From an uncultured Myxococcales bacterium (GTDB lineage Bacteria; Myxococcota_A; UBA9042), in assembly GCA_903842345.1 (NCBI GenBank), contig CAIMLR010000017.1, forward strand, positions 33,960 through 97,959: a stretch of DNA of 64,000 nt. Direction: 5' to 3'. The notes beneath the pieces are model-generated. The model was not told where the DNA came from and made no database searches. It saw nothing but the letters and a program-made list of their open reading frames with translations. Below, one piece after another: positions 1 to 64,000 of this stretch. A program made the position numbers and the translations under genes. Position 1 is the stretch's first letter. Each line of letters starts with the position of its first letter.

Positions 1-382
1 CGCGTTCCTGCGCGACGCCGCCCGCGCTTGGGGCTTGCAGGTTGGCACGGTCTCGCAGCCGCTTGGCACGATCACGCCGGCCAGTCGTCTGGTCGTGGCC
101 GGTGTCGGAGCGCTGCTCGCCGTCTTCGCCGCGTTTGACGGCCGCTCCGGCTTCGATTTCGCCGAACAGGTCACCGTCGTTGCCGACCGGCCGGGTGAGC
201 GGCAGCTGGCTGGCCTCGTGGGCGCCCTGCTCGGCAGCCATCAGGCCGTCAAGCTCTTGGCTCCGAATGCTGCCAAGGACGCAGTCGCGGCCTTTCGCGC
301 GGAACGCATCATCGCGTCGTCGGACGTCTCTGCCGCGGTTACCCGTGCGCTGGACTCTTGGCGGCAAGGGGGCCTCTTCTAA
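1..382 (+). CDS. Hypothetical protein, 5'-truncated at the window edge. The reading frame is open from nt 2. Its stop TAA at 380-382 overlaps the ATG of pglW (TAATG).
   Basis: ORF track 35..382. The frame is open to position 2. Ala/Val-rich with no recognisable motif. Translationally coupled to the downstream pglW. Confidence 0.3.
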   Translation, partial: AFLRDAARAWGLQVGTVSQPLGTITPASRLVVAGVGALLAVFAAFDGRSGFDFAEQVTVVADRPGERQLAGLVGALLGSHQAVKLLAPNAAKDAVAAFRAERIIASSDVSAAVTRALDSWRQGGLF

Positions 383-3300
383 TGGCCCTGTCGGCGTCCC
401 GCATTCCCGCTCAAGGCCTCACTCGCCATCCGCACGAAGCGGCGGCGTTTGAGCTGGTTCGCGCGACGCTTCCGGACTCGGACCCGTATCACGCTTGGGC
501 ATTTGTCGAGCTGCGTGCCCCGGACGGCCGCCTGTATGAAATTGACGCCTTGGTTCTGACCCGCAACTGCCTGTTCCTGATTGAAATGAAGTCGTGGCAC
601 GGCAAGGTGCGCAGCGACAATCCGGTCGACTTCATCCGCACGATGCCCGACGGCAGAAGCTGGGTCGAAGCCAACCCCTACGACTTGGCCAACCTGAAGG
701 CCAAGGTCCTGGCGTCGATGCTGGAACGGCGGATGGGCAGCCGTAAGCCGCACGTGCAGGCGCTGGTGCTCATCACGGAGTCGACCGGCATCGAGCTGCG
801 CGGGCAGGCAGGGTCGTGCATCGTCGGCCCAAAGAAACTGCCGGACGCCCTGCTCCGCAGCCAGTTTGACGGCGCCCCAGCATGGTTGTCCGCGCGCACC
901 GTCGACAAGCCGATCGCGCGCGACGTGGCGGCGGCGCTGCTTGCGATGGGCGTGGCCAAGAGCAAAGGCGCGTTCAAACTGGGTGCACTTGAACTCGGTG
1001 AAGTACTGGAAGAAGGCCCGGGCTATCAGGACCGGATCGGCCGAAACCCGACCGTCAAGGAAATGGAGCGCCGCGTCCGCCTGTACCTGGTGCCGCAGGC
1101 CGCGACCGACGCCAACCGCGAGCAATTGCGCCGCGCGGCAGAACGGGAAGCCCGACTGCTGACCGTGCTGGGCGACCACCGCTACATCCTCAAGGCGCCG
1201 GACTACAACCCCGAAGGTCCGCACGGTGGGCCGTGTGTCGTTTTTGAGCGGTTTGACGACGGCGTCACGCTCGACACGTTCATGCGCCGCCACGCGGATC
1301 TGCCGCTGGACCTGCGCATCGACATCATCACGCAGGTTGGCGAGGCGCTGCAGTACTGCCACGCCAAGAGCGTTTTCCACCGCGGCCTACACCCGGGCGC
1401 CGTGCTGGTGCGCAGGAATGCCGACGGCAAGGTCGAGACGCGTCTGTACAACTTCCAGCTGGCGGCGCGCGAAGGCATGACGTCGGGCACGGCGCACCAC
1501 ACGTTGCACACCGCGCGGGCGGCGGAAATCTACCGAGCGCCGGAGCTGCTGGAGAACCCGCAGATTCAGAACGCGGAAGCCGACATCTTCTCGCTGGGCG
1601 CTGTCGCCTGGTTTGTGCTGGTGGGCCGACCGCCGGCGAGCAACCTGGCCGAGCGTCAGCGTATCCTCGACCTGAACGATTGCCTGTCCCTGGCGCCGGC
1701 GCGCGACGATCTGGCCAACGGCTACCGTGACGTCGACGACGATGGTTTTCGCGGCCTGGACGACGCGATTCAAGCGGCGACGCAGGCCAAGCCCGTCAAC
1801 CGCAACGACTCCGTGCACCAGTGGCTGGAATGGCTGATGGACGCTGTGACCAAGCCGGCCCCACCAGAAGACACCACGGTGGAGCCGCTTTCGGCGCGCG
1901 CCAAGGACGAATTGGAAGACGGCTTCACGGTCGTGGAGGTGCTGGGCACCGGCTCGACGGCGCGGGCGCTGCTGGTCGAGCGGGATGGGCGTCAGTACGC
2001 CTTGAAAGTGGCGCTGGACCGGGACTGCGAAGACAAGCTGCAGGCAGAAGCGCTGGTGTTGGAGAAGCTGACCAAGCTCGACAACATCGTCACGCTCGCC
2101 GCCACGCCGACCATCGCAGGCCGGTATTCGCTGCTCATGACGCACGCCGGGCAATCGCTGGCGCAGTATTTGGCGAAGGCTGGCCCACCGACGCTGGACC
2201 TCGCCGCACGCTGGGGCGAGGACCTGCTGCGCGCGCTGGTGACGCTGGAAGAGCTGGGCATCCAGCACCGCGACATCAAGCCAGCCAACATCGGTACGAA
2301 CGACACGGCGGCCAAAGACGCGCGGCATCTGATCCTGTTCGACTTCTCGCTGTCGCCCGTGCCCGCGGAACGCACGACCGCAGGCACGCCAGCCTACCGC
2401 GACCCGTTCCTCATCAAGCGCGGCCGCTGGGACCAGGCGGCAGACCGGTACTCTGCGGCGCTGACGCTCTACGAGATGCTGACGGGCGTGCTGCCCCGCT
2501 ATGGCAGGGGCAACACGTCCGCGATTGCGACCGACGAGGAAGTGACGGTCGAAGCCGAGCGCTTTGACGCCGCCATCCGCGAGCAGGTTGCCGCCTTCTT
2601 TGCCAAGGCGCTGGCCCGCAATGTCCTGGAACGCCATGCAAGTGCCGAGTCGATGCTGCACGACTGGCGCCGCTGCCTGGCTGGCTTGGACGCCGCGACA
2701 GCACACGGCGACGACGACGCGCAGAGCGACGAGAACATCAGCAAGTTCAACTACGCGGGCCTGACGGCTGAATCGCCCGTGGACGTGCTGCCGTTGACCG
2801 TGCGCGCCCGCAGTGCGCTGGACCGCTCGGGCGCCCACACGGTGCGCGAACTGCTGGGTCTGTCGCGCAACCGCCTGGCGTTCATCCGCGGCGTGGGCAA
2901 AGACACCCGCAACGCGATCCTGCGGGTCATCAACCTGATCGAGGAAGCCAAGCCCGACCTGCGCGGCGCGCAAGGCGAGGCGTTCTGGCCGGACTGGCGC
3001 GGCGTCGATTCCACGGTGGCGCTGGTGCCGGGCTTGGGCCAGGACGCCGCTGCTGCGCTGGAAGACGCCGACCTGCGCCGCGTCGGCCAGCTGGTGCGTG
3101 CGCCCAAGTCCCGCGTGGAGCGGCTGCTGCAGCGCTTTCCGGGCGCGGCCGATGCGGTCACGGCCTACTTGAAGCTCGCCCTGCCGGGTACCGTCCCCGC
3201 GCTGGCAACGACGATTGAAGGCTGGGTGGATCTGCTCCTGCCGCCGTCCGCCGCCAAGCGGGGCGATGCTGCGTTGCGCAACGTGCGAGTGCTGTTTGGT

Positions 3301-4749
3301 CTGGAGGACGTCGACGGCAAGTACGCGGAGAACGCGGACACGGCCGCGACGCTGCTCGGCATGACGCGGCAAGCCGTCCACATCTCGCTCACCCACCGCA
3401 AAGAAGCGTGGCTGGGCATCCCGCACGACGACGTTCTGACCGCGGTGAAGTTGACGCTGGACGCCTTGGGCGGCGCGGCCCCTGCGGCGCGCGTGGCGGA
3501 CGCGTTGCCCGACATCCTGCCGCACGCCGCTGATATTACCGGTGATACGGCCGCGCGTTCTGCCCTGGCGCTGGTGCAGTTGGCCGCCGCGCTGGCTAGC
3601 GACTTCACCAGCACGTGGAAGGCCAGTACCCGCTGGCTCGTGCCGGACACTTCGTGCGGCGCCGTGGTCCGTGACCTCGGCAAGGTCGCTGACAGCCTTG
3701 CGGCGCGTGAGACCGTGGCGGCACCGGGTGTCGCGCAGGAAGCTTTGCTTGCCGTCGTGAAGAATACGCCGCTGGCCAGTGCGCCGCCGGAGCGTCTGGT
3801 GCGCATCGCCGCCTGGGCGAGTGACCACGCGGCCGCCAGCGCGCGTCTGGAGCTCTACCCGCGCGGCTTGCATGCCAAACGGGCGCTGCAGCTCTGCTCG
3901 GGTGCGGTGTCGGCCAAGGAGCTGAAGGTTGAGGAGCTGAACACGCTCGTGTGCGCCCGTTACCCGGAGTCCGAGCCGCTGCCGACGCGCCCCGCGCTGG
4001 ACGCCTTGGTCAAGCACGAGCTGGGCCTGCGCTGGTTTGAAGACCGTCAGGCGTACGCGCGCGACTATGCGCCGGGTGAGACGCGCAATCACACGCAGCA
4101 CTCGACGTCGCACCGGTCTGCGTCCACCGGCCGTCTGCGTTCGTCGTCCTTGGTGACCGCGCCGATCCAGACGCCGGAACAACAGGTCGCGTCCGACTTC
4201 GAGCGGGATCTGCAAATCGCTCTCGAACGATTCAGCTTCAAGGTGCTGCGGGTGGGCGCCAGCAAAGCGGAAGCGCTCGCGCGGGCCATCCGGGCACGTT
4301 TCAACGTGCAGGAAGTATCGCTGGACGAGTTGCTGCTCAAGCACGCGCGCGCCTTCGCGGCCGAGCATGAGTTCGCGCTGGAGCTGGTGTACACGGCCGA
4401 CCGCGCTGGCAAAGACAGCGACCGCTGGAACGATCTGGTGTCCGTCATGCGCGAAGCTGCCACCCGCACGCAGATTGAGCTGCTGGCCAAGCGCGGCATG
4501 CTGCTGCTGACCCGTCCGGGCTTGCTGGCGCGCTATGGCTTGAACGACCTCGTCGTCAACCTGCGCGACGCCGTCGCCACGACGGACGGCCTCGGCATCC
4601 TGTTCATCGTGCCGTCGGAGGCCGCAAACCCCGCGCTGGTCATTGACGGCCGCCCGTACAGCATGGAACTGGAAGCGCTGCCCGCCCACCGTCTGGAAGT
4701 CCCTCCCGCCTGGATCCGCCAGCACACGCCGGCCATCCTCGCCGCCTGA
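382..4749 (+). CDS. pglW: BREX type 2 PglW: serine/threonine protein kinase with an N-terminal NERD-like nuclease-related domain, a degenerate then a canonical kinase domain, and a C-terminal HhH-like region
   Basis: NERD-like motif YEIDALVLTRNCLFLIEMKSWHGKV. First kinase-like domain with a degenerate catalytic loop (HRGLHPGAVLV). Second domain has the glycine loop LGTGSTARALLVERDGRQYALKV, catalytic HRDIKPANIG and DFS. HhH-like GVGKDTRNAIL. Position is first in the pglW-X-Y-Z-brxD-brxHI order. ATG at 382; the track alternative is TTG at 358. Confidence 0.85.
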   Translation: MALSASRIPAQGLTRHPHEAAAFELVRATLPDSDPYHAWAFVELRAPDGRLYEIDALVLTRNCLFLIEMKSWHGKVRSDNPVDFIRTMPDGRSWVEANPYDLANLKAKVLASMLERRMGSRKPHVQALVLITESTGIELRGQAGSCIVGPKKLPDALLRSQFDGAPAWLSARTVDKPIARDVAAALLAMGVAKSKGAFKLGALELGEVLEEGPGYQDRIGRNPTVKEMERRVRLYLVPQAATDANREQLRRAAEREARLLTVLGDHRYILKAPDYNPEGPHGGPCVVFERFDDGVTLDTFMRRHADLPLDLRIDIITQVGEALQYCHAKSVFHRGLHPGAVLVRRNADGKVETRLYNFQLAAREGMTSGTAHHTLHTARAAEIYRAPELLENPQIQNAEADIFSLGAVAWFVLVGRPPASNLAERQRILDLNDCLSLAPARDDLANGYRDVDDDGFRGLDDAIQAATQAKPVNRNDSVHQWLEWLMDAVTKPAPPEDTTVEPLSARAKDELEDGFTVVEVLGTGSTARALLVERDGRQYALKVALDRDCEDKLQAEALVLEKLTKLDNIVTLAATPTIAGRYSLLMTHAGQSLAQYLAKAGPPTLDLAARWGEDLLRALVTLEELGIQHRDIKPANIGTNDTAAKDARHLILFDFSLSPVPAERTTAGTPAYRDPFLIKRGRWDQAADRYSAALTLYEMLTGVLPRYGRGNTSAIATDEEVTVEAERFDAAIREQVAAFFAKALARNVLERHASAESMLHDWRRCLAGLDAATAHGDDDAQSDENISKFNYAGLTAESPVDVLPLTVRARSALDRSGAHTVRELLGLSRNRLAFIRGVGKDTRNAILRVINLIEEAKPDLRGAQGEAFWPDWRGVDSTVALVPGLGQDAAAALEDADLRRVGQLVRAPKSRVERLLQRFPGAADAVTAYLKLALPGTVPALATTIEGWVDLLLPPSAAKRGDAALRNVRVLFGLEDVDGKYAENADTAATLLGMTRQAVHISLTHRKEAWLGIPHDDVLTAVKLTLDALGGAAPAARVADALPDILPHAADITGDTAARSALALVQLAAALASDFTSTWKASTRWLVPDTSCGAVVRDLGKVADSLAARETVAAPGVAQEALLAVVKNTPLASAPPERLVRIAAWASDHAAASARLELYPRGLHAKRALQLCSGAVSAKELKVEELNTLVCARYPESEPLPTRPALDALVKHELGLRWFEDRQAYARDYAPGETRNHTQHSTSHRSASTGRLRSSSLVTAPIQTPEQQVASDFERDLQIALERFSFKVLRVGASKAEALARAIRARFNVQEVSLDELLLKHARAFAAEHEFALELVYTADRAGKDSDRWNDLVSVMREAATRTQIELLAKRGMLLLTRPGLLARYGLNDLVVNLRDAVATTDGLGILFIVPSEAANPALVIDGRPYSMELEALPAHRLEVPPAWIRQHTPAILAA

Positions 4750-4770
4750 CTTTTTTCGCACCGGAGTCCC

Positions 4771-7700
4771 ATGGCCCGCACCCGCCAGCCCGAGAACCTG
4801 ACCGCAGCGCTCGCCCGTCTCCTGACCAGGACGCTGCTGCCGGACCTGCGCGAGCGCACCAAGCTGCCGGCCGTGGCCAAGGAACTGCAGCGGGAGTACG
4901 ACGACGAGCGCGCGGCCAAGAAGACCGGTGCCAGCTTTATCGACTGGCGCGAGCAGCTGCTGGATCAGGTGGCCGCGGCGTGGGCGCTGTCCTGCGTGTT
5001 CGTGCGCACGCTGGAGGATCGCGACCTGCTGGACCAGCGCCGCATCGCCGGGCCGGGCGCGGATGACAGCCTGCACCTCTTCTACACGCTGGCGCCGAGC
5101 CTGGGCCCGCGCGAGTACCTGCTTGGCGTGTTCAAGGAAGTGTCGCGCCTGCCCGGTGCCGTGGACCTGCTGGGGCCCAAGCACAACGCCGCGTGGAAGC
5201 TGGGGCCGAGCCAGGACGGCGCACGCGCGCTGCACGATTTCTTCCGGGAAGTGGATGACGCGGGCGAGCTCCGCTGGCAGTTCGGCGGCGAGGACACGCG
5301 CTTTCTGGGCGACCTGTACCAGGACCTGTCCGAAGCCGTGCGCGAGCGCTTTGCACTGTTGCAGACGCCGGAGTTCGTGGAGTCGTTCATCCTCGACCGG
5401 ACGCTGACGCCTGCCATTGCCGAGTTTGGCCTGCAGACCGTGCAGGTGCTGGACCCGACGTGCGGTTCTGGCCACTTTTTGCTGGGCGCGTTCGAGCAGC
5501 TGTTCAACCAGCGGCTGGCGGCGACGCCGGGGGCGGAGCTGGGCAAGGTCGCGCTGGCGGCGCTGCAGCAGGTGCATGGCGTGGACCTGAACCCGTACGC
5601 GGTGGCAATTGCGCGGTTCCGGCTGACGCTCCGGTTCTTGCAGGTGACCGGGATTGGCAAGTTGCGGAACGCGCCGCGGGAGTTGGACGAACTGACGGGC
5701 AACCTGGTGGTGGCTGATTCGTTGCTGATCGAGGCTGGCGGCCAGCGTCACGCGGGCGAGCTGTTCCCGTCGGACGAGGGCTGGGGCAAGGACGTGTCGA
5801 TCTTTGCGCTGGATGAACCCGAGGCGGCGCGCGAACTGCTGCGGAAACGGTTCCACATCGTCGTGGGGAATCCGCCGTACATCACCTGCAAGGACGCTGT
5901 GTTGCGGGAGGCGTACCGGGCGAAGTACACGAGCGCGGCTGGCAAGTACGCGCTGTCTGCACCGTTTGCTGAGCGATTCTTTCAGCTGGGCTCGGACGGA
6001 GCGTTTGTCGGGCAGATCACCTCCAACTCGTTCATGAAGCGCGAGTTTGGCAAGTCGCTGATTGAGCAGGTGTTTCCGCACCTAGATTTGACCGAAATCA
6101 TTGACACTTCAGGCGCGTACATCCCTGGGCACGGCACGCCGACGGTGATTCTCGTCGGGCGGAATCGCCCGCCGGTGCACTCGACTGTTTTTGCTATTCA
6201 AGGCAAGCGCGGCGAGCCATCCACGCCGTTAGATCCGGCGTCTGGTAGGGTTTGGACAAGTATCGTGTCGACAATGAGGGCACGAGACGAAGGAGTAGTA
6301 GCGCCTGACGCCGACGAGTTCATCTCCAACGCAACATTCGCCCGAAAGGCCCTCGCGATTCATCCATGGTCGCTCGGTGGTGGTGGCGCCAGCGAACTCA
6401 AGGAAGTGCTCGATCAGACAGCCCACTCCCAGCTCGGAAGCACAACATCGATCGGCATCGGCTCGATCTCAGCCGCGGACGAAGTGCATATTCGGACAGC
6501 TCAGGAATGGGCGCGCGTGCGGATGCCCCCTAAATGGCTTCGTCAGCTCGTCACAGGCGATATCGTCCGGGACTGGCTCGCACCTTCGACGGAGCAAGCG
6601 TGGCACCCATACGGCGACAGCGGCCGCCTCGCACCGCCTGACCCCGCTGAACTGTCCGCGCTGTGGCGATTCCGGACGATTTTGTGGGATCGCGCCACGT
6701 TTTCCGGGCGGAACTACCGATCTGAAGGTCGACCTTGGTACGAATGGCATCAGGTCACGGGGAGCAGGTATGCGACGCCTCTATCCCTCAACTTCGCCTG
6801 CGTCGCTACGCACAACCACTTCGTTCTCGACAAGGGGGGCAGCGTGTTCAACCGCTCCGCTCCTGTCATCAAACTTCCCGCCGACGCCAGCGTCGACGAC
6901 CACTTGGCAGTGCTCGGTGTGCTGAATTCGTCGGTTGCCTGCTTCTGGATCAAGCAGGTGTTCTATCCGAAGGCGTCGGCCTCCAAGGAAGCGTATTCCG
7001 AACCAGGAAAGCCAGAAGATAACCGGTATGACATCGCTGCAACCGGGATGGAATCGTTCCCGATGCCCGATCTTTCCAATCGGTTCCGCGACCCCATTAT
7101 TGAGTGCGCGCGGAGCATCGATCGGCTGGCCCGCACACGCGCCCGCGTGGAGCCGCTCTACATCGTCGCCGGCAACAACGGCTCAGCCCAATCACTGACG
7201 AGAGCACTCGCGGACGCAGATGCCAACTCACAGACGCTCTTGAACGAGATGGTGGCCTGGCAAGAAGAGTTGGACTGGCTGGTTTACTCGGCGTACGGAC
7301 TGACCGGCGACGTGGAACGCATTCGGACGCCTTCGCCAGTCCGCCCAGAGGACCGCCCGTTTGCTTGGGTGAATGACGATGGGCCCGCTCATTTGCCGCT
7401 GGAAAATGCACAGGTCTATCGACAGCGGCGGAAGTTGATTCTTGAGAACCGAAACCTTGCGCTCATCGAGACCCCGGTGTTCAAGCGTCTGTGGCTCGGG
7501 CAACGCGGCATCTTTGGCCACAACAATTTGGACTACAAGCAGCGCACCACTTCGGCGTGCAAAGCATGGCTGCTGGACCGCCTGGAATCCTGGAGCCAGG
7601 ACGACCTCAGCCGCCCCTTCTCCATCCGCGAAGCCACCCAAGCCCTGCAGCACGAGCCCGCCGTCCAAGCCGTTGCCGAAGTCCTCACCGGCTCGTCGGA

Positions 7701-8295
7701 CTACGACCTCGAACGCGTGCTGACCGACCTCGCACTGACCGACGCCGTGCCCGCCATTGCCGCCCAGCGCTACAGCGACATCGGCATGGAAAAGCGCGCG
7801 GCGTGGGAGAAGACCTGGGACCTGCAGCGCAAGGAAGACGCGGGCGAGACGGTCGACATCCCGGTGCCGCCCAAGTACGGCCAGCCCGACTTCCGCAGCA
7901 CGACCTACTGGCAGCTGCGCGGCAAGCTGGACGTGCCCAAGGAGCGGTTTGTCCACTTGCCCGGCGCAGAACGCGATGACGACCCGAGCCCCGTTCTGCT
8001 CTGGGCCGGTGCGGACCACCTGCAGCGCGCGCTGGCGATGGCGGCGCTCTACCAGGACCGCGAGGCGGTGGAAGGCTGGGACAAGGACCGGCTGCTGCCG
8101 CTGCTGGTGGGCGTGGCGGAGCTGGTGCCGTGGATCAAGCAGTGGCACAACGAGCCCGGCCGCGGCGGCCAGCGCATGGGCGAATATTTTGCGAAATACG
8201 TGGAAGACGAGGCGCGCAAGCTGGGCAAGTCGGTGGACGACCTGGCCAAGTGGCGGCCGATGGCGAAGGTGCGCAAGGGGCGCGGGAAGGCGTAA
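4771..8295 (+). CDS. pglX: BREX PglX/BrxX N6-adenine DNA methyltransferase
   Basis: 1174 aa. AdoMet motif I VLDPTCGSGHFLLGAF. Catalytic motif IV VVGNPPYI (NPPY). Size and position are typical of PglX. Confidence 0.9.
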   Translation: MARTRQPENLTAALARLLTRTLLPDLRERTKLPAVAKELQREYDDERAAKKTGASFIDWREQLLDQVAAAWALSCVFVRTLEDRDLLDQRRIAGPGADDSLHLFYTLAPSLGPREYLLGVFKEVSRLPGAVDLLGPKHNAAWKLGPSQDGARALHDFFREVDDAGELRWQFGGEDTRFLGDLYQDLSEAVRERFALLQTPEFVESFILDRTLTPAIAEFGLQTVQVLDPTCGSGHFLLGAFEQLFNQRLAATPGAELGKVALAALQQVHGVDLNPYAVAIARFRLTLRFLQVTGIGKLRNAPRELDELTGNLVVADSLLIEAGGQRHAGELFPSDEGWGKDVSIFALDEPEAARELLRKRFHIVVGNPPYITCKDAVLREAYRAKYTSAAGKYALSAPFAERFFQLGSDGAFVGQITSNSFMKREFGKSLIEQVFPHLDLTEIIDTSGAYIPGHGTPTVILVGRNRPPVHSTVFAIQGKRGEPSTPLDPASGRVWTSIVSTMRARDEGVVAPDADEFISNATFARKALAIHPWSLGGGGASELKEVLDQTAHSQLGSTTSIGIGSISAADEVHIRTAQEWARVRMPPKWLRQLVTGDIVRDWLAPSTEQAWHPYGDSGRLAPPDPAELSALWRFRTILWDRATFSGRNYRSEGRPWYEWHQVTGSRYATPLSLNFACVATHNHFVLDKGGSVFNRSAPVIKLPADASVDDHLAVLGVLNSSVACFWIKQVFYPKASASKEAYSEPGKPEDNRYDIAATGMESFPMPDLSNRFRDPIIECARSIDRLARTRARVEPLYIVAGNNGSAQSLTRALADADANSQTLLNEMVAWQEELDWLVYSAYGLTGDVERIRTPSPVRPEDRPFAWVNDDGPAHLPLENAQVYRQRRKLILENRNLALIETPVFKRLWLGQRGIFGHNNLDYKQRTTSACKAWLLDRLESWSQDDLSRPFSIREATQALQHEPAVQAVAEVLTGSSDYDLERVLTDLALTDAVPAIAAQRYSDIGMEKRAAWEKTWDLQRKEDAGETVDIPVPPKYGQPDFRSTTYWQLRGKLDVPKERFVHLPGAERDDDPSPVLLWAGADHLQRALAMAALYQDREAVEGWDKDRLLPLLVGVAELVPWIKQWHNEPGRGGQRMGEYFAKYVEDEARKLGKSVDDLAKWRPMAKVRKGRGKA

Positions 8296-8304
8296 CGGCC
8301 GGGT

Positions 8305-11300
8305 GTGGGAGAATCGATGACCAAGCTGCGTGAACTGCTGATCCTGCCAGAGACCGTCTCCAAGGGGCAGTTCGTCGTCCGTCTGACCGACGGCGTCGAA
8401 CACCCCGAGGAGCTGCTCAAGGACTACGCCATCACGCCGGACTTGGCCGCGGCCTTTGACAAGGCGCTGAGCCTGACCCGCGAATCGCTGCAGAACGCCC
8501 GCAGCGTCGGCAGCTACATCCACGGCTCGTTTGGCTCCGGCAAGTCGCACTTCATGGCCGCGCTGTCGCTGACGCTGGCGGGCAACCCGACGCCGTGGGG
8601 CAAGCCGGAGCTGCACGCCACGCTGGCAAAGCACGAGTGGGTCAAGAACACCAAGCTGATGCGCCTGCACTTTCACGTCGTCGGCGCGCAGACGCTCGAA
8701 GAGAAGGTCTTTGCCGGCTACCTGGACTTCGTGCAGGCCAACCACAGGGACGCCCCGCTGCCGGCGCTGTTTCAGGACGCCGCGCTCTTTGCCAACGCCG
8801 TTCAGATGCGCAGCACGCTGGGCGACACGCCGTTCTTTGAGCGATTGAACGCCGCGACGCCCAGCGGCAACGGCGGTGGCTGGGGCACTTTCCGCCCGGC
8901 CGCGCGCTGGCATGCGGACAGCTTTGACCAAGCCGTGGCCTCGACGGACGCCCAGCTCCGCGCCGACCTGTTCTCAGCGCTGGTGCGCACGCTGTTCCCA
9001 GCGTTCATTGGCCAACAGTCGCGCTACGTCGGCATCGACGACGGGCTGGCGGTGCTGTCGCAGCACGCGGCCAAGCTCGGCTATCAGGGCGTGGTGCTGT
9101 TCCTCGACGAACTCATCCTGTGGCTGGCCAGTCGCGCCGCCGACCAAACGTGGCTGAGCGCGGAAGCGACCAAGGTCGCCAAGCTGGTGGAAGCGCAGAA
9201 CACCCACCGGCCGATCCCCATCATCAACTTTGTGGCCCGGCAGCGCGACATCTCGGAACTGGTCGGCGACTCCATGGCCGGCGCCAATGCGGTGAACTTG
9301 CGCGATTCGCTCAAGTGGTGGGAAGGCCGGTTTGACACCATCACGCTGCCCGACCGCAACCTGCCCGCCATCATCGCCACCCGCGTCGTCAAGCCGCGCG
9401 ACACGCAAGCGCGCAACCAGCTGAACCAGGCGTTCAGCAAGTTCCAGGGCGGCGCGCGCGCATCGTGGGCCACGCTCTTGGGCGAGGAATGGTCGACGCA
9501 GGACTTCCAGCAGATCTACCCGTTCTCCCCGGCGCTGGTGCAGGGTCTCGTCGCGCTTTCGCACTACCTGCAGCGCGAGCGCACGGCGCTGAAAGTGCTT
9601 ATGGAAATGCTCGTCCAGCACATGGAGGATTTCAAGCTTGGCGACCTCGTCGGCGTCGGCGACCTGTTTGACGTGCTGGCCGGCGGCGAAGACCCGATGG
9701 ACGGGCGGATGCGCGACCTGTTCGACGGCGCCAAGAAGCTCTACAACAACGAGCTGCTGCCGCTCATCCAGAACCGCAACAACACCACGACTGAGGCGGT
9801 CTGCCAGCGCAAGCGCGACGACCACCCGATTGCGCTGGGCTGTTCCAACTGTCCTCAGACGGCGTGCCGCAGCGACAACCGCTTGGTCAAGACGCTGCTG
9901 CTGGCCGCGCTGGTGCCGGAAGTGCAGGTGCTCAAGCGCCTGACAGCGTCGCGGCTTGTGGCGCTCAACCATGGCACGCTGGAGGTGATGATCAAGGGGC
10001 GCGAGGCCAAGGACGCCGTCATCCGCCTGCGCGACTACGCCGCAGAAGTCGGCAAGCTGCAGATTGGCAGTGAGGATGACCCGACCCTGGCGATTGCGCT
10101 GCAGGGCGTGGACGTGAAGCCGCTGCTGGACCAGGAGCGCGTGCAGGACGGCCCAGGCGCACGGCGGCGGCGTCTGCGCGAGCTGCTGTTCCAGGCGCTG
10201 CAGTTGAACGACACGCTGGCGGAGCTCCCGTACAGCCTGGAGTGGCGCGGCACGATGCGCAAAGGCACAGTGCGCTTTGGCAACGTGCGGGAGATGACCG
10301 ACTCCGATCTGGACACGCCGACTGGCGACGACTTCCGCGTGGTCATCGACTACCCGTTTGACGAGCCGCAGCACCGTCCCAAGGAGGACGAGGAGCGCGT
10401 CGGCTTGTACCTGGAGAAAGGCAAGACGGCGCGGACTGTGGTGTGGCTGCCGAGCTTCTTCTCGGACAAGCTGCAGCGCGACCTGGGCGACCTGGTGGTG
10501 GTCGAGTACGTGCTGAAGAACGAGAGTCAGTCACTGGCGCTGTTGCGGCCCGAGGACCGTGCGCGCGCGGCGTCCGAACTGCAGAGCCTGCGCAACCAGA
10601 AGCAGGAGCGCCTGAAGCGGGCGCTGGCGGCGGCGTATGGCGTGGCGACGATGCAGGAAGGCGATCTGGACGAGGAGAACCGCGTCTCGCACAACTTCTA
10701 CCTGCTGCGCGAGGACCTGAAGGTGCAGCCGTCCTTGGCGGCGGACCTGAAAGCAGCGATGGATGGCGCGATTGGCGACATGCTGGCGCAGTGGTACCCG
10801 CGGCATCCGAAGTTCAGCGAACGCCTGTCGAACATGAAGCTGACCAAGGCCCTGGAGCGATTCCAGGCAGCGGTCGACGCCGAAGGCCAGCGGATTGCCG
10901 TGGACAGGGCCGAGCGGCCACAGTTGGACATCTGTCAGGACGCGCAACTGCTCCACGTGACCGACACCTGGGCGAGCGTGCATGCGGCGGTTCTGCAGCA
11001 GGTCGATGGCCGGCTGTCGGCGCGCGGGATGCTGCGGCCGATGGTCAAGCAGGTGGCGGACGCGTTTGACCCGGACGGCTACTTTGGCCTGCAGCGCGAC
11101 GTGCGCGACTTCTACGTGCTGGCGTACGCCGCGTGGAACGCCCGCCAGCTGCGGCTGGATGGCGAGCTGTGCAAGGACCTGAGGATCGGCCAGTTGCCGC
11201 CCGACGCGGAGCTGGAGAAGCCGCTGCTGCCGTCAGCCACGGAGTTCCAGAGCGCGCTTGAGAAAGCCGGCAAGCTGTTCGGCATCACGATTGCCGGCCG

Positions 11301-11952
11301 CGCGCTGAACCCCAAGAACGTCAACGACTTTGTCGAGAACCTGCAGAAGGCGCGCAAGGTAGCGGTGACGCAGTCGGCTGGCGCAGTAGCGCAGTACCTG
11401 CTGCAGCGCTCGGCGTTCTTCAATCTCGACCCCGAGCCCGCGCGGCTGCGTACGGCGAACTCGGCGCTACAACTGCTGGATGAACTGGACGAGCGGGACG
11501 TGGTTCTGGTGGTCCAACGCCTGGCTGCGTTTCAGCCGGAGACTTCAGCCACGGCTCTGGCCAAGCACTTCACCGACGCGCTGAAAGTGGCGAGCGTCCT
11601 GCAAGAGCGCCTGCCGTTTGACCTGTTTGCCGACGTCATGTCGCTCACGGACCGCCCGGACGCCACGGAGCTGCTGACCGCACTGCGCGCTGCGCTGGAA
11701 GCTGATCAGGTGCAGACGGAGCTGAAGACACAAGTTGACCAGTTGGCCAACCGGGCGCGACAGCTGCTGCGCAAGCCGATACCGCCGCCGCCCCCGCCAC
11801 CGCCGCCGCCCCCGAAGGGCAAAGGTGGCCAAGCGCGCGGTGATGCGGCTGCCATCCAGGCTGAAGTGGCCAAGGCGATTGCGGCGCTAGGAGAAGCCAA
11901 CGAAAACGAGGAGCTGACAGTTGAGTGGCTTCTGGTCCGGAGGGATAGTTGA
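8305..11952 (+). CDS. pglY: BREX PglY/BrxC-type P-loop ATPase
   Basis: Walker A YIHGSFGSGKSHFMAAL near the N-terminus. About 1200 aa. An 11-residue poly-Pro tract lies near the C-terminus. GTG at 8305, or ATG at 8317 preceded by GGGAGA. The stop overlaps the pglZ start (TTGA). Confidence 0.85.
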   Translation: MGESMTKLRELLILPETVSKGQFVVRLTDGVEHPEELLKDYAITPDLAAAFDKALSLTRESLQNARSVGSYIHGSFGSGKSHFMAALSLTLAGNPTPWGKPELHATLAKHEWVKNTKLMRLHFHVVGAQTLEEKVFAGYLDFVQANHRDAPLPALFQDAALFANAVQMRSTLGDTPFFERLNAATPSGNGGGWGTFRPAARWHADSFDQAVASTDAQLRADLFSALVRTLFPAFIGQQSRYVGIDDGLAVLSQHAAKLGYQGVVLFLDELILWLASRAADQTWLSAEATKVAKLVEAQNTHRPIPIINFVARQRDISELVGDSMAGANAVNLRDSLKWWEGRFDTITLPDRNLPAIIATRVVKPRDTQARNQLNQAFSKFQGGARASWATLLGEEWSTQDFQQIYPFSPALVQGLVALSHYLQRERTALKVLMEMLVQHMEDFKLGDLVGVGDLFDVLAGGEDPMDGRMRDLFDGAKKLYNNELLPLIQNRNNTTTEAVCQRKRDDHPIALGCSNCPQTACRSDNRLVKTLLLAALVPEVQVLKRLTASRLVALNHGTLEVMIKGREAKDAVIRLRDYAAEVGKLQIGSEDDPTLAIALQGVDVKPLLDQERVQDGPGARRRRLRELLFQALQLNDTLAELPYSLEWRGTMRKGTVRFGNVREMTDSDLDTPTGDDFRVVIDYPFDEPQHRPKEDEERVGLYLEKGKTARTVVWLPSFFSDKLQRDLGDLVVVEYVLKNESQSLALLRPEDRARAASELQSLRNQKQERLKRALAAAYGVATMQEGDLDEENRVSHNFYLLREDLKVQPSLAADLKAAMDGAIGDMLAQWYPRHPKFSERLSNMKLTKALERFQAAVDAEGQRIAVDRAERPQLDICQDAQLLHVTDTWASVHAAVLQQVDGRLSARGMLRPMVKQVADAFDPDGYFGLQRDVRDFYVLAYAAWNARQLRLDGELCKDLRIGQLPPDAELEKPLLPSATEFQSALEKAGKLFGITIAGRALNPKNVNDFVENLQKARKVAVTQSAGAVAQYLLQRSAFFNLDPEPARLRTANSALQLLDELDERDVVLVVQRLAAFQPETSATALAKHFTDALKVASVLQERLPFDLFADVMSLTDRPDATELLTALRAALEADQVQTELKTQVDQLANRARQLLRKPIPPPPPPPPPPPKGKGGQARGDAAAIQAEVAKAIAALGEANENEELTVEWLLVRRDS

Positions 11953-14723
11953 GCCAGGACGTCCCGCACCTGAGCACGCCCGAGATCGGCGACGAGTTGG
12001 CCCGCATCCACGGTGGCAAGCCGCACGCGATGCTCGACACGGTGATCTTTGGCAGCACGCAGCCGGCCGAAGTCATTGTGCGCTTGGGCAACCGCGACCA
12101 GATATTTCGCGTAATACCGGCGACGTGTGAGCTGGCGCTGCGCGATGCCCTAGCCAACCGCGGAGATACGCCGGTCGCGGCCGTCATCGACTTTGGCGTC
12201 GACCTGCCGCTGGACATCAGTTGCCGCGTCGCCCAGATGCGGGTCCACACGCCCGACCGCGCCCAGCGCCTCGTGAGCCGTCTGGTCGATTTGGAGCCGG
12301 GCCAACGCATCGACGCCAGCGCGCCGTTGCTGCGCAGTGCGCTTGGCAAGGCGATCCTGTCGGGGATTCCGGTCCGGCAGCGGAAGGCCACTTGGCCGCT
12401 CATCGGCGTCGGCGATGCCTGGCGCGCCGTCCTGGCTGAAACGGCCGGGCTGCCGCTCGACACGACGCTGACCTTTGACCGCGTCCTGGAGCACGTTGCG
12501 ACGACGCAGAAGCCGGCGACGCTGACCGCCATCCTCGACGCCAACAAGGATCGCCGCAGCGAGTTCGATGTCTGGTTTACCGGCGAGGTCGGTGCCCCGG
12601 CGCTGCAGGCGTGGAAAGCGTGGGAGCGCGGCGACGGCGGCAAGGTGGCGGCTGTGGCCGTGCTGCTGCGCGCCGCCCGCGACCACTACGCCAGCAACCC
12701 GTTCCTGCAAGGCTGGCTGACGCTGCCGCTGAAAAGTGCGGGCGTCAGCATCGACGGTGAGAAGGACGTCACCATTTGGGCCGATGCCGGTCAGAGCCTG
12801 CTGGTGCGCTTGGATACGAGCGGCAACACCTGGCAGGTCCAGCAGCTCATCGACGCTGCGTCCGAGATGGCCTCCGAGGAAGTCGTGCGCGAGCAGCTGG
12901 CGGACAGCAACTGGCTGCCGTTCGCGTTCGAGATCCAAAAGCGTCGGCTCGCCAAGGCGCTCACTGACGCTGGCGCGACCGAGTCGGCACAGGCACAGAA
13001 AGATGCCCGCGAGGCACTCAAGGCCCTGCGTGCCCATCGCCTCGCCAATCACCATGCCAATGCCGGCCTGCTGGCCCGAGGCGAAGCGGCCATCCGCCTA
13101 CTGGCATGTCTAACGCGCGCGGAGGTCAGTCGTCCTGTTGGCTGGGAAGCCGTCGCGAGCTACGCATCCGAATACGCGCAGGAAGGTGGCTACGTCGACC
13201 GCGCCCGGCGTGCCCTGCGAGGTGAGAACGGCACCGACGAGCTGGGCGACGCGATGCAGGACGTGTTGCGGCGAGCCGACAAGGCCCGTGACGCGCTGGA
13301 CTTGGCGTTTGCGCGAAGCCTGGCTGCGTGGGCAAACGCGGGGCGACCGGCTGCGGGCGTGCTGCCCATCGAGATGGTGCTGGAGCGGATGGCCGCGCAG
13401 TTCCTCGACCAAGGCCCGGAACGCAAGCTGCTGGTGCTCGTACTCGATGGCTTGTCGTGGACGGTCGCGTGTGAGTTGCTGGAAGGCTGGGTCTCACGCG
13501 AAATATCACCGGTGCGCTGGAACCCGGACGGCTTCGCAGCAGGCACGCTGGTGCCCGTGCTGGCCGCGCTGCCCACGGCGACTGACGTCAGCCGCGCGGC
13601 GCTCTTTGCCGGGAAGCGGATGCAGTCCGGTGTCACGCACTACACGGCGGGCGACACGGACCGCTTTGCCCATCATCCGGGCCTGTGTCGGCATGTTACG
13701 CGAGCGGGCGGACCGACGCTCCTGCTGCGCGCCAAGCTGGAAGGATCGGCGACGGCCATTTCGCCCGAAGCGCTGCGGCTGCTGCAGAGCGCGGACCGCG
13801 TCGTAGCGTGCGTGGTCAATGCAATCGACGACGACCTCAGCGGCACGACCCAAGCCAAGCTGTCCTATGGTCCGGACGACGTGCCGCTGGTGCGGGAACT
13901 GCTGTCCCAGGCGTTTGCCGCCGGCCGTCACGTACTGCTGACCTCCGACCACGGCCACGTCCCAGGCGCTCGGCTGAAGTACCGGGCGACGACAAACAAC
14001 AAGGGCGCGCGCTGGCGGCAAATCGCTCCGGGTGAACAGCCTGCGGCTGATGAGATCGCGCTGACCGGCGACTGCGTATGGCTTCCGCCCGGCGCAGAAC
14101 GTGTGGCGCTGCTTGCCAGTGAGACGGCTCGCTTTTCGACATCCGCGCTGGCCGGTGAACACGGTGGAGCGTCGCTGGCCGAGGTCGTGATCCCGGCGGT
14201 GATTCTGGGCAACAGCGAGTTGGACCGGCAGTTCCGCGACACCGACCCTGCCTTGGAGCAGATTCCGCTGCGGCAGCCGACGTGGTGGCAGCTTGAGGGC
14301 TGGGTAGAAGAAGCGCCAGTCAAGCCAGCAAAGACCGCGCCTGCTCCGACCAAGAAGAACGTCATGGCGCTGCCCGGGCTTGTCGACGTCGCCCCGCCAG
14401 TGACCGACCCCGCGAAGAAACCGTCGCACGTCCGGCAGCTGATCCTCGAGTCCAAGCTGTTCGATTCGCTGACGGCGTACCAACGCGACCAGATGCAAAC
14501 GCGCGTCCTGCCGTGGCTGGAGGCCATCGAAGGTGCAGGCGGGCAGATGTCCGCGGACCGCTTTGGCCAAGCCGCTGGGCTCCTGCCCACACGCGTCGGC
14601 GGTGCTGTGTCGCTGATGCAGGAGTCCATCAGCATGGACGGGTACGAGCCGGTGACGTTCGACGCGACCACGCGCGAGCTCAAGCTGCACATGGACCTGC
14701 TCAAACAGCTGTGGGGAGGCTAG
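11949..14723 (+). CDS. pglZ: BREX PglZ alkaline-phosphatase-superfamily protein
   Basis: PglZ-type motifs LLVLVLDGLSWTV and LLTSDHGHVPG. 924 aa from TTG 11949. Alternative in-frame ATGs at 12027 and 12237. Confidence 0.85.
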   Translation: MSQDVPHLSTPEIGDELARIHGGKPHAMLDTVIFGSTQPAEVIVRLGNRDQIFRVIPATCELALRDALANRGDTPVAAVIDFGVDLPLDISCRVAQMRVHTPDRAQRLVSRLVDLEPGQRIDASAPLLRSALGKAILSGIPVRQRKATWPLIGVGDAWRAVLAETAGLPLDTTLTFDRVLEHVATTQKPATLTAILDANKDRRSEFDVWFTGEVGAPALQAWKAWERGDGGKVAAVAVLLRAARDHYASNPFLQGWLTLPLKSAGVSIDGEKDVTIWADAGQSLLVRLDTSGNTWQVQQLIDAASEMASEEVVREQLADSNWLPFAFEIQKRRLAKALTDAGATESAQAQKDAREALKALRAHRLANHHANAGLLARGEAAIRLLACLTRAEVSRPVGWEAVASYASEYAQEGGYVDRARRALRGENGTDELGDAMQDVLRRADKARDALDLAFARSLAAWANAGRPAAGVLPIEMVLERMAAQFLDQGPERKLLVLVLDGLSWTVACELLEGWVSREISPVRWNPDGFAAGTLVPVLAALPTATDVSRAALFAGKRMQSGVTHYTAGDTDRFAHHPGLCRHVTRAGGPTLLLRAKLEGSATAISPEALRLLQSADRVVACVVNAIDDDLSGTTQAKLSYGPDDVPLVRELLSQAFAAGRHVLLTSDHGHVPGARLKYRATTNNKGARWRQIAPGEQPAADEIALTGDCVWLPPGAERVALLASETARFSTSALAGEHGGASLAEVVIPAVILGNSELDRQFRDTDPALEQIPLRQPTWWQLEGWVEEAPVKPAKTAPAPTKKNVMALPGLVDVAPPVTDPAKKPSHVRQLILESKLFDSLTAYQRDQMQTRVLPWLEAIEGAGGQMSADRFGQAAGLLPTRVGGAVSLMQESISMDGYEPVTFDATTRELKLHMDLLKQLWGG
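12101..12120. repeat. Short AT-rich motif copy (GATATTTCGCGTAATACCGG) of the GTATTT..GTGATAC family, inside the annotated 5' end of pglZ
   Basis: Matches the copy at 58996-59026 (ATATTTCGCGTGATAC) in 16 of 17 positions. Confidence 0.4.
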
Positions 14724-14726
14724 GCC

Positions 14727-16058
14727 ATGTCCAACGTCTCCCTACTTCGCCGCCAGGAGATTGTCGCCGCGCTGCGCAACGGCACCGTCCCCGAGTTCGG
14801 CTTTGACCAGCTCGCCGTTGGCATCGAGCGCTTCTCGACCGCCATCGACGAGGAACTGGAGCGCGTGGCCCGCGGCCGCGGCGGATTCAAAGCCGTGCGC
14901 GGCGACTGGGGCGCGGGCAAGACGTTCTTTAGCCGATGGTTGCAGAATCGCGCGCGTGCCCAAGGCTTCGCCACGGCCGAGGTGCAGATCTCCGAGACGG
15001 AGACGCCGCTGTACCGCTTGGAGACCGTCTACCGGCGCGCGATGGAGCACTTGCGGACGCGCGAGTGGAACGACGGCGCTTTTCGCGCGCTGGTGGAGCG
15101 CTGGTTCTTCTCGCTGGAAGAGGAGGTGCTGGCGCAGCCGGGTGCGCCGACTGACGAGAGGCTGGTCGCCAAGGCAGTGGCCGAACTGCTGGAAGGCCGC
15201 CTGAACGCGGTCAGCGCCACGCACCCGCAGTTCGCCGCTGCGCTGCGCGCCGTCTACAAGGCCCGCATGGACGGAGACCCGGCGACCGCCGACGGCCTGC
15301 TGGCGTGGCTGATGGGCGAACCGCATGTGGCCGCCAGCGTGAAGCAGCGCGCCGGCGTCAAAGGCGAGGTCGACCACTTTGCGGCGACCGGGTTCCTGCG
15401 CGGCCTGTTGTCCGTCCTGAACCAGACGGGCCGGCGCGGACTGGTGCTGGTGCTGGACGAGGTAGAGACGATCCAGCGGATGCGCTCCGACGTGCGCGAG
15501 AAGAGCCTGAACGCACTACGGCAGTTCCTGGATGACTTGGACGGCGGTCGCTACCCAGGGCTGTACCTCGTCATCACCGGCACGCCCAGCTTCTTTGACG
15601 GCCCACAAGGCGCCCGCCAATTGCCGCCGCTGGCCCAACGCCTGCACGTCGACTTCGGCGCGGACCCGCGCTTTGACGCCACGCGCGCCATCCAGATCCG
15701 CCTGCAGCCGTTCGACCAGGCGCGACTGTTGGAAGTGGGCCAGAAGGTACGCGCCCTCTACCCGACCAAGCACCCTGAACGCGTAGCAGAGCGGCTGTCC
15801 GACGACGTGCTGGTCGCGCTAGCTCGCAAGGTGGCCGGGCAACTCGGCGGCAAGGTCGGTTTGGCGCCACGGCTGTTCCTGAAGAAGCTCGTCGGCGACG
15901 TGCTGGACCGCATCGAGGAGTACGAGGACTTCGACCCGGTGCAGCACTACCAGCTCACCGTGTCTGCGTCGGAGCTGTCAGACGTGGAGCGCGCCGCGGC
16001 CGGCATCGAGCGCAGCGTCGACGACATCGAGCTTGACCTGAGCGGCGGCGACACGTGA
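14727..16058 (+). CDS. brxD: BREX BrxD ATP-binding protein
   Basis: Walker A RGDWGAGKTFFSRW. 443 aa, typical BrxD size. ATG 4 nt after the pglZ stop. Confidence 0.8.
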   Translation: MSNVSLLRRQEIVAALRNGTVPEFGFDQLAVGIERFSTAIDEELERVARGRGGFKAVRGDWGAGKTFFSRWLQNRARAQGFATAEVQISETETPLYRLETVYRRAMEHLRTREWNDGAFRALVERWFFSLEEEVLAQPGAPTDERLVAKAVAELLEGRLNAVSATHPQFAAALRAVYKARMDGDPATADGLLAWLMGEPHVAASVKQRAGVKGEVDHFAATGFLRGLLSVLNQTGRRGLVLVLDEVETIQRMRSDVREKSLNALRQFLDDLDGGRYPGLYLVITGTPSFFDGPQGARQLPPLAQRLHVDFGADPRFDATRAIQIRLQPFDQARLLEVGQKVRALYPTKHPERVAERLSDDVLVALARKVAGQLGGKVGLAPRLFLKKLVGDVLDRIEEYEDFDPVQHYQLTVSASELSDVERAAAGIERSVDDIELDLSGGDT

Positions 16059-18157
16059 CGGCGTTCGAGCGCTTGAGCCCCGCGATGCAGTACCAGATCG
16101 TCAACGCTCTGGGCTTTCAGTCGCTGCGCCCGGTGCAGGAAGTCGCGATTCCGCCGATTCTGGACGGCGCCAACTGCGTGGTGCTTGCGCCGACGGCGGG
16201 CGGCAAAACAGAAGCGGCGTTCTTCCCGCTGCTCTCGCAAATGGACACGCACGGCTGGCAGCCGGTGTCGGTGCTGTACGTGTCGCCGATCCGCGCGCTG
16301 CTGAACAACCAGGAGGAGCGCCTGCGCAGCTACGCCACCGTGCTGGGGCGTCGTGTGGCGGTATGGCACGGCGACGTCTCGCAGCGGGACAAACGCAAGT
16401 TCCTGCAGGAACCCGCGGACATCCTGTTGACCACGCCTGAGTCGCTGGAAGTGATGCTGATGAGCAGCAAGGTGCCGTCGCGCAGGCTGTTTGCCGGTTT
16501 GCAGGCGGTGGTCATCGACGAGGTGCACGCGTTTGCCGGCGACGACCGCGGCAGTCACCTGATGGCCGTGCTGGAGCGCCTGTGCCGTTTCTGTGGCCGC
16601 GACGTGCAGCGCATTGGACTGTCGGCGACGGTTGGCAACCCGGAGGAAATCCTGACGTGGCTGCAGGGCTCGTCGACGCGGCCGGGCGTGCTGGTGTCGC
16701 CGCCACGGCCACCGTCCACGCCGGAGATTGTCATCGACTACGTCGGCACGCTGGAGAACGCCGCGCGGGTTATCGCGCAGATGCATCGCGGCAAGAAGCG
16801 GCTGGTCTTTCTGGATAGCCGGGCAGGCGTCGAGTCGCTGGGGCAGCACCTGCGGGATCTGGGCGTGGACACGTACGTGCTGCACTCGTCATTGGCGCCG
16901 GATGAGCGGCGCAGGAGCGAAGCGGCGTTCGCCGAGCGGCAGAACTGCGTCATCGTGGCGACCAGTTCGCTGGAGTTGGGCATCGACATCGGCGACCTCG
17001 ACCATGTGCTGCAGATTGACGCGCCACGGACGGTCGCCAGCTTCCTGCAGCGCATGGGGCGGACCGGGCGCCGTGCCGGGGCGACGTCGAACTGCACGTT
17101 CCTGGCCACGGACGATGACGCGCTGTTGCAGGCCGCGGCCCTTTTGCGCCTGTATCGCAATGGCTTCGTCGAGTCGGTAGTGCCGGTGACGCGTGCGTTT
17201 CACATCCTCGCGCACCAGCTGCTGGCGCTGGGGCAGCAGGAGCAAGGCATCCCGCTGGCCGACTGGTGGGCGTGGGTCGGCCAAGCGGCGCCCTTCAAGG
17301 ACATCACCGCCGACGAACGCACCGCGCTCCTCGCGCACATGATGGCGGAGCAGATTCTCGTTGAGGATGGCGGCCGTCTGAGCCTCGGCCCCCAAGGCGA
17401 AAAGCTCTACGGCGGAAAGAACTTCCTGCCGCTGTACTCGGTGTTCGACACTGCGGACAGCCTGGATGTCTGCTACGGCCAGCGTATCATCGGTAATATC
17501 GAGTCCACGTACGTCGAGCAGCAAGGCGCGGGCGACCTGACGTTCACGCTCGGGGCGCGGGCCTGGCGCGGGTTGTACGTCGATTGGCAGCGGCATCGCC
17601 TCTACGTGGAACCGGCAACCCACGCCAATGCGCCATCGTGGCGAGGTTCGCCCGCGTTCCTCTCGTCCGAGCTGTGCGGCGCCATGCGGGACGTGCTGCG
17701 GGACGAAGGTCCCGCACCGGAATGGTCCAAGCGAGCAGAGAGCCAGATGGATGCGGTGCGCAAGACACGTCTGCATCAGGCGGACGCAGACGGGCAGCTG
17801 CTGCCGGAGACGGACGGGCTGTCGCTCTGGACGTTTGCGGGCGGGCGGGCCAACCATGTGGTGGCGAAGGTGCTGCAGGAGCTGATTGGCGAGAAGGTGA
17901 CTGCAGACAACCTGCGGATCAGGTTCAGGAGCGGCGCTGCGGACGTGGAGAAAATTCAGGGTGCGATGCAGGTGCTGGCAGAAGAGCACCGGCCAAACCG
18001 TGAGGATGCCCTGCGGGTGGTGGTGAAGATTGCCAAGGCGAAGTTGAGCAAGTTCCAGCCCTGTTTGCCGCCGGAGCAGGAGGCGGAGGTGCTGGTGGGA
18101 CGGTTGGTGGATTTGGGGGTGGTCGGAGATTTGGTGCGGCGATTGGCGGCGGGGTGA
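16055..18157 (+). CDS. brxHI: BREX BrxHI Lhr-like DEAD/DEAH-box helicase
   Basis: Walker A VVLAPTAGGKTEAAF. Motif II VVIDEVHAF. Helicase C motifs QRMGRTGRR. The GTG start overlaps the brxD stop (GTGA). Confidence 0.85.
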   Translation: MTAFERLSPAMQYQIVNALGFQSLRPVQEVAIPPILDGANCVVLAPTAGGKTEAAFFPLLSQMDTHGWQPVSVLYVSPIRALLNNQEERLRSYATVLGRRVAVWHGDVSQRDKRKFLQEPADILLTTPESLEVMLMSSKVPSRRLFAGLQAVVIDEVHAFAGDDRGSHLMAVLERLCRFCGRDVQRIGLSATVGNPEEILTWLQGSSTRPGVLVSPPRPPSTPEIVIDYVGTLENAARVIAQMHRGKKRLVFLDSRAGVESLGQHLRDLGVDTYVLHSSLAPDERRRSEAAFAERQNCVIVATSSLELGIDIGDLDHVLQIDAPRTVASFLQRMGRTGRRAGATSNCTFLATDDDALLQAAALLRLYRNGFVESVVPVTRAFHILAHQLLALGQQEQGIPLADWWAWVGQAAPFKDITADERTALLAHMMAEQILVEDGGRLSLGPQGEKLYGGKNFLPLYSVFDTADSLDVCYGQRIIGNIESTYVEQQGAGDLTFTLGARAWRGLYVDWQRHRLYVEPATHANAPSWRGSPAFLSSELCGAMRDVLRDEGPAPEWSKRAESQMDAVRKTRLHQADADGQLLPETDGLSLWTFAGGRANHVVAKVLQELIGEKVTADNLRIRFRSGAADVEKIQGAMQVLAEEHRPNREDALRVVVKIAKAKLSKFQPCLPPEQEAEVLVGRLVDLGVVGDLVRRLAAG

Positions 18158-18158
18158 G

Positions 18159-18180
18159 GGGTATTACTGGAAATACGGCC
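18159..18180. repeat. Short AT-rich inverted-repeat motif (GGTATTACTGGAAATACGG) 2 nt after the brxHI stop
   Basis: GTATT-N6-AATAC hairpin-capable. Near reverse-complement match to the 60491 copy. Confidence 0.45.
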
Positions 18181-18189
18181 GGGAACGAG

Positions 18190-18612
18190 TCAAGCCGGAT
18201 CCTGCGGCGGCCAGTCTCCAACCGCTGGTGGGTCAAAGTAACGATCGAGCACAGCAGCCTCGACGCTGGGCTGAGAGCGCAAATAGTCACTAAGGATTTC
18301 GCGGAACGTGCCGCGCCCCAACTCGCTGCGAATTGTTATGTCAATGAAGTTGCTCTTCTTGAGGTTGCAATCGCCGCATAGGTACTCGAGGTTGCTCCAA
18401 CTCGTCTCGCCGAAGAGTGAATATGGCCATCGGTGATCCGCCTGCATTGACGAGAGTCCCACATGATCAATGACTTTTCCACATGGACGGCAAGTCACGA
18501 CCGGGTAGGTGTATCCGACCAACTTCTTTGCGTGCTGACGAAACCACAGATCCCTCCAACTGCTCGGGAACGTCCGCTGAAGGGGGTCACATGTTGGCAC
18601 ATTGTCATCCAC
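18190..18612 (-). CDS. HNH endonuclease
   Basis: 140 aa. HNH motif CRPCGKVIDHVGLSSMQADHRWPYSLFGETSWSNLEYLCGDCNLKKSNF (Cys box plus DH..N..H). Overlaps the upstream DUF262 gene by 8 nt. Confidence 0.8.
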   Translation of the reverse strand: MDDNVPTCDPLQRTFPSSWRDLWFRQHAKKLVGYTYPVVTCRPCGKVIDHVGLSSMQADHRWPYSLFGETSWSNLEYLCGDCNLKKSNFIDITIRSELGRGTFREILSDYLRSQPSVEAAVLDRYFDPPAVGDWPPQDPA

Positions 18613-20188
18613 GGCGCTCTATTTCCTCACAGATTTGAAATGTTGCGTCCACCTGCTGCAATTGCCCGGGCCACTTCCCTTTCGCAATGGGATACTTGAT
18701 TTTGAACTTGTCCTCGATGTCCTTGGGACCGGACGTCAGGAATTCACTCGTCAGGCGCCACTGGCGTTCTGTCATGCCGTCAGGCGACTTGAACGCTTCC
18801 GCAGCCGCAGCAATGAACAGAGCCACCTTGCGCGCTGAACTGACCGTCAGGCTAGGAATCTTTGCCGTCTTGATCGTATTGAACCAGAGCTCAAAGTCAG
18901 CAAACCACCGTTGCACGACCGATAGTGTCGGTAAGAATACGGCTCGATTTTCACCTGAACTCTCGTACAATGCTTGCGCGCAGAACAAGTCGAGAACTGA
19001 GGTGGTCGTCCTGTCGTATCGAATGCGAACCGTGTCTCGTGTTTTTTGGGTCATCAGCGCATCATAGGCACGCCGCGGTCGCTCAGCGAGCATTCGAGCG
19101 ATTACGTAGTACAGGAACATTTCAGATGGCGCTTGTCCGACCGCCTGCCGGCTATCTCCCCACCAAGCGGCCCACGGCTGATGGTCCTTCCATGGAAAAA
19201 CCACACCGTGTCCCTCCGCCGCGGCAATCATGCGGGCGCCGGCCGTTCCCGCCGGTTCTCTGATACCCGCAAGACGAATCAGAGATACCCGAGCACAATC
19301 GCCGAAAGACGCCAAGCGGAGGTCGTGCGCGCTGAGAGGGACTCCCTCTTCATTGATCCGGCGAAAAATCAGCAGGCGCAGACTGAGATCAAGATTTTTC
19401 GGAAGAACGATAAGGTTGATCACGTAATCCCGGATTTGTTCTTGGATGTCCGGAGGCAACTCGCTGAAATGCTTTCCTTGAATCTGCGCGCCAACGTTCT
19501 CGGCATACTCAACGTCGTTTTCTGACGCCAACTTGAATTGATCCCTCATGAAGGAGTCTAGGGTGGTCAGCCGCTGTTGGCCATCAATAACTTGTCTGAC
19601 TTCAATTCCCGCCGAATCATCCTCAGGATACACGAGGATAGGTGGCACGGTAAGGTTGTTGATTACGGATTCAATGAAAAGCGATCGCTTCTCGTCACTC
19701 CACTCCGCCGCGTCGCGCTGATACGAGGGGATCTTGTACTTTCCTCGTCTCATCGACCCCATAATGGTGGCGACGTTCAGCGATTGTGCTGTGGTTGCGG
19801 ACGTGACGAGCGGCATGAAGGTGGGCATTTGTCCCTCGCGGTTGCCATTGGTAATTGGCGTAATTGATGGCACGACCGCGCCAACGCTAAGTGACGTTGA
19901 TCGCGCGGTCACCGCTTGAACAACAGGTGCGGTCGAGTCCGAACGTCCCGATCCTAGCGCTGCCTGCAGGTAATAGCCCCACGACCCGGCGGCGCGGATG
20001 ACCCGTCGTGCCGGATCAGCGGACACCACCGACAATCGAGACCGAATGCTGCCGTTCGAGTACCCCTGCGCCGCGAAATCCGCATCTGCGTTCAATCGTC
20101 CGATGACATCGGTCGCGCTCATGCGCTCGGCGATATCAGATGACAAAAACTTCTCAGCGCATTGTTCGATCCAGTCGTCCATGTTCAT
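18605..20188 (-). CDS. DUF262 (ParB-like nuclease/GmrS N-terminal family) protein, the partner of the HNH nuclease in a split GmrSD-like type IV restriction module
   Basis: DUF262 motifs KYKIPSYQRDAAEW and IDGQQRLTTL. The C-terminal half has no HNH motif; the nuclease is supplied by the downstream ORF. The ATG at 20188 is preceded by GGGAGA; the track start is TTG at 20203. Confidence 0.75.
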   Translation of the reverse strand: MNMDDWIEQCAEKFLSSDIAERMSATDVIGRLNADADFAAQGYSNGSIRSRLSVVSADPARRVIRAAGSWGYYLQAALGSGRSDSTAPVVQAVTARSTSLSVGAVVPSITPITNGNREGQMPTFMPLVTSATTAQSLNVATIMGSMRRGKYKIPSYQRDAAEWSDEKRSLFIESVINNLTVPPILVYPEDDSAGIEVRQVIDGQQRLTTLDSFMRDQFKLASENDVEYAENVGAQIQGKHFSELPPDIQEQIRDYVINLIVLPKNLDLSLRLLIFRRINEEGVPLSAHDLRLASFGDCARVSLIRLAGIREPAGTAGARMIAAAEGHGVVFPWKDHQPWAAWWGDSRQAVGQAPSEMFLYYVIARMLAERPRRAYDALMTQKTRDTVRIRYDRTTTSVLDLFCAQALYESSGENRAVFLPTLSVVQRWFADFELWFNTIKTAKIPSLTVSSARKVALFIAAAAEAFKSPDGMTERQWRLTSEFLTSGPKDIEDKFKIKYPIAKGKWPGQLQQVDATFQICEEIERRG

Positions 20189-20308
20189 GACAGAATCTCC
20201 CAAGAGTCAAGTCGTACACGTCCGTCCGCTGTGAACGTGTCGAGCGCATCCACGCACGAGTCTAGGCCCGGCACCCGGCTTCGGTCAACCGCGCAGAAGG
20301 ACGAAGGA

Positions 20309-20635
20309 CTACCACCTTCGGCGCCGGCCCCCCTTGTCGCCGAGCACGCCAAAACGCAGCAGCTCATCGCGATCCAGCAGATACTCCTCGCCCTCCTTCA
20401 AGTACTTGGCGATGAAGCGCATCTCCATCTCGCCCGCCTCGTGCTCGTCCTTGCGCTCGGTCAGCGACTCGATGGGATTGCCGTTCGTGTAGTTCATGCC
20501 CTCGACTTGCGCGGCCTTCAGGTTGTTGATCTGCGCGTCATACGTCGCAGCGCGTTCGTGATGAAACTCGGCGCTCGCGATGCACAACTCGCGTAGTTCT
20601 GCGGTGGGGATGCAAACTTTCAGTCCTTCAATCAC
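20309..20635 (-). CDS. Hypothetical protein (108 aa)
   Basis: ORF only. No recognisable motif. Lies in a defence island. Confidence 0.4.
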   Translation of the reverse strand: MIEGLKVCIPTAELRELCIASAEFHHERAATYDAQINNLKAAQVEGMNYTNGNPIESLTERKDEHEAGEMEMRFIAKYLKEGEEYLLDRDELLRFGVLGDKGGRRRRW

Positions 20636-20677
20636 GGTGTTCCTCGCTCGGGGTTGAAATGGATGGCGACGACCGCT

Positions 20678-21211
20678 TCAGCGGCTGCGCCCACGGCCGA
20701 CGGGCACCAAGCCCATCATGCGTTCGCCGTTGTGGTAGTAGACGATGAAGGCGCGGCAGCCGTCGGCCCAGAGCTCGTCGCGGCCGGCCGACATCCCGTT
20801 GTTGGCAGAGGCGATGTTGGTGAACACGAAGTCGCGGCCGGCGTTGAAGGCGGCGACGACCGCGGCGACGTTGCGGCAGTTGACCGGCGCGCGCAGTGTC
20901 GCGCGTGGACCGCCGTTCGGCGTGCCGGACTTGAACTCCGGACAGACATCCGGGTCCAGGTCGACCGGCGCGTCGATCGGCTGGTCGGGCTTCTGCTCGC
21001 GTTGTGTCTGCTCCTTGGGCGTCGGCTCTTCGTCGAGGCCCAGTTCCGAGAAGTCGACGTTTTGCAGCATCGCGACGATGACTCGCCCCATAACGCCACC
21101 ATCCGCTTCGCTCGACGCCCTGGGCTGGTCTACGTCGTCTTCGAACAGGCAATCGAACTCGTCTGCATCGTCGCGCGGCATGGAGCTGGGTTGATCTTCG
21201 GTCTTGGACAT
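20678..21211 (-). CDS. Hypothetical acidic protein (177 aa)
   Basis: ORF with an Asp/Glu-rich N-terminus. Same orientation as the 108-aa ORF, 43 nt apart. Confidence 0.4.
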   Translation of the reverse strand: MSKTEDQPSSMPRDDADEFDCLFEDDVDQPRASSEADGGVMGRVIVAMLQNVDFSELGLDEEPTPKEQTQREQKPDQPIDAPVDLDPDVCPEFKSGTPNGGPRATLRAPVNCRNVAAVVAAFNAGRDFVFTNIASANNGMSAGRDELWADGCRAFIVYYHNGERMMGLVPVGRGRSR

Positions 21212-21269
21212 GGGACTCCTTCAGGTCGCACCTGCCCCGCGGGAACGCAGCACGATGTTGCGGACCGGG

Positions 21270-21380
21270 ATCGAGTGGGCTTGCTTGACAAGCATACGGC
21301 AATAACATAATGATGTCAAGTAGTTGAGAAAACAAGGCGAACGATTAAGGAAAATGACGGGGAAAAAAGAGCGGCGACGG
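21270..21380. promoter_or_regulatory. AT-rich divergent intergenic region, a probable promoter/operator for the WYL regulator and the minus-strand genes
   Basis: An unusually AT-rich stretch (aataacataatgatgtcaagtagttgagaaaacaaggcgaacgattaaggaaaatgacgggg) in a ~69% GC background. Confidence 0.3.
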
Positions 21381-21799
21381 CATCGTCGTCTGCCAAAAAG
21401 CCCTCGTTCTATTTGTGCGAGCAAGAAATCGGCAAATTGTGCATTCAAGGTCTTCTTCTTGACGCACAGGCGATTTCCACTTCTTGCACGACGATTATTC
21501 TTTCGCCCCTTCGCAGCAGATTTCCTCCTCGCCTCGTGTTTCTTTCCGCGTCGCATTTCTGCTTTTTGCGGCGCGAATGCTTGCGGAGCGGTTTCAAGGC
21601 CCAATTGCCGCCGGACCTGGGCTTCCGCCGTGCCGGGCCACGCCAGCGCCCCCAAAAGTCGATGGAAGCATCCTCCCGGCCCCCAGCGACAACGACTGTC
21701 GCATTCGCGCCCGAGCCTCCACGTCCCGCTTGTGCGAAACCGGGCCATCGACAAGACTCGCCGCCAGCGCGAAGCGCGCACGCAACAGCGAGGCCGACG

Positions 21800-22801
21800 A
21801 TGTCCGATACCGTACTCCGCCACTGGACGATGCTCCGCCAGGTCCCGCGCCATCCGCGCAAGGTAGGCGCCGCACAATTGGCCCGAGTGCTCAGCAACGC
21901 TGGCTTTGACGTCTCGCGGCGATCCATCGAGCGCGACCTCAACAAGCTCTCGACCGTGTTCCCGCTGCGCTGCGATGACGAGCACAAGCCGTACGGCTGG
22001 TCATGGATGGCCGACGCGACCGCGTTCGACTTGCCCGCGATGGACGTTCACGCGGCATTAGCGTTCCGCATGGCCGCAGATCATCTGCACGCGCTGCTCC
22101 CCGAGGTGACGCGCAGCCACCTGGACCCGCACTTCCGGCGAGCGAAGGCCGTGCTCGATGGCCTGAATGACAACGTGCTCTCCGATTGGCCGGACAAAGT
22201 GCGCGTCATGCCAGCGGGCCAGCCGATGCTGCCGCCGGCGATCCCGCAGGACGTGCTGGAAAACGTGCAGGCGGGGCTGCTGGCGGAGAAACAATTGCGC
22301 GTCGTGTACCGCAAGCGCGGTGAGGCGGAGGCGCGGACGTACCTCGTGCATCCGCAGGCGCTCGTCTGGCGCGACGCGGTCGGGTACTTGCTGTGTATTT
22401 TGTGGAAATACGACGATTTGAAGCAGTTCGTGCTGCATCGCATGGAGTCAGTCGAGCTGGTGGACGAGCCGCGCCGTCCGCTGCCTGGCTTCTCGCTCGA
22501 CGCGGAGATCGCGACTGGCTCGTTTAGCTTCTTGCTGGCTGACCAGTCGATCGAGCTGGAGGTGCTGTTCCATGCATTCGCCGCAGTCCGGGTGCGCGAG
22601 ACGCCGGTGGCCGTGACCCAGGAGCTGGTCGAGCAGCCCGACGGCAAGATCCTGCTCCGCGCCACGCTGGCCGACACCGTGCAACTGCGGACGTGGCTGC
22701 TCAGCATGGGCGAGTACGCGGAAGTGCTGGGGCCGCCGGCGTTGCGCAAGTCGATCGCGACCAGCATCCGCGAGATGGCGGACAAGTACGCGGGCGACTA
22801 A
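21800..22801 (+). CDS. HTH plus WYL-domain transcriptional regulator (BrxR/CapW-like)
   Basis: ATG at 21800 (MSDTVLRHWTMLRQVPRHPRKVGAAQLARVLSNAGFDVSRRSIERDLNKL is an N-terminal wHTH like YafY/BrxR). WYL-type segment RVVYRKRGEAEARTYLVHPQALVWRDAVGYLLC. 333 aa. The track ORF extends upstream to TTG 21413 through a low-complexity leader. Confidence 0.75.
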   Translation: MSDTVLRHWTMLRQVPRHPRKVGAAQLARVLSNAGFDVSRRSIERDLNKLSTVFPLRCDDEHKPYGWSWMADATAFDLPAMDVHAALAFRMAADHLHALLPEVTRSHLDPHFRRAKAVLDGLNDNVLSDWPDKVRVMPAGQPMLPPAIPQDVLENVQAGLLAEKQLRVVYRKRGEAEARTYLVHPQALVWRDAVGYLLCILWKYDDLKQFVLHRMESVELVDEPRRPLPGFSLDAEIATGSFSFLLADQSIELEVLFHAFAAVRVRETPVAVTQELVEQPDGKILLRATLADTVQLRTWLLSMGEYAEVLGPPALRKSIATSIREMADKYAGD

Positions 22802-22870
22802 TCGGCAGCGGAAACGCATGCGACACGGATTGTCGCAGCCTTCCCGTACATTCTACGGCGGAGGTTTCCC

Positions 22871-24916
22871 ATGTTTGAATACGAACTCACAGCCGACAGC
22901 CACACTCGCCAATGCGCCATCTGGACCACCCGCCTGGTCCTCGCGGGCCTCGCGCACCATCCGCGTGGGCCTGACGCGTTGGATACCTTGGACACCGAGA
23001 CGCGGCGACTCGTTGGCCTGCAGCACACGCCGGAGCACTCGCCCCTTACGGTTGCTGCACTGCAAGACCGCCTAGCGGCGCTGGAACCTGACAAGTCGGC
23101 GCGCGGAGGGGCGCTGTTTGCCAACGTGACGATGCTCGGCGACTCGCTTGGGCTGTCGAAGTTGGAGCGCGACCTGCTGGCGCTCGCGGTCATGATGAAC
23201 ACGACGGAGGGTGTGAACGAGATCTTCTGGCAGATCGCGCCGGTGCCGTGGTCTCGCGTGGCGGCGATTCTGGCAGCGGTCCTGGAGTCGACGCCGGCGG
23301 AAATGCACGCTGCTCTCAGCCCTGGGGCGCCACTCGTCGCGACACGGCTGGTCAAGCGCGGTGGAGTGCGCAAACCTCAGCAACTGCTGGACTTGCCGGA
23401 GGGTTTTGTCGGGCTGATTCTGGAAGAACATAGCGACGCGGACGCGCTGGTCGCCAACCTGTTCCGCCCCGCGCCGCCTCCGACGCTGACAATCGCCGAT
23501 TTTCCGCACGTCGCGGCCGATCTGGAGCTGCTGGTGCCGATCCTCAAGACGGCGTACCGCGATGGGACACTCGGGTTTGACGTGCTCATCCATGGACCGC
23601 AGGGCACGGACAAGACGGAGCTGGTGCGGGTCATTGCGCATGAAGTCGGCGCGCGGCTGTGCGAAGTGAATCTCGTGGACAACGACGGCGATGCGCTGAG
23701 CGGCGGCAAGCGGCTGGCGGCGTGGGCGCTGTCGCAGGGGATACTGAGGCACAAACCCGGGTCATTGTTGCTGTTTGAGAAAGCGGAGGCCGTGTTTCCA
23801 TGCGACCCTCGGGCCAGAATATTCGGCGAGGAGCCGGAAAGTCGCGTTGGCGAGGGCTGGCTGAACCGCGCGCTGGAGACGCATCCGGTGCCCACGGTGT
23901 GGGTCAGCAACGCGATTGACCAGCTCGACCCCGCGTACCTGCGGCGCTTTGACATCGTCGTGGAGGTGGGGCCCGCGCCGGCGTCGATTCGGCGACAGAT
24001 GCTGAACCGGCATTTGAGCGCGCTACCGCTGGGCGATTCGTGGCTGGATCGCGCGGCAAACGACGTGCGGCTAGCTCCTGCGCACGTGAAGAGGGCGGCG
24101 CGGGTGGTGCGCATGCTGGAGTCGGACTGCGCTGTGACGACGGAAGCCGCGCTGGACCGCCTGCTGGAGCCGGGACTGGACGGAAGTGGCACCCGACGAA
24201 TTGGCGGGACAATGGACGTCGGGCCGTACGACCTGAGCTTGGTGAACGCCAGCCGCGACGTGCAAGCACTGGGTGCGGCTTTGGCCAAGAATCCGCGCGG
24301 GACGCTGTGCCTGTACGGGCCGCCGGGGACGGGCAAGACGGCGTTCGTGCAGCACTTGGCGACGCTGACGGGTTTGCCGCTGTTGCAGAAACGCGGCTCG
24401 GATTTGAGGGGCAAGTACGTCGGCGAGACGGAGAAGGCGATCGCAGCAATGTTCCGTCAGGCGCGTGACGAGCGGCGCATGCTGTTCCTCGACGAAGCGG
24501 ACACGTTCCTGCAGGATCGCTCGACCGCGCAGCGCCATTGGGAGGTGTCGTTCGTCAACGAACTGTTGGTGCAGATGGAGGCGTTTGACGGGCTGTTTGT
24601 CTGCGCGACCAACCTTGTGGACAGCCTGGACCGGGCGTCGCTGCGGCGATTTTCGCTGAAGATTCGCTTCGATCCGCTGAGCGCGGTGCAGCGGTGGGAG
24701 ATGTTGACGCAGCTCTGCGGGAAGACGCCAGAAGAGTCCCTGCGGGCGCGGCTGGACAAGGCGGACGGGCTGGCGGCGGGCGATTTCGCCGTGGTGGCGC
24801 GGCAGGAGGCGATGCTCGGCACGCAGGCATCGGCCGAGGCGATGGTCACGGCGCTGGAGGAGGAACTGGCGATGAAGTCCGGGACGGCGCGGCGGGTGGC
24901 GGGATTCGCCAGATGA
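22871..24916 (+). CDS. Tandem AAA+ ATPase (two AAA modules)
   Basis: First Walker A VLIHGPQGTDKTELV. Second Walker A LCLYGPPGTGKTAFV, with Walker B LFLDEADTF and a CbbX/SpoVK-like module. 681 aa. Starts 70 nt downstream of the WYL regulator. Confidence 0.8.
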   Translation: MFEYELTADSHTRQCAIWTTRLVLAGLAHHPRGPDALDTLDTETRRLVGLQHTPEHSPLTVAALQDRLAALEPDKSARGGALFANVTMLGDSLGLSKLERDLLALAVMMNTTEGVNEIFWQIAPVPWSRVAAILAAVLESTPAEMHAALSPGAPLVATRLVKRGGVRKPQQLLDLPEGFVGLILEEHSDADALVANLFRPAPPPTLTIADFPHVAADLELLVPILKTAYRDGTLGFDVLIHGPQGTDKTELVRVIAHEVGARLCEVNLVDNDGDALSGGKRLAAWALSQGILRHKPGSLLLFEKAEAVFPCDPRARIFGEEPESRVGEGWLNRALETHPVPTVWVSNAIDQLDPAYLRRFDIVVEVGPAPASIRRQMLNRHLSALPLGDSWLDRAANDVRLAPAHVKRAARVVRMLESDCAVTTEAALDRLLEPGLDGSGTRRIGGTMDVGPYDLSLVNASRDVQALGAALAKNPRGTLCLYGPPGTGKTAFVQHLATLTGLPLLQKRGSDLRGKYVGETEKAIAAMFRQARDERRMLFLDEADTFLQDRSTAQRHWEVSFVNELLVQMEAFDGLFVCATNLVDSLDRASLRRFSLKIRFDPLSAVQRWEMLTQLCGKTPEESLRARLDKADGLAAGDFAVVARQEAMLGTQASAEAMVTALEEELAMKSGTARRVAGFAR

Positions 24917-25027
24917 TGAAGCTGGCTCGGTGACGCCCTCGTGCGCGCCGCCTTCCAGTGAGGCACGCCAACCGCTAGAGTTGGTCGACTGGCCAGCCGC
25001 CGCGACCATGTTCCAAGAGGCAGACCC

Positions 25028-25753
25028 ATGAAGTTGCGCATCCTCTCCGACCTCCACTTCGAGTTCCACCCGGACGCTGGGCGTGGCTTCGTACGATCGC
25101 TCCAAGTCGAGCCAGATGAGGTCCTGGTCCTCGCTGGCGACCTCGCGACGCCCGAACTTCTGCCGCAGTCGCTGGACCTGCTTTGCCAGCGCTTTCGCCA
25201 CGTGGTGTTCGTCGCTGGCAATCACGAGTACTACGGCCGATCGCCCGACGAGGTGCACGAGATTCTGCGCGCGGCCGTGGGTCGCAACGCCAACTTGCAC
25301 TGGCTCGAATCTGCTGCCGTGATGATCGAGGAGCAGCGTTTCGTCGGCGCGACGTTGTGGTTTGGTGAAGAGGCGGGCGAACAGCCAGGACGCCATTTCC
25401 TAAATGACTTTGCCGTCATCGACGACTTCGAGCCTTGGGTCTACAGCCAGCATGAGCGCGCCGTTGCGTACTTGAGCCGCACTATCCGCGCTACGGATGT
25501 CGTCATAACCCATCACTTGCCGGCCCAGGCATGCGTCTCGCCGAAGTGGCGGAGCTCGCCGCTGAACCCGTTCTTCGTGCACGACATGGAGCCGCTCATC
25601 CGTGCGCGTCAGCCGAAGCTCTGGGTGCACGGGCACACGCATTCCGCCGTGGACGTGAAGGTCGGTCAGACGCGCGTCGTGGCGAATCCACTCGGCTACG
25701 TGGGGCATGAGGCGCAGGACGGGTTTATCGACCGACTGGTGGTGGAGGTGTAG
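25028..25753 (+). CDS. Calcineurin-like metallophosphoesterase
   Basis: Motifs LVLAGDL (GD), VAGNHEY (GNHE) and ITHHLP. 241 aa. Confidence 0.8.
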   Translation: MKLRILSDLHFEFHPDAGRGFVRSLQVEPDEVLVLAGDLATPELLPQSLDLLCQRFRHVVFVAGNHEYYGRSPDEVHEILRAAVGRNANLHWLESAAVMIEEQRFVGATLWFGEEAGEQPGRHFLNDFAVIDDFEPWVYSQHERAVAYLSRTIRATDVVITHHLPAQACVSPKWRSSPLNPFFVHDMEPLIRARQPKLWVHGHTHSAVDVKVGQTRVVANPLGYVGHEAQDGFIDRLVVEV

Positions 25754-25755
25754 TT

Positions 25756-25774
25756 AAATTTTACGTGATATCAC
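25756..25774. repeat. Short AT-rich motif copy (AAATTTTACGTGATATCAC) 2 nt after the metallophosphoesterase stop
   Basis: GTATTT..GTGATAC family. Contains the palindrome GTGATATCAC. Confidence 0.45.
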
Positions 25775-26502
25775 TCCCACAGGCCGCACCGCCATTCCGG
25801 TTACCTCTTGAAAAACCTCGTTGGCCCGTTTGTCGGGCGAATGCTACTTTGACGATCCGGCTCGTGGATGGTCGAGCCAGATGGTGGACCGTGGCCAAAA
25901 CGTCATCAACGCCTGGACAAAGTCTGCGAACGCTGTTGCGGGCAGCATTGGAAGCCGCGCGCGCAGCAGATGTGCCTTACGCGATCGGCGGTGCGCTCGC
26001 GATGCATGCGCATGGGTTCGAGCGCAGCACGAAGGACGTGGACATCTTCGTCGCGCAAGAGAACGCGTTCGCGCTGTTGCGTGCGCTACGTGTGCTCGGA
26101 TTGAAAGTCATTCCGATTTCCGAGCCGAACAATTATGCTGCTTATTTACCCAACACGACAGATCCCGAAGAACGCATCGATGTCATTGTGCCTGAAGGTG
26201 AGCCAGGGTTGAGCGCCATTGAATGGTCGGAAACTAAAGAACTTTTCGGGAGCGCGGCCCAAGTTTTCCCGCTCGACTTGCTGGTGTTCGCCAAGGGGTG
26301 CGCGTTGCGCCCCAAGGATGAATTCGACCTCGCCTCACTGATGGCGCGAGGCATGTTCGACCCGCGCCAGGTAAGCGAGTTGATTCGCTCGATAGACCCC
26401 GAAGGGGCGGATGAGTTCGATCGTGCGATTCAGCGGTTGACGCGGCCATCTCCGCCACGCCGACCGCCGCTGCTTTCTCGATTGCCACCCCGTAAGCGCT
26501 AA
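25765..26502 (+). CDS. Nucleotidyltransferase-fold protein (AbiEii/MNT-like)
   Basis: NTase signature AIGGALAMHAHGFERSTKDVDIFV (hGG...S..DhD). The GTG start is uncertain; the first ~45 codons may be non-coding. Confidence 0.6.
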   Translation: MISLPQAAPPFRLPLEKPRWPVCRANATLTIRLVDGRARWWTVAKTSSTPGQSLRTLLRAALEAARAADVPYAIGGALAMHAHGFERSTKDVDIFVAQENAFALLRALRVLGLKVIPISEPNNYAAYLPNTTDPEERIDVIVPEGEPGLSAIEWSETKELFGSAAQVFPLDLLVFAKGCALRPKDEFDLASLMARGMFDPRQVSELIRSIDPEGADEFDRAIQRLTRPSPPRRPPLLSRLPPRKR

Positions 26503-26589
26503 CAGGAAGTGAGCGACAGGTGCGCCGGAAGAAGTAGGCGACGGCGACGCACGCCGCGTTTTCATACCCCACTGCGACGGTGCTGCGGC

Positions 26590-26611
26590 GGTATTACCAG
26601 GTGATACGGCG
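26590..26611. repeat. Short AT-rich motif copy (GGTATTACCAGGTGATACGGCG) in the intergenic region upstream of the Ubl gene
   Basis: GTAT-N-GTGATAC family. Confidence 0.4.
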
Positions 26612-26725
26612 ACACGCCGTCATGCGCAAAACTCACTGATTTCCTGAGATAAGAAGCATGACGAGGCAAAGTCTGCCCGCGTCACAGTGTCTTTTTCCCA
26701 TTCGTATTTCAGGAGCTTTCCCACC

Positions 26726-26935
26726 ATGAACATCAAAATCCTCCGCCTCGGTCATTCCGCCCGCCATCACGAAGCCGCTGCCGGCGCCACCGTCGGCGAA
26801 GTCCTGGACGCGGTCGACCTGCCCGCCGCCGGTCACGCCATCTCGGTCAACGGCTTGGGCGCCAGCACGACCACCGGCCTCAGCGACGGCGACGTCGTCA
26901 CGCTGGTCCCGAAGGTCGAGGGCGGCAGCAAGTAA
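26726..26935 (+). CDS. Ubiquitin-like (beta-grasp, ThiS/MoaD/BilA-like) protein, 69 aa, ending ...VEGG-SK
   Basis: ATG at 26726, preceded by AGGAG at 26711. 69 aa with a C-terminal di-Gly followed by two residues (VEGGSK). Sits immediately upstream of E2-like, JAB and E1 genes. Confidence 0.6.
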   Translation: MNIKILRLGHSARHHEAAAGATVGEVLDAVDLPAAGHAISVNGLGASTTTGLSDGDVVTLVPKVEGGSK

Positions 26936-27009
26936 GCGATCCCGCAACACATTCGCCCGCTGGGCCGCATCCGGTGCGTCCGGAGCGGCTCGGCTGGCGG
27001 GGAGGCAAC

Positions 27010-28026
27010 ATGCATCACTGTGACCAGACCATGGCCGCGTACCTGCTGGATTGGCAGGCGAAGCTCGGCTTGAACATCCGCTACCAGCGTTGGTCGGCGC
27101 GGTACACCGACCCGGCGCCTTTCCGCCGCGAGATTGAACTGTTGGGCCCGATTGCTGGGACCGCAGACGAATGCCGGTTGCCGTACAAGGACGGCGTGCA
27201 GACGGTCAACGTCGTGCACGGCCGTCCTCACACGGGCGAGCCGGTCGAGCTGACCATCGACGGCGAGACCTTCGTGGTCGCGTCTGTTGAAGGCCGGCGC
27301 GTGCGCCTGGCGTTCGATCTCGAGCGCCTGTTTGAAGTGCCGGGCGAGATCCAACCGGGCCTCATCCTGGAAGCGGTCCTGGGCGCGGCGTTGCCACTGG
27401 CAGCGGCGTACATCAGTGCCTACGACTGGGAGCGCGAGAAGGCGGAGTTCGGGGCGTGGATGGTGTCGTCGGTCGACGGCATGGTCCGCAACTGGAAGAA
27501 CGCCATCCGCGACAATGAATACGAGGCCAACCGCCTGACGTCGCAAATCAGCGGCCTGGTACGCAAGAACGGCGAGCTGCGTGAGCAGATTGTGGCGCTT
27601 GAAGCAACGACGCGCCCGGCGCAGGAGACCAAAGCGGCGGAAGAGTTCGCGGCGCTGGTGAAGATGATGCCGTCGCCGGTCGTGAGTGTGGAAGTCGACT
27701 ACGGCAAGCTGAGCATCGTGCTGGAGCCGCTCACGTTGGAGCACGACAGCACGGACTACCGGATGGGCAGCTATACGCTGACGGTCACCGCCGACAAAGT
27801 GCACATCTGGTCGGACGGCGGTTTCAGCTATCCGCACCCGCACGTGAGCAGCGACGGCGTGCCCTGCTGGGGCAATCTGGGCCCCGGCATTGGCAAGTTG
27901 CTCGGCGAGGGCCAGTACGCGGCGTTGGTCAGCGTGATTCTGGAGTTTCTCCACAGTTACAACGAGCGCGACGCGTACCGGCACATCGAGACCTGGGACC
28001 CGGATTACAACAGCGAAGACGATTAG
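27010..28026 (+). CDS. E2-like (UBC-fold) ubiquitin-conjugating enzyme homolog with a ~230-aa N-terminal extension (BilB-like)
   Basis: C-terminal motif YPHPHVSSDGVPCWGNLGPG resembles the E2 HPN(I/V)...G.IC active site (candidate catalytic Cys in VPCW). ATG at 27010, preceded by GGAGG. The track alternative is GTG at 26974. Confidence 0.55.
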   Translation: MHHCDQTMAAYLLDWQAKLGLNIRYQRWSARYTDPAPFRREIELLGPIAGTADECRLPYKDGVQTVNVVHGRPHTGEPVELTIDGETFVVASVEGRRVRLAFDLERLFEVPGEIQPGLILEAVLGAALPLAAAYISAYDWEREKAEFGAWMVSSVDGMVRNWKNAIRDNEYEANRLTSQISGLVRKNGELREQIVALEATTRPAQETKAAEEFAALVKMMPSPVVSVEVDYGKLSIVLEPLTLEHDSTDYRMGSYTLTVTADKVHIWSDGGFSYPHPHVSSDGVPCWGNLGPGIGKLLGEGQYAALVSVILEFLHSYNERDAYRHIETWDPDYNSEDD

Positions 28027-28061
28027 CGTCAGCGCGACCGGCATCGACAACAGACGGCCTC

Positions 28062-28088
28062 GGGCAGTTTCCACGGTGGAAACTGCCC
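28062..28088 (+). terminator. Perfect 12-13 bp inverted repeat (GGGCAGTTTCCAC-G-GTGGAAACTGCCC) followed by GCGCTTTTGG. Intrinsic terminator/attenuator-like hairpin between the E2 and JAB genes.
   Basis: Read directly. Located 36 nt after the E2 stop and 28 nt before the JAB ATG. Confidence 0.4.
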
Positions 28089-28115
28089 GGGGTCGTCGCG
28101 CTTTTGGAGACGAAC

Positions 28116-28715
28116 ATGAAAGTGAAACAGAATCTGCGGGTTCGCATCGACGCGGACGCCATGGAGCGCATCTGGCACTGGACCGACCTGGCGGCAGGCG
28201 AGTTTTCCTGCCTGGGGACTGTCGCCGACGACATCCTCGTTGGCGATGTGCGCCTGTTCGATCAGATCTGCACGGCGGCCAGCACGGAGCTGGACCAGGA
28301 GGCGCTGGCGAAGTTCCTCGTGACGCATCCTCAGCCCGAGCACGTGCGGGCGTGGATCCACAGCCACGGGCGCCTGGGGGTCTTCTGGAGCCAGCAGGAC
28401 GAGGCGTGCATCGAGGGCCTGGCCAACGAGGCGTGCCTGATCAGCATCGTGGTCAACAAGAAGCGCGAGTGGAAGGCGCGGATCGACGTCTGGCAGCCGT
28501 TTCGGCTGACCTTCGACGACCTGCCGCTGGAAATCCGCCTGCCCGACCAGAACCTGCGCGGCGAGTGCGAACGCCTGTTCAATGCGCATGTGGTCGAGAT
28601 GGCGCCGGTGCTGATGCCGGATTGGCGCGGTGGTGTGCGGCAGCAGCAGCAACAGAGCCAGCCGTATCGGGGCGGGTGGCCTGATTTTGACGACGATTTG
28701 GCAGACTGGAGGTAA
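28116..28715 (+). CDS. JAB/JAMM (MPN+) metalloprotease, a deubiquitinase-like peptidase (BilC/Cap3-like)
   Basis: JAMM motif E(FSCLG)...HSHGRLGVFWSQQD, which is HxHx7Sx2D. 199 aa from ATG 28116. The track start is TTG at 28104. Confidence 0.75.
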   Translation: MKVKQNLRVRIDADAMERIWHWTDLAAGEFSCLGTVADDILVGDVRLFDQICTAASTELDQEALAKFLVTHPQPEHVRAWIHSHGRLGVFWSQQDEACIEGLANEACLISIVVNKKREWKARIDVWQPFRLTFDDLPLEIRLPDQNLRGECERLFNAHVVEMAPVLMPDWRGGVRQQQQQSQPYRGGWPDFDDDLADWR

Positions 28716-28718
28716 GCA

Positions 28719-29342
28719 ATGAATTTCCATCGACAACTGGATGTGCTGGATGTTCCGCGGCTGGCGCGGACGCCCATCACGGTCATTGGCGCGGGAGCGG
28801 TGGGCAGCTTCACCGTGCTGGCGTTGGCAAAGAGCGGCGCGGAAAACATCACCGTTTGGGATGACGACAGCATCGAGAGTCACAATTTGCCGAGCCAGTG
28901 GTACCGCCTGGCGGATTTGGGACGGCCGAAGGTGCTGGCGCTCAAGGCGCTGGTGTTGGAGATGACCGGCGTGGACATCAAGGTGGTGCAAGAGCGCTTC
29001 CAGGGCGACGGTGCGACGGAACTGACCATCTGCTGCGTGGACAGCATGGACGCGCGCATCGCGTTGTGGAGGCAACTTCATCCACGGCCTGCGCTTTATG
29101 TCGATGCGCGCATGGGCGCCGAGGTCGGCAAGGTCATGTGCGTCGGCGCGTTCGGCTCCTGGTACGAGGAAACGCTGCACCCCAGCAGCGAAGCGTACCG
29201 GGCACCGTGCACGGCGCGCGCGACCATGTACTGCGCCAGCGGCCTGGCGGCTTTCATCGCCGGGCAAGTGGCGAACTACGCCAGCGACCGGCCCACCCGG
29301 GACGAGATGACCGTCGATTTTCGCAACGGAATCATCATCTAA
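28719..29342 (+). CDS. E1-like ThiF/MoeB-family adenylyltransferase (BilD-like)
   Basis: Rossmann motif ITVIGAGAVGSFTVLALAKSGAENITVWDDD. 207 aa. Starts 3 nt after the JAB stop. Confidence 0.8.
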   Translation: MNFHRQLDVLDVPRLARTPITVIGAGAVGSFTVLALAKSGAENITVWDDDSIESHNLPSQWYRLADLGRPKVLALKALVLEMTGVDIKVVQERFQGDGATELTICCVDSMDARIALWRQLHPRPALYVDARMGAEVGKVMCVGAFGSWYEETLHPSSEAYRAPCTARATMYCASGLAAFIAGQVANYASDRPTRDEMTVDFRNGIII

Positions 29343-29354
29343 CCGGAGGTTTCT

Positions 29355-29456
29355 ATGAGCTGGATTTTCACGGCCCTGACCAACTTCGCAAGGATCCTCG
29401 ACCTCTGCATCGCCATCGCGATGTGGGTGGGCGGGACCCGGGCGGCGTGGATCTGA
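29355..29456 (+). CDS. Candidate small hydrophobic peptide (33 aa, MSWIFTALTNFARILDLCIAIAMWVGGTRAAWI)
   Basis: ATG 12 nt after the E1 stop, with GGAGG 7 nt upstream. Below the ORF-track size cutoff, so read directly from the sequence. Confidence 0.3.
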   Translation: MSWIFTALTNFARILDLCIAIAMWVGGTRAAWI

Positions 29457-29531
29457 CGCACGCTGCGGCGTGACAGCGAGAAGTCCGGGGCGGTCAAGGT
29501 GGCCGTCCCGGGCTTTTTGCGATGGAGCAAA

Positions 29532-29930
29532 ATGAAGCCATTGGCAAAGAACGCGGGCGACATCCTGGACGCGCTGACAGCGGGACTGGAGATCGGCGGC
29601 GCGCGCAAGATCGACAACGGCACCTACATGGCCGTCCACGTGGACAGGCTGAGCCAGGCGACTTTTAGCGTCGCGCACTACTTCAAGCAGAACGGCGAAC
29701 TGGTGTGCGACCCGGACGGCGTGTTCCTCAAGACCGCCGCCGGCTGGTTGCCCGTGACGCTGCAGCTCAGCACCGGCCATTACACCGTGGCGGTCGAGTT
29801 GGACGGCAACGACAAGCCGACAGGTTGGCGGCCGCGGCAGTACCGCGAGTTGCACTCGTTCGCGGCGATGTGGCTGCGAAACATTCGCGAGCAGCAAGGC
29901 GGACTGCGCAATATCACCGAAAATACATGA
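29532..29930 (+). CDS. Hypothetical protein (132 aa)
   Basis: ORF co-directional with the Ubl-E2-JAB-E1 cluster. No recognisable motif. Confidence 0.45.
   Translation: MKPLAKNAGDILDALTAGLEIGGARKIDNGTYMAVHVDRLSQATFSVAHYFKQNGELVCDPDGVFLKTAAGWLPVTLQLSTGHYTVAVELDGNDKPTGWRPRQYRELHSFAAMWLRNIREQQGGLRNITENT
29906..29927. repeat. Short AT-rich motif copy in reverse orientation (rc: TGTATTTTCGGTGATATTGCGC), overlapping the last codons of the 132-aa ORF
   Basis: GTATTTT-CGGTGATA family. Confidence 0.4.
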
Positions 29931-29993
29931 GGTCTTGGCGTAGGCCGGTGTCGGAGGTTCCGGCGCTGACCCGCGTCTCTATGGAGGTGCGAC

Positions 29994-30602
29994 ATGGACC
30001 AGGAGAAACTGCGGCTGCTGACGCGGCCATTCGCGGACATCAAGAGCCGGCCCGGCCGGAACGGTCAGGCGATCCAGTACGTGGAGGGGCACGCGATCGT
30101 GCAGCGGCTCAACGAGGCGCTCGCGGGCGACTGGTCGTTCCGCGTGCTGGAGCACGACGTGCGCGAGGGCGAGGTCATCGTGCTGGGCGAGCTGCGCGTC
30201 GGCGACACGGTCAAGCAGGCGTTTGGCGGATCGGAAGTGACGCGGACGCGCGAGGGCAAGGTCGTCAGCGTGGCGGATGACCTCAAGGCGGCGGCGACGG
30301 ACGCGCTGAAAAAGGCGGCGACGCTGCTCGGCGTGGGCATGCACGTGTACGTCGCGGAAGAGCCGCCGGCGCAGGTGCACAAGGGACCCAAGCTGGTGGA
30401 AGCGCACGACGAGCCCGACGTGCCGCCGAACAATCGGCTGACGCGCAAGCAGGCAGAGTTCATCGGCACGCTGGCGAAGTCAAACGGCATGGGAAAGCAC
30501 GAAGTGGACGAACTGGCGCAGCGGCGATTCGGCAAGTCGGCGGGATTCTTGACGGTAAAGGAGGCGAGCGAGTTCATTGCGGCGCTGACGGCGGCGGCGT
30601 AG
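29994..30602 (+). CDS. Rad52/Rad22-family single-strand annealing protein (phage-type recombinase)
   Basis: N-terminal motif GQAIQYVEGHAIVQRLNEALAGDWSFRV resembles the Rad52 ssDNA-annealing core (YIEGw.vi..aNeiFGf.GWS). ATG preceded by GGAGG. Confidence 0.55.
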   Translation: MDQEKLRLLTRPFADIKSRPGRNGQAIQYVEGHAIVQRLNEALAGDWSFRVLEHDVREGEVIVLGELRVGDTVKQAFGGSEVTRTREGKVVSVADDLKAAATDALKKAATLLGVGMHVYVAEEPPAQVHKGPKLVEAHDEPDVPPNNRLTRKQAEFIGTLAKSNGMGKHEVDELAQRRFGKSAGFLTVKEASEFIAALTAAA

Positions 30603-30946
30603 CGCGCGCTGGTATTCGCGCGGGTCACAGCGCCGGGAGTGCGAGTGCCGGGCGCGGTGCGCGGCCTGAAGGGGCAAGGTCGGCGAATGCTGATCTTGTT
30701 TCTTAGGTTCAAGCCGTAATCCGGCGCGAGAACTACAAAGCGGTTGAACGTGCCAGCCGAGCAGCAAGATTCTGGCGCTCGATGTCGGATCAATCGCGGC
30801 TGCGCCACGGGCCAACGCCCATTCGTTGTGAAACTGCAGGCCGGTGAGCTGGGTCCAAGTTTTCGTAACATGACCTGCGCAGATTTCGGTGGAGCGGCAG
30901 CTTGTCGCGGGTCGGTTGCGGTGAGGCAAGACGCGCAAGCGCCCGC

Positions 30947-30975
30947 TTGACATGCAACGGGAGATGGCTTACATT
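30947..30975 (+). promoter_or_regulatory. Sigma70-like promoter: TTGACA, 17 nt spacer, TACATT
   Basis: -35 TTGACA at 30947-30952, a 17-nt spacer, -10 TACATT at 30970-30975. Lies 36 nt upstream of the ATG at 31011, which is preceded by AGGAGA. Confidence 0.4.
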
Positions 30976-31010
30976 GGCTGTCGACGCGGCATGCGCCACA
31001 GGAGACAGTC

Positions 31011-31457
31011 ATGGCAGAGTTCATTTCTCAAGAGGTTTTTGCATCTACCACGCCGCGGACGCTGGAACGGACCGCGTTCGTGGAGTCGTTCGATGGCCAG
31101 ATTCGTGGGTCGATCCTCGCATATTTCGCGTCCGACTTGCGCGGCACACAGGTCACGCTGCGTGTCCTTGACGATCTAGGCGAATCGCAGGTCAAGGCTC
31201 TGGCGGAGGCGTCGGTCCGTACGTTTGGCGAGGCCAAGCAATGTATCGGGCTTCGGGTGCCGATCCTGCTGGTGCGAATGTTTGGCGCAGGGCACGTCGC
31301 GACCTACCGCGATCCGGTAAGCAAGAAGGCCTCGACGCGATCCTGTTCCGCCAACTGGCCGAACCTCAAGTGGGTCAGTCGTTACACGCCGCATCAACTC
31401 TCCGAGGCGGCGCGTGGCCAGGTCCAGACTCTTCTCACAAGCGTCGATCGCGTCTAG
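31011..31457 (+). CDS. Hypothetical protein (148 aa)
   Basis: ORF with an RBS and an upstream promoter-like element. Confidence 0.45.
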   Translation: MAEFISQEVFASTTPRTLERTAFVESFDGQIRGSILAYFASDLRGTQVTLRVLDDLGESQVKALAEASVRTFGEAKQCIGLRVPILLVRMFGAGHVATYRDPVSKKASTRSCSANWPNLKWVSRYTPHQLSEAARGQVQTLLTSVDRV

Positions 31458-31499
31458 CCCACCTTCATGCAATCGACCAAACCGAACAGGAGCCCCATC

Positions 31500-32492
31500 A
31501 TGACCCAGATTTCGCACCGCATCTGCCAAGAACACCAGCAAATTCAATATTTTTCCCTACCGGCCGCTACGCCGCAGCACCGACATCGCCACGTCCTGCC
31601 GCACGGGACGAACTGGACGAACCTGTTCACTTCAATCGCGGGTGCAGATGGCACGGCGGACCGCTTCTTCGAGGAGCGGCGGATCAAATGGTGGTCGTCG
31701 CCGGTCACGGGCGATCCGCGCTGGCTGCGTGGGCCGACCCACAACGCGCTGAGCTCGCAAGTCGCGTGCGTCAACGTGCTGCTGCCATTGCGGGAAGACC
31801 CGGACGCGCTCACGGCGATGCTCCAGGCGTTGGATCCGGAAGTCGAGACGGTCGTCGCGGTGAACGACGGCCACACGGAGCGCCCTGCGAGCGTGGAGTT
31901 CGAGTGGGTTGGTGCCAAAGGTCACCGGTCGCTGGAAGGCACGGCGCCGACGCGCGGGCAACGCGTCACGAGCACGGACGCGGTGCTGGTCGCGCGGCTC
32001 AAGAACGGCGCGCTCCGCGGCTACCTGATGGAGTGGAAGTACGTGGAAACAGGCGATGAAGCGGACAAGCGTGCAGGGACGGAGGGCGAGACGCGACGCG
32101 GTCGATATCGCCAGCTGTTTGAGACGGTGTTCAAGACGGACGCGACGCTCGACAACTTCCTCGTCGATCCCGCGTACCAGCTGATGCGCCTCTCCCTGCT
32201 CGCGCGCCAGGTCCTCGACAAACAGCAGCTGCCGGGCGTGACCAGCATGCGGACGGTGCTTGTGTGCCCGCGCGAGAACTTCGCGTATCGCAAACTGCGC
32301 GCGGATGGCCTCCTTCGAGCGCGTTTTCAGGTCGATACGCTCGTCGAAGTGATGCGCGCCGGGCTGCGGGAGCCGCAGACTTTCATTGACACGTCGCCCG
32401 CAGAGTTGGTGCAGGCCGTGCGACGGGCACGAACGCCTGGCACCGACCGCGTGACTTGGCTCGCATACATGGCTCATCGCTACGGCTGGTGA
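31500..32492 (+). CDS. Hypothetical protein, possible PD-(D/E)xK nuclease fold
   Basis: D...GYLMEWKYVE suggests a D/ExK motif. ATG at 31500 preceded by AGGAG. The track start is 31467. Confidence 0.4.
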   Translation: MTQISHRICQEHQQIQYFSLPAATPQHRHRHVLPHGTNWTNLFTSIAGADGTADRFFEERRIKWWSSPVTGDPRWLRGPTHNALSSQVACVNVLLPLREDPDALTAMLQALDPEVETVVAVNDGHTERPASVEFEWVGAKGHRSLEGTAPTRGQRVTSTDAVLVARLKNGALRGYLMEWKYVETGDEADKRAGTEGETRRGRYRQLFETVFKTDATLDNFLVDPAYQLMRLSLLARQVLDKQQLPGVTSMRTVLVCPRENFAYRKLRADGLLRARFQVDTLVEVMRAGLREPQTFIDTSPAELVQAVRRARTPGTDRVTWLAYMAHRYGW

Positions 32493-32580
32493 TGCGGCCG
32501 GCGGCCACCACCTGATTGCGCGCCGAGAGCCTTCCAGGACGCACTGGATGACGCTGACGCGCGACAGGATGCGCAACGTG

Positions 32581-32937
32581 CTGCGCCAGTAGCCGCTCTG
32601 AACGCCGCCGCGTAGCTGGCCAAGGCGGGGACAGACCGACCTGCCGGGAAAAACTCCAGGGTATTGAACTCACCGACGCCGTATCCATCATAATATCCAG
32701 CCAGTAGCAGACATGAACGTCAAGCTGGCGCCGTGCAGGCGCTGCGTGCAACGTGTAGACCGTAGTGCGGCCGCGTGCCGCGCCTGCGCCTGAACACCAC
32801 AAAATCAGGCGATTCTGCGCGCAGCTCGGCCTTGACGGGCTCGCTGGACCGGTCAAACTCGACTTCAGGCGGCGTGCTGGCGGGTCCTGCGTTGGCGGAG
32901 GGCAGTATGGAGGCGGCGAATAGCGAAGCGAGACCCC
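32581..32937. repeat. R1: ~360-bp composite repeat (copy 1 of 4) immediately upstream of the 1261-aa ORF
   Basis: Shares with 37029-37430 and 38361-38768 these blocks: gcgccagtagccg..., ataatatccagccagtagc(c/a)gac, gaacacc(c/a)(g/c)aaaat(g/c)a, ccttgacggg(c)(c/t)cgctggaccgg, tcgacttcaggcggcg(c/t)gctgg, ggcgaat(g/a)gcgaagcgagaccc. Confidence 0.6.
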
Positions 32938-33064
32938 ATGGGACTTACTACTCGCCCCCAGCAAATGAACGTTTCGTCTCAGCTGATGGAGATGATCGAG
33001 CGTCGCGTCGACTTCACTGGGATGGTGCTCTGTGGTGAGTTGGAGCAACTCGAAGGAATTGTCG

Positions 33065-36000
33065 ATGCCATACACGCACCTCGCCGACGCCGCCGATTTG
33101 AACTTGTGGGCGGCGCATCGTCACGCGGCCGCGGCGCTGCTACCAAAGCTGGTTCGGCGTCTAATCTTGCAGACGACCGACAGCGCCGAACGCGTTGAAT
33201 TCCGCGCGGGTGAAGGCGTCTACCTTCCTGGCTGGGACGGCGTCGTGTTGGCGGCCGCTGCGACCGCTTTCGTACCGCAAGGCGCATCCGTCTGGGAAAT
33301 GGGCGTCGGCGACCCCGGCGGCAAAGCGAACGAAGACTACAGCAAACGCACGGCAGACCCGCGTGGCGTCACCCTCGCCGACACGACTTTCGTATTCGTC
33401 ACGCCGCGTCGATGGCCAGGCAAGTCGGCGTGGCTTTCCGACCGCACTGCCGATGGGCTCTGGCGGTCGGTGCGAGCCTTCGATGCCGACGATTTGGAGA
33501 CATGGCTTGAGCACGCGCCGTCCGTCCACCTGTGGGTCTCTGCGCTCGTCGGCAAGCCTTCCGATGGCGTTCAGTCGTTGGACGACTGGTGGTCGGGGTG
33601 GTCAGCCGTGACCAATCCGCAAACGCCGGCGGCGCTACTTCTCGCGGGACGCGAAGACCAAGCCCAACGCATTCAGGCGTGGCGCGACGGCGACGGTTTC
33701 TCGCTGACCATCCGCGCGGACGCGCCCGACGAGGGCGTTGCATTCCTTGCGGCCCACGCGCAGGCGATCTCGGACGATACAAACCGCGAGCGGATCTTCG
33801 CTTCGACGTTGGTCGTCACCAGCGAGGCCGTCTGGACTCGGCTATGCAAGACGGCGACGCCGCTCGTGCTGGTGCAGCTCTTCCAATCGACCAGTGCGGT
33901 AGGGCAGGCACGCCGCGGGCACCGCGTTGTCGTTCCATCAGGCCGCGTCTCCAAGACCGCCGGAACCGCAATTGATCTGCCACGGATTTCGCGCGGGCCA
34001 GCCGAAGAGGCCCTGCGCAAAGCCGGTCTGACGGAACACCAAGCAACACCGCTCGCCGGCATCGCGCGGCGGAGCCTCACCGCTTTTCGCAGGAACCTGT
34101 CAGATGGCGCGGCGACTCCCGTCTGGGCGAGCCCCTCCGACGCGCGCACGCTGCTTCCTGCGCTTCTCCTTGGCCGTTGGCGGGACGCCGTTCCGGGTGA
34201 CGTCGCCGCCGTGGAGCGTCTCGCTCGCGTGTCATACGTGGACGCGATTGCTCCGCTCCGCCGGTGGTCGCTGGAGCCGGATCCGCCGATTCGGCAAGTC
34301 GCCGGGACTTGGTATTTGACCGCTCCCGAGGATGCGTGGTCTTGGCTCGCCCCGTCCCTTCTCGCGGCCGACCTCGACGCGTTCACAGAGCTGGCCGGCG
34401 ACGTGCTAGCCGCAGTGGACCCGAAGTTCGACCTTGCCGACCACGAACAGTGGCTGGCTCGTACTCGTGGACTGGTCGCCGTGCATTCTGAGCAACTGCG
34501 GATAGGGATCGCGCAAACGCTGGCGCTGATGGCGACCCGTGCAGATGAAGCGCACGCGGGCCTGGGTTTGCCGACCCGCGCGGCGATGGTCGTTCGGTCA
34601 GTTCTTGACCGCGCGCATGCTGACTGGCGGGTCTGGGCGACGCTTGGTCGCGCGCTTTCGGTGCTTGTCGAGGCGGCACCCGACGAGTTCCTGGGTGCCG
34701 TCGGTCGTGGCCTAGCAGGAGAACCACCGCCGCTGCGGGCAATCTTCCGCGACGCCGCTAGCTCACTGTTTGGCGAATCTCCCCATCCGAGCGTGATCTG
34801 GGCGCTGGAAACGCTCGCGTGGAGCACCGGGCACCTTTCAGCCGCTACTCTGGCGCTCGCCGGACTCGCGCGCATCGACCCGGGTGGAAAGCTGGCGAAT
34901 CGACCGGGACACAGCCTCCGGACCATCTTCCTGCTGTGGATGCCGCAGACTTCGGCCTCAATGGAACGTCGCCTCGAAGCCATCGACCTGCTCCGGCAGC
35001 GTGAGCCCACCGTTGCATGGAAGCTGATGTGCGACATCATGCCGACCGGCCACGACACCAGTTCGCATACGACGCGTCCGACGTGGCGCGACTGGGCGCC
35101 CGACGGAGAGATGGCGGTGTTGCATGCGGAAATGCTGAAGGGCTGGCGCGCGATACTGGATCGCCTGCTTCAGGATGTTGGCGTCGACGGCGTTCGATGG
35201 GCGGTGCTCGTGGACAAGCTCCAGTCGTTGCCGCAGGAATGGCGTGCCGATGTCGTGTCGCCCCTCGCGGCCCTCTCGAACGTGCCCTCGACGGTCTTGG
35301 AACCGAGGAATTTGCAGCGTGCAATCCGCCAGTTGGTCGGATTCCACAGGTCACATTCACATGCTGACTGGACACTGCCGCCGGCCCTCCTCGAATCGCT
35401 GGCCGCTGTTCACCAACGACTGGACCCAGTCGACCCGGTCGAGCGATACATGTGGCTGTTTGCGGCGGGCGCGCGCCTGCTGGACGGCTCGGAGTCGGAT
35501 GACTGGCGCAAAGAGCAGGAGGAGATCCAAGCGGCTCGTCAGGCTGCGATTCGAGAAGTCTTTTCCGCGGGTGGACATGCCGGCGTTGTGGCGCTTGCAC
35601 AGGCTGCCTCGATCCCTGAACTCGTCGGGTTCAGCTCCGGTCGTGTGGGCGTACTGACGGATGTCGAAGACAGAATTCTGAGCGAAGGGCTGGCGGCGTC
35701 CGATCCTGGGACCTCGTCGTTTGCATTCGGCTTGCTCAAAGGCCGCGCGTCCGTCGGCGGACAGCACTGGCTGGCCGGCCAGCTCGCAGGCGCTTCCGCG
35801 AACTGGACTCCCGACGCCCGGGCGTGTGTGCTCATGCTCGTGACGCCTGGCCCGACCGCCTGGGCAGCGGCAGATGCGTTTGGACGCGACACAGCACGCG
35901 CCTATTGGAAGCGCATCCCCTATTTCCACGTCGGCGAACTCACGAACGCAGCGGCCGCGGCATCGCTGTTTGTCGAGCACGGGCGTCCGTTTAGCGCGGT

Positions 36001-36850
36001 CGACCTTGTCGCGGCCGCCCTGTACCAGAACGTTTCGCTGGAACCGTCCACGGTCTTGGGAGTTTTGACCGCGGCGCTGACACCAGCGCCGGTCGAAGAG
36101 CCGCAGTCAGATGGCTTCGCCGACCATGTACTCAAGCTGATGGAGTCGGTTCAGGTGGCGCCGGAATTGGAGGATGATGCGGTCGCGCGCGTCGAGTGGC
36201 TCGGCATCCGCTTTTTCCGCCACTCGCACCGCGGGCATCGACCAGTTCGTCTCCACCGCGCGATGAGCCGCGACCCAGACGTGTTCATCTCGGCGCTCAA
36301 ACTGGTCTTCACGGGCGACGACATCCAAGCGGCCGACCACGACATCGGTCGAAACGAAGCGGCGGCCCACAACGCGTACGAACTTCTGTCCTCGTGGCGC
36401 GTGCTGCCTGGCAGCCAAGACGACGGATCGATCGACGGCGCTGCTCTGCTCGCTTGGGTGCGGAGCGCGCGTCAGTTGGCCGCGGCCTGCGGCCGGACCG
36501 GTATCGCCGATGACCAGATTGGCGCCATGTTGTCCGGCTCACCCGCGGACCCCGACGGCGCGTGGCCGCACCCGTCGGTTGCTGCGGTGATCGACGAAAT
36601 CTCCACCGAGGCCATGGACAGCGGTTTCCGTTGCGGAATCTTCAATTCCCGTGGCGTCTCGTCACGCCGCCTCTTCGAGGGCGGGGTGCAGGAACGGTCG
36701 CTCGCGGACACCTACCGCGAACGGGCCGCTGCGCTGTCGTCGCGATGGCCACGGACGGCGTCCGTTCTGCGCGCTCTCGCCGATACCTACGCTCGCCACG
36801 CAACGAGCGAGGACGAGGAAGCCGAGCGCGACCAAGACCTGGGATACTGA
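33065..36850 (+). CDS. Large hypothetical protein (1261 aa), orphan
   Basis: A long uninterrupted ORF with codon usage consistent with the host. ATG at 33065 preceded by GAAGGAA. No motif recognised by eye. Confidence 0.55.
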   Translation: MPYTHLADAADLNLWAAHRHAAAALLPKLVRRLILQTTDSAERVEFRAGEGVYLPGWDGVVLAAAATAFVPQGASVWEMGVGDPGGKANEDYSKRTADPRGVTLADTTFVFVTPRRWPGKSAWLSDRTADGLWRSVRAFDADDLETWLEHAPSVHLWVSALVGKPSDGVQSLDDWWSGWSAVTNPQTPAALLLAGREDQAQRIQAWRDGDGFSLTIRADAPDEGVAFLAAHAQAISDDTNRERIFASTLVVTSEAVWTRLCKTATPLVLVQLFQSTSAVGQARRGHRVVVPSGRVSKTAGTAIDLPRISRGPAEEALRKAGLTEHQATPLAGIARRSLTAFRRNLSDGAATPVWASPSDARTLLPALLLGRWRDAVPGDVAAVERLARVSYVDAIAPLRRWSLEPDPPIRQVAGTWYLTAPEDAWSWLAPSLLAADLDAFTELAGDVLAAVDPKFDLADHEQWLARTRGLVAVHSEQLRIGIAQTLALMATRADEAHAGLGLPTRAAMVVRSVLDRAHADWRVWATLGRALSVLVEAAPDEFLGAVGRGLAGEPPPLRAIFRDAASSLFGESPHPSVIWALETLAWSTGHLSAATLALAGLARIDPGGKLANRPGHSLRTIFLLWMPQTSASMERRLEAIDLLRQREPTVAWKLMCDIMPTGHDTSSHTTRPTWRDWAPDGEMAVLHAEMLKGWRAILDRLLQDVGVDGVRWAVLVDKLQSLPQEWRADVVSPLAALSNVPSTVLEPRNLQRAIRQLVGFHRSHSHADWTLPPALLESLAAVHQRLDPVDPVERYMWLFAAGARLLDGSESDDWRKEQEEIQAARQAAIREVFSAGGHAGVVALAQAASIPELVGFSSGRVGVLTDVEDRILSEGLAASDPGTSSFAFGLLKGRASVGGQHWLAGQLAGASANWTPDARACVLMLVTPGPTAWAAADAFGRDTARAYWKRIPYFHVGELTNAAAAASLFVEHGRPFSAVDLVAAALYQNVSLEPSTVLGVLTAALTPAPVEEPQSDGFADHVLKLMESVQVAPELEDDAVARVEWLGIRFFRHSHRGHRPVRLHRAMSRDPDVFISALKLVFTGDDIQAADHDIGRNEAAAHNAYELLSSWRVLPGSQDDGSIDGAALLAWVRSARQLAAACGRTGIADDQIGAMLSGSPADPDGAWPHPSVAAVIDEISTEAMDSGFRCGIFNSRGVSSRRLFEGGVQERSLADTYRERAAALSSRWPRTASVLRALADTYARHATSEDEEAERDQDLGY

Positions 36851-37028
36851 CACAAGCATCGCCCCGGGGACCTGTGAGGCACCCCCGCGCCGGAATCGAC
36901 TCAGCCCCTGGTCTGCCTCAGCTCGGTCAGGCGGCGGAGCGCGGCTCGCTGCGTGGCGGCATCCACGGGCGTTTGATTTACGGCGCTTGCGTACTGGGTG
37001 TGCAGCCATGCCATGACACCTTCGCCTT

Positions 37029-37430
37029 TGCGCCAGTAGCCGACCTCGACGCCTTGGACGACTCTGCGTAGCCGGCACGGCGGGGACAGACCGACCCGCC
37101 GCGAAAAAAGTTCGTGGCCGTGAAGTCGTGACGTCGTATCCGTCATAATATCCAGCCAGTAGCCGACATGAACGTCGAGCTGGCGCCGCACAGGCGCTTA
37201 CGTGCAGCGTGTGGACCGGTAGACCGGCCGCGCGTGCACAACTGCGGCTGAACACCCGAAAATGACGCCGTTCTGAGCCACTGCTAAGGCCACTGCTAAG
37301 GCCTTGACGGGCCCGCTGGACCGGGCTAACTCGACTTCAGGCGGCGCGCTGGACGGTCCGGTGTCTGAAAAGGAACTCAATGTGGGTGGCGAATGGCGAA
37401 GCGAGACCCGTTCCTATCTCCTATCAGCCG
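37029..37430. repeat. R2: ~400-bp composite repeat (copy 2 of 4) upstream of the 275-aa ORF
   Basis: Same conserved blocks as R1/R3. Ends with ggcgaatggcgaagcgagaccc...cctatcagccg. Confidence 0.6.
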
Positions 37431-37492
37431 GCCAATTTGTCTCGTCTGCCAAGGCGATGTTTCATCAACTAGATTGAACGGCGAGGCCTCCT

Positions 37493-38320
37493 TTGGTCGA
37501 ATCTGTGAACAGAAATCCCAATGAAATTGCTAATGACTGGCAGATGCGGTCGTGGCGCCCGCTCCTCGTCGTTGATGAAGCACGCGCACAGACCAACCCC
37601 ATCGGTCGTGAATGGGTTGGGTTCTTCTGCGTGGTGACCACCGTGGGTCAGGCTTGCCGTTTCCTCCAAGAATTCCAGTCGATCCGGGAATCGCTTCACG
37701 CCACGGACGTCTCGTACAAGTCTGTGAACCTGCATCGCAAATCGAATCCAAGACGCCACCAGCAGATTCTAAGTTTCCTTGAATCCGAAACGGCGGCGAT
37801 GCCATGGTACGTGGCAATGACCACGCAACATCAACTCGATCGGATGCGTGACGATTCGGTGAAGGCAAGGCTCACAATCGGGAACCCGCATCCAGATCGG
37901 CCTGCCGAAATCGGTGGTCGCGAACTCTTGCCTGCAGCGACGATGATGCGGGAAGTTGCACTGCGGCGTGGGTATGTCAACGAGCAAGTGGATGTTCTTA
38001 TTGACCGATCCAAGCAGTTTGGACTCGACCCAAAGACGCGGAATCTTCCTCCAAACGTATTCGAGGTGCTCGGTCCGGGAAGCTTCAACGCCGGACCAGG
38101 GGGCGTGGCCTTGGACCCGTACTGCCCAGCCGAGTTCCGCCTGATTGCCGCGTCCGACCAGACACCGGGGTTGCGGGATCTTCTGCTGCTTCCGGACTTT
38201 GTCGGATACCGGAACCGTCTCCGACTGCATGAGGAGTACAAGGCACATCCAGAAACCGACAATCATTACATGTGGTTCAAGACGCGCGACGACATTTCTA
38301 ACTGGCCGACAATCAAATAG
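37493..38320 (+). CDS. Hypothetical protein (275 aa), lower GC than its surroundings
   Basis: ORF directly after R2. Visibly more AT-rich codons (aatgaaattgctaatgactgg...). Confidence 0.45.
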   Translation: MVESVNRNPNEIANDWQMRSWRPLLVVDEARAQTNPIGREWVGFFCVVTTVGQACRFLQEFQSIRESLHATDVSYKSVNLHRKSNPRRHQQILSFLESETAAMPWYVAMTTQHQLDRMRDDSVKARLTIGNPHPDRPAEIGGRELLPAATMMREVALRRGYVNEQVDVLIDRSKQFGLDPKTRNLPPNVFEVLGPGSFNAGPGGVALDPYCPAEFRLIAASDQTPGLRDLLLLPDFVGYRNRLRLHEEYKAHPETDNHYMWFKTRDDISNWPTIK

Positions 38321-38360
38321 CTTTCCGTCCGCTCAGGTAAACCTTGAAATGAAAGAGCCA

Positions 38361-38768
38361 CTGCGCCAGTAGCCGACTTGGACACCTTGGACGACGCTGG
38401 GTAGCGCCGCAGCGTCTTGACGGACGCGTGCTGGCCAAGGCCGGGACCGCCAGACCTACGGGGAAAAGTCCCACGGCGGTGAAGTCGCCGACGCCGTATC
38501 CGCCATAATATCCAGCCAGTAGCCGACGTGCGTCGCCGCGCAGGCGCGGATGAGGAACGTGTGGACCGGTAGCCCGGCCGCCGGCGCACTGCTGCATCTG
38601 AACACCCGAAATGACGTCATTCTGAGCCATTGCGGCCCTTGACGGGGGCGCTGGAGCGCCCGAAACTGGCCGTCAGGCGTGGCGCTGGACGGTCCGGGGC
38701 TGCCAAGAAGCTGGATGGGTGCGGCGAATGGCGAAGCGAGACCCCATCGCACGTCCTATCAGCCGCAG
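38361..38768. repeat. R3: ~400-bp composite repeat (copy 3 of 4) upstream of the GNAT gene
   Basis: Same conserved blocks. Ends ggcgaatggcgaagcgagaccccatcgcacgtcctatcagccg, 13 nt before the GNAT ATG. Confidence 0.6.
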
Positions 38769-38780
38769 GCGATTTGAGCA

Positions 38781-39173
38781 ATGAAGATTCAGGAAATCGA
38801 GGCCGCGCAACTGCGCAATGCCGCTTTGCAAGCGCGTGCCACCATTGGCGGCGTTACGTCTTGCACTCGACTGTTCGCCGCGACGGAGAACGGCGTTGAA
38901 GTCGGTTTCCTTTCTCTCGATTTCAAACGGCCACCCGCTGACCTCGAAATCTATGAAATCTTTGTGATTGTGGGCCATCGCCAGAGATCTGTTGGAAATT
39001 CACTTTTGGCCCACGCGGAGGAATTAGCCCGCAAAAATGGATACTCACATGTGTTGTTGAAACCAAAGCCGCTTGACACGACCATTTCGGAAGACGACTT
39101 GATCGGGTGGTACACGCGGAAGGGATTTGTAACACATCCGGCCGCAGAGTGCCTCCTTCGTAAATCAATATGA
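38781..39173 (+). CDS. GNAT-family N-acetyltransferase
   Basis: 130 aa. Acetyl-CoA-binding-like segment IFVIVGHRQRSVGNSLLAHAEELARKNGYSHVLLKPKP. Confidence 0.65.
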   Translation: MKIQEIEAAQLRNAALQARATIGGVTSCTRLFAATENGVEVGFLSLDFKRPPADLEIYEIFVIVGHRQRSVGNSLLAHAEELARKNGYSHVLLKPKPLDTTISEDDLIGWYTRKGFVTHPAAECLLRKSI

Positions 39174-39215
39174 ACGACCACGTGCGGCGCGAACTCCGGC
39201 TGCCACCACTCGGAC

Positions 39216-39404
39216 GTGAAAAGCGGCAGTTCCAGCGACTCCAACGCGTTCAGGTCCGGCGACCACTGCCACTTTGGCAACTGCGTTGGCAGCAACATCA
39301 GCTGCAACGACAGCAACCCGTGCACCACCGGCGCGCGCAGTCCGGCCACCGGCTGCACCCACGCGCTCCAGGGCGGCACGAGCTGCGGCAGCGGCAATTA
39401 TTGC
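39216..39404 (+). pseudogene. Fragment of a Myxo-type Cys-rich repeat gene (CNDSNPCTTGAR...CTHALQGGTSCGSGNYCA), abutted by repeat copy R4
   Basis: Its translation resembles the CxDGNxCTxDxC repeats of the giant protein at 41188-47064, but only ~1.5 repeat units are present, with no signal peptide or C-terminal domain. The ORF continues into repeat-derived sequence. Confidence 0.3.
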
Positions 39405-39520
39405 GCCGATAGCCGACTAGGACGCCGTGGACGACGCCGGGTAGTCGGCACGCCGCAACGTGTGGACTGGTGCGGGCTGGCCAAGGCGGGGACAACAGAC
39501 CTGCAGCGAAAAAATCCACG
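39405..39520. repeat. R4: truncated copy (the first ~115 bp only) of the R repeat
   Basis: gccgatagccgactaggacgccgtggacgacgccgggtagtcggcacg...ggccaaggcggggacaacagacctgcagcgaaaaaatccacggccgtg aligns to the 5' part of R1-R3. Confidence 0.45.
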
Positions 39521-39966
39521 GCCGTGCAGATGCTTCTCGTGGTCGCCCATGTCGTCCTCTTCCCGCCGTTGTCACCGCCAACCGTGTCGATCGAGCCGTT
39601 CTTGGTCGAGCCGAACGCCCGCGTGTAGCACGCCACATCCGATCACGCCGGGACATCGCGGTCAAGGCTAGGGCCTCTCTTGGCCGCTCACCAAAAACCA
39701 TCCACCCCTTGCACCAAAAGCCAGCCGCCGCCGCCCACAAGTTCCGTTCCAATGGCGCACGACGATGGCAACTCTGCCCGCAAATGTCAGTCCCGTGCCG
39801 ACGTCCAGATGCCAACAATTATTCGTAGATAATAGATGCGCGCACACGCGCGGTCGCCCCACGTTGAAGGCCGCCGCGGTTCGGGAGACGGCCTCATGAA
39901 GTCGGGCATCGCCGCGCCAGATGCGGTATAAGCCAGCGAAGCGACTACTGCTTCCCTGGAGGATCC

Positions 39967-40899
39967 ATGCTGAACATCTACTACCGCGACGACATGGTGC
40001 CGGCCGACGTGCCCGGCAACTACAGCAAGTCGCCCACCAAGCCGCGCCGCTTCCTGGAGTTCCTGCGCGGCACGCCGGTGTGGCTGCACGTCGCTCTGCG
40101 TGACAACTTTGGCCCGGTCACCCGTGACGACCTGCTGACGGCGCACACGCCCGCGTACGTGGACGCGTTTCTGACGGGCCAGCCCAGAAGCCTCGCGGAG
40201 TCGAACGATCTGCGGTGGAGCCCGGAGTTCCGCGATTCCGTGCTGCTGACGAACGGCTGCCTGCTGGCCGCCAACACGGCGGCGGTCGACAACCCGGCGC
40301 AGGTCACAATGGCGCCGGTTTCCGGCTTTCATCACGCGCAGCCTGAACGGGGCAGCGGGTACTGCACGTTTTCCGGGCAGGTCGTCGCGGCGCTCAAGCT
40401 GTACCGGGAGCGCGGCTTGCGCGGCGCGTGGATCGACTTGGACGGCCATTTCGGCAACTCGATCGAGGATTCGCGCGCATTCGCGGCGGATCTCGATGTG
40501 GCGATTCCGCGCGGGTGCAACGTCAACGCGACTGGCTCGCATGTAGCGTATCTGGCGGACTTGGAGCACAAGCTGCACGAGATCGAACGGCGTGTGCTCG
40601 CGGGCGAGCTGGCGTACGTCTGCATGGCGCACGGCGCGGATTCGCACGAGTGGGACCAGCTTGGCCACCAGTGCACGACCGCGGAATGGTTGCAGGCGGC
40701 CGACATGGTGTACGAGATGCTGGCGCGGTGCCGGGAAGTGCGGCCCGTCGCGGTGACGCTGGCGCTGTTTGGCGGCTACCGCGACGACCATCCGGAGTCG
40801 GTGCTCGGCCTGCACGCTATGGACACGGCGCAGTGCTTGAAGTTTTTGGGCGGCGTTGAGCTGAAGTACATGGCCGAGGTCCATGCGCGGCGCAGCTGA
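39967..40899 (+). CDS. Histone-deacetylase-like / arginase-deacetylase-superfamily protein
   Basis: Motifs SGFHHAQPERGSGYC and IDLDGHFGNS resemble HDAC/AcuC-family metal-binding motifs (D.D.HHGDG-like). Confidence 0.55.
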   Translation: MLNIYYRDDMVPADVPGNYSKSPTKPRRFLEFLRGTPVWLHVALRDNFGPVTRDDLLTAHTPAYVDAFLTGQPRSLAESNDLRWSPEFRDSVLLTNGCLLAANTAAVDNPAQVTMAPVSGFHHAQPERGSGYCTFSGQVVAALKLYRERGLRGAWIDLDGHFGNSIEDSRAFAADLDVAIPRGCNVNATGSHVAYLADLEHKLHEIERRVLAGELAYVCMAHGADSHEWDQLGHQCTTAEWLQAADMVYEMLARCREVRPVAVTLALFGGYRDDHPESVLGLHAMDTAQCLKFLGGVELKYMAEVHARRS

Positions 40900-40986
40900 A
40901 TGCGCCGTCGCAGTCGGGTCAGTGCGGAGGACGCAGTCGGACGGGGCGCTGTGAAGGCAGTTTCTGGTGGTCCTGAGCGAGCGCGA

Positions 40987-41010
40987 CAAAAAATCACCTG
41001 AAAATACGCA
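40987..41010. repeat. Short AT-rich motif copy in reverse orientation (rc: GCGTATTTTCAGGTGATTTTTT)
   Basis: GTATTTT-N-GGTGAT family. Intergenic between the HDAC-like gene and the giant lipoprotein gene. Confidence 0.4.
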
Positions 41011-41187
41011 GGGCGCTAGCCCGTTTGTCGCATTTGGCGGAACCGCGGTTCAGCGCGCCTATGGCCACGAGTAAGGGCCAGTCAACGCGCCCCAGGCCGG
41101 ATTCCTCCTGCTTCGTCGTCGGGGCTTTCTCTTGGAGCATCGCGGCAAGCACCGTTGTGTCCGCGCCCACGCGCTGACCGCCCAAGC

Positions 41188-44100
41188 TCAAAGCGTGCGT
41201 GCGCATCGAAATCCGAGTCCCGGGTAACGCCAGACTGGAGTTGTGTTCAGGCGATACGTCGCCCGCATTTGGTTGGCTGCGCCCGACTCGTACCAGGAAC
41301 TACCGCGATAGACCTTGTCGCCACCGACAGCCGGACCGCCCGGATTTGTTTGCGCGGCGGCTGGATACTTGTCGTACCAGTCCGAGCACCACTCCTGGAC
41401 ATTTCCCTCCAGATCGCACGCCCCCTGGCCACTGTTTCCCGCGGTCTTTGAGCACACCGGCCATTCGCTGCCCGTGTTGCAACCGAAGCCGATCTCGTAC
41501 CAGACAGCATAGGTGCAGGACGGTGTTGCGCTGCCCCAAGGGTAGTCTTGGCTGAGTCCGCCGCTCCGGGCCGAGTACTCCCACTCTGCCTCCGTCGGCA
41601 ACCGCCCGCCCGTGTGCGCCCAAGCGCAGTATGCGTCCGCTTGGAACCAGTCCACGCAGTTGATGGGATGTTGCCCAACTCCCGTGCTGCCAAAATTGCA
41701 GCCCGTCATCGTTGGTGGGTATGCCGGGTAGTCCGAATTCGCCGGATTTCCGCACAAGAAACTGGCTTGGTTGTAGCCAGAACATTTTTGCCCGGAGCCC
41801 AGCTGGTTGTAGAACGTCGTGTATTGCGCGACGGTCACCTCGGCCTTGTCGAGCTCAAATGCGGAAAGTGTCACTTGGTGGTCTGGTTCCTGATCGAACT
41901 CTGTCGCCTTGCTCGCCGGCAACCCCATCGTGAACGTGCCCGCCGGTAGCACGACCATCCCTGGCGTGGCGCAGTCGGTGGCGCAGGTCAACGCCGTCTC
42001 GCAGCCGTCGCAAGCTGCGTTGCCACAGACAGGCACAGTGCCCTTGCAGGTGCCCGCAGCGCAGGCATCGCCCGTCGTGCAGGTGTTGCCGTCGTTGCAG
42101 TTCACGGCATTGTTCGCGTGCTGGCAGCCAATCGCGTTGCACGAGTCCGTCGTACACGTGTTGCCGTCGTCGCAGCTGGTCGTTGTTGTGTGCACGCAAG
42201 TTCCGGTGGCGTTGCAACTGTCGGCGGTGCAGACATTGCTGTCGTCGCAGTTCGTCGCAGTCCCGGCGCAACTGCCGCTGGCGCAGATGTCGCTCGTGGT
42301 GCAGGCGTTGCCGTCGTTGCAGGCGCTGCCGTCAGACTTGGTGGGATTGCTGCATGCGGCAGCGCTGCAGACGCCCGCAGCGTGGCATTGATCCAGCGCA
42401 GTGCAGACGATGGCCGTGCCGCCGCAGACGCCAGTGGTACACTTGTCGCTGGTCGTGCATGCGTTTCCGTCGCTGCAAGTTGTGCCGTTGCTGATCGCCG
42501 GGTTGCTGCACAGACCGCTCGATGTGTCGCAGGTGCCAGCAGCGTGGCACTGGTCGAGCGCGCCGCACGTCACGGAGTTGCTGCCAGTGCAGGCGCCGGC
42601 GATGCACGTGTCCACCAAGGTGCAGGCATTTCCGTCCGCGCATGTCGTTCCGTCGTTCTTGACCGGGTTGGTGCACACGCCGGTTCCAGAATTGCACGCC
42701 CCCACGCCGTGACACTGGTCGATCGCAGCGCAGACGACGGCCGACCCGCTCGAACACCCGCCGCCCTGACATGTGTCGGGCGCTGTACAGGCGTTGCCAT
42801 CGCTGCACGCCGAGCCATTCGCCTTGGCCGGGTTTGAACAGCTGCCAGAAGCCGAGTCGCACGTACCGGCCAAGTGGCACTGATCCAGCGCCGTGCAAAC
42901 GATCGGACTCGCGCCGCTGCACGCCCCCGCGACGCACGTGTCGGACTGCGTACAAGCGTTGCCGTCCGTGCAGGCGGCCCCGTCAATTTTCTTCGGGTTG
43001 CTGCAGGTGCCCGCCGTGCACGTTCCGACGTTGTGGCACTGGTCGCTGGCGGCGCAGACGACGGCAGCGCCACCACAGAGACCGCTGGTGCAAACGTCGC
43101 TCGTCGTGCACGCATTTGCGTCGTCGCACAACACACCGTCGACTTTGTTGGGATTGCTGCACTGTCCGCTGGCCAGATCGCAGCTGCCCGAGCCGTGGCA
43201 CTGGTCGCTCGCCATGCACGTGACCGGCGCGCCGCCGCATGTGCCACCCGCGCACTTGTCGCCCGACGTGCAGAGGTTCCCGTCGTCGCACCCGGCGCTG
43301 TTGTTGGTGAACGCACACGCGCCGCCGCTGCAGGCGTCCGTCGTACAAGCGTTGCCATCGGAGCAAGCCATCGCGGCGCCGGCTACGCATGTGTTGCCGG
43401 CGCATTTGTCGTTCAGCGTGCAGGGGTTGTTGTCGCTACACGGCGACACGTTGGCTGCGTGCTTGCAGCCTGCGATGGGGTCGCAGCTGTCGTCGGTGCA
43501 CGGGTTGCCATCGTCGCAGTTGAGCGGACCGCCAGCGTTGCACACGCCGCCCACGCACGCGTCGCCGGCGGTGCACACCGTGCCATCGGCATAGCACAAT
43601 TGCCCAGAGTTTTGCGCGACCAAGCTGCACGCTCCGCTCGTCGGATTGCACGTGTTCTTGCGGCAAAAGTTGTCGCTGGCCGTGCTGCATGTCACCACCG
43701 TCGCCGGGTTCACCTTGCAGCCGTATGGCACGCTCGATGTGTCGCAGAACAGCGTGCCGTTGCACGCGTTGCCATCCTCCTGACCGGCACAATCGGCTGT
43801 CGTCGTGCACGAGCAAGTGTTGGTGCCAGAGGCGCACTTGCCGCTGCTGCAGAGGTCGCCCACCGTACAAGGGTTGTCGTCGCTGCACGCGCCGGTGGCG
43901 CTCTTGTGCTGGCAGCCACCGACGGGATCGCAGGTGTCCGCCGTGCAGCCGTTGTTGTCATCGCAGTACGCGGCGGGCGTTACCGGCAAGCCACTGCACG
44001 CCGCTGCTGCGCAGACGTCATTGATCGTGCAGGCATTCCCGTCAACGCACGGGAGCGTGTTTGGCGCGAAGACACACCCCGAGGCGGTATTGCACGTGTC

Positions 44101-47064
44101 GCTCGTGCACACGTTGCCGTCGTCGCATGTCACCAAGCTGCCGACGCAACCGCCAATGGCGTTGCACACGTCGCCTTGGCTGCATGCGTTGCCGTCGCTG
44201 CATGAGGCGCCCGGCTGGGCGACATAGGCACACATGCCCGTTGCTGGGACGCAGGTATCAAGCGTGCAGGCGTTCTGGTCGTCGCATCCCGTCTTGACGC
44301 CCGGCACGCAGCCGCCGTTCGCGCAGTTGTCACCGACCGTGCATGCGTTGCCGTCGGTGCAAACATTGGCGTTGGCCGTGAACGTGCATCCGGTGGTGGC
44401 ATCGCACGCGTCGGTCGTGCACACCTTGCCGTCAACGCAGACGGCAGCGGGGCCGGGCACACAGTTCCCCCCCGAACATGCGTCGTTCAAGGTGCAGACG
44501 CTGCCGTCGGCGTCACACGCTGTGCCGCCGAGCGAACTGCCGTTGTAAGTGCACGCGCCCGTCGCAACGTCACACTTGTCAGCCGTGCAGATCTGGCCGT
44601 CGTCGCACACCTTGGTCGCGCCAGCGACGCACACTTTCGCCACGCAGTTGTCGCCGACAGTGCAGGCGTTGTCGTCGGCATTGCACGGGGCTGTATTGGC
44701 CGTATGCACGCACCCGGTGACCGCGTCGCAACTGTCGCTCGTGCAGCCGTTCTTGTCGTCGCAGTCCGACTTCGCGCCTGCCAAGCACGTGCCGGCCGAG
44801 CAGCTATCGCCGACCGTGCAGATCGAGCTGTCCGCATTGCACGTCGCCCCATCCTGAGCCGGCGCGTTGTAAACGCAGAGGCCAGACTTCACGTCACAGC
44901 TATCCGCGGTGCAGACAACGCCGTCATCGCACAGCTTCACCGGGCCGGCGACACAGACCTTGCCGAAGCACGAGTCGTCTTGCGTGCACGCATTGTCGTC
45001 TGCGTTGCATGGGGCAGTGTTGGCCACGTGTGTGCAGCCTGTCAGCGCGTCGCAACTATCGGTCGTGCAGCCGTTCTTGTCGTCGCAATCGGCCTTCGCG
45101 CCTGACTGACAAGTTCCCGCCTGGCAGGCGTCGCCAATGGTGCAGACGCTACCATCGGCATCACAGGGCCCGCCGTTCTGGGCCGTCGGGTCGTAAAGAC
45201 ACGCGCCGGTGGCCGAGTTGCAGACGTCCGCCGTGCAGAAGTTCCCATCATCGCAGACCTTGCTCGCGCCCGGCACACAAGCCTTGTTGACGCAGGCGTC
45301 GCCGACCGTGCATGGGTTTTGGTCGGCATCGCATGGCGCGGTGTTGGCTGTGTGCGAACAGCCCAGCTTCGAGTCGCAGGCATCGTCCGTGCAGGGATTT
45401 GCGTCGTCGCACGATTTGCTGGTGCCGGTGCAGGTTCCGGACGCGCATGCGTCGTCGAGCGTGCAGGCGTTGCCGTCATCGCAGGACAGCCCGTCGGCCG
45501 CCTTGCTGGTCACGCATTGTCCGCCGATCGGATCGCACGCGCTCAAGTAGCAGGCGCCAGCTGAAGTGCATTTCTTCGGGGCACCGGATCCGCACTGACC
45601 GGAATCGCAAGTGTCGCCGAGCGTACACGGGTTGTCGTCCGAGCACGGCGCACCTGTCAGCGGCGTCGGCGCGCAACCAGTCGGGGCGTCGCACGTGTCG
45701 TCGGTGCACGGATTGCCATCGTCGCAGTCGACTGGCGTGCCCTTGCAAACGCCACTGCCGCAAAGATCCTTCGAGGTGCACTTGGTACCATCGTTGCAGG
45801 GGATGCCGTCGGTGACCGACACGGAACTGCACTTGCCGGATAGCGACTCGCAGCTGTCGGTGGTGCACGCGTTTCCGTCGTCACAGGAGACCGGCTGCCC
45901 TTTTTGGCATTTGCCGCCTTCGCAAGCGTCGCCCTGCGTACATGCCGACGCGTCCGCATCACAGGGCGCGCCGTCGTCATCGGTCTGGGTACAGCCCTTC
46001 GCGGGGTCGCATGTGTCGACCGTACAGGGATTCGTGTCGTCGCAGTTCTTGAGCGGACCGGGCGCGCATGCGCCGACCTTGCAAATGTCGCCGACCGTGC
46101 AAACGCTGCCGTCCGCATCGCAGGGCGTGCCGTCCAGCGCCAGGTGGGCGCAGCCGTTCTTCGCATCGCAGGTGTCCGTCGTGCACTGCTGAGCGTCGTT
46201 GCACGTGCCTTCATCGGTCTGGCCGTCGCAGTTGTTGTCGATGCCGTCGCAGACCTCGGCCGTCGGCGGCAACGCGGTGCAGGCACCCAGCCCCTTGTCG
46301 CCGCACTGCCGGGTGCCGGCACACTTACCGACGATGGCACCTGAACCATCGGTCACCTGGGCAAAGCACGTCGTCCCGATCTTCTTGGCGGTTGCCACCG
46401 CGTCGCACGGGCACGTGCCGAACGTGTCGCCGACTTTGTCCGGCTTGCGCACGCACTGGGTCGTCATGGTTCCCTCCGCTGTCTTCGCGGGTGCGCAGGT
46501 ATAGCCGTCCGGGCAGGCCGTTGCGCTGCCACAGGCGATGCCGCAGAACAGGCCGACGGCGCCTTCAACGACGCAGGCGGTGCCGTTGAGCCCGGGCGAC
46601 TTGCAGTCGTCGCTCTTGAGGCACGGCTCGCAAAGGCGGCCAGTGGCGTTGACGCAGACCGAGATGAGGTCCGAAGACGCACTCGTCACCTGGGCACAGG
46701 TGTACCCGGCCGGACAGCTATCCACGCAGTTCCGAGCACACGTCTTGCCGCCTGGGACGGACGCATCGTCAAGGCAAAGGGCAGAGTCGCATTCGGAGTT
46801 CTGCGCGCAGGGGCATCCGCTGCTGCCGGGACATCCGACGGTGTCCACCAGCGACTGACCGTCGAGCACGTCAATTAGCGCGACAGAATCATGCATGTCC
46901 TCGGATTTGCCGTCGGTCACGACCACAACATCCTGATCGGCCAGCGCGGCGTCCACCTCGGTCGCGGGAAAGTTTTGCGGCTTGGCCGAGCAGGCGACGA
47001 GCAGCGCCAGCCCAGCCGCCAAAAACCGCAGTCTGAAAGCGTTCTGACGACGGTGTTGAGCCAT
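41188..47064 (-). CDS. Giant secreted lipoprotein (~1958 aa) with dozens of Myxococcus-type cysteine-rich repeats and a C-terminal formylglycine-generating-enzyme (FGE/SUMF1) domain
   Basis: Signal/lipobox MAQHRRQNAFRLRFLAAGLALLVAC (ATG at 47064). Long arrays of CDDGN(A/P)CT(T/D)D(S/T)C repeats. C-terminal FGE-like LPAGTFTMG...GGLSQDYPWG...RGSSWYE...GFRCARTL. Confidence 0.8.
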   Translation of the reverse strand: MAQHRRQNAFRLRFLAAGLALLVACSAKPQNFPATEVDAALADQDVVVVTDGKSEDMHDSVALIDVLDGQSLVDTVGCPGSSGCPCAQNSECDSALCLDDASVPGGKTCARNCVDSCPAGYTCAQVTSASSDLISVCVNATGRLCEPCLKSDDCKSPGLNGTACVVEGAVGLFCGIACGSATACPDGYTCAPAKTAEGTMTTQCVRKPDKVGDTFGTCPCDAVATAKKIGTTCFAQVTDGSGAIVGKCAGTRQCGDKGLGACTALPPTAEVCDGIDNNCDGQTDEGTCNDAQQCTTDTCDAKNGCAHLALDGTPCDADGSVCTVGDICKVGACAPGPLKNCDDTNPCTVDTCDPAKGCTQTDDDGAPCDADASACTQGDACEGGKCQKGQPVSCDDGNACTTDSCESLSGKCSSVSVTDGIPCNDGTKCTSKDLCGSGVCKGTPVDCDDGNPCTDDTCDAPTGCAPTPLTGAPCSDDNPCTLGDTCDSGQCGSGAPKKCTSAGACYLSACDPIGGQCVTSKAADGLSCDDGNACTLDDACASGTCTGTSKSCDDANPCTDDACDSKLGCSHTANTAPCDADQNPCTVGDACVNKACVPGASKVCDDGNFCTADVCNSATGACLYDPTAQNGGPCDADGSVCTIGDACQAGTCQSGAKADCDDKNGCTTDSCDALTGCTHVANTAPCNADDNACTQDDSCFGKVCVAGPVKLCDDGVVCTADSCDVKSGLCVYNAPAQDGATCNADSSICTVGDSCSAGTCLAGAKSDCDDKNGCTSDSCDAVTGCVHTANTAPCNADDNACTVGDNCVAKVCVAGATKVCDDGQICTADKCDVATGACTYNGSSLGGTACDADGSVCTLNDACSGGNCVPGPAAVCVDGKVCTTDACDATTGCTFTANANVCTDGNACTVGDNCANGGCVPGVKTGCDDQNACTLDTCVPATGMCAYVAQPGASCSDGNACSQGDVCNAIGGCVGSLVTCDDGNVCTSDTCNTASGCVFAPNTLPCVDGNACTINDVCAAAACSGLPVTPAAYCDDNNGCTADTCDPVGGCQHKSATGACSDDNPCTVGDLCSSGKCASGTNTCSCTTTADCAGQEDGNACNGTLFCDTSSVPYGCKVNPATVVTCSTASDNFCRKNTCNPTSGACSLVAQNSGQLCYADGTVCTAGDACVGGVCNAGGPLNCDDGNPCTDDSCDPIAGCKHAANVSPCSDNNPCTLNDKCAGNTCVAGAAMACSDGNACTTDACSGGACAFTNNSAGCDDGNLCTSGDKCAGGTCGGAPVTCMASDQCHGSGSCDLASGQCSNPNKVDGVLCDDANACTTSDVCTSGLCGGAAVVCAASDQCHNVGTCTAGTCSNPKKIDGAACTDGNACTQSDTCVAGACSGASPIVCTALDQCHLAGTCDSASGSCSNPAKANGSACSDGNACTAPDTCQGGGCSSGSAVVCAAIDQCHGVGACNSGTGVCTNPVKNDGTTCADGNACTLVDTCIAGACTGSNSVTCGALDQCHAAGTCDTSSGLCSNPAISNGTTCSDGNACTTSDKCTTGVCGGTAIVCTALDQCHAAGVCSAAACSNPTKSDGSACNDGNACTTSDICASGSCAGTATNCDDSNVCTADSCNATGTCVHTTTTSCDDGNTCTTDSCNAIGCQHANNAVNCNDGNTCTTGDACAAGTCKGTVPVCGNAACDGCETALTCATDCATPGMVVLPAGTFTMGLPASKATEFDQEPDHQVTLSAFELDKAEVTVAQYTTFYNQLGSGQKCSGYNQASFLCGNPANSDYPAYPPTMTGCNFGSTGVGQHPINCVDWFQADAYCAWAHTGGRLPTEAEWEYSARSGGLSQDYPWGSATPSCTYAVWYEIGFGCNTGSEWPVCSKTAGNSGQGACDLEGNVQEWCSDWYDKYPAAAQTNPGGPAVGGDKVYRGSSWYESGAANQMRATYRLNTTPVWRYPGLGFRCARTL

Positions 47065-47221
47065 CGCGCCGCTGAGCCGAAGCCCCGTTCGCCAGTCCAC
47101 GTTCACCCCTGGCGTCAAGCACAAGTTGTCGTGCTGATGTTGACGATACTACCGCCAATGACCAAGCAGCAAGGGTCTATAGCGGGTTCAATGTCAACGA
47201 TGCGCCGCCGACACTTCCGGC

Positions 47222-47551
47222 ATGGCGACCACCGACGACCTCAAGCACTTCGGCCAGAACCTCAAGACCTTGCGCAACGCCCGCTCGTGGACGCAGGACC
47301 ACCTGGGCGAGATCGCGGACCTGAACCCCAAGTACCTGGGCGAGATGGAACGTGGCGAGCGCAACCCGTCGCTGGACGTGCTTTGGCGGCTGGCCCGTGC
47401 GCTCGGCGTTGACGCGGCGGAGCTGGTGGGCGACGAGCTGACGCGGCTTGATCGCGAGGAGCTTTTGCGGCGTGGAGCCGAGGAGCTGGGCCGGCAATCG
47501 GGTGAGGAGTTGCGGACCTGGCTACGTCTGGCGCGGTCACGGCGGCAGTAG
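47222..47551 (+). CDS. XRE-family (Cro/C1-type) HTH transcriptional regulator
   Basis: FGQNLKTLRNARSWTQDHLGEIADLNPKYLGEMERGERNPSLDVLWRLARALGV is a classic HTH_3 segment. Divergent from the giant lipoprotein gene. Confidence 0.75.
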   Translation: MATTDDLKHFGQNLKTLRNARSWTQDHLGEIADLNPKYLGEMERGERNPSLDVLWRLARALGVDAAELVGDELTRLDREELLRRGAEELGRQSGEELRTWLRLARSRRQ

Positions 47552-47577
47552 CGGGCAGCACGCCCGCCTGCCACCCG

Positions 47578-47605
47578 CCGGTATTTTACGTGATACGCGT
47601 GCGGC
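47578..47605. repeat. Short AT-rich motif copy (GGTATTTTACGTGATACGCG) flanked by CGCCG/CGGCG arms, ~27 nt after the XRE stop
   Basis: GTATTTTACGTGATAC core. Confidence 0.45.
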
Positions 47606-47668
47606 GCCCAACTATTCTTCAGAATCGTCTGCGCGCACACGATGCCGACCGCGGACCGGTCCAGTTGG

Positions 47669-49018
47669 TCACCGGCAAACCGCGGCGCTCCGCCCGCCCT
47701 GCGCGCGCAACTCCCGCACTTCCTGCCGCAACTGTTCAATCTGCCGCTGCTGCTCCTGCAGCGTCGCGACCGACAGGCTGAGGTAGCCGTACAGGTCGAC
47801 CATGTCGCGCTGCGCGTCCACCGCAGTGCCGCCCGGCTGGTCGTCGATGATGAATCCGAGATGCCGCGGCGCCTGCGGTCCTGCTGCGGTGTATCGGTAC
47901 GTCGCCAAGCGCGTGTCCAGCAGCTCCGCCGCCAGGCTTTGCCGCTCGACCGTGTCGACATACCGCACGTCCGACTTGAACTTCGCCTTGGAAATCGGGC
48001 AGCCGACCGCCTTCGGGTCCGAAGTCGCGCACTTCAGGAACTGCCCGCAGCCCGCCTTGGCGTCGCACTCCTGGCCTTCCGTGCTGCACGCGTCGCCGGC
48101 TTTCTCGGTCGTGCAGAGCGACACGCCTGTTGTCGGCGTCCAACCGCCGGGACAATCCGGGTAGCCGCAGGTCGTATAGTAATTGTGCGCTTTGGGCGAC
48201 TGGCACGCGCCGGTGGCCAACACGCTGACGCCGGCGGCTGCTGCCTCACATGCGTTGCCGTACGTCTTACCGTCGCAACCGCAGACGGGCGCGTAGATCT
48301 TGTCACACGCCTGCGGCTTGGTCCGGCACGTGCCCTGGCTGCTGCCGCATTGGCCGTCCGCGAGCGCGCAGTACTCGGTCGTGGCGCATTGCGCGGCCGG
48401 CCCCATGCTAAGCGGGTTGCACGCCTTGGCTGTGACGGCGCACGTGCCCATGTGGTCGACCGAGACGCCAGCCTGCGCCGCCGGACAAGAGTCGCCGTAG
48501 TCCTTGCCGTCGCAGCCGCACACGCCACCTGGAGGAGGAGGCAGCGCGGGACAGGTTTGCGGGATCGCTTTGCACACGCCCGGACCGACGCACTGGCCGA
48601 CGGGAACGGCGCAGAACTCGCCGTTGTTGCACACCAGGGGGCCACTGGTTGACGGCACGCATGCGTGGCCAATGTCGGGCGCGCACTGGCACGTCTCGCA
48701 GCCGTTGGCGTCGATCAGGATGCCGTTGGGACACTGTGGCGCGCAGCCGAATGCGGGACAGCAGACGCCGGCGGCGTTGCAGAGCTGGCCCAAACCGCAC
48801 TGGCCGCCGGATTTGCAATTGGCGTCGGCCTTGCTTGCGTCGATGGCGTCCGTGACGGCGACATCCGTGGCGCCCGAGACGGCGTCGGTGGTGTCGCTGA
48901 CGACGCCGAGATCCGTATTGATGCTGTCTGCCGTGACGGCGCCGCTGTTGGTGGGACTGTCGCAGGCGGTGAGCGCAAGCGCGAGGCACAACATCAGAAT
49001 GTTCAGGTAGATGCGCAT
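47669..49018 (-). CDS. Lipoprotein with multiple Kazal-like Cys-rich domains and a C-terminal peptidase-S74-type (tail-fibre intramolecular chaperone-like) domain
   Basis: Signal/lipobox MRIYLNILMLCLALALTAC (ATG at 49018; the track extends to 49354). Kazal-like CGCDGKTYGNAC and CGCDGKDYGDSC. C-terminal SDVRYVDTVERQ...HLGFIIDDQPGG...LSVATLQEQQRQIEQLRQEV. Confidence 0.55.
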   Translation of the reverse strand: MRIYLNILMLCLALALTACDSPTNSGAVTADSINTDLGVVSDTTDAVSGATDVAVTDAIDASKADANCKSGGQCGLGQLCNAAGVCCPAFGCAPQCPNGILIDANGCETCQCAPDIGHACVPSTSGPLVCNNGEFCAVPVGQCVGPGVCKAIPQTCPALPPPPGGVCGCDGKDYGDSCPAAQAGVSVDHMGTCAVTAKACNPLSMGPAAQCATTEYCALADGQCGSSQGTCRTKPQACDKIYAPVCGCDGKTYGNACEAAAAGVSVLATGACQSPKAHNYYTTCGYPDCPGGWTPTTGVSLCTTEKAGDACSTEGQECDAKAGCGQFLKCATSDPKAVGCPISKAKFKSDVRYVDTVERQSLAAELLDTRLATYRYTAAGPQAPRHLGFIIDDQPGGTAVDAQRDMVDLYGYLSLSVATLQEQQRQIEQLRQEVRELRAQGGRSAAVCR

Positions 49019-49180
49019 GACCAGCTCCGGTGGCGGGATGAGCGCCGTGGTGCGCCGACCGACGCGACGCGTGCCGTCAGGGTAGCACAATTGGAGATTG
49101 GGCAGTCGCGGCAGACGGCCGGCGCGAGCGGCAAGAAGCCAAGCGGCGATGGGGAAATATGCCGGAGACAGCTGGACCTG

Positions 49181-49207
49181 CGGCCGAATCACGGAAAATA
49201 CGCGGTG
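49181..49207. repeat. Short AT-rich motif copy in reverse orientation (rc: GCGTATTTTCCGTGATTCGG)
   Basis: Lies just downstream of the stop of the 49224-50534 minus-strand gene. Confidence 0.4.
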
Positions 49208-49223
49208 GGCACCTGCCTCGGCG

Positions 49224-50534
49224 CTACAGTGCGCCGATAGCGTCGCGAAACTGAGCAAGGACGTCTTCTTCGGTCTCCCGCAGCAGCCGCCAACAGATTC
49301 CCCTCCGCTTTCCGTTCCATTCTGTGACGCCCAGGGCTTCCAGAATTGGCCCAAGATAAGACGCCGCTTGGGCGTGGGTCACTTTGCCTGTCGCGTCGTA
49401 GATGAACTTCCCCAGTCCGTCCTTCTCGTCGCCGGCGTGCATCTTCGTGACGTTGTTGGCCAATGGAAACCAGCCCTGACGAAAGTCGCCGAACAGTTTT
49501 CTGAGCAGTGCTTCGGTCTCGACGAGAGTGAACCGGTCCATTCGGTTCGCGTCGTTGCGGGACTCAAGCGCATCGAGCGATACCTCGAAGGAAAACGTCT
49601 TCGCGTTCGCGCCGCCTCGGGTCGTGCAACCGGCTCCCGCAAACCCAGCCGCAGGCACTGCTTCGCCAGCATCCTCCGCGCCCGCGAAACGCCCAAGGTC
49701 GTAACCAATCATGAAGAGCGCCGCCTCCAGCGACCGGAGCGGTTCCGGCTGTGTTCGGAACTGCGACGTCGGACTCAGCCGAAGAACCTCGGCCAGTAAC
49801 CAACTGGCGGCGACATTCCAGCGCGCGTGTGCGCTTGCAGGTGCCAAGGTCGCAAATCGCAACGCGCCGCGGCTTGGATCGCGGTTCTTCGGGTTCACCA
49901 TGTTCTGGGCCTCTTTGGCCGCACCCCAGGGGAACGCCAAGTTGGCCGGGACCGCCGCGACGCCATTTTCCACACAGTACTGGGCAATCAAGTGCCCAAG
50001 CGCCGCGCCGACGCGACCGTCGTAGATGACGTAGTCGTCGAGCAGGAGCGAGTGAACTTTGGTCAGCCCGGAGTTCATCCGTTTGACGGACATCTGGCCC
50101 AGCCGAGCCGTGTCGGGGGCGAGCAGCCCCATGTCGTGTCGGAGCGCTTCGACAAGACCGAGCGGATCGCCCTCGGCCCAATCGACGTTGCCGTTGGCCA
50201 CGCCGCCCCACTTGAACACCAAGCAACTCGCTTGGACGGTCCCGTCGGCGTCTCCGGTGGACACCGCACGTCTGAGATCTGTTCTGAGCTTGGCCAACAC
50301 GCGCGTGCTCGCTCCAAACGTGGACTCTGCCTTCGTGCGTCCGTCTGGAAAGGTCACGCGGAAGGGCCATGAATACTGTTCGAACGCGTCCCAAATTGAA
50401 TCGCACTGCCACAGGATGCCGTTTCGGCGATTGACGTACGCGTGCGGTAGGCTGCCGGGGCGGTCCAGCCGCTCCGCAAGCCACTGGGCGAAGCCGGCCA
50501 CGTCAGGATCGTTCAAGTAGGCTGTTCTGTTCAT
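49224..50534 (-). CDS. Hypothetical protein (436 aa), last gene of a 3-gene minus-strand operon
   Basis: ORF. 4-nt overlap with the upstream 115-aa ORF. Confidence 0.45.
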   Translation of the reverse strand: MNRTAYLNDPDVAGFAQWLAERLDRPGSLPHAYVNRRNGILWQCDSIWDAFEQYSWPFRVTFPDGRTKAESTFGASTRVLAKLRTDLRRAVSTGDADGTVQASCLVFKWGGVANGNVDWAEGDPLGLVEALRHDMGLLAPDTARLGQMSVKRMNSGLTKVHSLLLDDYVIYDGRVGAALGHLIAQYCVENGVAAVPANLAFPWGAAKEAQNMVNPKNRDPSRGALRFATLAPASAHARWNVAASWLLAEVLRLSPTSQFRTQPEPLRSLEAALFMIGYDLGRFAGAEDAGEAVPAAGFAGAGCTTRGGANAKTFSFEVSLDALESRNDANRMDRFTLVETEALLRKLFGDFRQGWFPLANNVTKMHAGDEKDGLGKFIYDATGKVTHAQAASYLGPILEALGVTEWNGKRRGICWRLLRETEEDVLAQFRDAIGAL

Positions 50535-50878
50535 TTGTCTTCCTCGCTTGATCCCGACCGAGACGTGGTTTCTAAGGGCCGGTCAGTACAATCCTGACGT
50601 AGCCGTTCGCATAGTGCCCGAGCCAAGTCGATCATCCCCTCGTGCATCTCGTCGGCGCCCTCGGCGTGGAAGCGCAGCGTCCCAAACTTCTCCTTGATCT
50701 GCACCGCGACGACCTGCGTCGCCCCGTCCGCGTCCGTGTGGAACTGCAGGCGCGTGCAGAGTAGATCCAAGAGGTCGAACCAGCCGTCGCCGCACGCAAT
50801 GCCGGCTCCGGACCCCTGCAGGCGCCCGAGGATCCGACCGTGACGCGTGAACAGCAATTCTTGAAGTTCGGGGCTCAC
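50531..50878 (-). CDS. Hypothetical protein (115 aa)
   Basis: ORF. 4-nt overlaps with both flanking genes. Confidence 0.4.
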   Translation of the reverse strand: MSPELQELLFTRHGRILGRLQGSGAGIACGDGWFDLLDLLCTRLQFHTDADGATQVVAVQIKEKFGTLRFHAEGADEMHEGMIDLARALCERLRQDCTDRPLETTSRSGSSEEDK

Positions 50879-52458
50879 GGCGCTTCCTCAAAGGGCCCCG
50901 GCAGCCGCATCGCCGGCCGCGCTTGGGGCCGAAAATCAAGCGCCATCAACCGCACCCGGCACTGCACGCACACGGACATCCAGGTCGCTTCGCTACGCCC
51001 ATCCGCAGATTCCTCGGGCGTGCGCGAGACAAAGAACCAACGAACGTGGTCCTCCGTGCGGCAGTCTGGACACCGTCGGCCGCGACCGCGAAGGAAGCTC
51101 GGCGTCTCCATGAGCGCTTCACGCTCGGGTTCGCTCAGCACGGGGGATGCAGCGGTTTCGGCATTCGAACCCGACCGCGGCTTCCTTGACGGGCTCCGCT
51201 GCGCCCACCGCCGTTCCGGCGTGTCTGCTGCGCTCCACGCTGCCAGTTGCGCCTCAGGGACCCGAAGGTCGGCGCTATCGAGCAATTCGCGCCAGACGTC
51301 CTCGGGGTCACGGTCCGCGATTTGGCGCAGCGCAACAAACACCTCGTCATTGTAACGCATCTGCCAGTCTGGCGAGTCGAGCAGCGTGCGCGCAGCCACA
51401 CGGTTCATCGTCCACGCCCGAAGCAAGGGTGCGCCACCTTCAAGGTGCGGCGCCCCTGCGAGCGCGCGGATCGTCGACGGCGCGACGGCCGAGACCAGCG
51501 TGGGCCACGCAGCCAAGATAGCGTCGTCTGCTTCGTTGGCCCAAATGAGGTGGTCGTACGCGACGACGATGCGCGGGACGAGCTCCGTCGGGACGGGGCG
51601 CTCGGCCAGCCAACCAAGGATTTCCCGAAGGTCTTCGGGCAGCGCCAACCTGTCGACCAATACCCGGGCCAGCGCTTCCATCAGCGCGTTCCTTGGTGGC
51701 TTGCCGTCTTCATCCGGCGCAACTTCTGCCTCCGTATGCGCCGGCAGCTCATAGAACCGCCGGTTGTTTTTGTGCACGCTTTCCTCGGCTTTGTCCTCGC
51801 ACACGAGGCGCCCGCGCGCGGTCCATTCACCAAGCTGGTTGTTCTCGCCGACGACAAGCAGCGTCGGCAAATAGACCCAACTTCCTGAAAACCGGCGGAT
51901 TCTGCTGCTGAAGGATCGCCAATGGTGCGTTCCGAACCCGTGGTCCTGTGCTACGATGGCGAACGGCGCCATCCATGGGTACAGCGCGATCAGCGCCGAA
52001 AGCGCCTCGACGTTGAGAATCAGTAGGCTGAACCGTTCCGGGGTTCCGCGCAGCGTCGTCTCATACACGCCCCAGAGCCCAAAGCCAGGCGTGACGTCTG
52101 CGACCGGCATCTGTTCTGCCGGCAGCAGCCAGAGGCTCGGGCCAATGAACTCCGCGGCATCGAACTCAGTGAGCCCGACAAGCCGATGGTGCGCGAACCC
52201 CTGGCCATTGCGATGATTTTCGGTCATCGCGGCCGCGAAGGCGTCTCTACTAACGTCGAGGTCGAGGAAGATGAAGGAGCGCACGATGCCGCTCAACTGC
52301 CGAACGGGCGAGCTGTCGTCACCGCTGCCTGGGTAAACAAGCGCGCTTTCAAGCAACTGGCGCCGCCACAGGCTGGGGCCGGCCTGGATGCCGTCGGGCG
52401 TGAGCGCCGCGAGCCAATCGGGATTGGGCTGGGCGAGGTGCGCAAGGGCGTCGAGCAT
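50875..52458 (-). CDS. Hypothetical protein (527 aa) with a C-terminal Cys4 cluster (CPDC...CVQC)
   Basis: ORF. Possible zinc-ribbon RRCPDCRTEDH...SVCVQCRV. Divergent from the ADP-ribosylglycohydrolase gene. Confidence 0.45.
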   Translation of the reverse strand: MLDALAHLAQPNPDWLAALTPDGIQAGPSLWRRQLLESALVYPGSGDDSSPVRQLSGIVRSFIFLDLDVSRDAFAAAMTENHRNGQGFAHHRLVGLTEFDAAEFIGPSLWLLPAEQMPVADVTPGFGLWGVYETTLRGTPERFSLLILNVEALSALIALYPWMAPFAIVAQDHGFGTHHWRSFSSRIRRFSGSWVYLPTLLVVGENNQLGEWTARGRLVCEDKAEESVHKNNRRFYELPAHTEAEVAPDEDGKPPRNALMEALARVLVDRLALPEDLREILGWLAERPVPTELVPRIVVAYDHLIWANEADDAILAAWPTLVSAVAPSTIRALAGAPHLEGGAPLLRAWTMNRVAARTLLDSPDWQMRYNDEVFVALRQIADRDPEDVWRELLDSADLRVPEAQLAAWSAADTPERRWAQRSPSRKPRSGSNAETAASPVLSEPEREALMETPSFLRGRGRRCPDCRTEDHVRWFFVSRTPEESADGRSEATWMSVCVQCRVRLMALDFRPQARPAMRLPGPFEEAP

Positions 52459-52634
52459 GGCGTCTGACCTTCAGCATTCGGGTTGGATCTGTGGCAGCGA
52501 CCGTGACGGGCGCATCTGATTGGAGCGAAACAACGTGTAGCAGGTTGTCCAGAGGCGCGCCACCTACTAAAACACCATACCCTCGAAGAATCCGCGCCAG
52601 CGGAGCTGTCCATGTGAAAGGAGCCGAATTCCCC

Positions 52635-53894
52635 ATGGCTGACGCGCAATTGACCGCCATCCAACTTGACCGGGCCATGGGCGCGCTGCTCGGCCTCGCG
52701 TGCGGCGACGCACTCGGCGCCCCGTACGAGTTTCTGCCACGCGTTCCGTACACGACGCCAATCGGCATGGTCGGCGGCAACCGAATGCGCTGGGCGCCTG
52801 GGGAATGGACGGACGACACAGCCATGGCGCATGGCATTGCGTCTGTCGCAGCGACGGGCGTCGACTTGCGCAGCGTGACGGCGCAGGACCAGATCGCGCG
52901 CAACTGGTGGGCGTGGTCCGAGGGTCCCGTCGACATCGGCCGCCAAATCAGCGCCGTCATGTTTGTCGCGGAGGAAGCGGGGACAGCCAAAGCGATGCGG
53001 ACTGCGGCCATGCGCTACCATGAGGACAATCCGCATCGCAGCGCAGGGAACGGCGCCCTGATGCGCACTGCACCCGTCGCGTTGGCCTACCTGGGCGACG
53101 GCGACGAATCAGCGCTCTGGCAGGCTGCCCAGGAAATCGCCACGCTGACGCACTTTGCGCGAGACGCCCAGGAAGCTTGCGCACTCTGGTGCTTGGCGAT
53201 TCGGCACGCGGTGCGGTTTGGCACCTTCGACGGCCTACGCCTCGCACTGGAGCGCCTTGATGCCGAACGCCGCGCGCTATGGTCCACGCGGTTGGCCGAG
53301 GCCGAGCACAAACAGTCCTGGCAGTTCCCGAACAACGGCTGGGTCGTCGCAGCCTTGCAGGCCGCTTGGTCGGCGATTGTCCACGCCGCGGAGCCGGTCG
53401 ATCGACCCGAGCTGACGCTTTGTGCCGCGCAGCACGCGTCGCACGCGATCGAGCGCGCAGTCCGATGCGGTGACGATACGGACACGGTCGGGGCCATCGC
53501 CGGCGCGCTGGCGGGAGCGCGATGGGGTGCGGGCGCGCTGCCGCGGTCGTGGCTGGCGAAGATTCACGGATGGCCAGACGCCACGGAGGACGACCTGAGA
53601 CGGCTTGCCGTGCTGACGGCCAGTGGCGGCAGAAGCGCAGCGGTCCCGCCTTCCTCCGCTTTCAGTGACGTGGACAATGCGGCGCCGCGCCTCGCGTACG
53701 GCCGCCTGAGCGCCGTCCACCAGAACGGACGATTTGATCGCCTGTATCTTTCGCACTCGGACGAAGTGCTCATGCGTCGCGGCGGCGCGTGGATTGCGGC
53801 CGACGCTGCGCCTACGGCGGCGCAACCGGTGGAGGCGGACGCGATTGCGATGTTCGATGAGGCGGAGATGGCTGGAGAGGTCCAGCCACCTTGA
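52635..53894 (+). CDS. ADP-ribosylglycohydrolase (ARH/DraG family)
   Basis: N-terminal signature LGLACGDALGAPYEF..., later GNGALMRTAPV and DTDTVGAIAGALAGA. ATG at 52635; the track ORF begins at 52491. Confidence 0.75.
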   Translation: MADAQLTAIQLDRAMGALLGLACGDALGAPYEFLPRVPYTTPIGMVGGNRMRWAPGEWTDDTAMAHGIASVAATGVDLRSVTAQDQIARNWWAWSEGPVDIGRQISAVMFVAEEAGTAKAMRTAAMRYHEDNPHRSAGNGALMRTAPVALAYLGDGDESALWQAAQEIATLTHFARDAQEACALWCLAIRHAVRFGTFDGLRLALERLDAERRALWSTRLAEAEHKQSWQFPNNGWVVAALQAAWSAIVHAAEPVDRPELTLCAAQHASHAIERAVRCGDDTDTVGAIAGALAGARWGAGALPRSWLAKIHGWPDATEDDLRRLAVLTASGGRSAAVPPSSAFSDVDNAAPRLAYGRLSAVHQNGRFDRLYLSHSDEVLMRRGGAWIAADAAPTAAQPVEADAIAMFDEAEMAGEVQPP

Positions 53895-54030
53895 ACGCGG
53901 GTGGTGCAAGGTCCGAAGGTGGCAGCAAGCGGGCGGACTAACTGCATGAAGCCGTGCAGCCAGCCCAGACTGCCGCCCGGCCGGCGGGTCCCTATTCTGC
54001 TGCCGAAAGTCGCGACCCGACGATAGGGTT

Positions 54031-54056
54031 GCGCGCTATCACCGAAAATACGCGCC
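54031..54056. repeat. Short AT-rich motif copy in reverse orientation (rc: GCGTATTTTCGGTGATAGCGCG), flanked by GCGCG/CGCGC
   Basis: Immediately downstream of the 54069 minus-strand gene stop. Confidence 0.45.
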
Positions 54057-54068
54057 AACGAGCGTCTT

Positions 54069-54557
54069 CTACACCATCAACTCCAGCATCTTCTTGCCTT
54101 CCATCCGGTCCAGCCATCGCAGCACCGCCTCGCCACGGTTGCGCGTCGTAATTGTCGCGGTGCCGTTGCGGCGGATGACGACGTCCGTCTTCATGCAGCG
54201 GCCGCGGAGGTAGTCGGTCGACACGTGCAGCTCGCCATCCTCGTAGCGGAAGTGCCGGACCAGGTCGAAAACGGTGAAGGCGTCGCCCGCCACGAAATCC
54301 GGCTCGGAGCTGCCGCGCGGGCGACCGTCGATGAACGACAACATCTGGACGCAGAAGGCGAATCCAAGTCCGCCCCATTCGTGGTCTCGGGTGCGCTCAT
54401 CGGCGTCGCCGTCCTCGGGCTCGCCCAGCAGGAGCTCCAGGCAGACGTACGTGTCGTCGCCGCCCGGTGTCGTTTGGATCTGCTGCGCGGAAATGGTGAA
54501 GTCCACCAGCGCGCCCTTTTGTAGAAGCTCGATCTCGGCTTCGCCTGGATAGTTCAT
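54069..54557 (-). CDS. Hypothetical protein (162 aa), translationally coupled to the phosphatase gene (ATGA overlap)
   Basis: The ATG at 54557 overlaps the TGA of the upstream phosphatase ORF. The track merges it into a longer ORF, 54069..55007. Confidence 0.45.
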   Translation of the reverse strand: MNYPGEAEIELLQKGALVDFTISAQQIQTTPGGDDTYVCLELLLGEPEDGDADERTRDHEWGGLGFAFCVQMLSFIDGRPRGSSEPDFVAGDAFTVFDLVRHFRYEDGELHVSTDYLRGRCMKTDVVIRRNGTATITTRNRGEAVLRWLDRMEGKKMLELMV

Positions 54558-55186
54558 GGGCTGCTCCTCACTTGGGTCGGCGGTGCCACCGCGACGCTGA
54601 AGACGTGCTGCGCCTGCAATTCGTTCTCGATGGCGCCGGTCCGCGCGCGCCGCGCCGACGCGATGGCGTCGCGGGGCGGCACGCCAAACTCGACGAGGAT
54701 TTGTGCGGCCAGCAAGCCGGTGCGCCCCATGCCGCCCTTGCAGTGGATGAGCAACCGCTCGCCGCGACACAACCGAGCGCGAATGTCCGATCCGACGCCG
54801 TCGCGCCAGTGGCGGACAAACGACCTGTCGGGCGCACCCCGGTCGGCGATCGGCAGGTGCCACCACGTCAGGCCCAGTGCGCGCACGGCCTTGCCAAGTT
54901 CCGGGACGTGCAACTCGCGCAGTTCGTCGTCGGTGACCAGCGTGATGACGCCGGACGCGCCCCAAGCTTTCAACGCCGCCAGATCGATCGTCAGGTCGCG
55001 GTCCCAAGGTCCGGTGATCGCGTCCGTCTGCTTCTTGCCAGGGCAGAACGTCAAGCCGAGCACACCGGGCTGGTCGGCGGCGGGCAAGCTGGCGATCAGC
55101 AGCGGGTGCGTGAGGCTGTTGCGGATGGGCTTATGCATGCTGGCACGATACGGCGACGCCACTTGCAGCGTCAACCGCGGCGGCAA
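54554..55186 (-). CDS. Dual-specificity/tyrosine protein phosphatase (CX5R)
   Basis: Active-site motif IHCKGGMGRTGLLAA (HCxxGxxR[ST]). Alternative ATG at 55138. Confidence 0.7.
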   Translation of the reverse strand: MPPRLTLQVASPYRASMHKPIRNSLTHPLLIASLPAADQPGVLGLTFCPGKKQTDAITGPWDRDLTIDLAALKAWGASGVITLVTDDELRELHVPELGKAVRALGLTWWHLPIADRGAPDRSFVRHWRDGVGSDIRARLCRGERLLIHCKGGMGRTGLLAAQILVEFGVPPRDAIASARRARTGAIENELQAQHVFSVAVAPPTQVRSSP

Positions 55187-55323
55187 GTTCCGCCTTTACA
55201 TCCGCCGACGTTTCCAAGAACATCGCCGCAGGATCGAGTTGGCCGCCCCACTTCAGCGCGCCAGCCGGACGTTCGGGTCCCGTCCTGCCTCAACATTGTC
55301 GCCGTTTACGCCAAGGCTCGCGC

Positions 55324-55944
55324 TTGGTCGACTCGCTGTATGAAGCCGCAAGGAGCCCGATGCCGTACACCCGAATCACGCTCGAACAGGGCACCGACGA
55401 CTGGCTGGCGTGGCGCACGCAGGGCATCGGCGCGTCGGAAGCGGCGGCCATCCTGGGCGAGAACCCGTGGAAGTCGCGCCGCGCGCTGCTGGCGGAGAAG
55501 TGCGGGCTGGCGCGTCGCGACTTCAACAGCGCCGCGATGGACTTTGGCACACGGACGGAGCCTGAGGCCCGCGCGCACTACGTCGCGGCCGTGGGCGTGC
55601 AAGTTGAGCCCGCCTGCCTGCAGAGCACGGCGCACGACTGGCTGCGCGCCAGCCTGGACGGGCTGTCAGCGGACGGCACGCGCGTCGTCGAGATCAAGTG
55701 CGGCCCAAGCGTGTACGCCAAAACCGCGCAGGACCGGCGCCCGCCGCGGTACTACGTCGGGCAGCTACAGCACATCTTGGCCGTCACGGCGCTGCCGGGC
55801 ATCGACTTCTGGTGCTACCTGCCAGGCCAGCCGCCGGTGCACGTGGCGGTGGCGCGCGACGACGCCTACATCGCGCGGATGCTGGTCGCCGAGGCGGCGT
55901 TTTGGCTGGAAGTTCAGGATTTTCGGGCACAGCGGGGGCGGTAG
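55324..55944 (+). CDS. YqaJ-like (lambda-exonuclease-type, PD-(D/E)xK) viral recombination exonuclease domain protein
   Basis: WLAWRTQGIGASEAAAILGENPWKSRRALLAEK matches the YqaJ N-terminal signature. E.K occurs in VVEIKCG. Confidence 0.6.
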   Translation: MVDSLYEAARSPMPYTRITLEQGTDDWLAWRTQGIGASEAAAILGENPWKSRRALLAEKCGLARRDFNSAAMDFGTRTEPEARAHYVAAVGVQVEPACLQSTAHDWLRASLDGLSADGTRVVEIKCGPSVYAKTAQDRRPPRYYVGQLQHILAVTALPGIDFWCYLPGQPPVHVAVARDDAYIARMLVAEAAFWLEVQDFRAQRGR

Positions 55945-56982
55945 ATGGACACGGCAGACACAGATTTTGTGTGGACCGAGCTGGACGAGCAAGTGGCGGC
56001 GATTGACGGCGCCACTTACCCGGAGCTGCAGCGAATGCTTGCAGACGGGGCGGACCCGAATGTGCGCACGCCGGACGGCGTTTCCGCGCTGGTTTCGGCC
56101 TGCATGGGCGATCAGTGGCGCTACGACATGCTGGTCGCTGCCGGCGCGCAACTGCCGGAAGACGACCTGCCGCTGGCGCTGCACTATGCCTGCGAGCGCG
56201 GGTGCAAAAGCGGGCTGGTGGACGAACTGCTCCAACGCGTGGCGCACCTGGACCCGCACGTCTGGGCTCCGATGGCGATGCACGGCGCGACGCACTCGGG
56301 CGATGTCTGGCTGCTCAAGAAGCTGTTGCGAGCGGGCGCGCCGGTGAATTGCCGCGACGAGCGCGGGCGGACGCCGCTCCACATGGCGGTTGGATTCTAC
56401 CGCGACTTGAACATGCTGGTGCTGCTGGTCGACGCGGGCGCCGACGTTGACGCAGAAGACGATGCGGGCGCAACGGCGTTGGACTACGTGGAACGTCGGG
56501 AAGGGATAGCGTGTCCGGAAGATCATCCCCGCGGGCCGGATGAACTCGCGGCGGCGGAATGGCTGCGCGCGCTGATGCGGGCTTCGCAGACACGTGCTGG
56601 CGCGCTAGCGTACCCGCGCGGCAGGCTGTCGGGCCGGCTCGATGCGACTCGGGATGTCGGTCCATACGTCCTGTATGCGAAAGTCATCAGCGAGCCGGTC
56701 TCCACATTTTTCGCTGCCCACCGCCGTGACGATGATGCCGAGCGTCTACTTGTGCGCGTTCTTCACGACCATCTGGCGGATGACCGGCGGCACGTCGAGG
56801 CATTTCTGGCGGAGGGGCGCGCGGGCATGGCGTTGGGTCCGACCGTGGATGTGCCGGTGCTCGACGTGGGCCAGGCAGACGGCGCGGCGTACTGGGTGTT
56901 GGAGTTCGAGCGCGGCGTGGAGCGGGCATGTCGGCCGCAGCCGCCGGTGAAGTGGCGCCAGATTCCGCGGTGGTTGCCGTGA
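55945..56982 (+). CDS. Ankyrin-repeat protein
   Basis: Repeated ANK units (GATHSGDVWLLKKLLRAGAPVNCRDERGRTPLHMAV..LLVDAGADVDAEDDAGATALDYV). The ATG directly follows the stop of the previous gene. Confidence 0.75.
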   Translation: MDTADTDFVWTELDEQVAAIDGATYPELQRMLADGADPNVRTPDGVSALVSACMGDQWRYDMLVAAGAQLPEDDLPLALHYACERGCKSGLVDELLQRVAHLDPHVWAPMAMHGATHSGDVWLLKKLLRAGAPVNCRDERGRTPLHMAVGFYRDLNMLVLLVDAGADVDAEDDAGATALDYVERREGIACPEDHPRGPDELAAAEWLRALMRASQTRAGALAYPRGRLSGRLDATRDVGPYVLYAKVISEPVSTFFAAHRRDDDAERLLVRVLHDHLADDRRHVEAFLAEGRAGMALGPTVDVPVLDVGQADGAAYWVLEFERGVERACRPQPPVKWRQIPRWLP

Positions 56983-57000
56983 TACGGCGGTATCGGGCAC
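56979..57000. repeat. Short inverted-repeat motif GTGATACGGCGGTATCGGG overlapping the ankyrin gene stop
   Basis: GATAC-GGCG-GTATC palindrome, related to the GTGATAC family. Confidence 0.35.
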
Positions 57001-57100
57001 TTCAACGGGTCGAACGGGCCGCGGCCACCGGCCACTTGTGTTCGGCTGAGGCACATGCGATTGTCGGCTACACCGTGAGCACTGATGCGCGACTGCGCGA

Positions 57101-58936
57101 ATGGAGACTGAAATGTCGAGCATCAAGGACGAGTTTTGGGGTCCGGAGCGCAATGTCACCGCAAGTGACTTGGATGGAATGCTTGCTCGGTTCCCGGTTC
57201 AGACACCGGCGAGCGTAGCGTTTGAGCCTGCCAACGCGCTAGAAAAGGTCCTTGAGACCTACATCGCGTTGGAGTTCGAGAACGTGACCGGGATTAAGCC
57301 GCTCGCGGTCACGACGAGTCGCGCGTTGACGAGTGAAGCCGACGTGGTCGCGATAGACGAGCTGGGGCGCGTGCATCTCGTCGAGGTGAAGAAGGACAAG
57401 ATTACTCGGGCCGATGTGCGTCAAGCGACGCAGTACATGCTGCGGTCCGTCTTTGCAGACCGGTTTGATGCATTTCCTGATAGTTTGGGCGACGATGAGG
57501 AACGGGCGCGGTCGCTGGCTGCGGCGCTCGCCGGCGCCGTGAGCGGGCTGGACGAAACCAAAGTCGGCTACGCCTTGTACCAGGAGCTGACCAAAGTCGA
57601 CCCGTCACTCGCGGCGTTCGCCAAAATCACTCTCGGCCGCGAGCCCACCGCATACAGTTGGCCGACGGACAGACAGAGCCTTGCCGGCACACGCGTCCAC
57701 ATGGCCACACTTCTGGCTTGGGCTCGCCGCGCCGAACTTTGGCACGGCGATGACTTGCCAAGTGCCATCGAGCGGCTCATCAGCGCTGGGCACGATCGGG
57801 CTGGCTCATCTGCGCTCTGGGCACGCCTCTCGCGGGTGACGCGGGACACGTTGCCGCGCCCGTCTCGTGCCCTTGTGTTGTGGCTTGTCGCTCCCCGCAT
57901 CAGCGAAGAGGCGCTCGTGGAAGTTCGTCAACTTCGATCTGTCGGTGTGGACGTTCGGGCGGTTGAGGTGGTTCTGCGTCGACATGCAACGTGGACGGCA
58001 GCAGGCACTCGCGGGTGGCGCGCCTCGATTCGACGTGAGCATGCACCGGAGAGAGATCGTGTGGAGTCCGATGCGAGCGCGGCGCTCCGAGACGGCAAGG
58101 GGCAGCATGCCCGACTGGAGTCTGAGTACTACCTGGAACGCTCACCGAGCGACCGCTCAGCAGACGCAAGCCACGGTGCACACGTTGACTTCCCTAGTCT
58201 GACCGTCCACTGGACCAACCGGACGGCCGTGCAGTTCGGCTCGCTGCACGACGATCGCTGGGAGGCGGCGTCCGCGACCCTGGGCGTCCCTGCGCTTGAG
58301 TTGAAGACGACTATTGAAGCGTGGAGCAGTCGCGCAGAGCGCGAGCATGACTGGTCCAACGTTCTTCCGGGGCCGTGGCTCGCTGACAGGCTGCGAGTTC
58401 ATTCCCGAAACGCAAACGCGGGCGAGGGGAAGATCGGTGTCGATTTTCTGAACACATGGACGCCTGGACTATTCGCCGGCTTGCTCTTCCGCGGCAGCGA
58501 CCATGGGATTGCCGCAGCCGACCGCACCAAGGGAGTGGACGTGGTCTGTATCGTCGACATCCTGCAAGGACTCCTTGGGAAAGAACCCAGCAGACGGAAG
58601 GAAAAGCTCGCGGACACGGGCGCGTTTGGCGCGTACGCGCGTTTGGCTCGGGCCCTCAACGAGGATTCCGCCCTTCGCGCAAAAGGTTGGCAGGTCCACG
58701 ACGGAACGAGGCAACTGAAACCAAATCTGTGGCATCCGCTGGCCCTGCGCCGCCCGTTGGTCGACGTGCTCAACGGCCAGTGGCTCCCAGAAGCCGGCTA
58801 CGGCGCGTGGGTCGCAGCCCTGGAAGAGGCTGTAGCGGCGATCACGTCACAGCCCGCGTTCGCCGACTTTGCGCGCGAGTTGGACAAAGCACACACGAAG
58901 TCCGACAAACAGGGTGCGGTTGCCGCAGATGGATGA
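57101..58936 (+). CDS. Hypothetical protein (611 aa) with a possible N-terminal PD-(D/E)xK nuclease-like motif
   Basis: DVVAIDELGRVHLVEVKKDK is a D...E.K-like segment. The rest is unrecognised. Confidence 0.45.
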   Translation: METEMSSIKDEFWGPERNVTASDLDGMLARFPVQTPASVAFEPANALEKVLETYIALEFENVTGIKPLAVTTSRALTSEADVVAIDELGRVHLVEVKKDKITRADVRQATQYMLRSVFADRFDAFPDSLGDDEERARSLAAALAGAVSGLDETKVGYALYQELTKVDPSLAAFAKITLGREPTAYSWPTDRQSLAGTRVHMATLLAWARRAELWHGDDLPSAIERLISAGHDRAGSSALWARLSRVTRDTLPRPSRALVLWLVAPRISEEALVEVRQLRSVGVDVRAVEVVLRRHATWTAAGTRGWRASIRREHAPERDRVESDASAALRDGKGQHARLESEYYLERSPSDRSADASHGAHVDFPSLTVHWTNRTAVQFGSLHDDRWEAASATLGVPALELKTTIEAWSSRAEREHDWSNVLPGPWLADRLRVHSRNANAGEGKIGVDFLNTWTPGLFAGLLFRGSDHGIAAADRTKGVDVVCIVDILQGLLGKEPSRRKEKLADTGAFGAYARLARALNEDSALRAKGWQVHDGTRQLKPNLWHPLALRRPLVDVLNGQWLPEAGYGAWVAALEEAVAAITSQPAFADFARELDKAHTKSDKQGAVAADG

Positions 58937-58995
58937 GAGCCGGTACCAGTGCGTCCCAGCCGACCGATGTGGTGCCTCAACGACCCGGCTGCGAC

Positions 58996-59026
58996 GGCGC
59001 CATATTTCGCGTGATACGCGCTCGCC
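58996..59026. repeat. Short AT-rich motif copy (CATATTTCGCGTGATACGCG), flanked by GCGC arms, ~60 nt after the 57101-58936 stop
   Basis: Near-identical to the copy inside pglZ at 12101. Confidence 0.45.
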
Positions 59027-59230
59027 CGGTCCCGCGCGCGCTTTGACCGACATGGCGTCTCGGGCTATTCCCTGAGGTCCTTCGCCTTTGCCGCCACACC
59101 GATCGGCGGGCGCGTAATGCTCGGCCGGCCATATATCCAGTTTTCGTCTGGCGGGCTGTTAGGCCCGGGGGCCTTGGAGACTTGAAGCAGCCGTCGTGTG
59201 TACCGATGCGAAGAAACTTTCAAATGTCGC

Positions 59231-60418
59231 CTATCGAAGAATAGCCCTGATCTGGCCAAGCTTTTGCTCAGCGGTCTGTTCCTCATCCGAAAAAAGGCGC
59301 ACACGCGGCAAGAGCGCCGCAACTTCTTCCTGCGAGGCGCGGTCGCCCATGCAATCTAGGAGACAATCGATCACGCGAGACAACGGACTTCCATCCTTGG
59401 TGTATACCCAGAGCCAGTCCGATTGACGCGGCTTCTCGTTGCCATCCGTGTCCAGCATCCACGTTGGAAAAAATCCGAGCGCTCCGTCGCTGAGTCCTGA
59501 CTCAATTTCCTCCAAGATGCGTTTCCCAAGACGTCCATAGCCGAGTGCGTCGCGAAGTTCACCCAAGTTGAACCTCGCAATGCCGCCCTGTCGCGCGCAT
59601 CGATCGCGTGCCCAAGCGGTCCATTCGGGCGGCGCCTTGCTTGGCGGTGCATCCTCAGCCTCCGGGATTTCCCGCTCGGGATGCACAGTTGGCGCGTTCA
59701 CTGCCGGCGCGGACGCCCCGCCGCTCGCCAGTGACCAAAGCGGCTCGCCGCTATCCCGCGATGTTGAGTCGCCGAGCGCCAGTGCGGGCGATTTGAGCAG
59801 ACAGAGAACGACCAGATTTCGGAGAAATTCAGCAGGACTTGGTTCGAGGCTTTCGCCGGATTCGGAAAGACGTCCAACGACCACTCTTGCGTTCCCGACC
59901 CGCTCAAAGCCGTACTGATCCAAGAGCTCATTCAACTTGGTGTCCCAAGGCTGGCGCTCCTCGTGCCCTCTGAACTGAACCGGAAGAAAGTTCGGGGCGA
60001 TTACACCCCTTCGCGTCGCACCCGGTTCGGTACTCTTGGCAGATACCCGCATCATTGCTGACGTCAGGGGCGTCGAACAAAGCGTTCGGTGCCCGTGCAT
60101 GCACTGGAGATCCAGCGTTCGCGACCCGTTCGCTTCAGCCGAATCACCGCGGCCCAGCCGGACGCTGAGAGTCAGCGAACCATCGCCCCAGTTCGCCGCC
60201 ACAGTCAGTGCCATCGGCCAAACATCAACAGCGCGCGATTCAGAAATATGAGTGAAATTCGATTCGTACTCACCGTGGTGGAGCGCAAAATGCACCATCT
60301 TACCGGCCAACGCGACACTGGACAACGACGTCAGTTCGAGCACGGGGCGCAATGCCACCAGGACTGCCTCATTCGCGTCGACTTCTGTCATACCAAGTCC
60401 TTTCTCAGTTCGCGCCAT
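59231..60418 (-). CDS. Hypothetical protein (395 aa)
   Basis: ORF only. Confidence 0.4.
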   Translation of the reverse strand: MARTEKGLGMTEVDANEAVLVALRPVLELTSLSSVALAGKMVHFALHHGEYESNFTHISESRAVDVWPMALTVAANWGDGSLTLSVRLGRGDSAEANGSRTLDLQCMHGHRTLCSTPLTSAMMRVSAKSTEPGATRRGVIAPNFLPVQFRGHEERQPWDTKLNELLDQYGFERVGNARVVVGRLSESGESLEPSPAEFLRNLVVLCLLKSPALALGDSTSRDSGEPLWSLASGGASAPAVNAPTVHPEREIPEAEDAPPSKAPPEWTAWARDRCARQGGIARFNLGELRDALGYGRLGKRILEEIESGLSDGALGFFPTWMLDTDGNEKPRQSDWLWVYTKDGSPLSRVIDCLLDCMGDRASQEEVAALLPRVRLFSDEEQTAEQKLGQIRAILR

Positions 60419-60490
60419 AGGTGCCCCACGGACGCGAGCATGCTGCCGGATAGGCGCGCGGTCAATGTGCGGACAGCCAGCAACGCCGGA

Positions 60491-60512
60491 GCGTATTTCC
60501 GGTAATATGGCC
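60491..60512. repeat. Short AT-rich motif copy (GCGTATTTCCGGTAATATGGCC)
   Basis: Intergenic. Near reverse complement of the 18159 copy. Confidence 0.45.
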
Positions 60513-60526
60513 TCGGATTCGATTGC

Positions 60527-61372
60527 TCAAAACGCCGCAGGCCAATCTTGGCCCGGCCGCAACGTCGCGTCCCGGAACGCCTTCCGCTGCAACGCCACCA
60601 GCTCTCGCTCGCAAGGCTGTGGCAGCGGCACGTCGGGGTGGCGCATCTGAAGCATGTCCCAGGAGCCCAGCGCCGCCCGCTGCCGCTCAGGGTCGTTGGA
60701 AGTGACCTCGTCAACCAGCCGCTTAAACCGCCGGTAGCCGCCCCGCCCGAACGCAGGTAGCTCGTCCGCGTCGGGGTCGTACGTGCGCAGGCGTCGTACG
60801 CCGGGGCCTACGCGCTGATCGAGGAAGCGCTCGGCATCACGCCATTCCGCATCTTCAAGGTGGCCCTCGCGGCACGCGGCAATGAGCGTGTCGGCGATCC
60901 AGCCGATGAATCCGGACCACGCGCCAAAGAAATTGGAGTCGCGGTACTTTGCCGGCATGCCGATCACGTCGCAAAGGGCGTCGCCATCCAACGGCCGACC
61001 CACGTGCGTACGGCGTCGCTCCAGCACGAACGTCCCGTGAATGCACAGCTTCTCCTGGTTGAAGCGGATGGTCGCCTCAAGATCCAGCTCACGAGCGTAC
61101 CACGCGCCGAGGGCCAGTTGGGTGCGGACCTGGGCGTGCAGCCACGGTACCAGCCCGAACTTCTCGTCCGCCCTGTATGGCGTGGTCTTGTGCCGCCCGA
61201 GCAGTTCGGCGAGCACCGTGAGCGGGACGGGAAACTCCCGGTGCTTCTTTGGTTTTTCCTGGCCTTGTTGCCGCTCTGCTTGTTTGGTGCTCACGGCAAC
61301 CGCAGCGACCACGTGCAGGGCGGGCGACTTGGTGTCGGCGGCTGAAGGCGATGTCGATTGTGGTGCGGTCAT
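60527..61372 (-). CDS. Hypothetical protein
   Basis: The track ORF is 60527..61612. The internal ATG at 61372 (MTAPQSTSPSAAD) removes the overlap with the next gene and a Cys/Arg-rich low-complexity leader. Confidence 0.4.
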   Translation of the reverse strand: MTAPQSTSPSAADTKSPALHVVAAVAVSTKQAERQQGQEKPKKHREFPVPLTVLAELLGRHKTTPYRADEKFGLVPWLHAQVRTQLALGAWYARELDLEATIRFNQEKLCIHGTFVLERRRTHVGRPLDGDALCDVIGMPAKYRDSNFFGAWSGFIGWIADTLIAACREGHLEDAEWRDAERFLDQRVGPGVRRLRTYDPDADELPAFGRGGYRRFKRLVDEVTSNDPERQRAALGSWDMLQMRHPDVPLPQPCERELVALQRKAFRDATLRPGQDWPAAF

Positions 61373-61481
61373 TGTGATCGTCCTTCTGACGCCGTTCGGC
61401 GCCGGCTGGGAGATGTGTTCAATTCGTCCAGACTTACGCGGCCGAAAAAGGCCTCCCGGGCCGCCCGAACGGTGCTGCCAA

Positions 61482-62678
61482 TCATGTCTGCCCGGCACGG
61501 TCGGCCACGACACGCAGGAACACGGTCCGCACCTCAAGAATGCCGGCGCGCATGAGCCGGTCAGACGACGCGTCGATCCGCATGACCCAAGCAGCGCACA
61601 GGCGGTCTTCAACCATCATGAACTGGTGGCCGATCGCGACATCGGCGTCGCACTGCGCCAGCTCTGGTAGTAGCTTCGCGAGCAGATCAAGCCACGCCGC
61701 CATCGCATCCGGTTTGACCGTGAAGAGCACGCGGGTGCTCGCGTGCGTCACCTGCACGGTCTGCACGTCGCACACGCCGGTCTCGTGCAGCGACCTGCAC
61801 ACCTCCGCGGCGATGCGCTCGTACGCGGCGGCCTTGGGCGCGGAAAACCTTGGAGTCGGCGCGGGGGCAAACGTTTCAAGCATCAGTCGCAGCATGGGAT
61901 CTCCCTGAAAGTCGAGCCAGGCCGCGGGTGTGCCCGGCCAGTAGCGCGGCTGGTGTAGTCCGGCGATGTTCTTGGTGGCGGGGCTGACCGCAGCGAGTTT
62001 GCCCGCGACGTCGGGCCATGCGGTTTTCTGGCAGTGGTCCGTGTCCGTCTGGCCGAGGTACCGTTCGCCATGCTTCAACACGAGCGTGAAGAACTTCGGC
62101 GCGCCGGCCTCGTCGGCGAAGGCAGCAAGCGCGTCCGCCTCCTGCTCGTAGCGTGTCGCCGCGGCCGACTCCAGCGCACACTTGAGAAAGCGCTGCTCGT
62201 CGACCTGCCGGCGTCGGGCGCGTTCGTTCTCTGCGTGAAGGCCGGTTTCTTCCCGCGCCAACAGCAGGTAGTCCGCCGTACGCGCGATTTGCGCCCGGTA
62301 AGTATCGATGTCGGCCGTGGCGAAGGGGACGGCTTCCGGTGCGTACGTCAGGCCGCATTGCCGGCACAGGCTGAACAGCGCACAGTGCGCAGCGATGATC
62401 CATCCCCGGCAGATGGGACAGGCCCAGTGGATCGCGTGCTCGGTGGCGCGCTGAAGGGATGTCGTGCCGGCGACGAGCTCCTCGGGTGCGGTTGCGCTGT
62501 GCCGTGTCACGCCCGCGGCGAAGGCGCTCGCGGCCGAGGGTGTCCGGGAGGTGGTCGGGCTTGGCATCGATGTCCACGGTGGCGCGCCTGGTCGTCGCTC
62601 ATTGCGGTCAAACCGGGACGTCGGAGCGACTGCGGGCGGCGGCGATCTGGGGCGACAACCGTGCGAATCGGTCTGCAT
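61482..62678 (-). CDS. Hypothetical protein (398 aa)
   Basis: ORF. Contains a CPICRGW...C..CG Cys cluster. Confidence 0.4.
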   Translation of the reverse strand: MQTDSHGCRPRSPPPAVAPTSRFDRNERRPGAPPWTSMPSPTTSRTPSAASAFAAGVTRHSATAPEELVAGTTSLQRATEHAIHWACPICRGWIIAAHCALFSLCRQCGLTYAPEAVPFATADIDTYRAQIARTADYLLLAREETGLHAENERARRRQVDEQRFLKCALESAAATRYEQEADALAAFADEAGAPKFFTLVLKHGERYLGQTDTDHCQKTAWPDVAGKLAAVSPATKNIAGLHQPRYWPGTPAAWLDFQGDPMLRLMLETFAPAPTPRFSAPKAAAYERIAAEVCRSLHETGVCDVQTVQVTHASTRVLFTVKPDAMAAWLDLLAKLLPELAQCDADVAIGHQFMMVEDRLCAAWVMRIDASSDRLMRAGILEVRTVFLRVVADRAGQT

Positions 62679-62882
62679 GTGTTACCTCGGGTGGTTGCTC
62701 GACTGGGTGAAAGTTTCGCGCATAGTCGTTTGAAATCGATGATAATTCTACCATCGAAGGCCAGCTCAACCAAGCCTATCTGTTCGTCAGGCGGATCCGA
62801 CGCAGTCGCTCGCACAGGTATAACGCAGTGATACCCAGCAACAGCTTGTGCTTGCTCACAAATCCAGTCCCCGGACGCGTCG

Positions 62883-63977
62883 CTACCGACCGCGCTCGGC
62901 ATCGTCGTCCTTGTCGACGTGCGAGAGTGCCGAACGGTAGCGCGGGAGGATACGAGGCAAGAGCATGTCGCGGGCGCGCCGACGGTCGCGTTCTTCAACC
63001 CCTTCTGCTAGAGCAGCGAACGCGGCAGAACGGTCGCGCTGGCCCGACCCCGCACGCTTTCCCGGCGGGTGCAAATCGTCGGGCTGCGGCAGGCACGAAC
63101 TCGACATTTCGATCGGTGGAGCGTCCGAGCTGTCGTTCCAGGCGACGTCGGGACGGTGTTCTTCCTGACGGGCCGCAGCACCAATGGCGACCATCGCTTC
63201 GGCTTTGGACTTCTTTTCCCACGCGATGTGCGGTGGGAAGTCGAACTGCGTCGTCCACTCCTCCACCATGATGGCGTGGACGTCGTCACGTCGGCTCACC
63301 GCGCACGTGATGCTGTCGTGGCAGTCGCGGTACGCGATGTTGGCGGCCTCGCAGCGGTGGCGAACACGCTCCATCCACCTGGCGTCGTCGCGCATGAGCG
63401 CTGGGCCCAACTTCTTGCACATGTGGGGCCCGAAGACCAGATCAGCCGTGAGCGTGTCGACCACTTGTTCGATCCGCGCCCGCGACCAGAACGGCTTCTG
63501 CTTCAAATCGTTCGGGTTGGTGAGTTGACCTGGAGGACACAGGCCGCCCGCGCTAGGGTCGTCGTACGAAATACGAGCCAGCGCGCTGATCGCGGATTCG
63601 CGACTGCGGGCGTTCAGGCAGACCGAGAACCCCAGCTTCCACTGCTTGCGGATGACCGCGGGCGCGAGCCAGGCGGCCAGCACGGCATCGTCAATCTCTC
63701 GGCCGGCCAACGCGGTCAGCAGGCTTTGCCGGAGCGCTTCCGGCTTGTCCAACTCCCGCTGGGCATACGATCCGTACACATCGTCGTCGTACTCGGCGAT
63801 CGAGCGGCCCGCGCGCGCCAGCAGAATTGTCGGGTGCGTGCACGCGATGTCGCCGGTGTCCGTCCCTTCGCCGTTGACAGTGTAGGCGGCGAGCAAGTCC
63901 TTGTTGATGTTCTGGCCGCCGAAGTAGAAGCGACCATGCTGTTCCAGCGTATCATCGCGGAATACGCGATGGCTCAT
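62883..63977 (-). CDS. Hypothetical protein (364 aa)
   Basis: ORF only. Confidence 0.4.
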   Translation of the reverse strand: MSHRVFRDDTLEQHGRFYFGGQNINKDLLAAYTVNGEGTDTGDIACTHPTILLARAGRSIAEYDDDVYGSYAQRELDKPEALRQSLLTALAGREIDDAVLAAWLAPAVIRKQWKLGFSVCLNARSRESAISALARISYDDPSAGGLCPPGQLTNPNDLKQKPFWSRARIEQVVDTLTADLVFGPHMCKKLGPALMRDDARWMERVRHRCEAANIAYRDCHDSITCAVSRRDDVHAIMVEEWTTQFDFPPHIAWEKKSKAEAMVAIGAAARQEEHRPDVAWNDSSDAPPIEMSSSCLPQPDDLHPPGKRAGSGQRDRSAAFAALAEGVEERDRRRARDMLLPRILPRYRSALSHVDKDDDAERGR

Positions 63978-64000
63978 CCGGCAGGTTGCCGGCTCGATCT

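Follow-up and report, generated by a model that had tools for sequence, protein, structure and literature searches.

The closest described systems are the ARG-centric systems, in which an ADP-ribosylglycohydrolase (ARG, or ARH) is found without an ADP-ribosyltransferase (ART). They were predicted computationally (Iyer, Burroughs, Anantharaman, and Aravind, Viruses 2022; PMC9503650, section 3.8) and combine the ARG with phosphatases coupled to it, regulators of the WYL or Nudix type, and nuclease or helicase effectors that vary. A phosphatase, usually of the R-P superfamily, is fused or tightly linked to the ARG in ~55% of the systems, a Nudix-HTH or WYL-HTH one-component regulator lies nearby in ~42%, and a peptide-binding chaperone (vWA, SseB, TY-Chap1-3) often accompanies the enzyme (PMC9503650). 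A literature search found no experimental tests of this class or of ARH-based defense; host systems that undo or exploit the ADP-ribosylation imposed by an invader are so far predictions, and the locus described here, in which an ARH and a phosphatase are joined by three partner genes, is a compact candidate for one. In other described systems the ARH has a dedicated ART partner, as in DraT-DraG, Tre1-Tri1, and the DarT-DarG3 pair of DarHTG.

The locus lies within a 64,000-nucleotide stretch of DNA from an uncultured Myxococcales bacterium (the window). Its ARH gene (52635..53894, plus strand) encodes a protein of 419 residues, identified by Pfam, PDB sequence matches, and a public gene call. 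A DraG/Tri1-like catalytic domain (residues ~10-315) is followed by a C-terminal extension of ~100 residues. The match to ADP_ribosyl_GH (PF03747; E 5.8e-50) spans profile positions 1-286 of 287, and alignment to 2cwc and to Tri1 (6dre) shows that the motifs GDALGAPYE, WTDDT, and GDDTDTVGA are all preserved. These two proteins and DraG are its best relatives by PDB sequence search, with the metal-binding motifs preserved. By NCBIfam score, the protein is an equivalog of neither Tri1 (NF041672, 105.7 bits where the cut-off is 490) nor DraG (TIGR02662, 102.7 bits where it is 337).

The reading frame of the ARH is open from 52491, and an exact-sequence look-up gives the ATG at 52635 as the start in the public gene call. 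Thus, the divergent intergenic region (52459..52634) is exactly 176 bp, as read directly from the sequence. A search of this region turned up neither a sigma-70 consensus site nor convincing repeats or an operator. On its other side, three genes on the minus strand encode proteins of 527 residues (50875..52458), 115 residues (50531..50878), and 436 residues (49224..50534). The 527- and 115-aa genes overlap in GTGA and the 115- and 436-aa genes in ATGA, 4 nt in each case, with a GAGGAAG-like ribosome-binding site before the overlap. The first-pass annotation, which described an ARH-family gene at this place and, across a 176-bp gap, a divergent operon with 4-nt overlaps, is borne out on both points. 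Homologues of each of the three proteins exist elsewhere, and they are therefore real genes.

The same annotation proposed that one of the three might be an ART toxin and that the locus might be an ART/ARH toxin-antitoxin or effector-immunity module. The searches give this no support. Scans of the three proteins against Pfam, NCBIfam, PHROG, and PADLOC returned nothing significant, with weak sub-threshold matches alone; PDB sequence searches gave no match or, at best, E>=0.66; and the family alignments A1, A2, A4, and A7 gave nothing meaningful as PDB profile queries. Neither the model of the 527-aa protein nor that of the 436-aa protein is ART-like. Pfam, NCBIfam, and PADLOC detected no ART or SIR2 among the scanned neighbor products, a set that covers all called products between 47669 and 58936, and no neighbor showed an ART fold (H-Y-E or R-S-E) or belonged to the DarT family; for the 527- and 436-aa proteins this absence is judged from sequence and model, and for the 115-, 162-, and 611-aa proteins from sequence alone. 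Like the ART/ARH pairs, the locus has a DraG/Tri1-type ARH tightly linked to a partner operon, and UvrD-type helicases in some related loci recall DarHTG. Unlike them, it has no detected ART-fold partner, its ARH falls far under the Tri1 and DraG equivalog cut-offs, and neither nif nor T6SS genes occur among the neighbors examined. One result that the annotation had named as refuting its idea, the lack of an ART-like fold in all three proteins, is what is seen for two of them, the 527- and 436-aa proteins.

To the reading that the locus is a mobile, ART-less, ARH-centered conflict module of the ARG-centric kind, with components unnamed in the text of Iyer 2022, we give about even credence. Besides the lack of a coupled ART or sirtuin, the resemblance includes an adjacent phosphatase of the R-P superfamily. 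A two-gene operon runs convergently to the ARH gene; its first gene (54554..55186, minus strand), one gene removed from the ARH, encodes a 210-aa rhodanese-phosphatase (R-P) superfamily enzyme of the DSP/PTP type, with the active-site loop HCKGGMGRTG and Pfam matches to CDKN3 (1.4e-12), PTP-SAK (7.7e-09), and Tc-R-P (1.7e-08), all over the gathering scores. An ATGA overlap couples its translation to that of a 162-aa protein (54069..54557, minus strand), which has no family or PDB sequence match and is possibly an accessory or chaperone-like partner. Further points of likeness are nuclease-type neighbors that vary (YqaJ here; REase, RecB-like, and UvrD proteins at related loci), modules that are swapped rapidly, and a setting in mobile defense islands. 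WYL or NrtR-Nudix regulators are also present, but in the related loci; the window copy has no adjacent WYL or Nudix regulator, and no recognized chaperone (vWA, SseB, or TY-Chap) was detected beside it by Pfam. No WYL or Nudix-HTH regulator occurs within ~20 kb of the ARH, and the sole WYL-WCX protein of the window is ~27 kb away. The text of PMC9503650 does not mention the 527-, 115-, and 436-aa families, IMPase-ARH fusions, or an IetA-like AAA partner.

In such a module, the ARH, aided by the phosphatase, would strip and process the ADP-ribose with which an invader's ADP-ribosyltransferase had modified host macromolecules. We infer that the 527-aa protein, with a Rossmann adenine-nucleotide-binding domain and a Zn ribbon, would work with the 115-aa protein as a unit that senses or processes nucleotides. 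The 436-aa protein, whose N-domain is new and is followed by a winged helix, and which elsewhere is fused to a UvrD-PD-(D/E)XK helicase-nuclease, may be the sensor or effector directed at nucleic acids. Most other genomes place these families under a divergent WYL repressor. WYL regulators of this sort, CapW and DriD among them, reportedly respond to ssDNA or DNA damage.

A functional linkage between the ARH and the operon, also implied in the first-pass annotation, is supported by its recurrence in different surroundings. The divergent ARH-527 pair is kept in relatives at 76% and 70% identity, which sit in a RepB/resolvase element and an integrase island. The shared core across these differing mobile contexts is the ARH, the divergent 527-aa gene, and a 115-like gene after it; the third gene is variable and is here of the 436 family. 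It counts against the module reading that full-length 527 homologues adjoin an ARH only in the 70-76% relatives and in none of the 42-50% relatives, which are on short contigs. At the level of families, enzymes that remove ADP-ribose and have three unrelated folds (ARH, PARG, and NADAR) are found repeatedly in the vicinity of both 527-aa N-domain (527N) and 436 family genes.

The 527-aa protein consists of an N-terminal domain (~1-245), a helical middle (~258-424), and a C-terminal Zn ribbon (~466-505; CPDC...CVQC). Its structural matches are methyltransferase-like Rossmann folds. The model has a Rossmann-like beta/alpha order, with a Gly-rich loop (YPGSGDD) after the first strand (40-43) and an invariant acidic residue, D66, that closes the second (61-65). 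Assignment of the N-domain to a class-I-methyltransferase-type Rossmann fold, suggested by these motif positions and a medium-confidence model (pLDDT 71), is tentative; profile searches of the PDB gave no significant sequence match to methyltransferases. The earlier statement that the three proteins have no recognizable motifs is correct in that no family matches significantly; it does not hold for the 527-aa protein, given its Gly-rich loop, invariant Asp, and CxxC...CxxC ribbon. Five full-length homologues were found, and at least 171 for the N-domain; the 527-aa protein has no match among PLSDB plasmids. Among 58 loci with 527N, the commonest neighbors are an IetA-like AAA ATPase (21), WYL (13), Metallophos (8), and DUF6557 (7), and the rarer ones include 436N (5-6), NADAR (2), and PARG (1). 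Literature searches on DUF6557 or PF09859 found nothing relevant.

The model of the 436-aa protein is confident (pLDDT 93). A conserved N-domain (1-283) is joined by a disordered linker (284-299) to a C-terminal domain (300-436). The latter includes a winged helix, which accounts for the only structure matches; Foldseek found no structural relative of the N-domain in the PDB or BFVD (in BFVD, nothing at E<=0.001). An HhH-GPD DNA glycosylase fold was considered for the N-domain because of the K159...D172 spacing and was rejected, as the domain does not have that fold. A Pfam census of 87 family members (E<=1) revealed no recurrent weak family. The protein has 165 homologues in one search; GTDB species genomes contain no fewer than 364 relatives, and 124 plasmids, Pseudomonas megaplasmids among them, carry the family. 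Neither 436-family nor 527N-family proteins matched anything in IMG/VR (2.9 M viral contigs), and both are thus host or mobile-element genes. The metagenome scan used alignment A5, alignment A4 being too diverse.

In 45 of 80 genomes, a WYL regulator lies <=1.5 kb from the 436-family gene in a divergent pairing, whereas in only 7 of the 80 loci, which are phylogenetically clustered, does an ARH lie inside 8 kb, a further point against the module reading. Some 436 homologues directly adjoin IMPase-ARH fusions, as in a P. luteola plasmid locus with the order RecB-like nuclease, IMPase-ARH, WYL divergent from 436N, HD, WYL, and REase. The N-domain itself is found fused in NrtR(Nudix-wHTH)-436N, ARPP-1-436N, and UvrD-PDDEXK-436N proteins, and a Methylomicrobium locus groups NADAR, SIR2, Oxygenase-NA, WYL, Metallophos, 436, and 527N. 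Two sizeable families outside Pfam, one of them with a confident model in which the N-domain has no structural relative, are in this way brought into the ADP-ribose conflict network. The recurrent set of WYL, IetA-like AAA, 527N, Metallophos, and 436N, which defense catalogs such as PADLOC do not recognize, gains concrete hypotheses.

A WYL-WCX regulator is the usual neighbor of both families, as in the defense operons regulated by WYL proteins (BrxR/CapW). The usual partner of 527N, an IetA-like AAA ATPase, recalls IetAS, which pairs the AAA ATPase IetA with the protease IetS; the 527N loci differ from IetAS in lacking an IetS-like protease, whose place the 527N protein occupies. The window also encodes a member of this AAA family and a WYL regulator, but ~25 kb from the ARH locus. 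On the plus strand, a WYL-WCX regulator (21413-22801; Pfam, and phmmer 1.9e-42 to the WYL protein of locus L009) is followed by an IetA-like AAA ATPase (22871-24916; phmmer 7e-114 to the L009 AAA protein, PADLOC IetA 5e-30) and a metallophosphoesterase (25028-25753; Pfam), the last without a match to the L009 metallophosphoesterase. At other loci, members of these WYL and AAA families, as well as metallophosphoesterases generally, are found beside 527N and 436 homologues. No second copies of 527N or 436N were found beside the window cluster (21413..25753), which at this distance is a possible trans partner and not an adjacent part of the locus. PglW/BREX type 2 and a Ubl-E1-JAB cluster, along with this cluster, mark the window as a defense island, which is also a patchwork of unrelated systems; no tRNA genes mark island boundaries within it.

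A more far-reaching proposal, which we consider possible but doubtful, is that 436N is a new fold, enzymatic or lesion-sensing, acting on modified (e.g., ADP-ribosylated) nucleic acid. With 527N, the IetA-like AAA ATPase, metallophosphoesterases, and WYL, it would constitute an undescribed multi-gene immune system of ADP-ribose or nucleotide chemistry, whose window copy would have recruited the ARH and the R-P phosphatase; or else 527N would be a Rossmann-fold enzyme, not an ART, that ADP-ribosylates and whose products ARH, PARG, or NADAR would reset.

In a modified form of the annotation's idea, 527N or 436N would be a cryptic toxin, an unconventional NAD+-using enzyme that, like some sirtuins, ADP-ribosylates its target and acts in abortive infection with the ARH as antidote or resetter. 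On the evidence as it stands, this is unlikely. Consistent with this idea are the conserved, tight divergent arrangement of the ARH and 527-aa genes and the Gly-rich loop and strand-2 acidic residue of 527N, features typical of adenine-dinucleotide or SAM binders. Furthermore, three structurally unrelated hydrolases adjoin 527N-family genes (the NADAR directly downstream in locus L121). DarT is likewise paired with Macro, NADAR, or ARH-type DarG3, and the swapping beside 527N resembles this pattern of "equivalent-antidote displacement" (PMC13069673). However, most members of the 436 and 527N families have no nearby ADP-ribose hydrolase, and the families thus fit an obligate toxin-antidote pair poorly.

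We consider it rather improbable that the locus is a WYL-type DNA-damage or DNA-repair module instead of an anti-phage one. In such a module, the 436-aa protein and its helicase-nuclease relatives would recognize or excise adducted DNA (e.g., ADP-ribosylated bases), the ARH would remove the adduct, and the 527-aa protein would modify or sense nucleotides. The UvrD-PDDEXK-436N fusion, the winged-helix C-domain, and the co-location of Oxygenase-NA (AlkB-like), SIR2, and NADAR in L009 and L090 are in keeping with it. In addition, regulators of the wHTH-WYL-WCX type reportedly are sensors of ssDNA that govern both DNA-damage regulons and defense (PMC11662680, PMC13004042). However, the ARH is nearest to arginine-specific protein hydrolases, the sporadic distribution suggests horizontal transfer, and in the mobile defense islands where the loci lie they are accompanied by BREX, GmrSD, Wadjet-like JetA, and restriction enzymes.

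The least probable reading is that the ARH is an orphan, a broad-spectrum Tri1-like immunity protein or a housekeeping de-ADP-ribosylase placed by chance beside an unrelated defense operon in a mosaic island, as its kinship with Tri1 and DraG, the mosaic window, and the absence of an ARH beside the more distant 527 homologues on short contigs might suggest; against it are the recurrence of the divergent ARH-527 pair in at least two more elements whose flanks differ, the independent linkage of 527N and 436 families to ARH, PARG, or NADAR in unrelated taxa, and the lack of T6SS or nif genes among the examined neighbors.

Judged by its sequence, the 115-aa protein is of a small kind that is frequent in viral contigs, and it lacks the length for an ART domain. 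Its very large viral-contig and mobile-element family comprises 2640 cluster representatives (E<=1e-3), with at least 436 matches in IMG/VR, and shares the motif GDGW..L.D.LC..Q...Q.KEKFG.LRF. Most members also have a C-terminal CxxC...C..H knuckle, which is absent from the window copy (alignment A7). A 140-aa gene between 527N and 436N in L090 was considered as a 115 homologue and rejected for lack of homology; the middle position is therefore variable. In L143, a 115 homologue follows a 42%-identical 527 relative. Elsewhere, 115-family domains are fused to an NT5C nucleotidase, PTH2, and DUF6998, and in viral contigs the 115-family gene adjoins a metallophosphoesterase.

The ADP-ribosylglycohydrolase gene (ARH, also called ARG) lies on the + strand of the window, whose G+C content is ~65%. 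Its reading frame is open from 52491, and the ATG at 52635 yields a 419-aa product (52635-53894) identical to that of the gene called in public assemblies. With this start, exactly 176 bp separate ARH from a divergent operon on the - strand, which encodes proteins of 527 aa (50875-52458), 115 aa (50531-50878), and 436 aa (49224-50534). Both operon junctions are 4-nt stop/start overlaps, GTGA (527/115) and ATGA (115/436), each preceded by a GAGGAAG-like ribosome-binding site. The ARH product matches the entire Pfam ADP_ribosyl_GH profile (E 5.8e-50), and its metal-binding motifs, GDALGAPYE, WTDDT, and GDDTDTVGA, are intact and align with those of its closest solved relatives, Thermus ARH (2cwc), Serratia Tri1 (6dre), and DraG. 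The coordinates, overlaps, spacer, and ARH described in the first-pass annotation are all confirmed. Since homologues of each exist elsewhere, the three operon genes are real.

The same annotation had suggested that one of the operon proteins might be an ADP-ribosyltransferase (ART) toxin neutralized by ARH. This is not supported. None of the three is ART-like, as judged by fold for two of them and by sequence and size for the 115-aa protein, and searches of Pfam, NCBIfam, PHROGs, PADLOC, and PDB sequences gave no significant match for any of them. An ART is needed in the classical ART/ARH pairs, among them DraTG, Tre1-Tri1, and a recent addition in which DarT is joined by an ARH-type DarG3 and a helicase (PMC13069673), and none was detected at the locus. 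ARH also scores far below the equivalog cut-offs of both Tri1 and DraG.

A closer counterpart is found in the "ARG-centric" host systems predicted by Iyer, Burroughs, Anantharaman and Aravind (Viruses 2022, PMC9503650, section 3.8), which are proposed to reverse virus-imposed ADP-ribosylation. Their defining features are an ARG that has no ART or sirtuin coupled to it, frequent linkage with phosphatases (R-P, calcineurin-like, HD, or HAD), regulators of the Nudix- or WYL-HTH type, chaperones, and a changing set of modules (REase/helicase, Macro/NADAR, and ARPP). The locus has the ARG, no detectable ART, and an R-P phosphatase: on the side opposite the 527-aa gene, ARH is flanked by a convergent operon of two translationally coupled genes, one for an R-P superfamily (DSP/PTP) phosphatase and one for an unknown ~160-aa protein. 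A mobile, modular character is also shared. Unlike those systems, the locus lacks an adjacent regulator and a recognizable chaperone, and the text of PMC9503650 does not mention the 115-aa family, the N-terminal domain families of the 527-aa and 436-aa proteins (527N and 436N), or the inositol-monophosphatase-ARH fusion and AAA partner discussed below. The locus is best read as a variant, with new components, of this predicted kind of system. We put at about even the chance that it belongs to a class of ART-less ADP-ribose-centred conflict modules.

The 436-aa protein has 165 homologues at ~30-45% identity, found in Dethiobacter, Pseudomonas, Burkholderia, Methylomonadaceae, and many metagenomes, and the family has at least 364 relatives among GTDB species genomes. 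Its core, 436N, is a domain of ~280 aa that occurs alone, with the C-terminal domain of the window copy, or fused to a NUDIX plus NrtR winged-helix module, the end of an ARPP-1 domain, DUF2442, an HTH, or the C-terminus of a UvrD helicase/PD-(D/E)XK nuclease. The last is a metagenomic protein of 1571 aa (locus L121, 9613-14328; 436N at residues 1032-1320), with NADAR genes and a 527N gene upstream. 436N is also encoded by 124 PLSDB plasmids, most of them large megaplasmids of Pseudomonas aeruginosa; on NZ_CP073083.1 (357208-358155), for example, it is annotated as a hypothetical protein and lies near genes for a Fic-family protein and a DEAD/DEAH helicase. A search of 2.9 million viral contigs turned up no member of either the 436 or the 527N family.

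The 115-aa protein belongs to a very large family (2640 cluster representatives) that viral contigs carry in abundance (at least 436 IMG/VR matches); unlike most members, the window copy has no Cys/His knuckle at its C-terminus. In viral contigs the gene often adjoins a metallophosphoesterase homologous to that at window 25028-25753, lying within 4 kb of it in 15 of 80 loci and directly adjoining or overlapping it at L149, L168, L169, L185, L194, L199, and L224. Family members are sometimes fused to an NT5C-type 5'-nucleotidase, PTH2, or DUF6998. The metallophosphoesterase adjacency and the NT5C fusions suggest that this small domain partners with nucleotide phosphoesterases.

Among 58 loci, neighbours of 527N include an IetA-like AAA ATPase (21 loci, usually as AAA, a gene of about 165 aa, then 527N), a WYL regulator (13), a metallophosphoesterase (8), DUF6557 (7), a 436N protein (5-6, once in the window order of 527N, small gene, 436N), NADAR (2), and PARG (1). 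One Methylomicrobium locus combines NADAR, SIR2, Oxygenase-NA, WYL, Metallophos, 436 and 527N homologues, and the AAA ATPase. The displacement of ARH, PARG, and NADAR by one another beside 527N is the strongest argument for a cryptic toxin-antidote module built around a non-ART ADP-ribosylating enzyme, which ranks first among the alternatives and is itself improbable. ARH lies within 8 kb of a 436-family gene in 7 of 80 genomic loci. ARH is fused to an inositol monophosphatase (IMPase-ARH) in P. aeruginosa (L004), L028, and a P. luteola plasmid, and the fusion gene directly adjoins either the 436 homologue or the WYL partner of that homologue. A wHTH-WYL-WCX regulator, mostly divergent, lies within 1.5 kb of the 436-family gene in 45 of the 80 loci, and the P. 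luteola locus runs RecB-like nuclease, IMPase-ARH, and WYL, divergent from 436N and an HD phosphohydrolase, which are in turn divergent from WYL and a restriction endonuclease. A WYL-controlled DNA-repair module ranks next among the alternatives and is likewise improbable.

The ART-less conflict module would work as follows. ARH and the phosphatase would remove and process ADP-ribose that an invader puts on host macromolecules, the 527/115 pair may be a nucleotide-binding or nucleotide-processing unit, and the 436-aa protein may act on or sense nucleic acid. These individual roles are held with less confidence than membership in the class. The finding brings in two uncharacterized families, one of which may have a new fold.

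The proposed link between ARH and the operon holds at the level of a core of ARH divergent from the 527-aa gene and a 115-like gene. In relatives of the 527-aa protein at 76% and 70% identity, ARH occupies the same divergent position, ~140-160 bp off; the next gene encodes 119 or 100 aa in the former and 249 aa in the latter, and the wider surroundings differ: one lies in a RepB-primase/resolvase element whose third gene encodes 632 aa, the other in an integrase island. In a 42% relative the next gene is clearly of the 115 family (phmmer 2.6e-28), and the short contig shows no ARH. The third position is therefore variable and is occupied in the window by the 436-family gene. An orphan Tri1-like hydrolase, adjacent to the operon by coincidence, is the least probable reading, given this recurrence. 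At the locus of the 42% relative (L143, 1026-1811 and 3599-5137) there are also another 527N-family paralogue, this one standalone, and a 272-aa protein that resembles a kinase by eye and has no Pfam match.

The window is a defence island. Some 25 kb from the ARH locus, a WYL-WCX regulator, an IetA-like AAA ATPase, and a metallophosphoesterase lie in a row (21413-25753, +). This AAA ATPase is of the same family as the AAA neighbours of 527N (phmmer 7e-114); elsewhere, the genes immediately beside 527N and 436N homologues usually belong to these WYL and AAA families or encode metallophosphoesterases of whatever kind. Six large co-directional genes (358-18157, +; 1463, 1174, 1215, 924, 443, and 700 aa) look like a type 2 BREX/Pgl phage-exclusion system, judging from the match of the first, at the window start, to PADLOC PglW (E = 0, 1089 bits). 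A ubiquitin-like conjugation defence cluster may be formed by the genes at 26687-29930 (+), whose products are a ubiquitin-like protein of ThiS type, an unknown of 350 aa, a protein weakly matching Prok-JAB, one resembling ThiF/E1, and one with DUF6908. Beyond the phosphatase operon, at 55324-58936 (+), the gene for a YqaJ-type nuclease directly adjoins one for an ankyrin-repeat protein, in which the C-terminal part has a weak match to PD-T4-6 kinase-like models; next comes a 611-aa unknown with a short NucS-like/PDC-S11 match. These may be further defence genes. On the other side (41188-49354, -) lie a 1978-aa Cys-rich repeat protein, FGE-sulfatase-like by eye at its C-terminal end, a 561-aa protein with Kazal and antistasin domains, and between them, judged from sequence, a small XRE-like HTH gene (47222-47551), all of which appear unrelated to the ARH locus.
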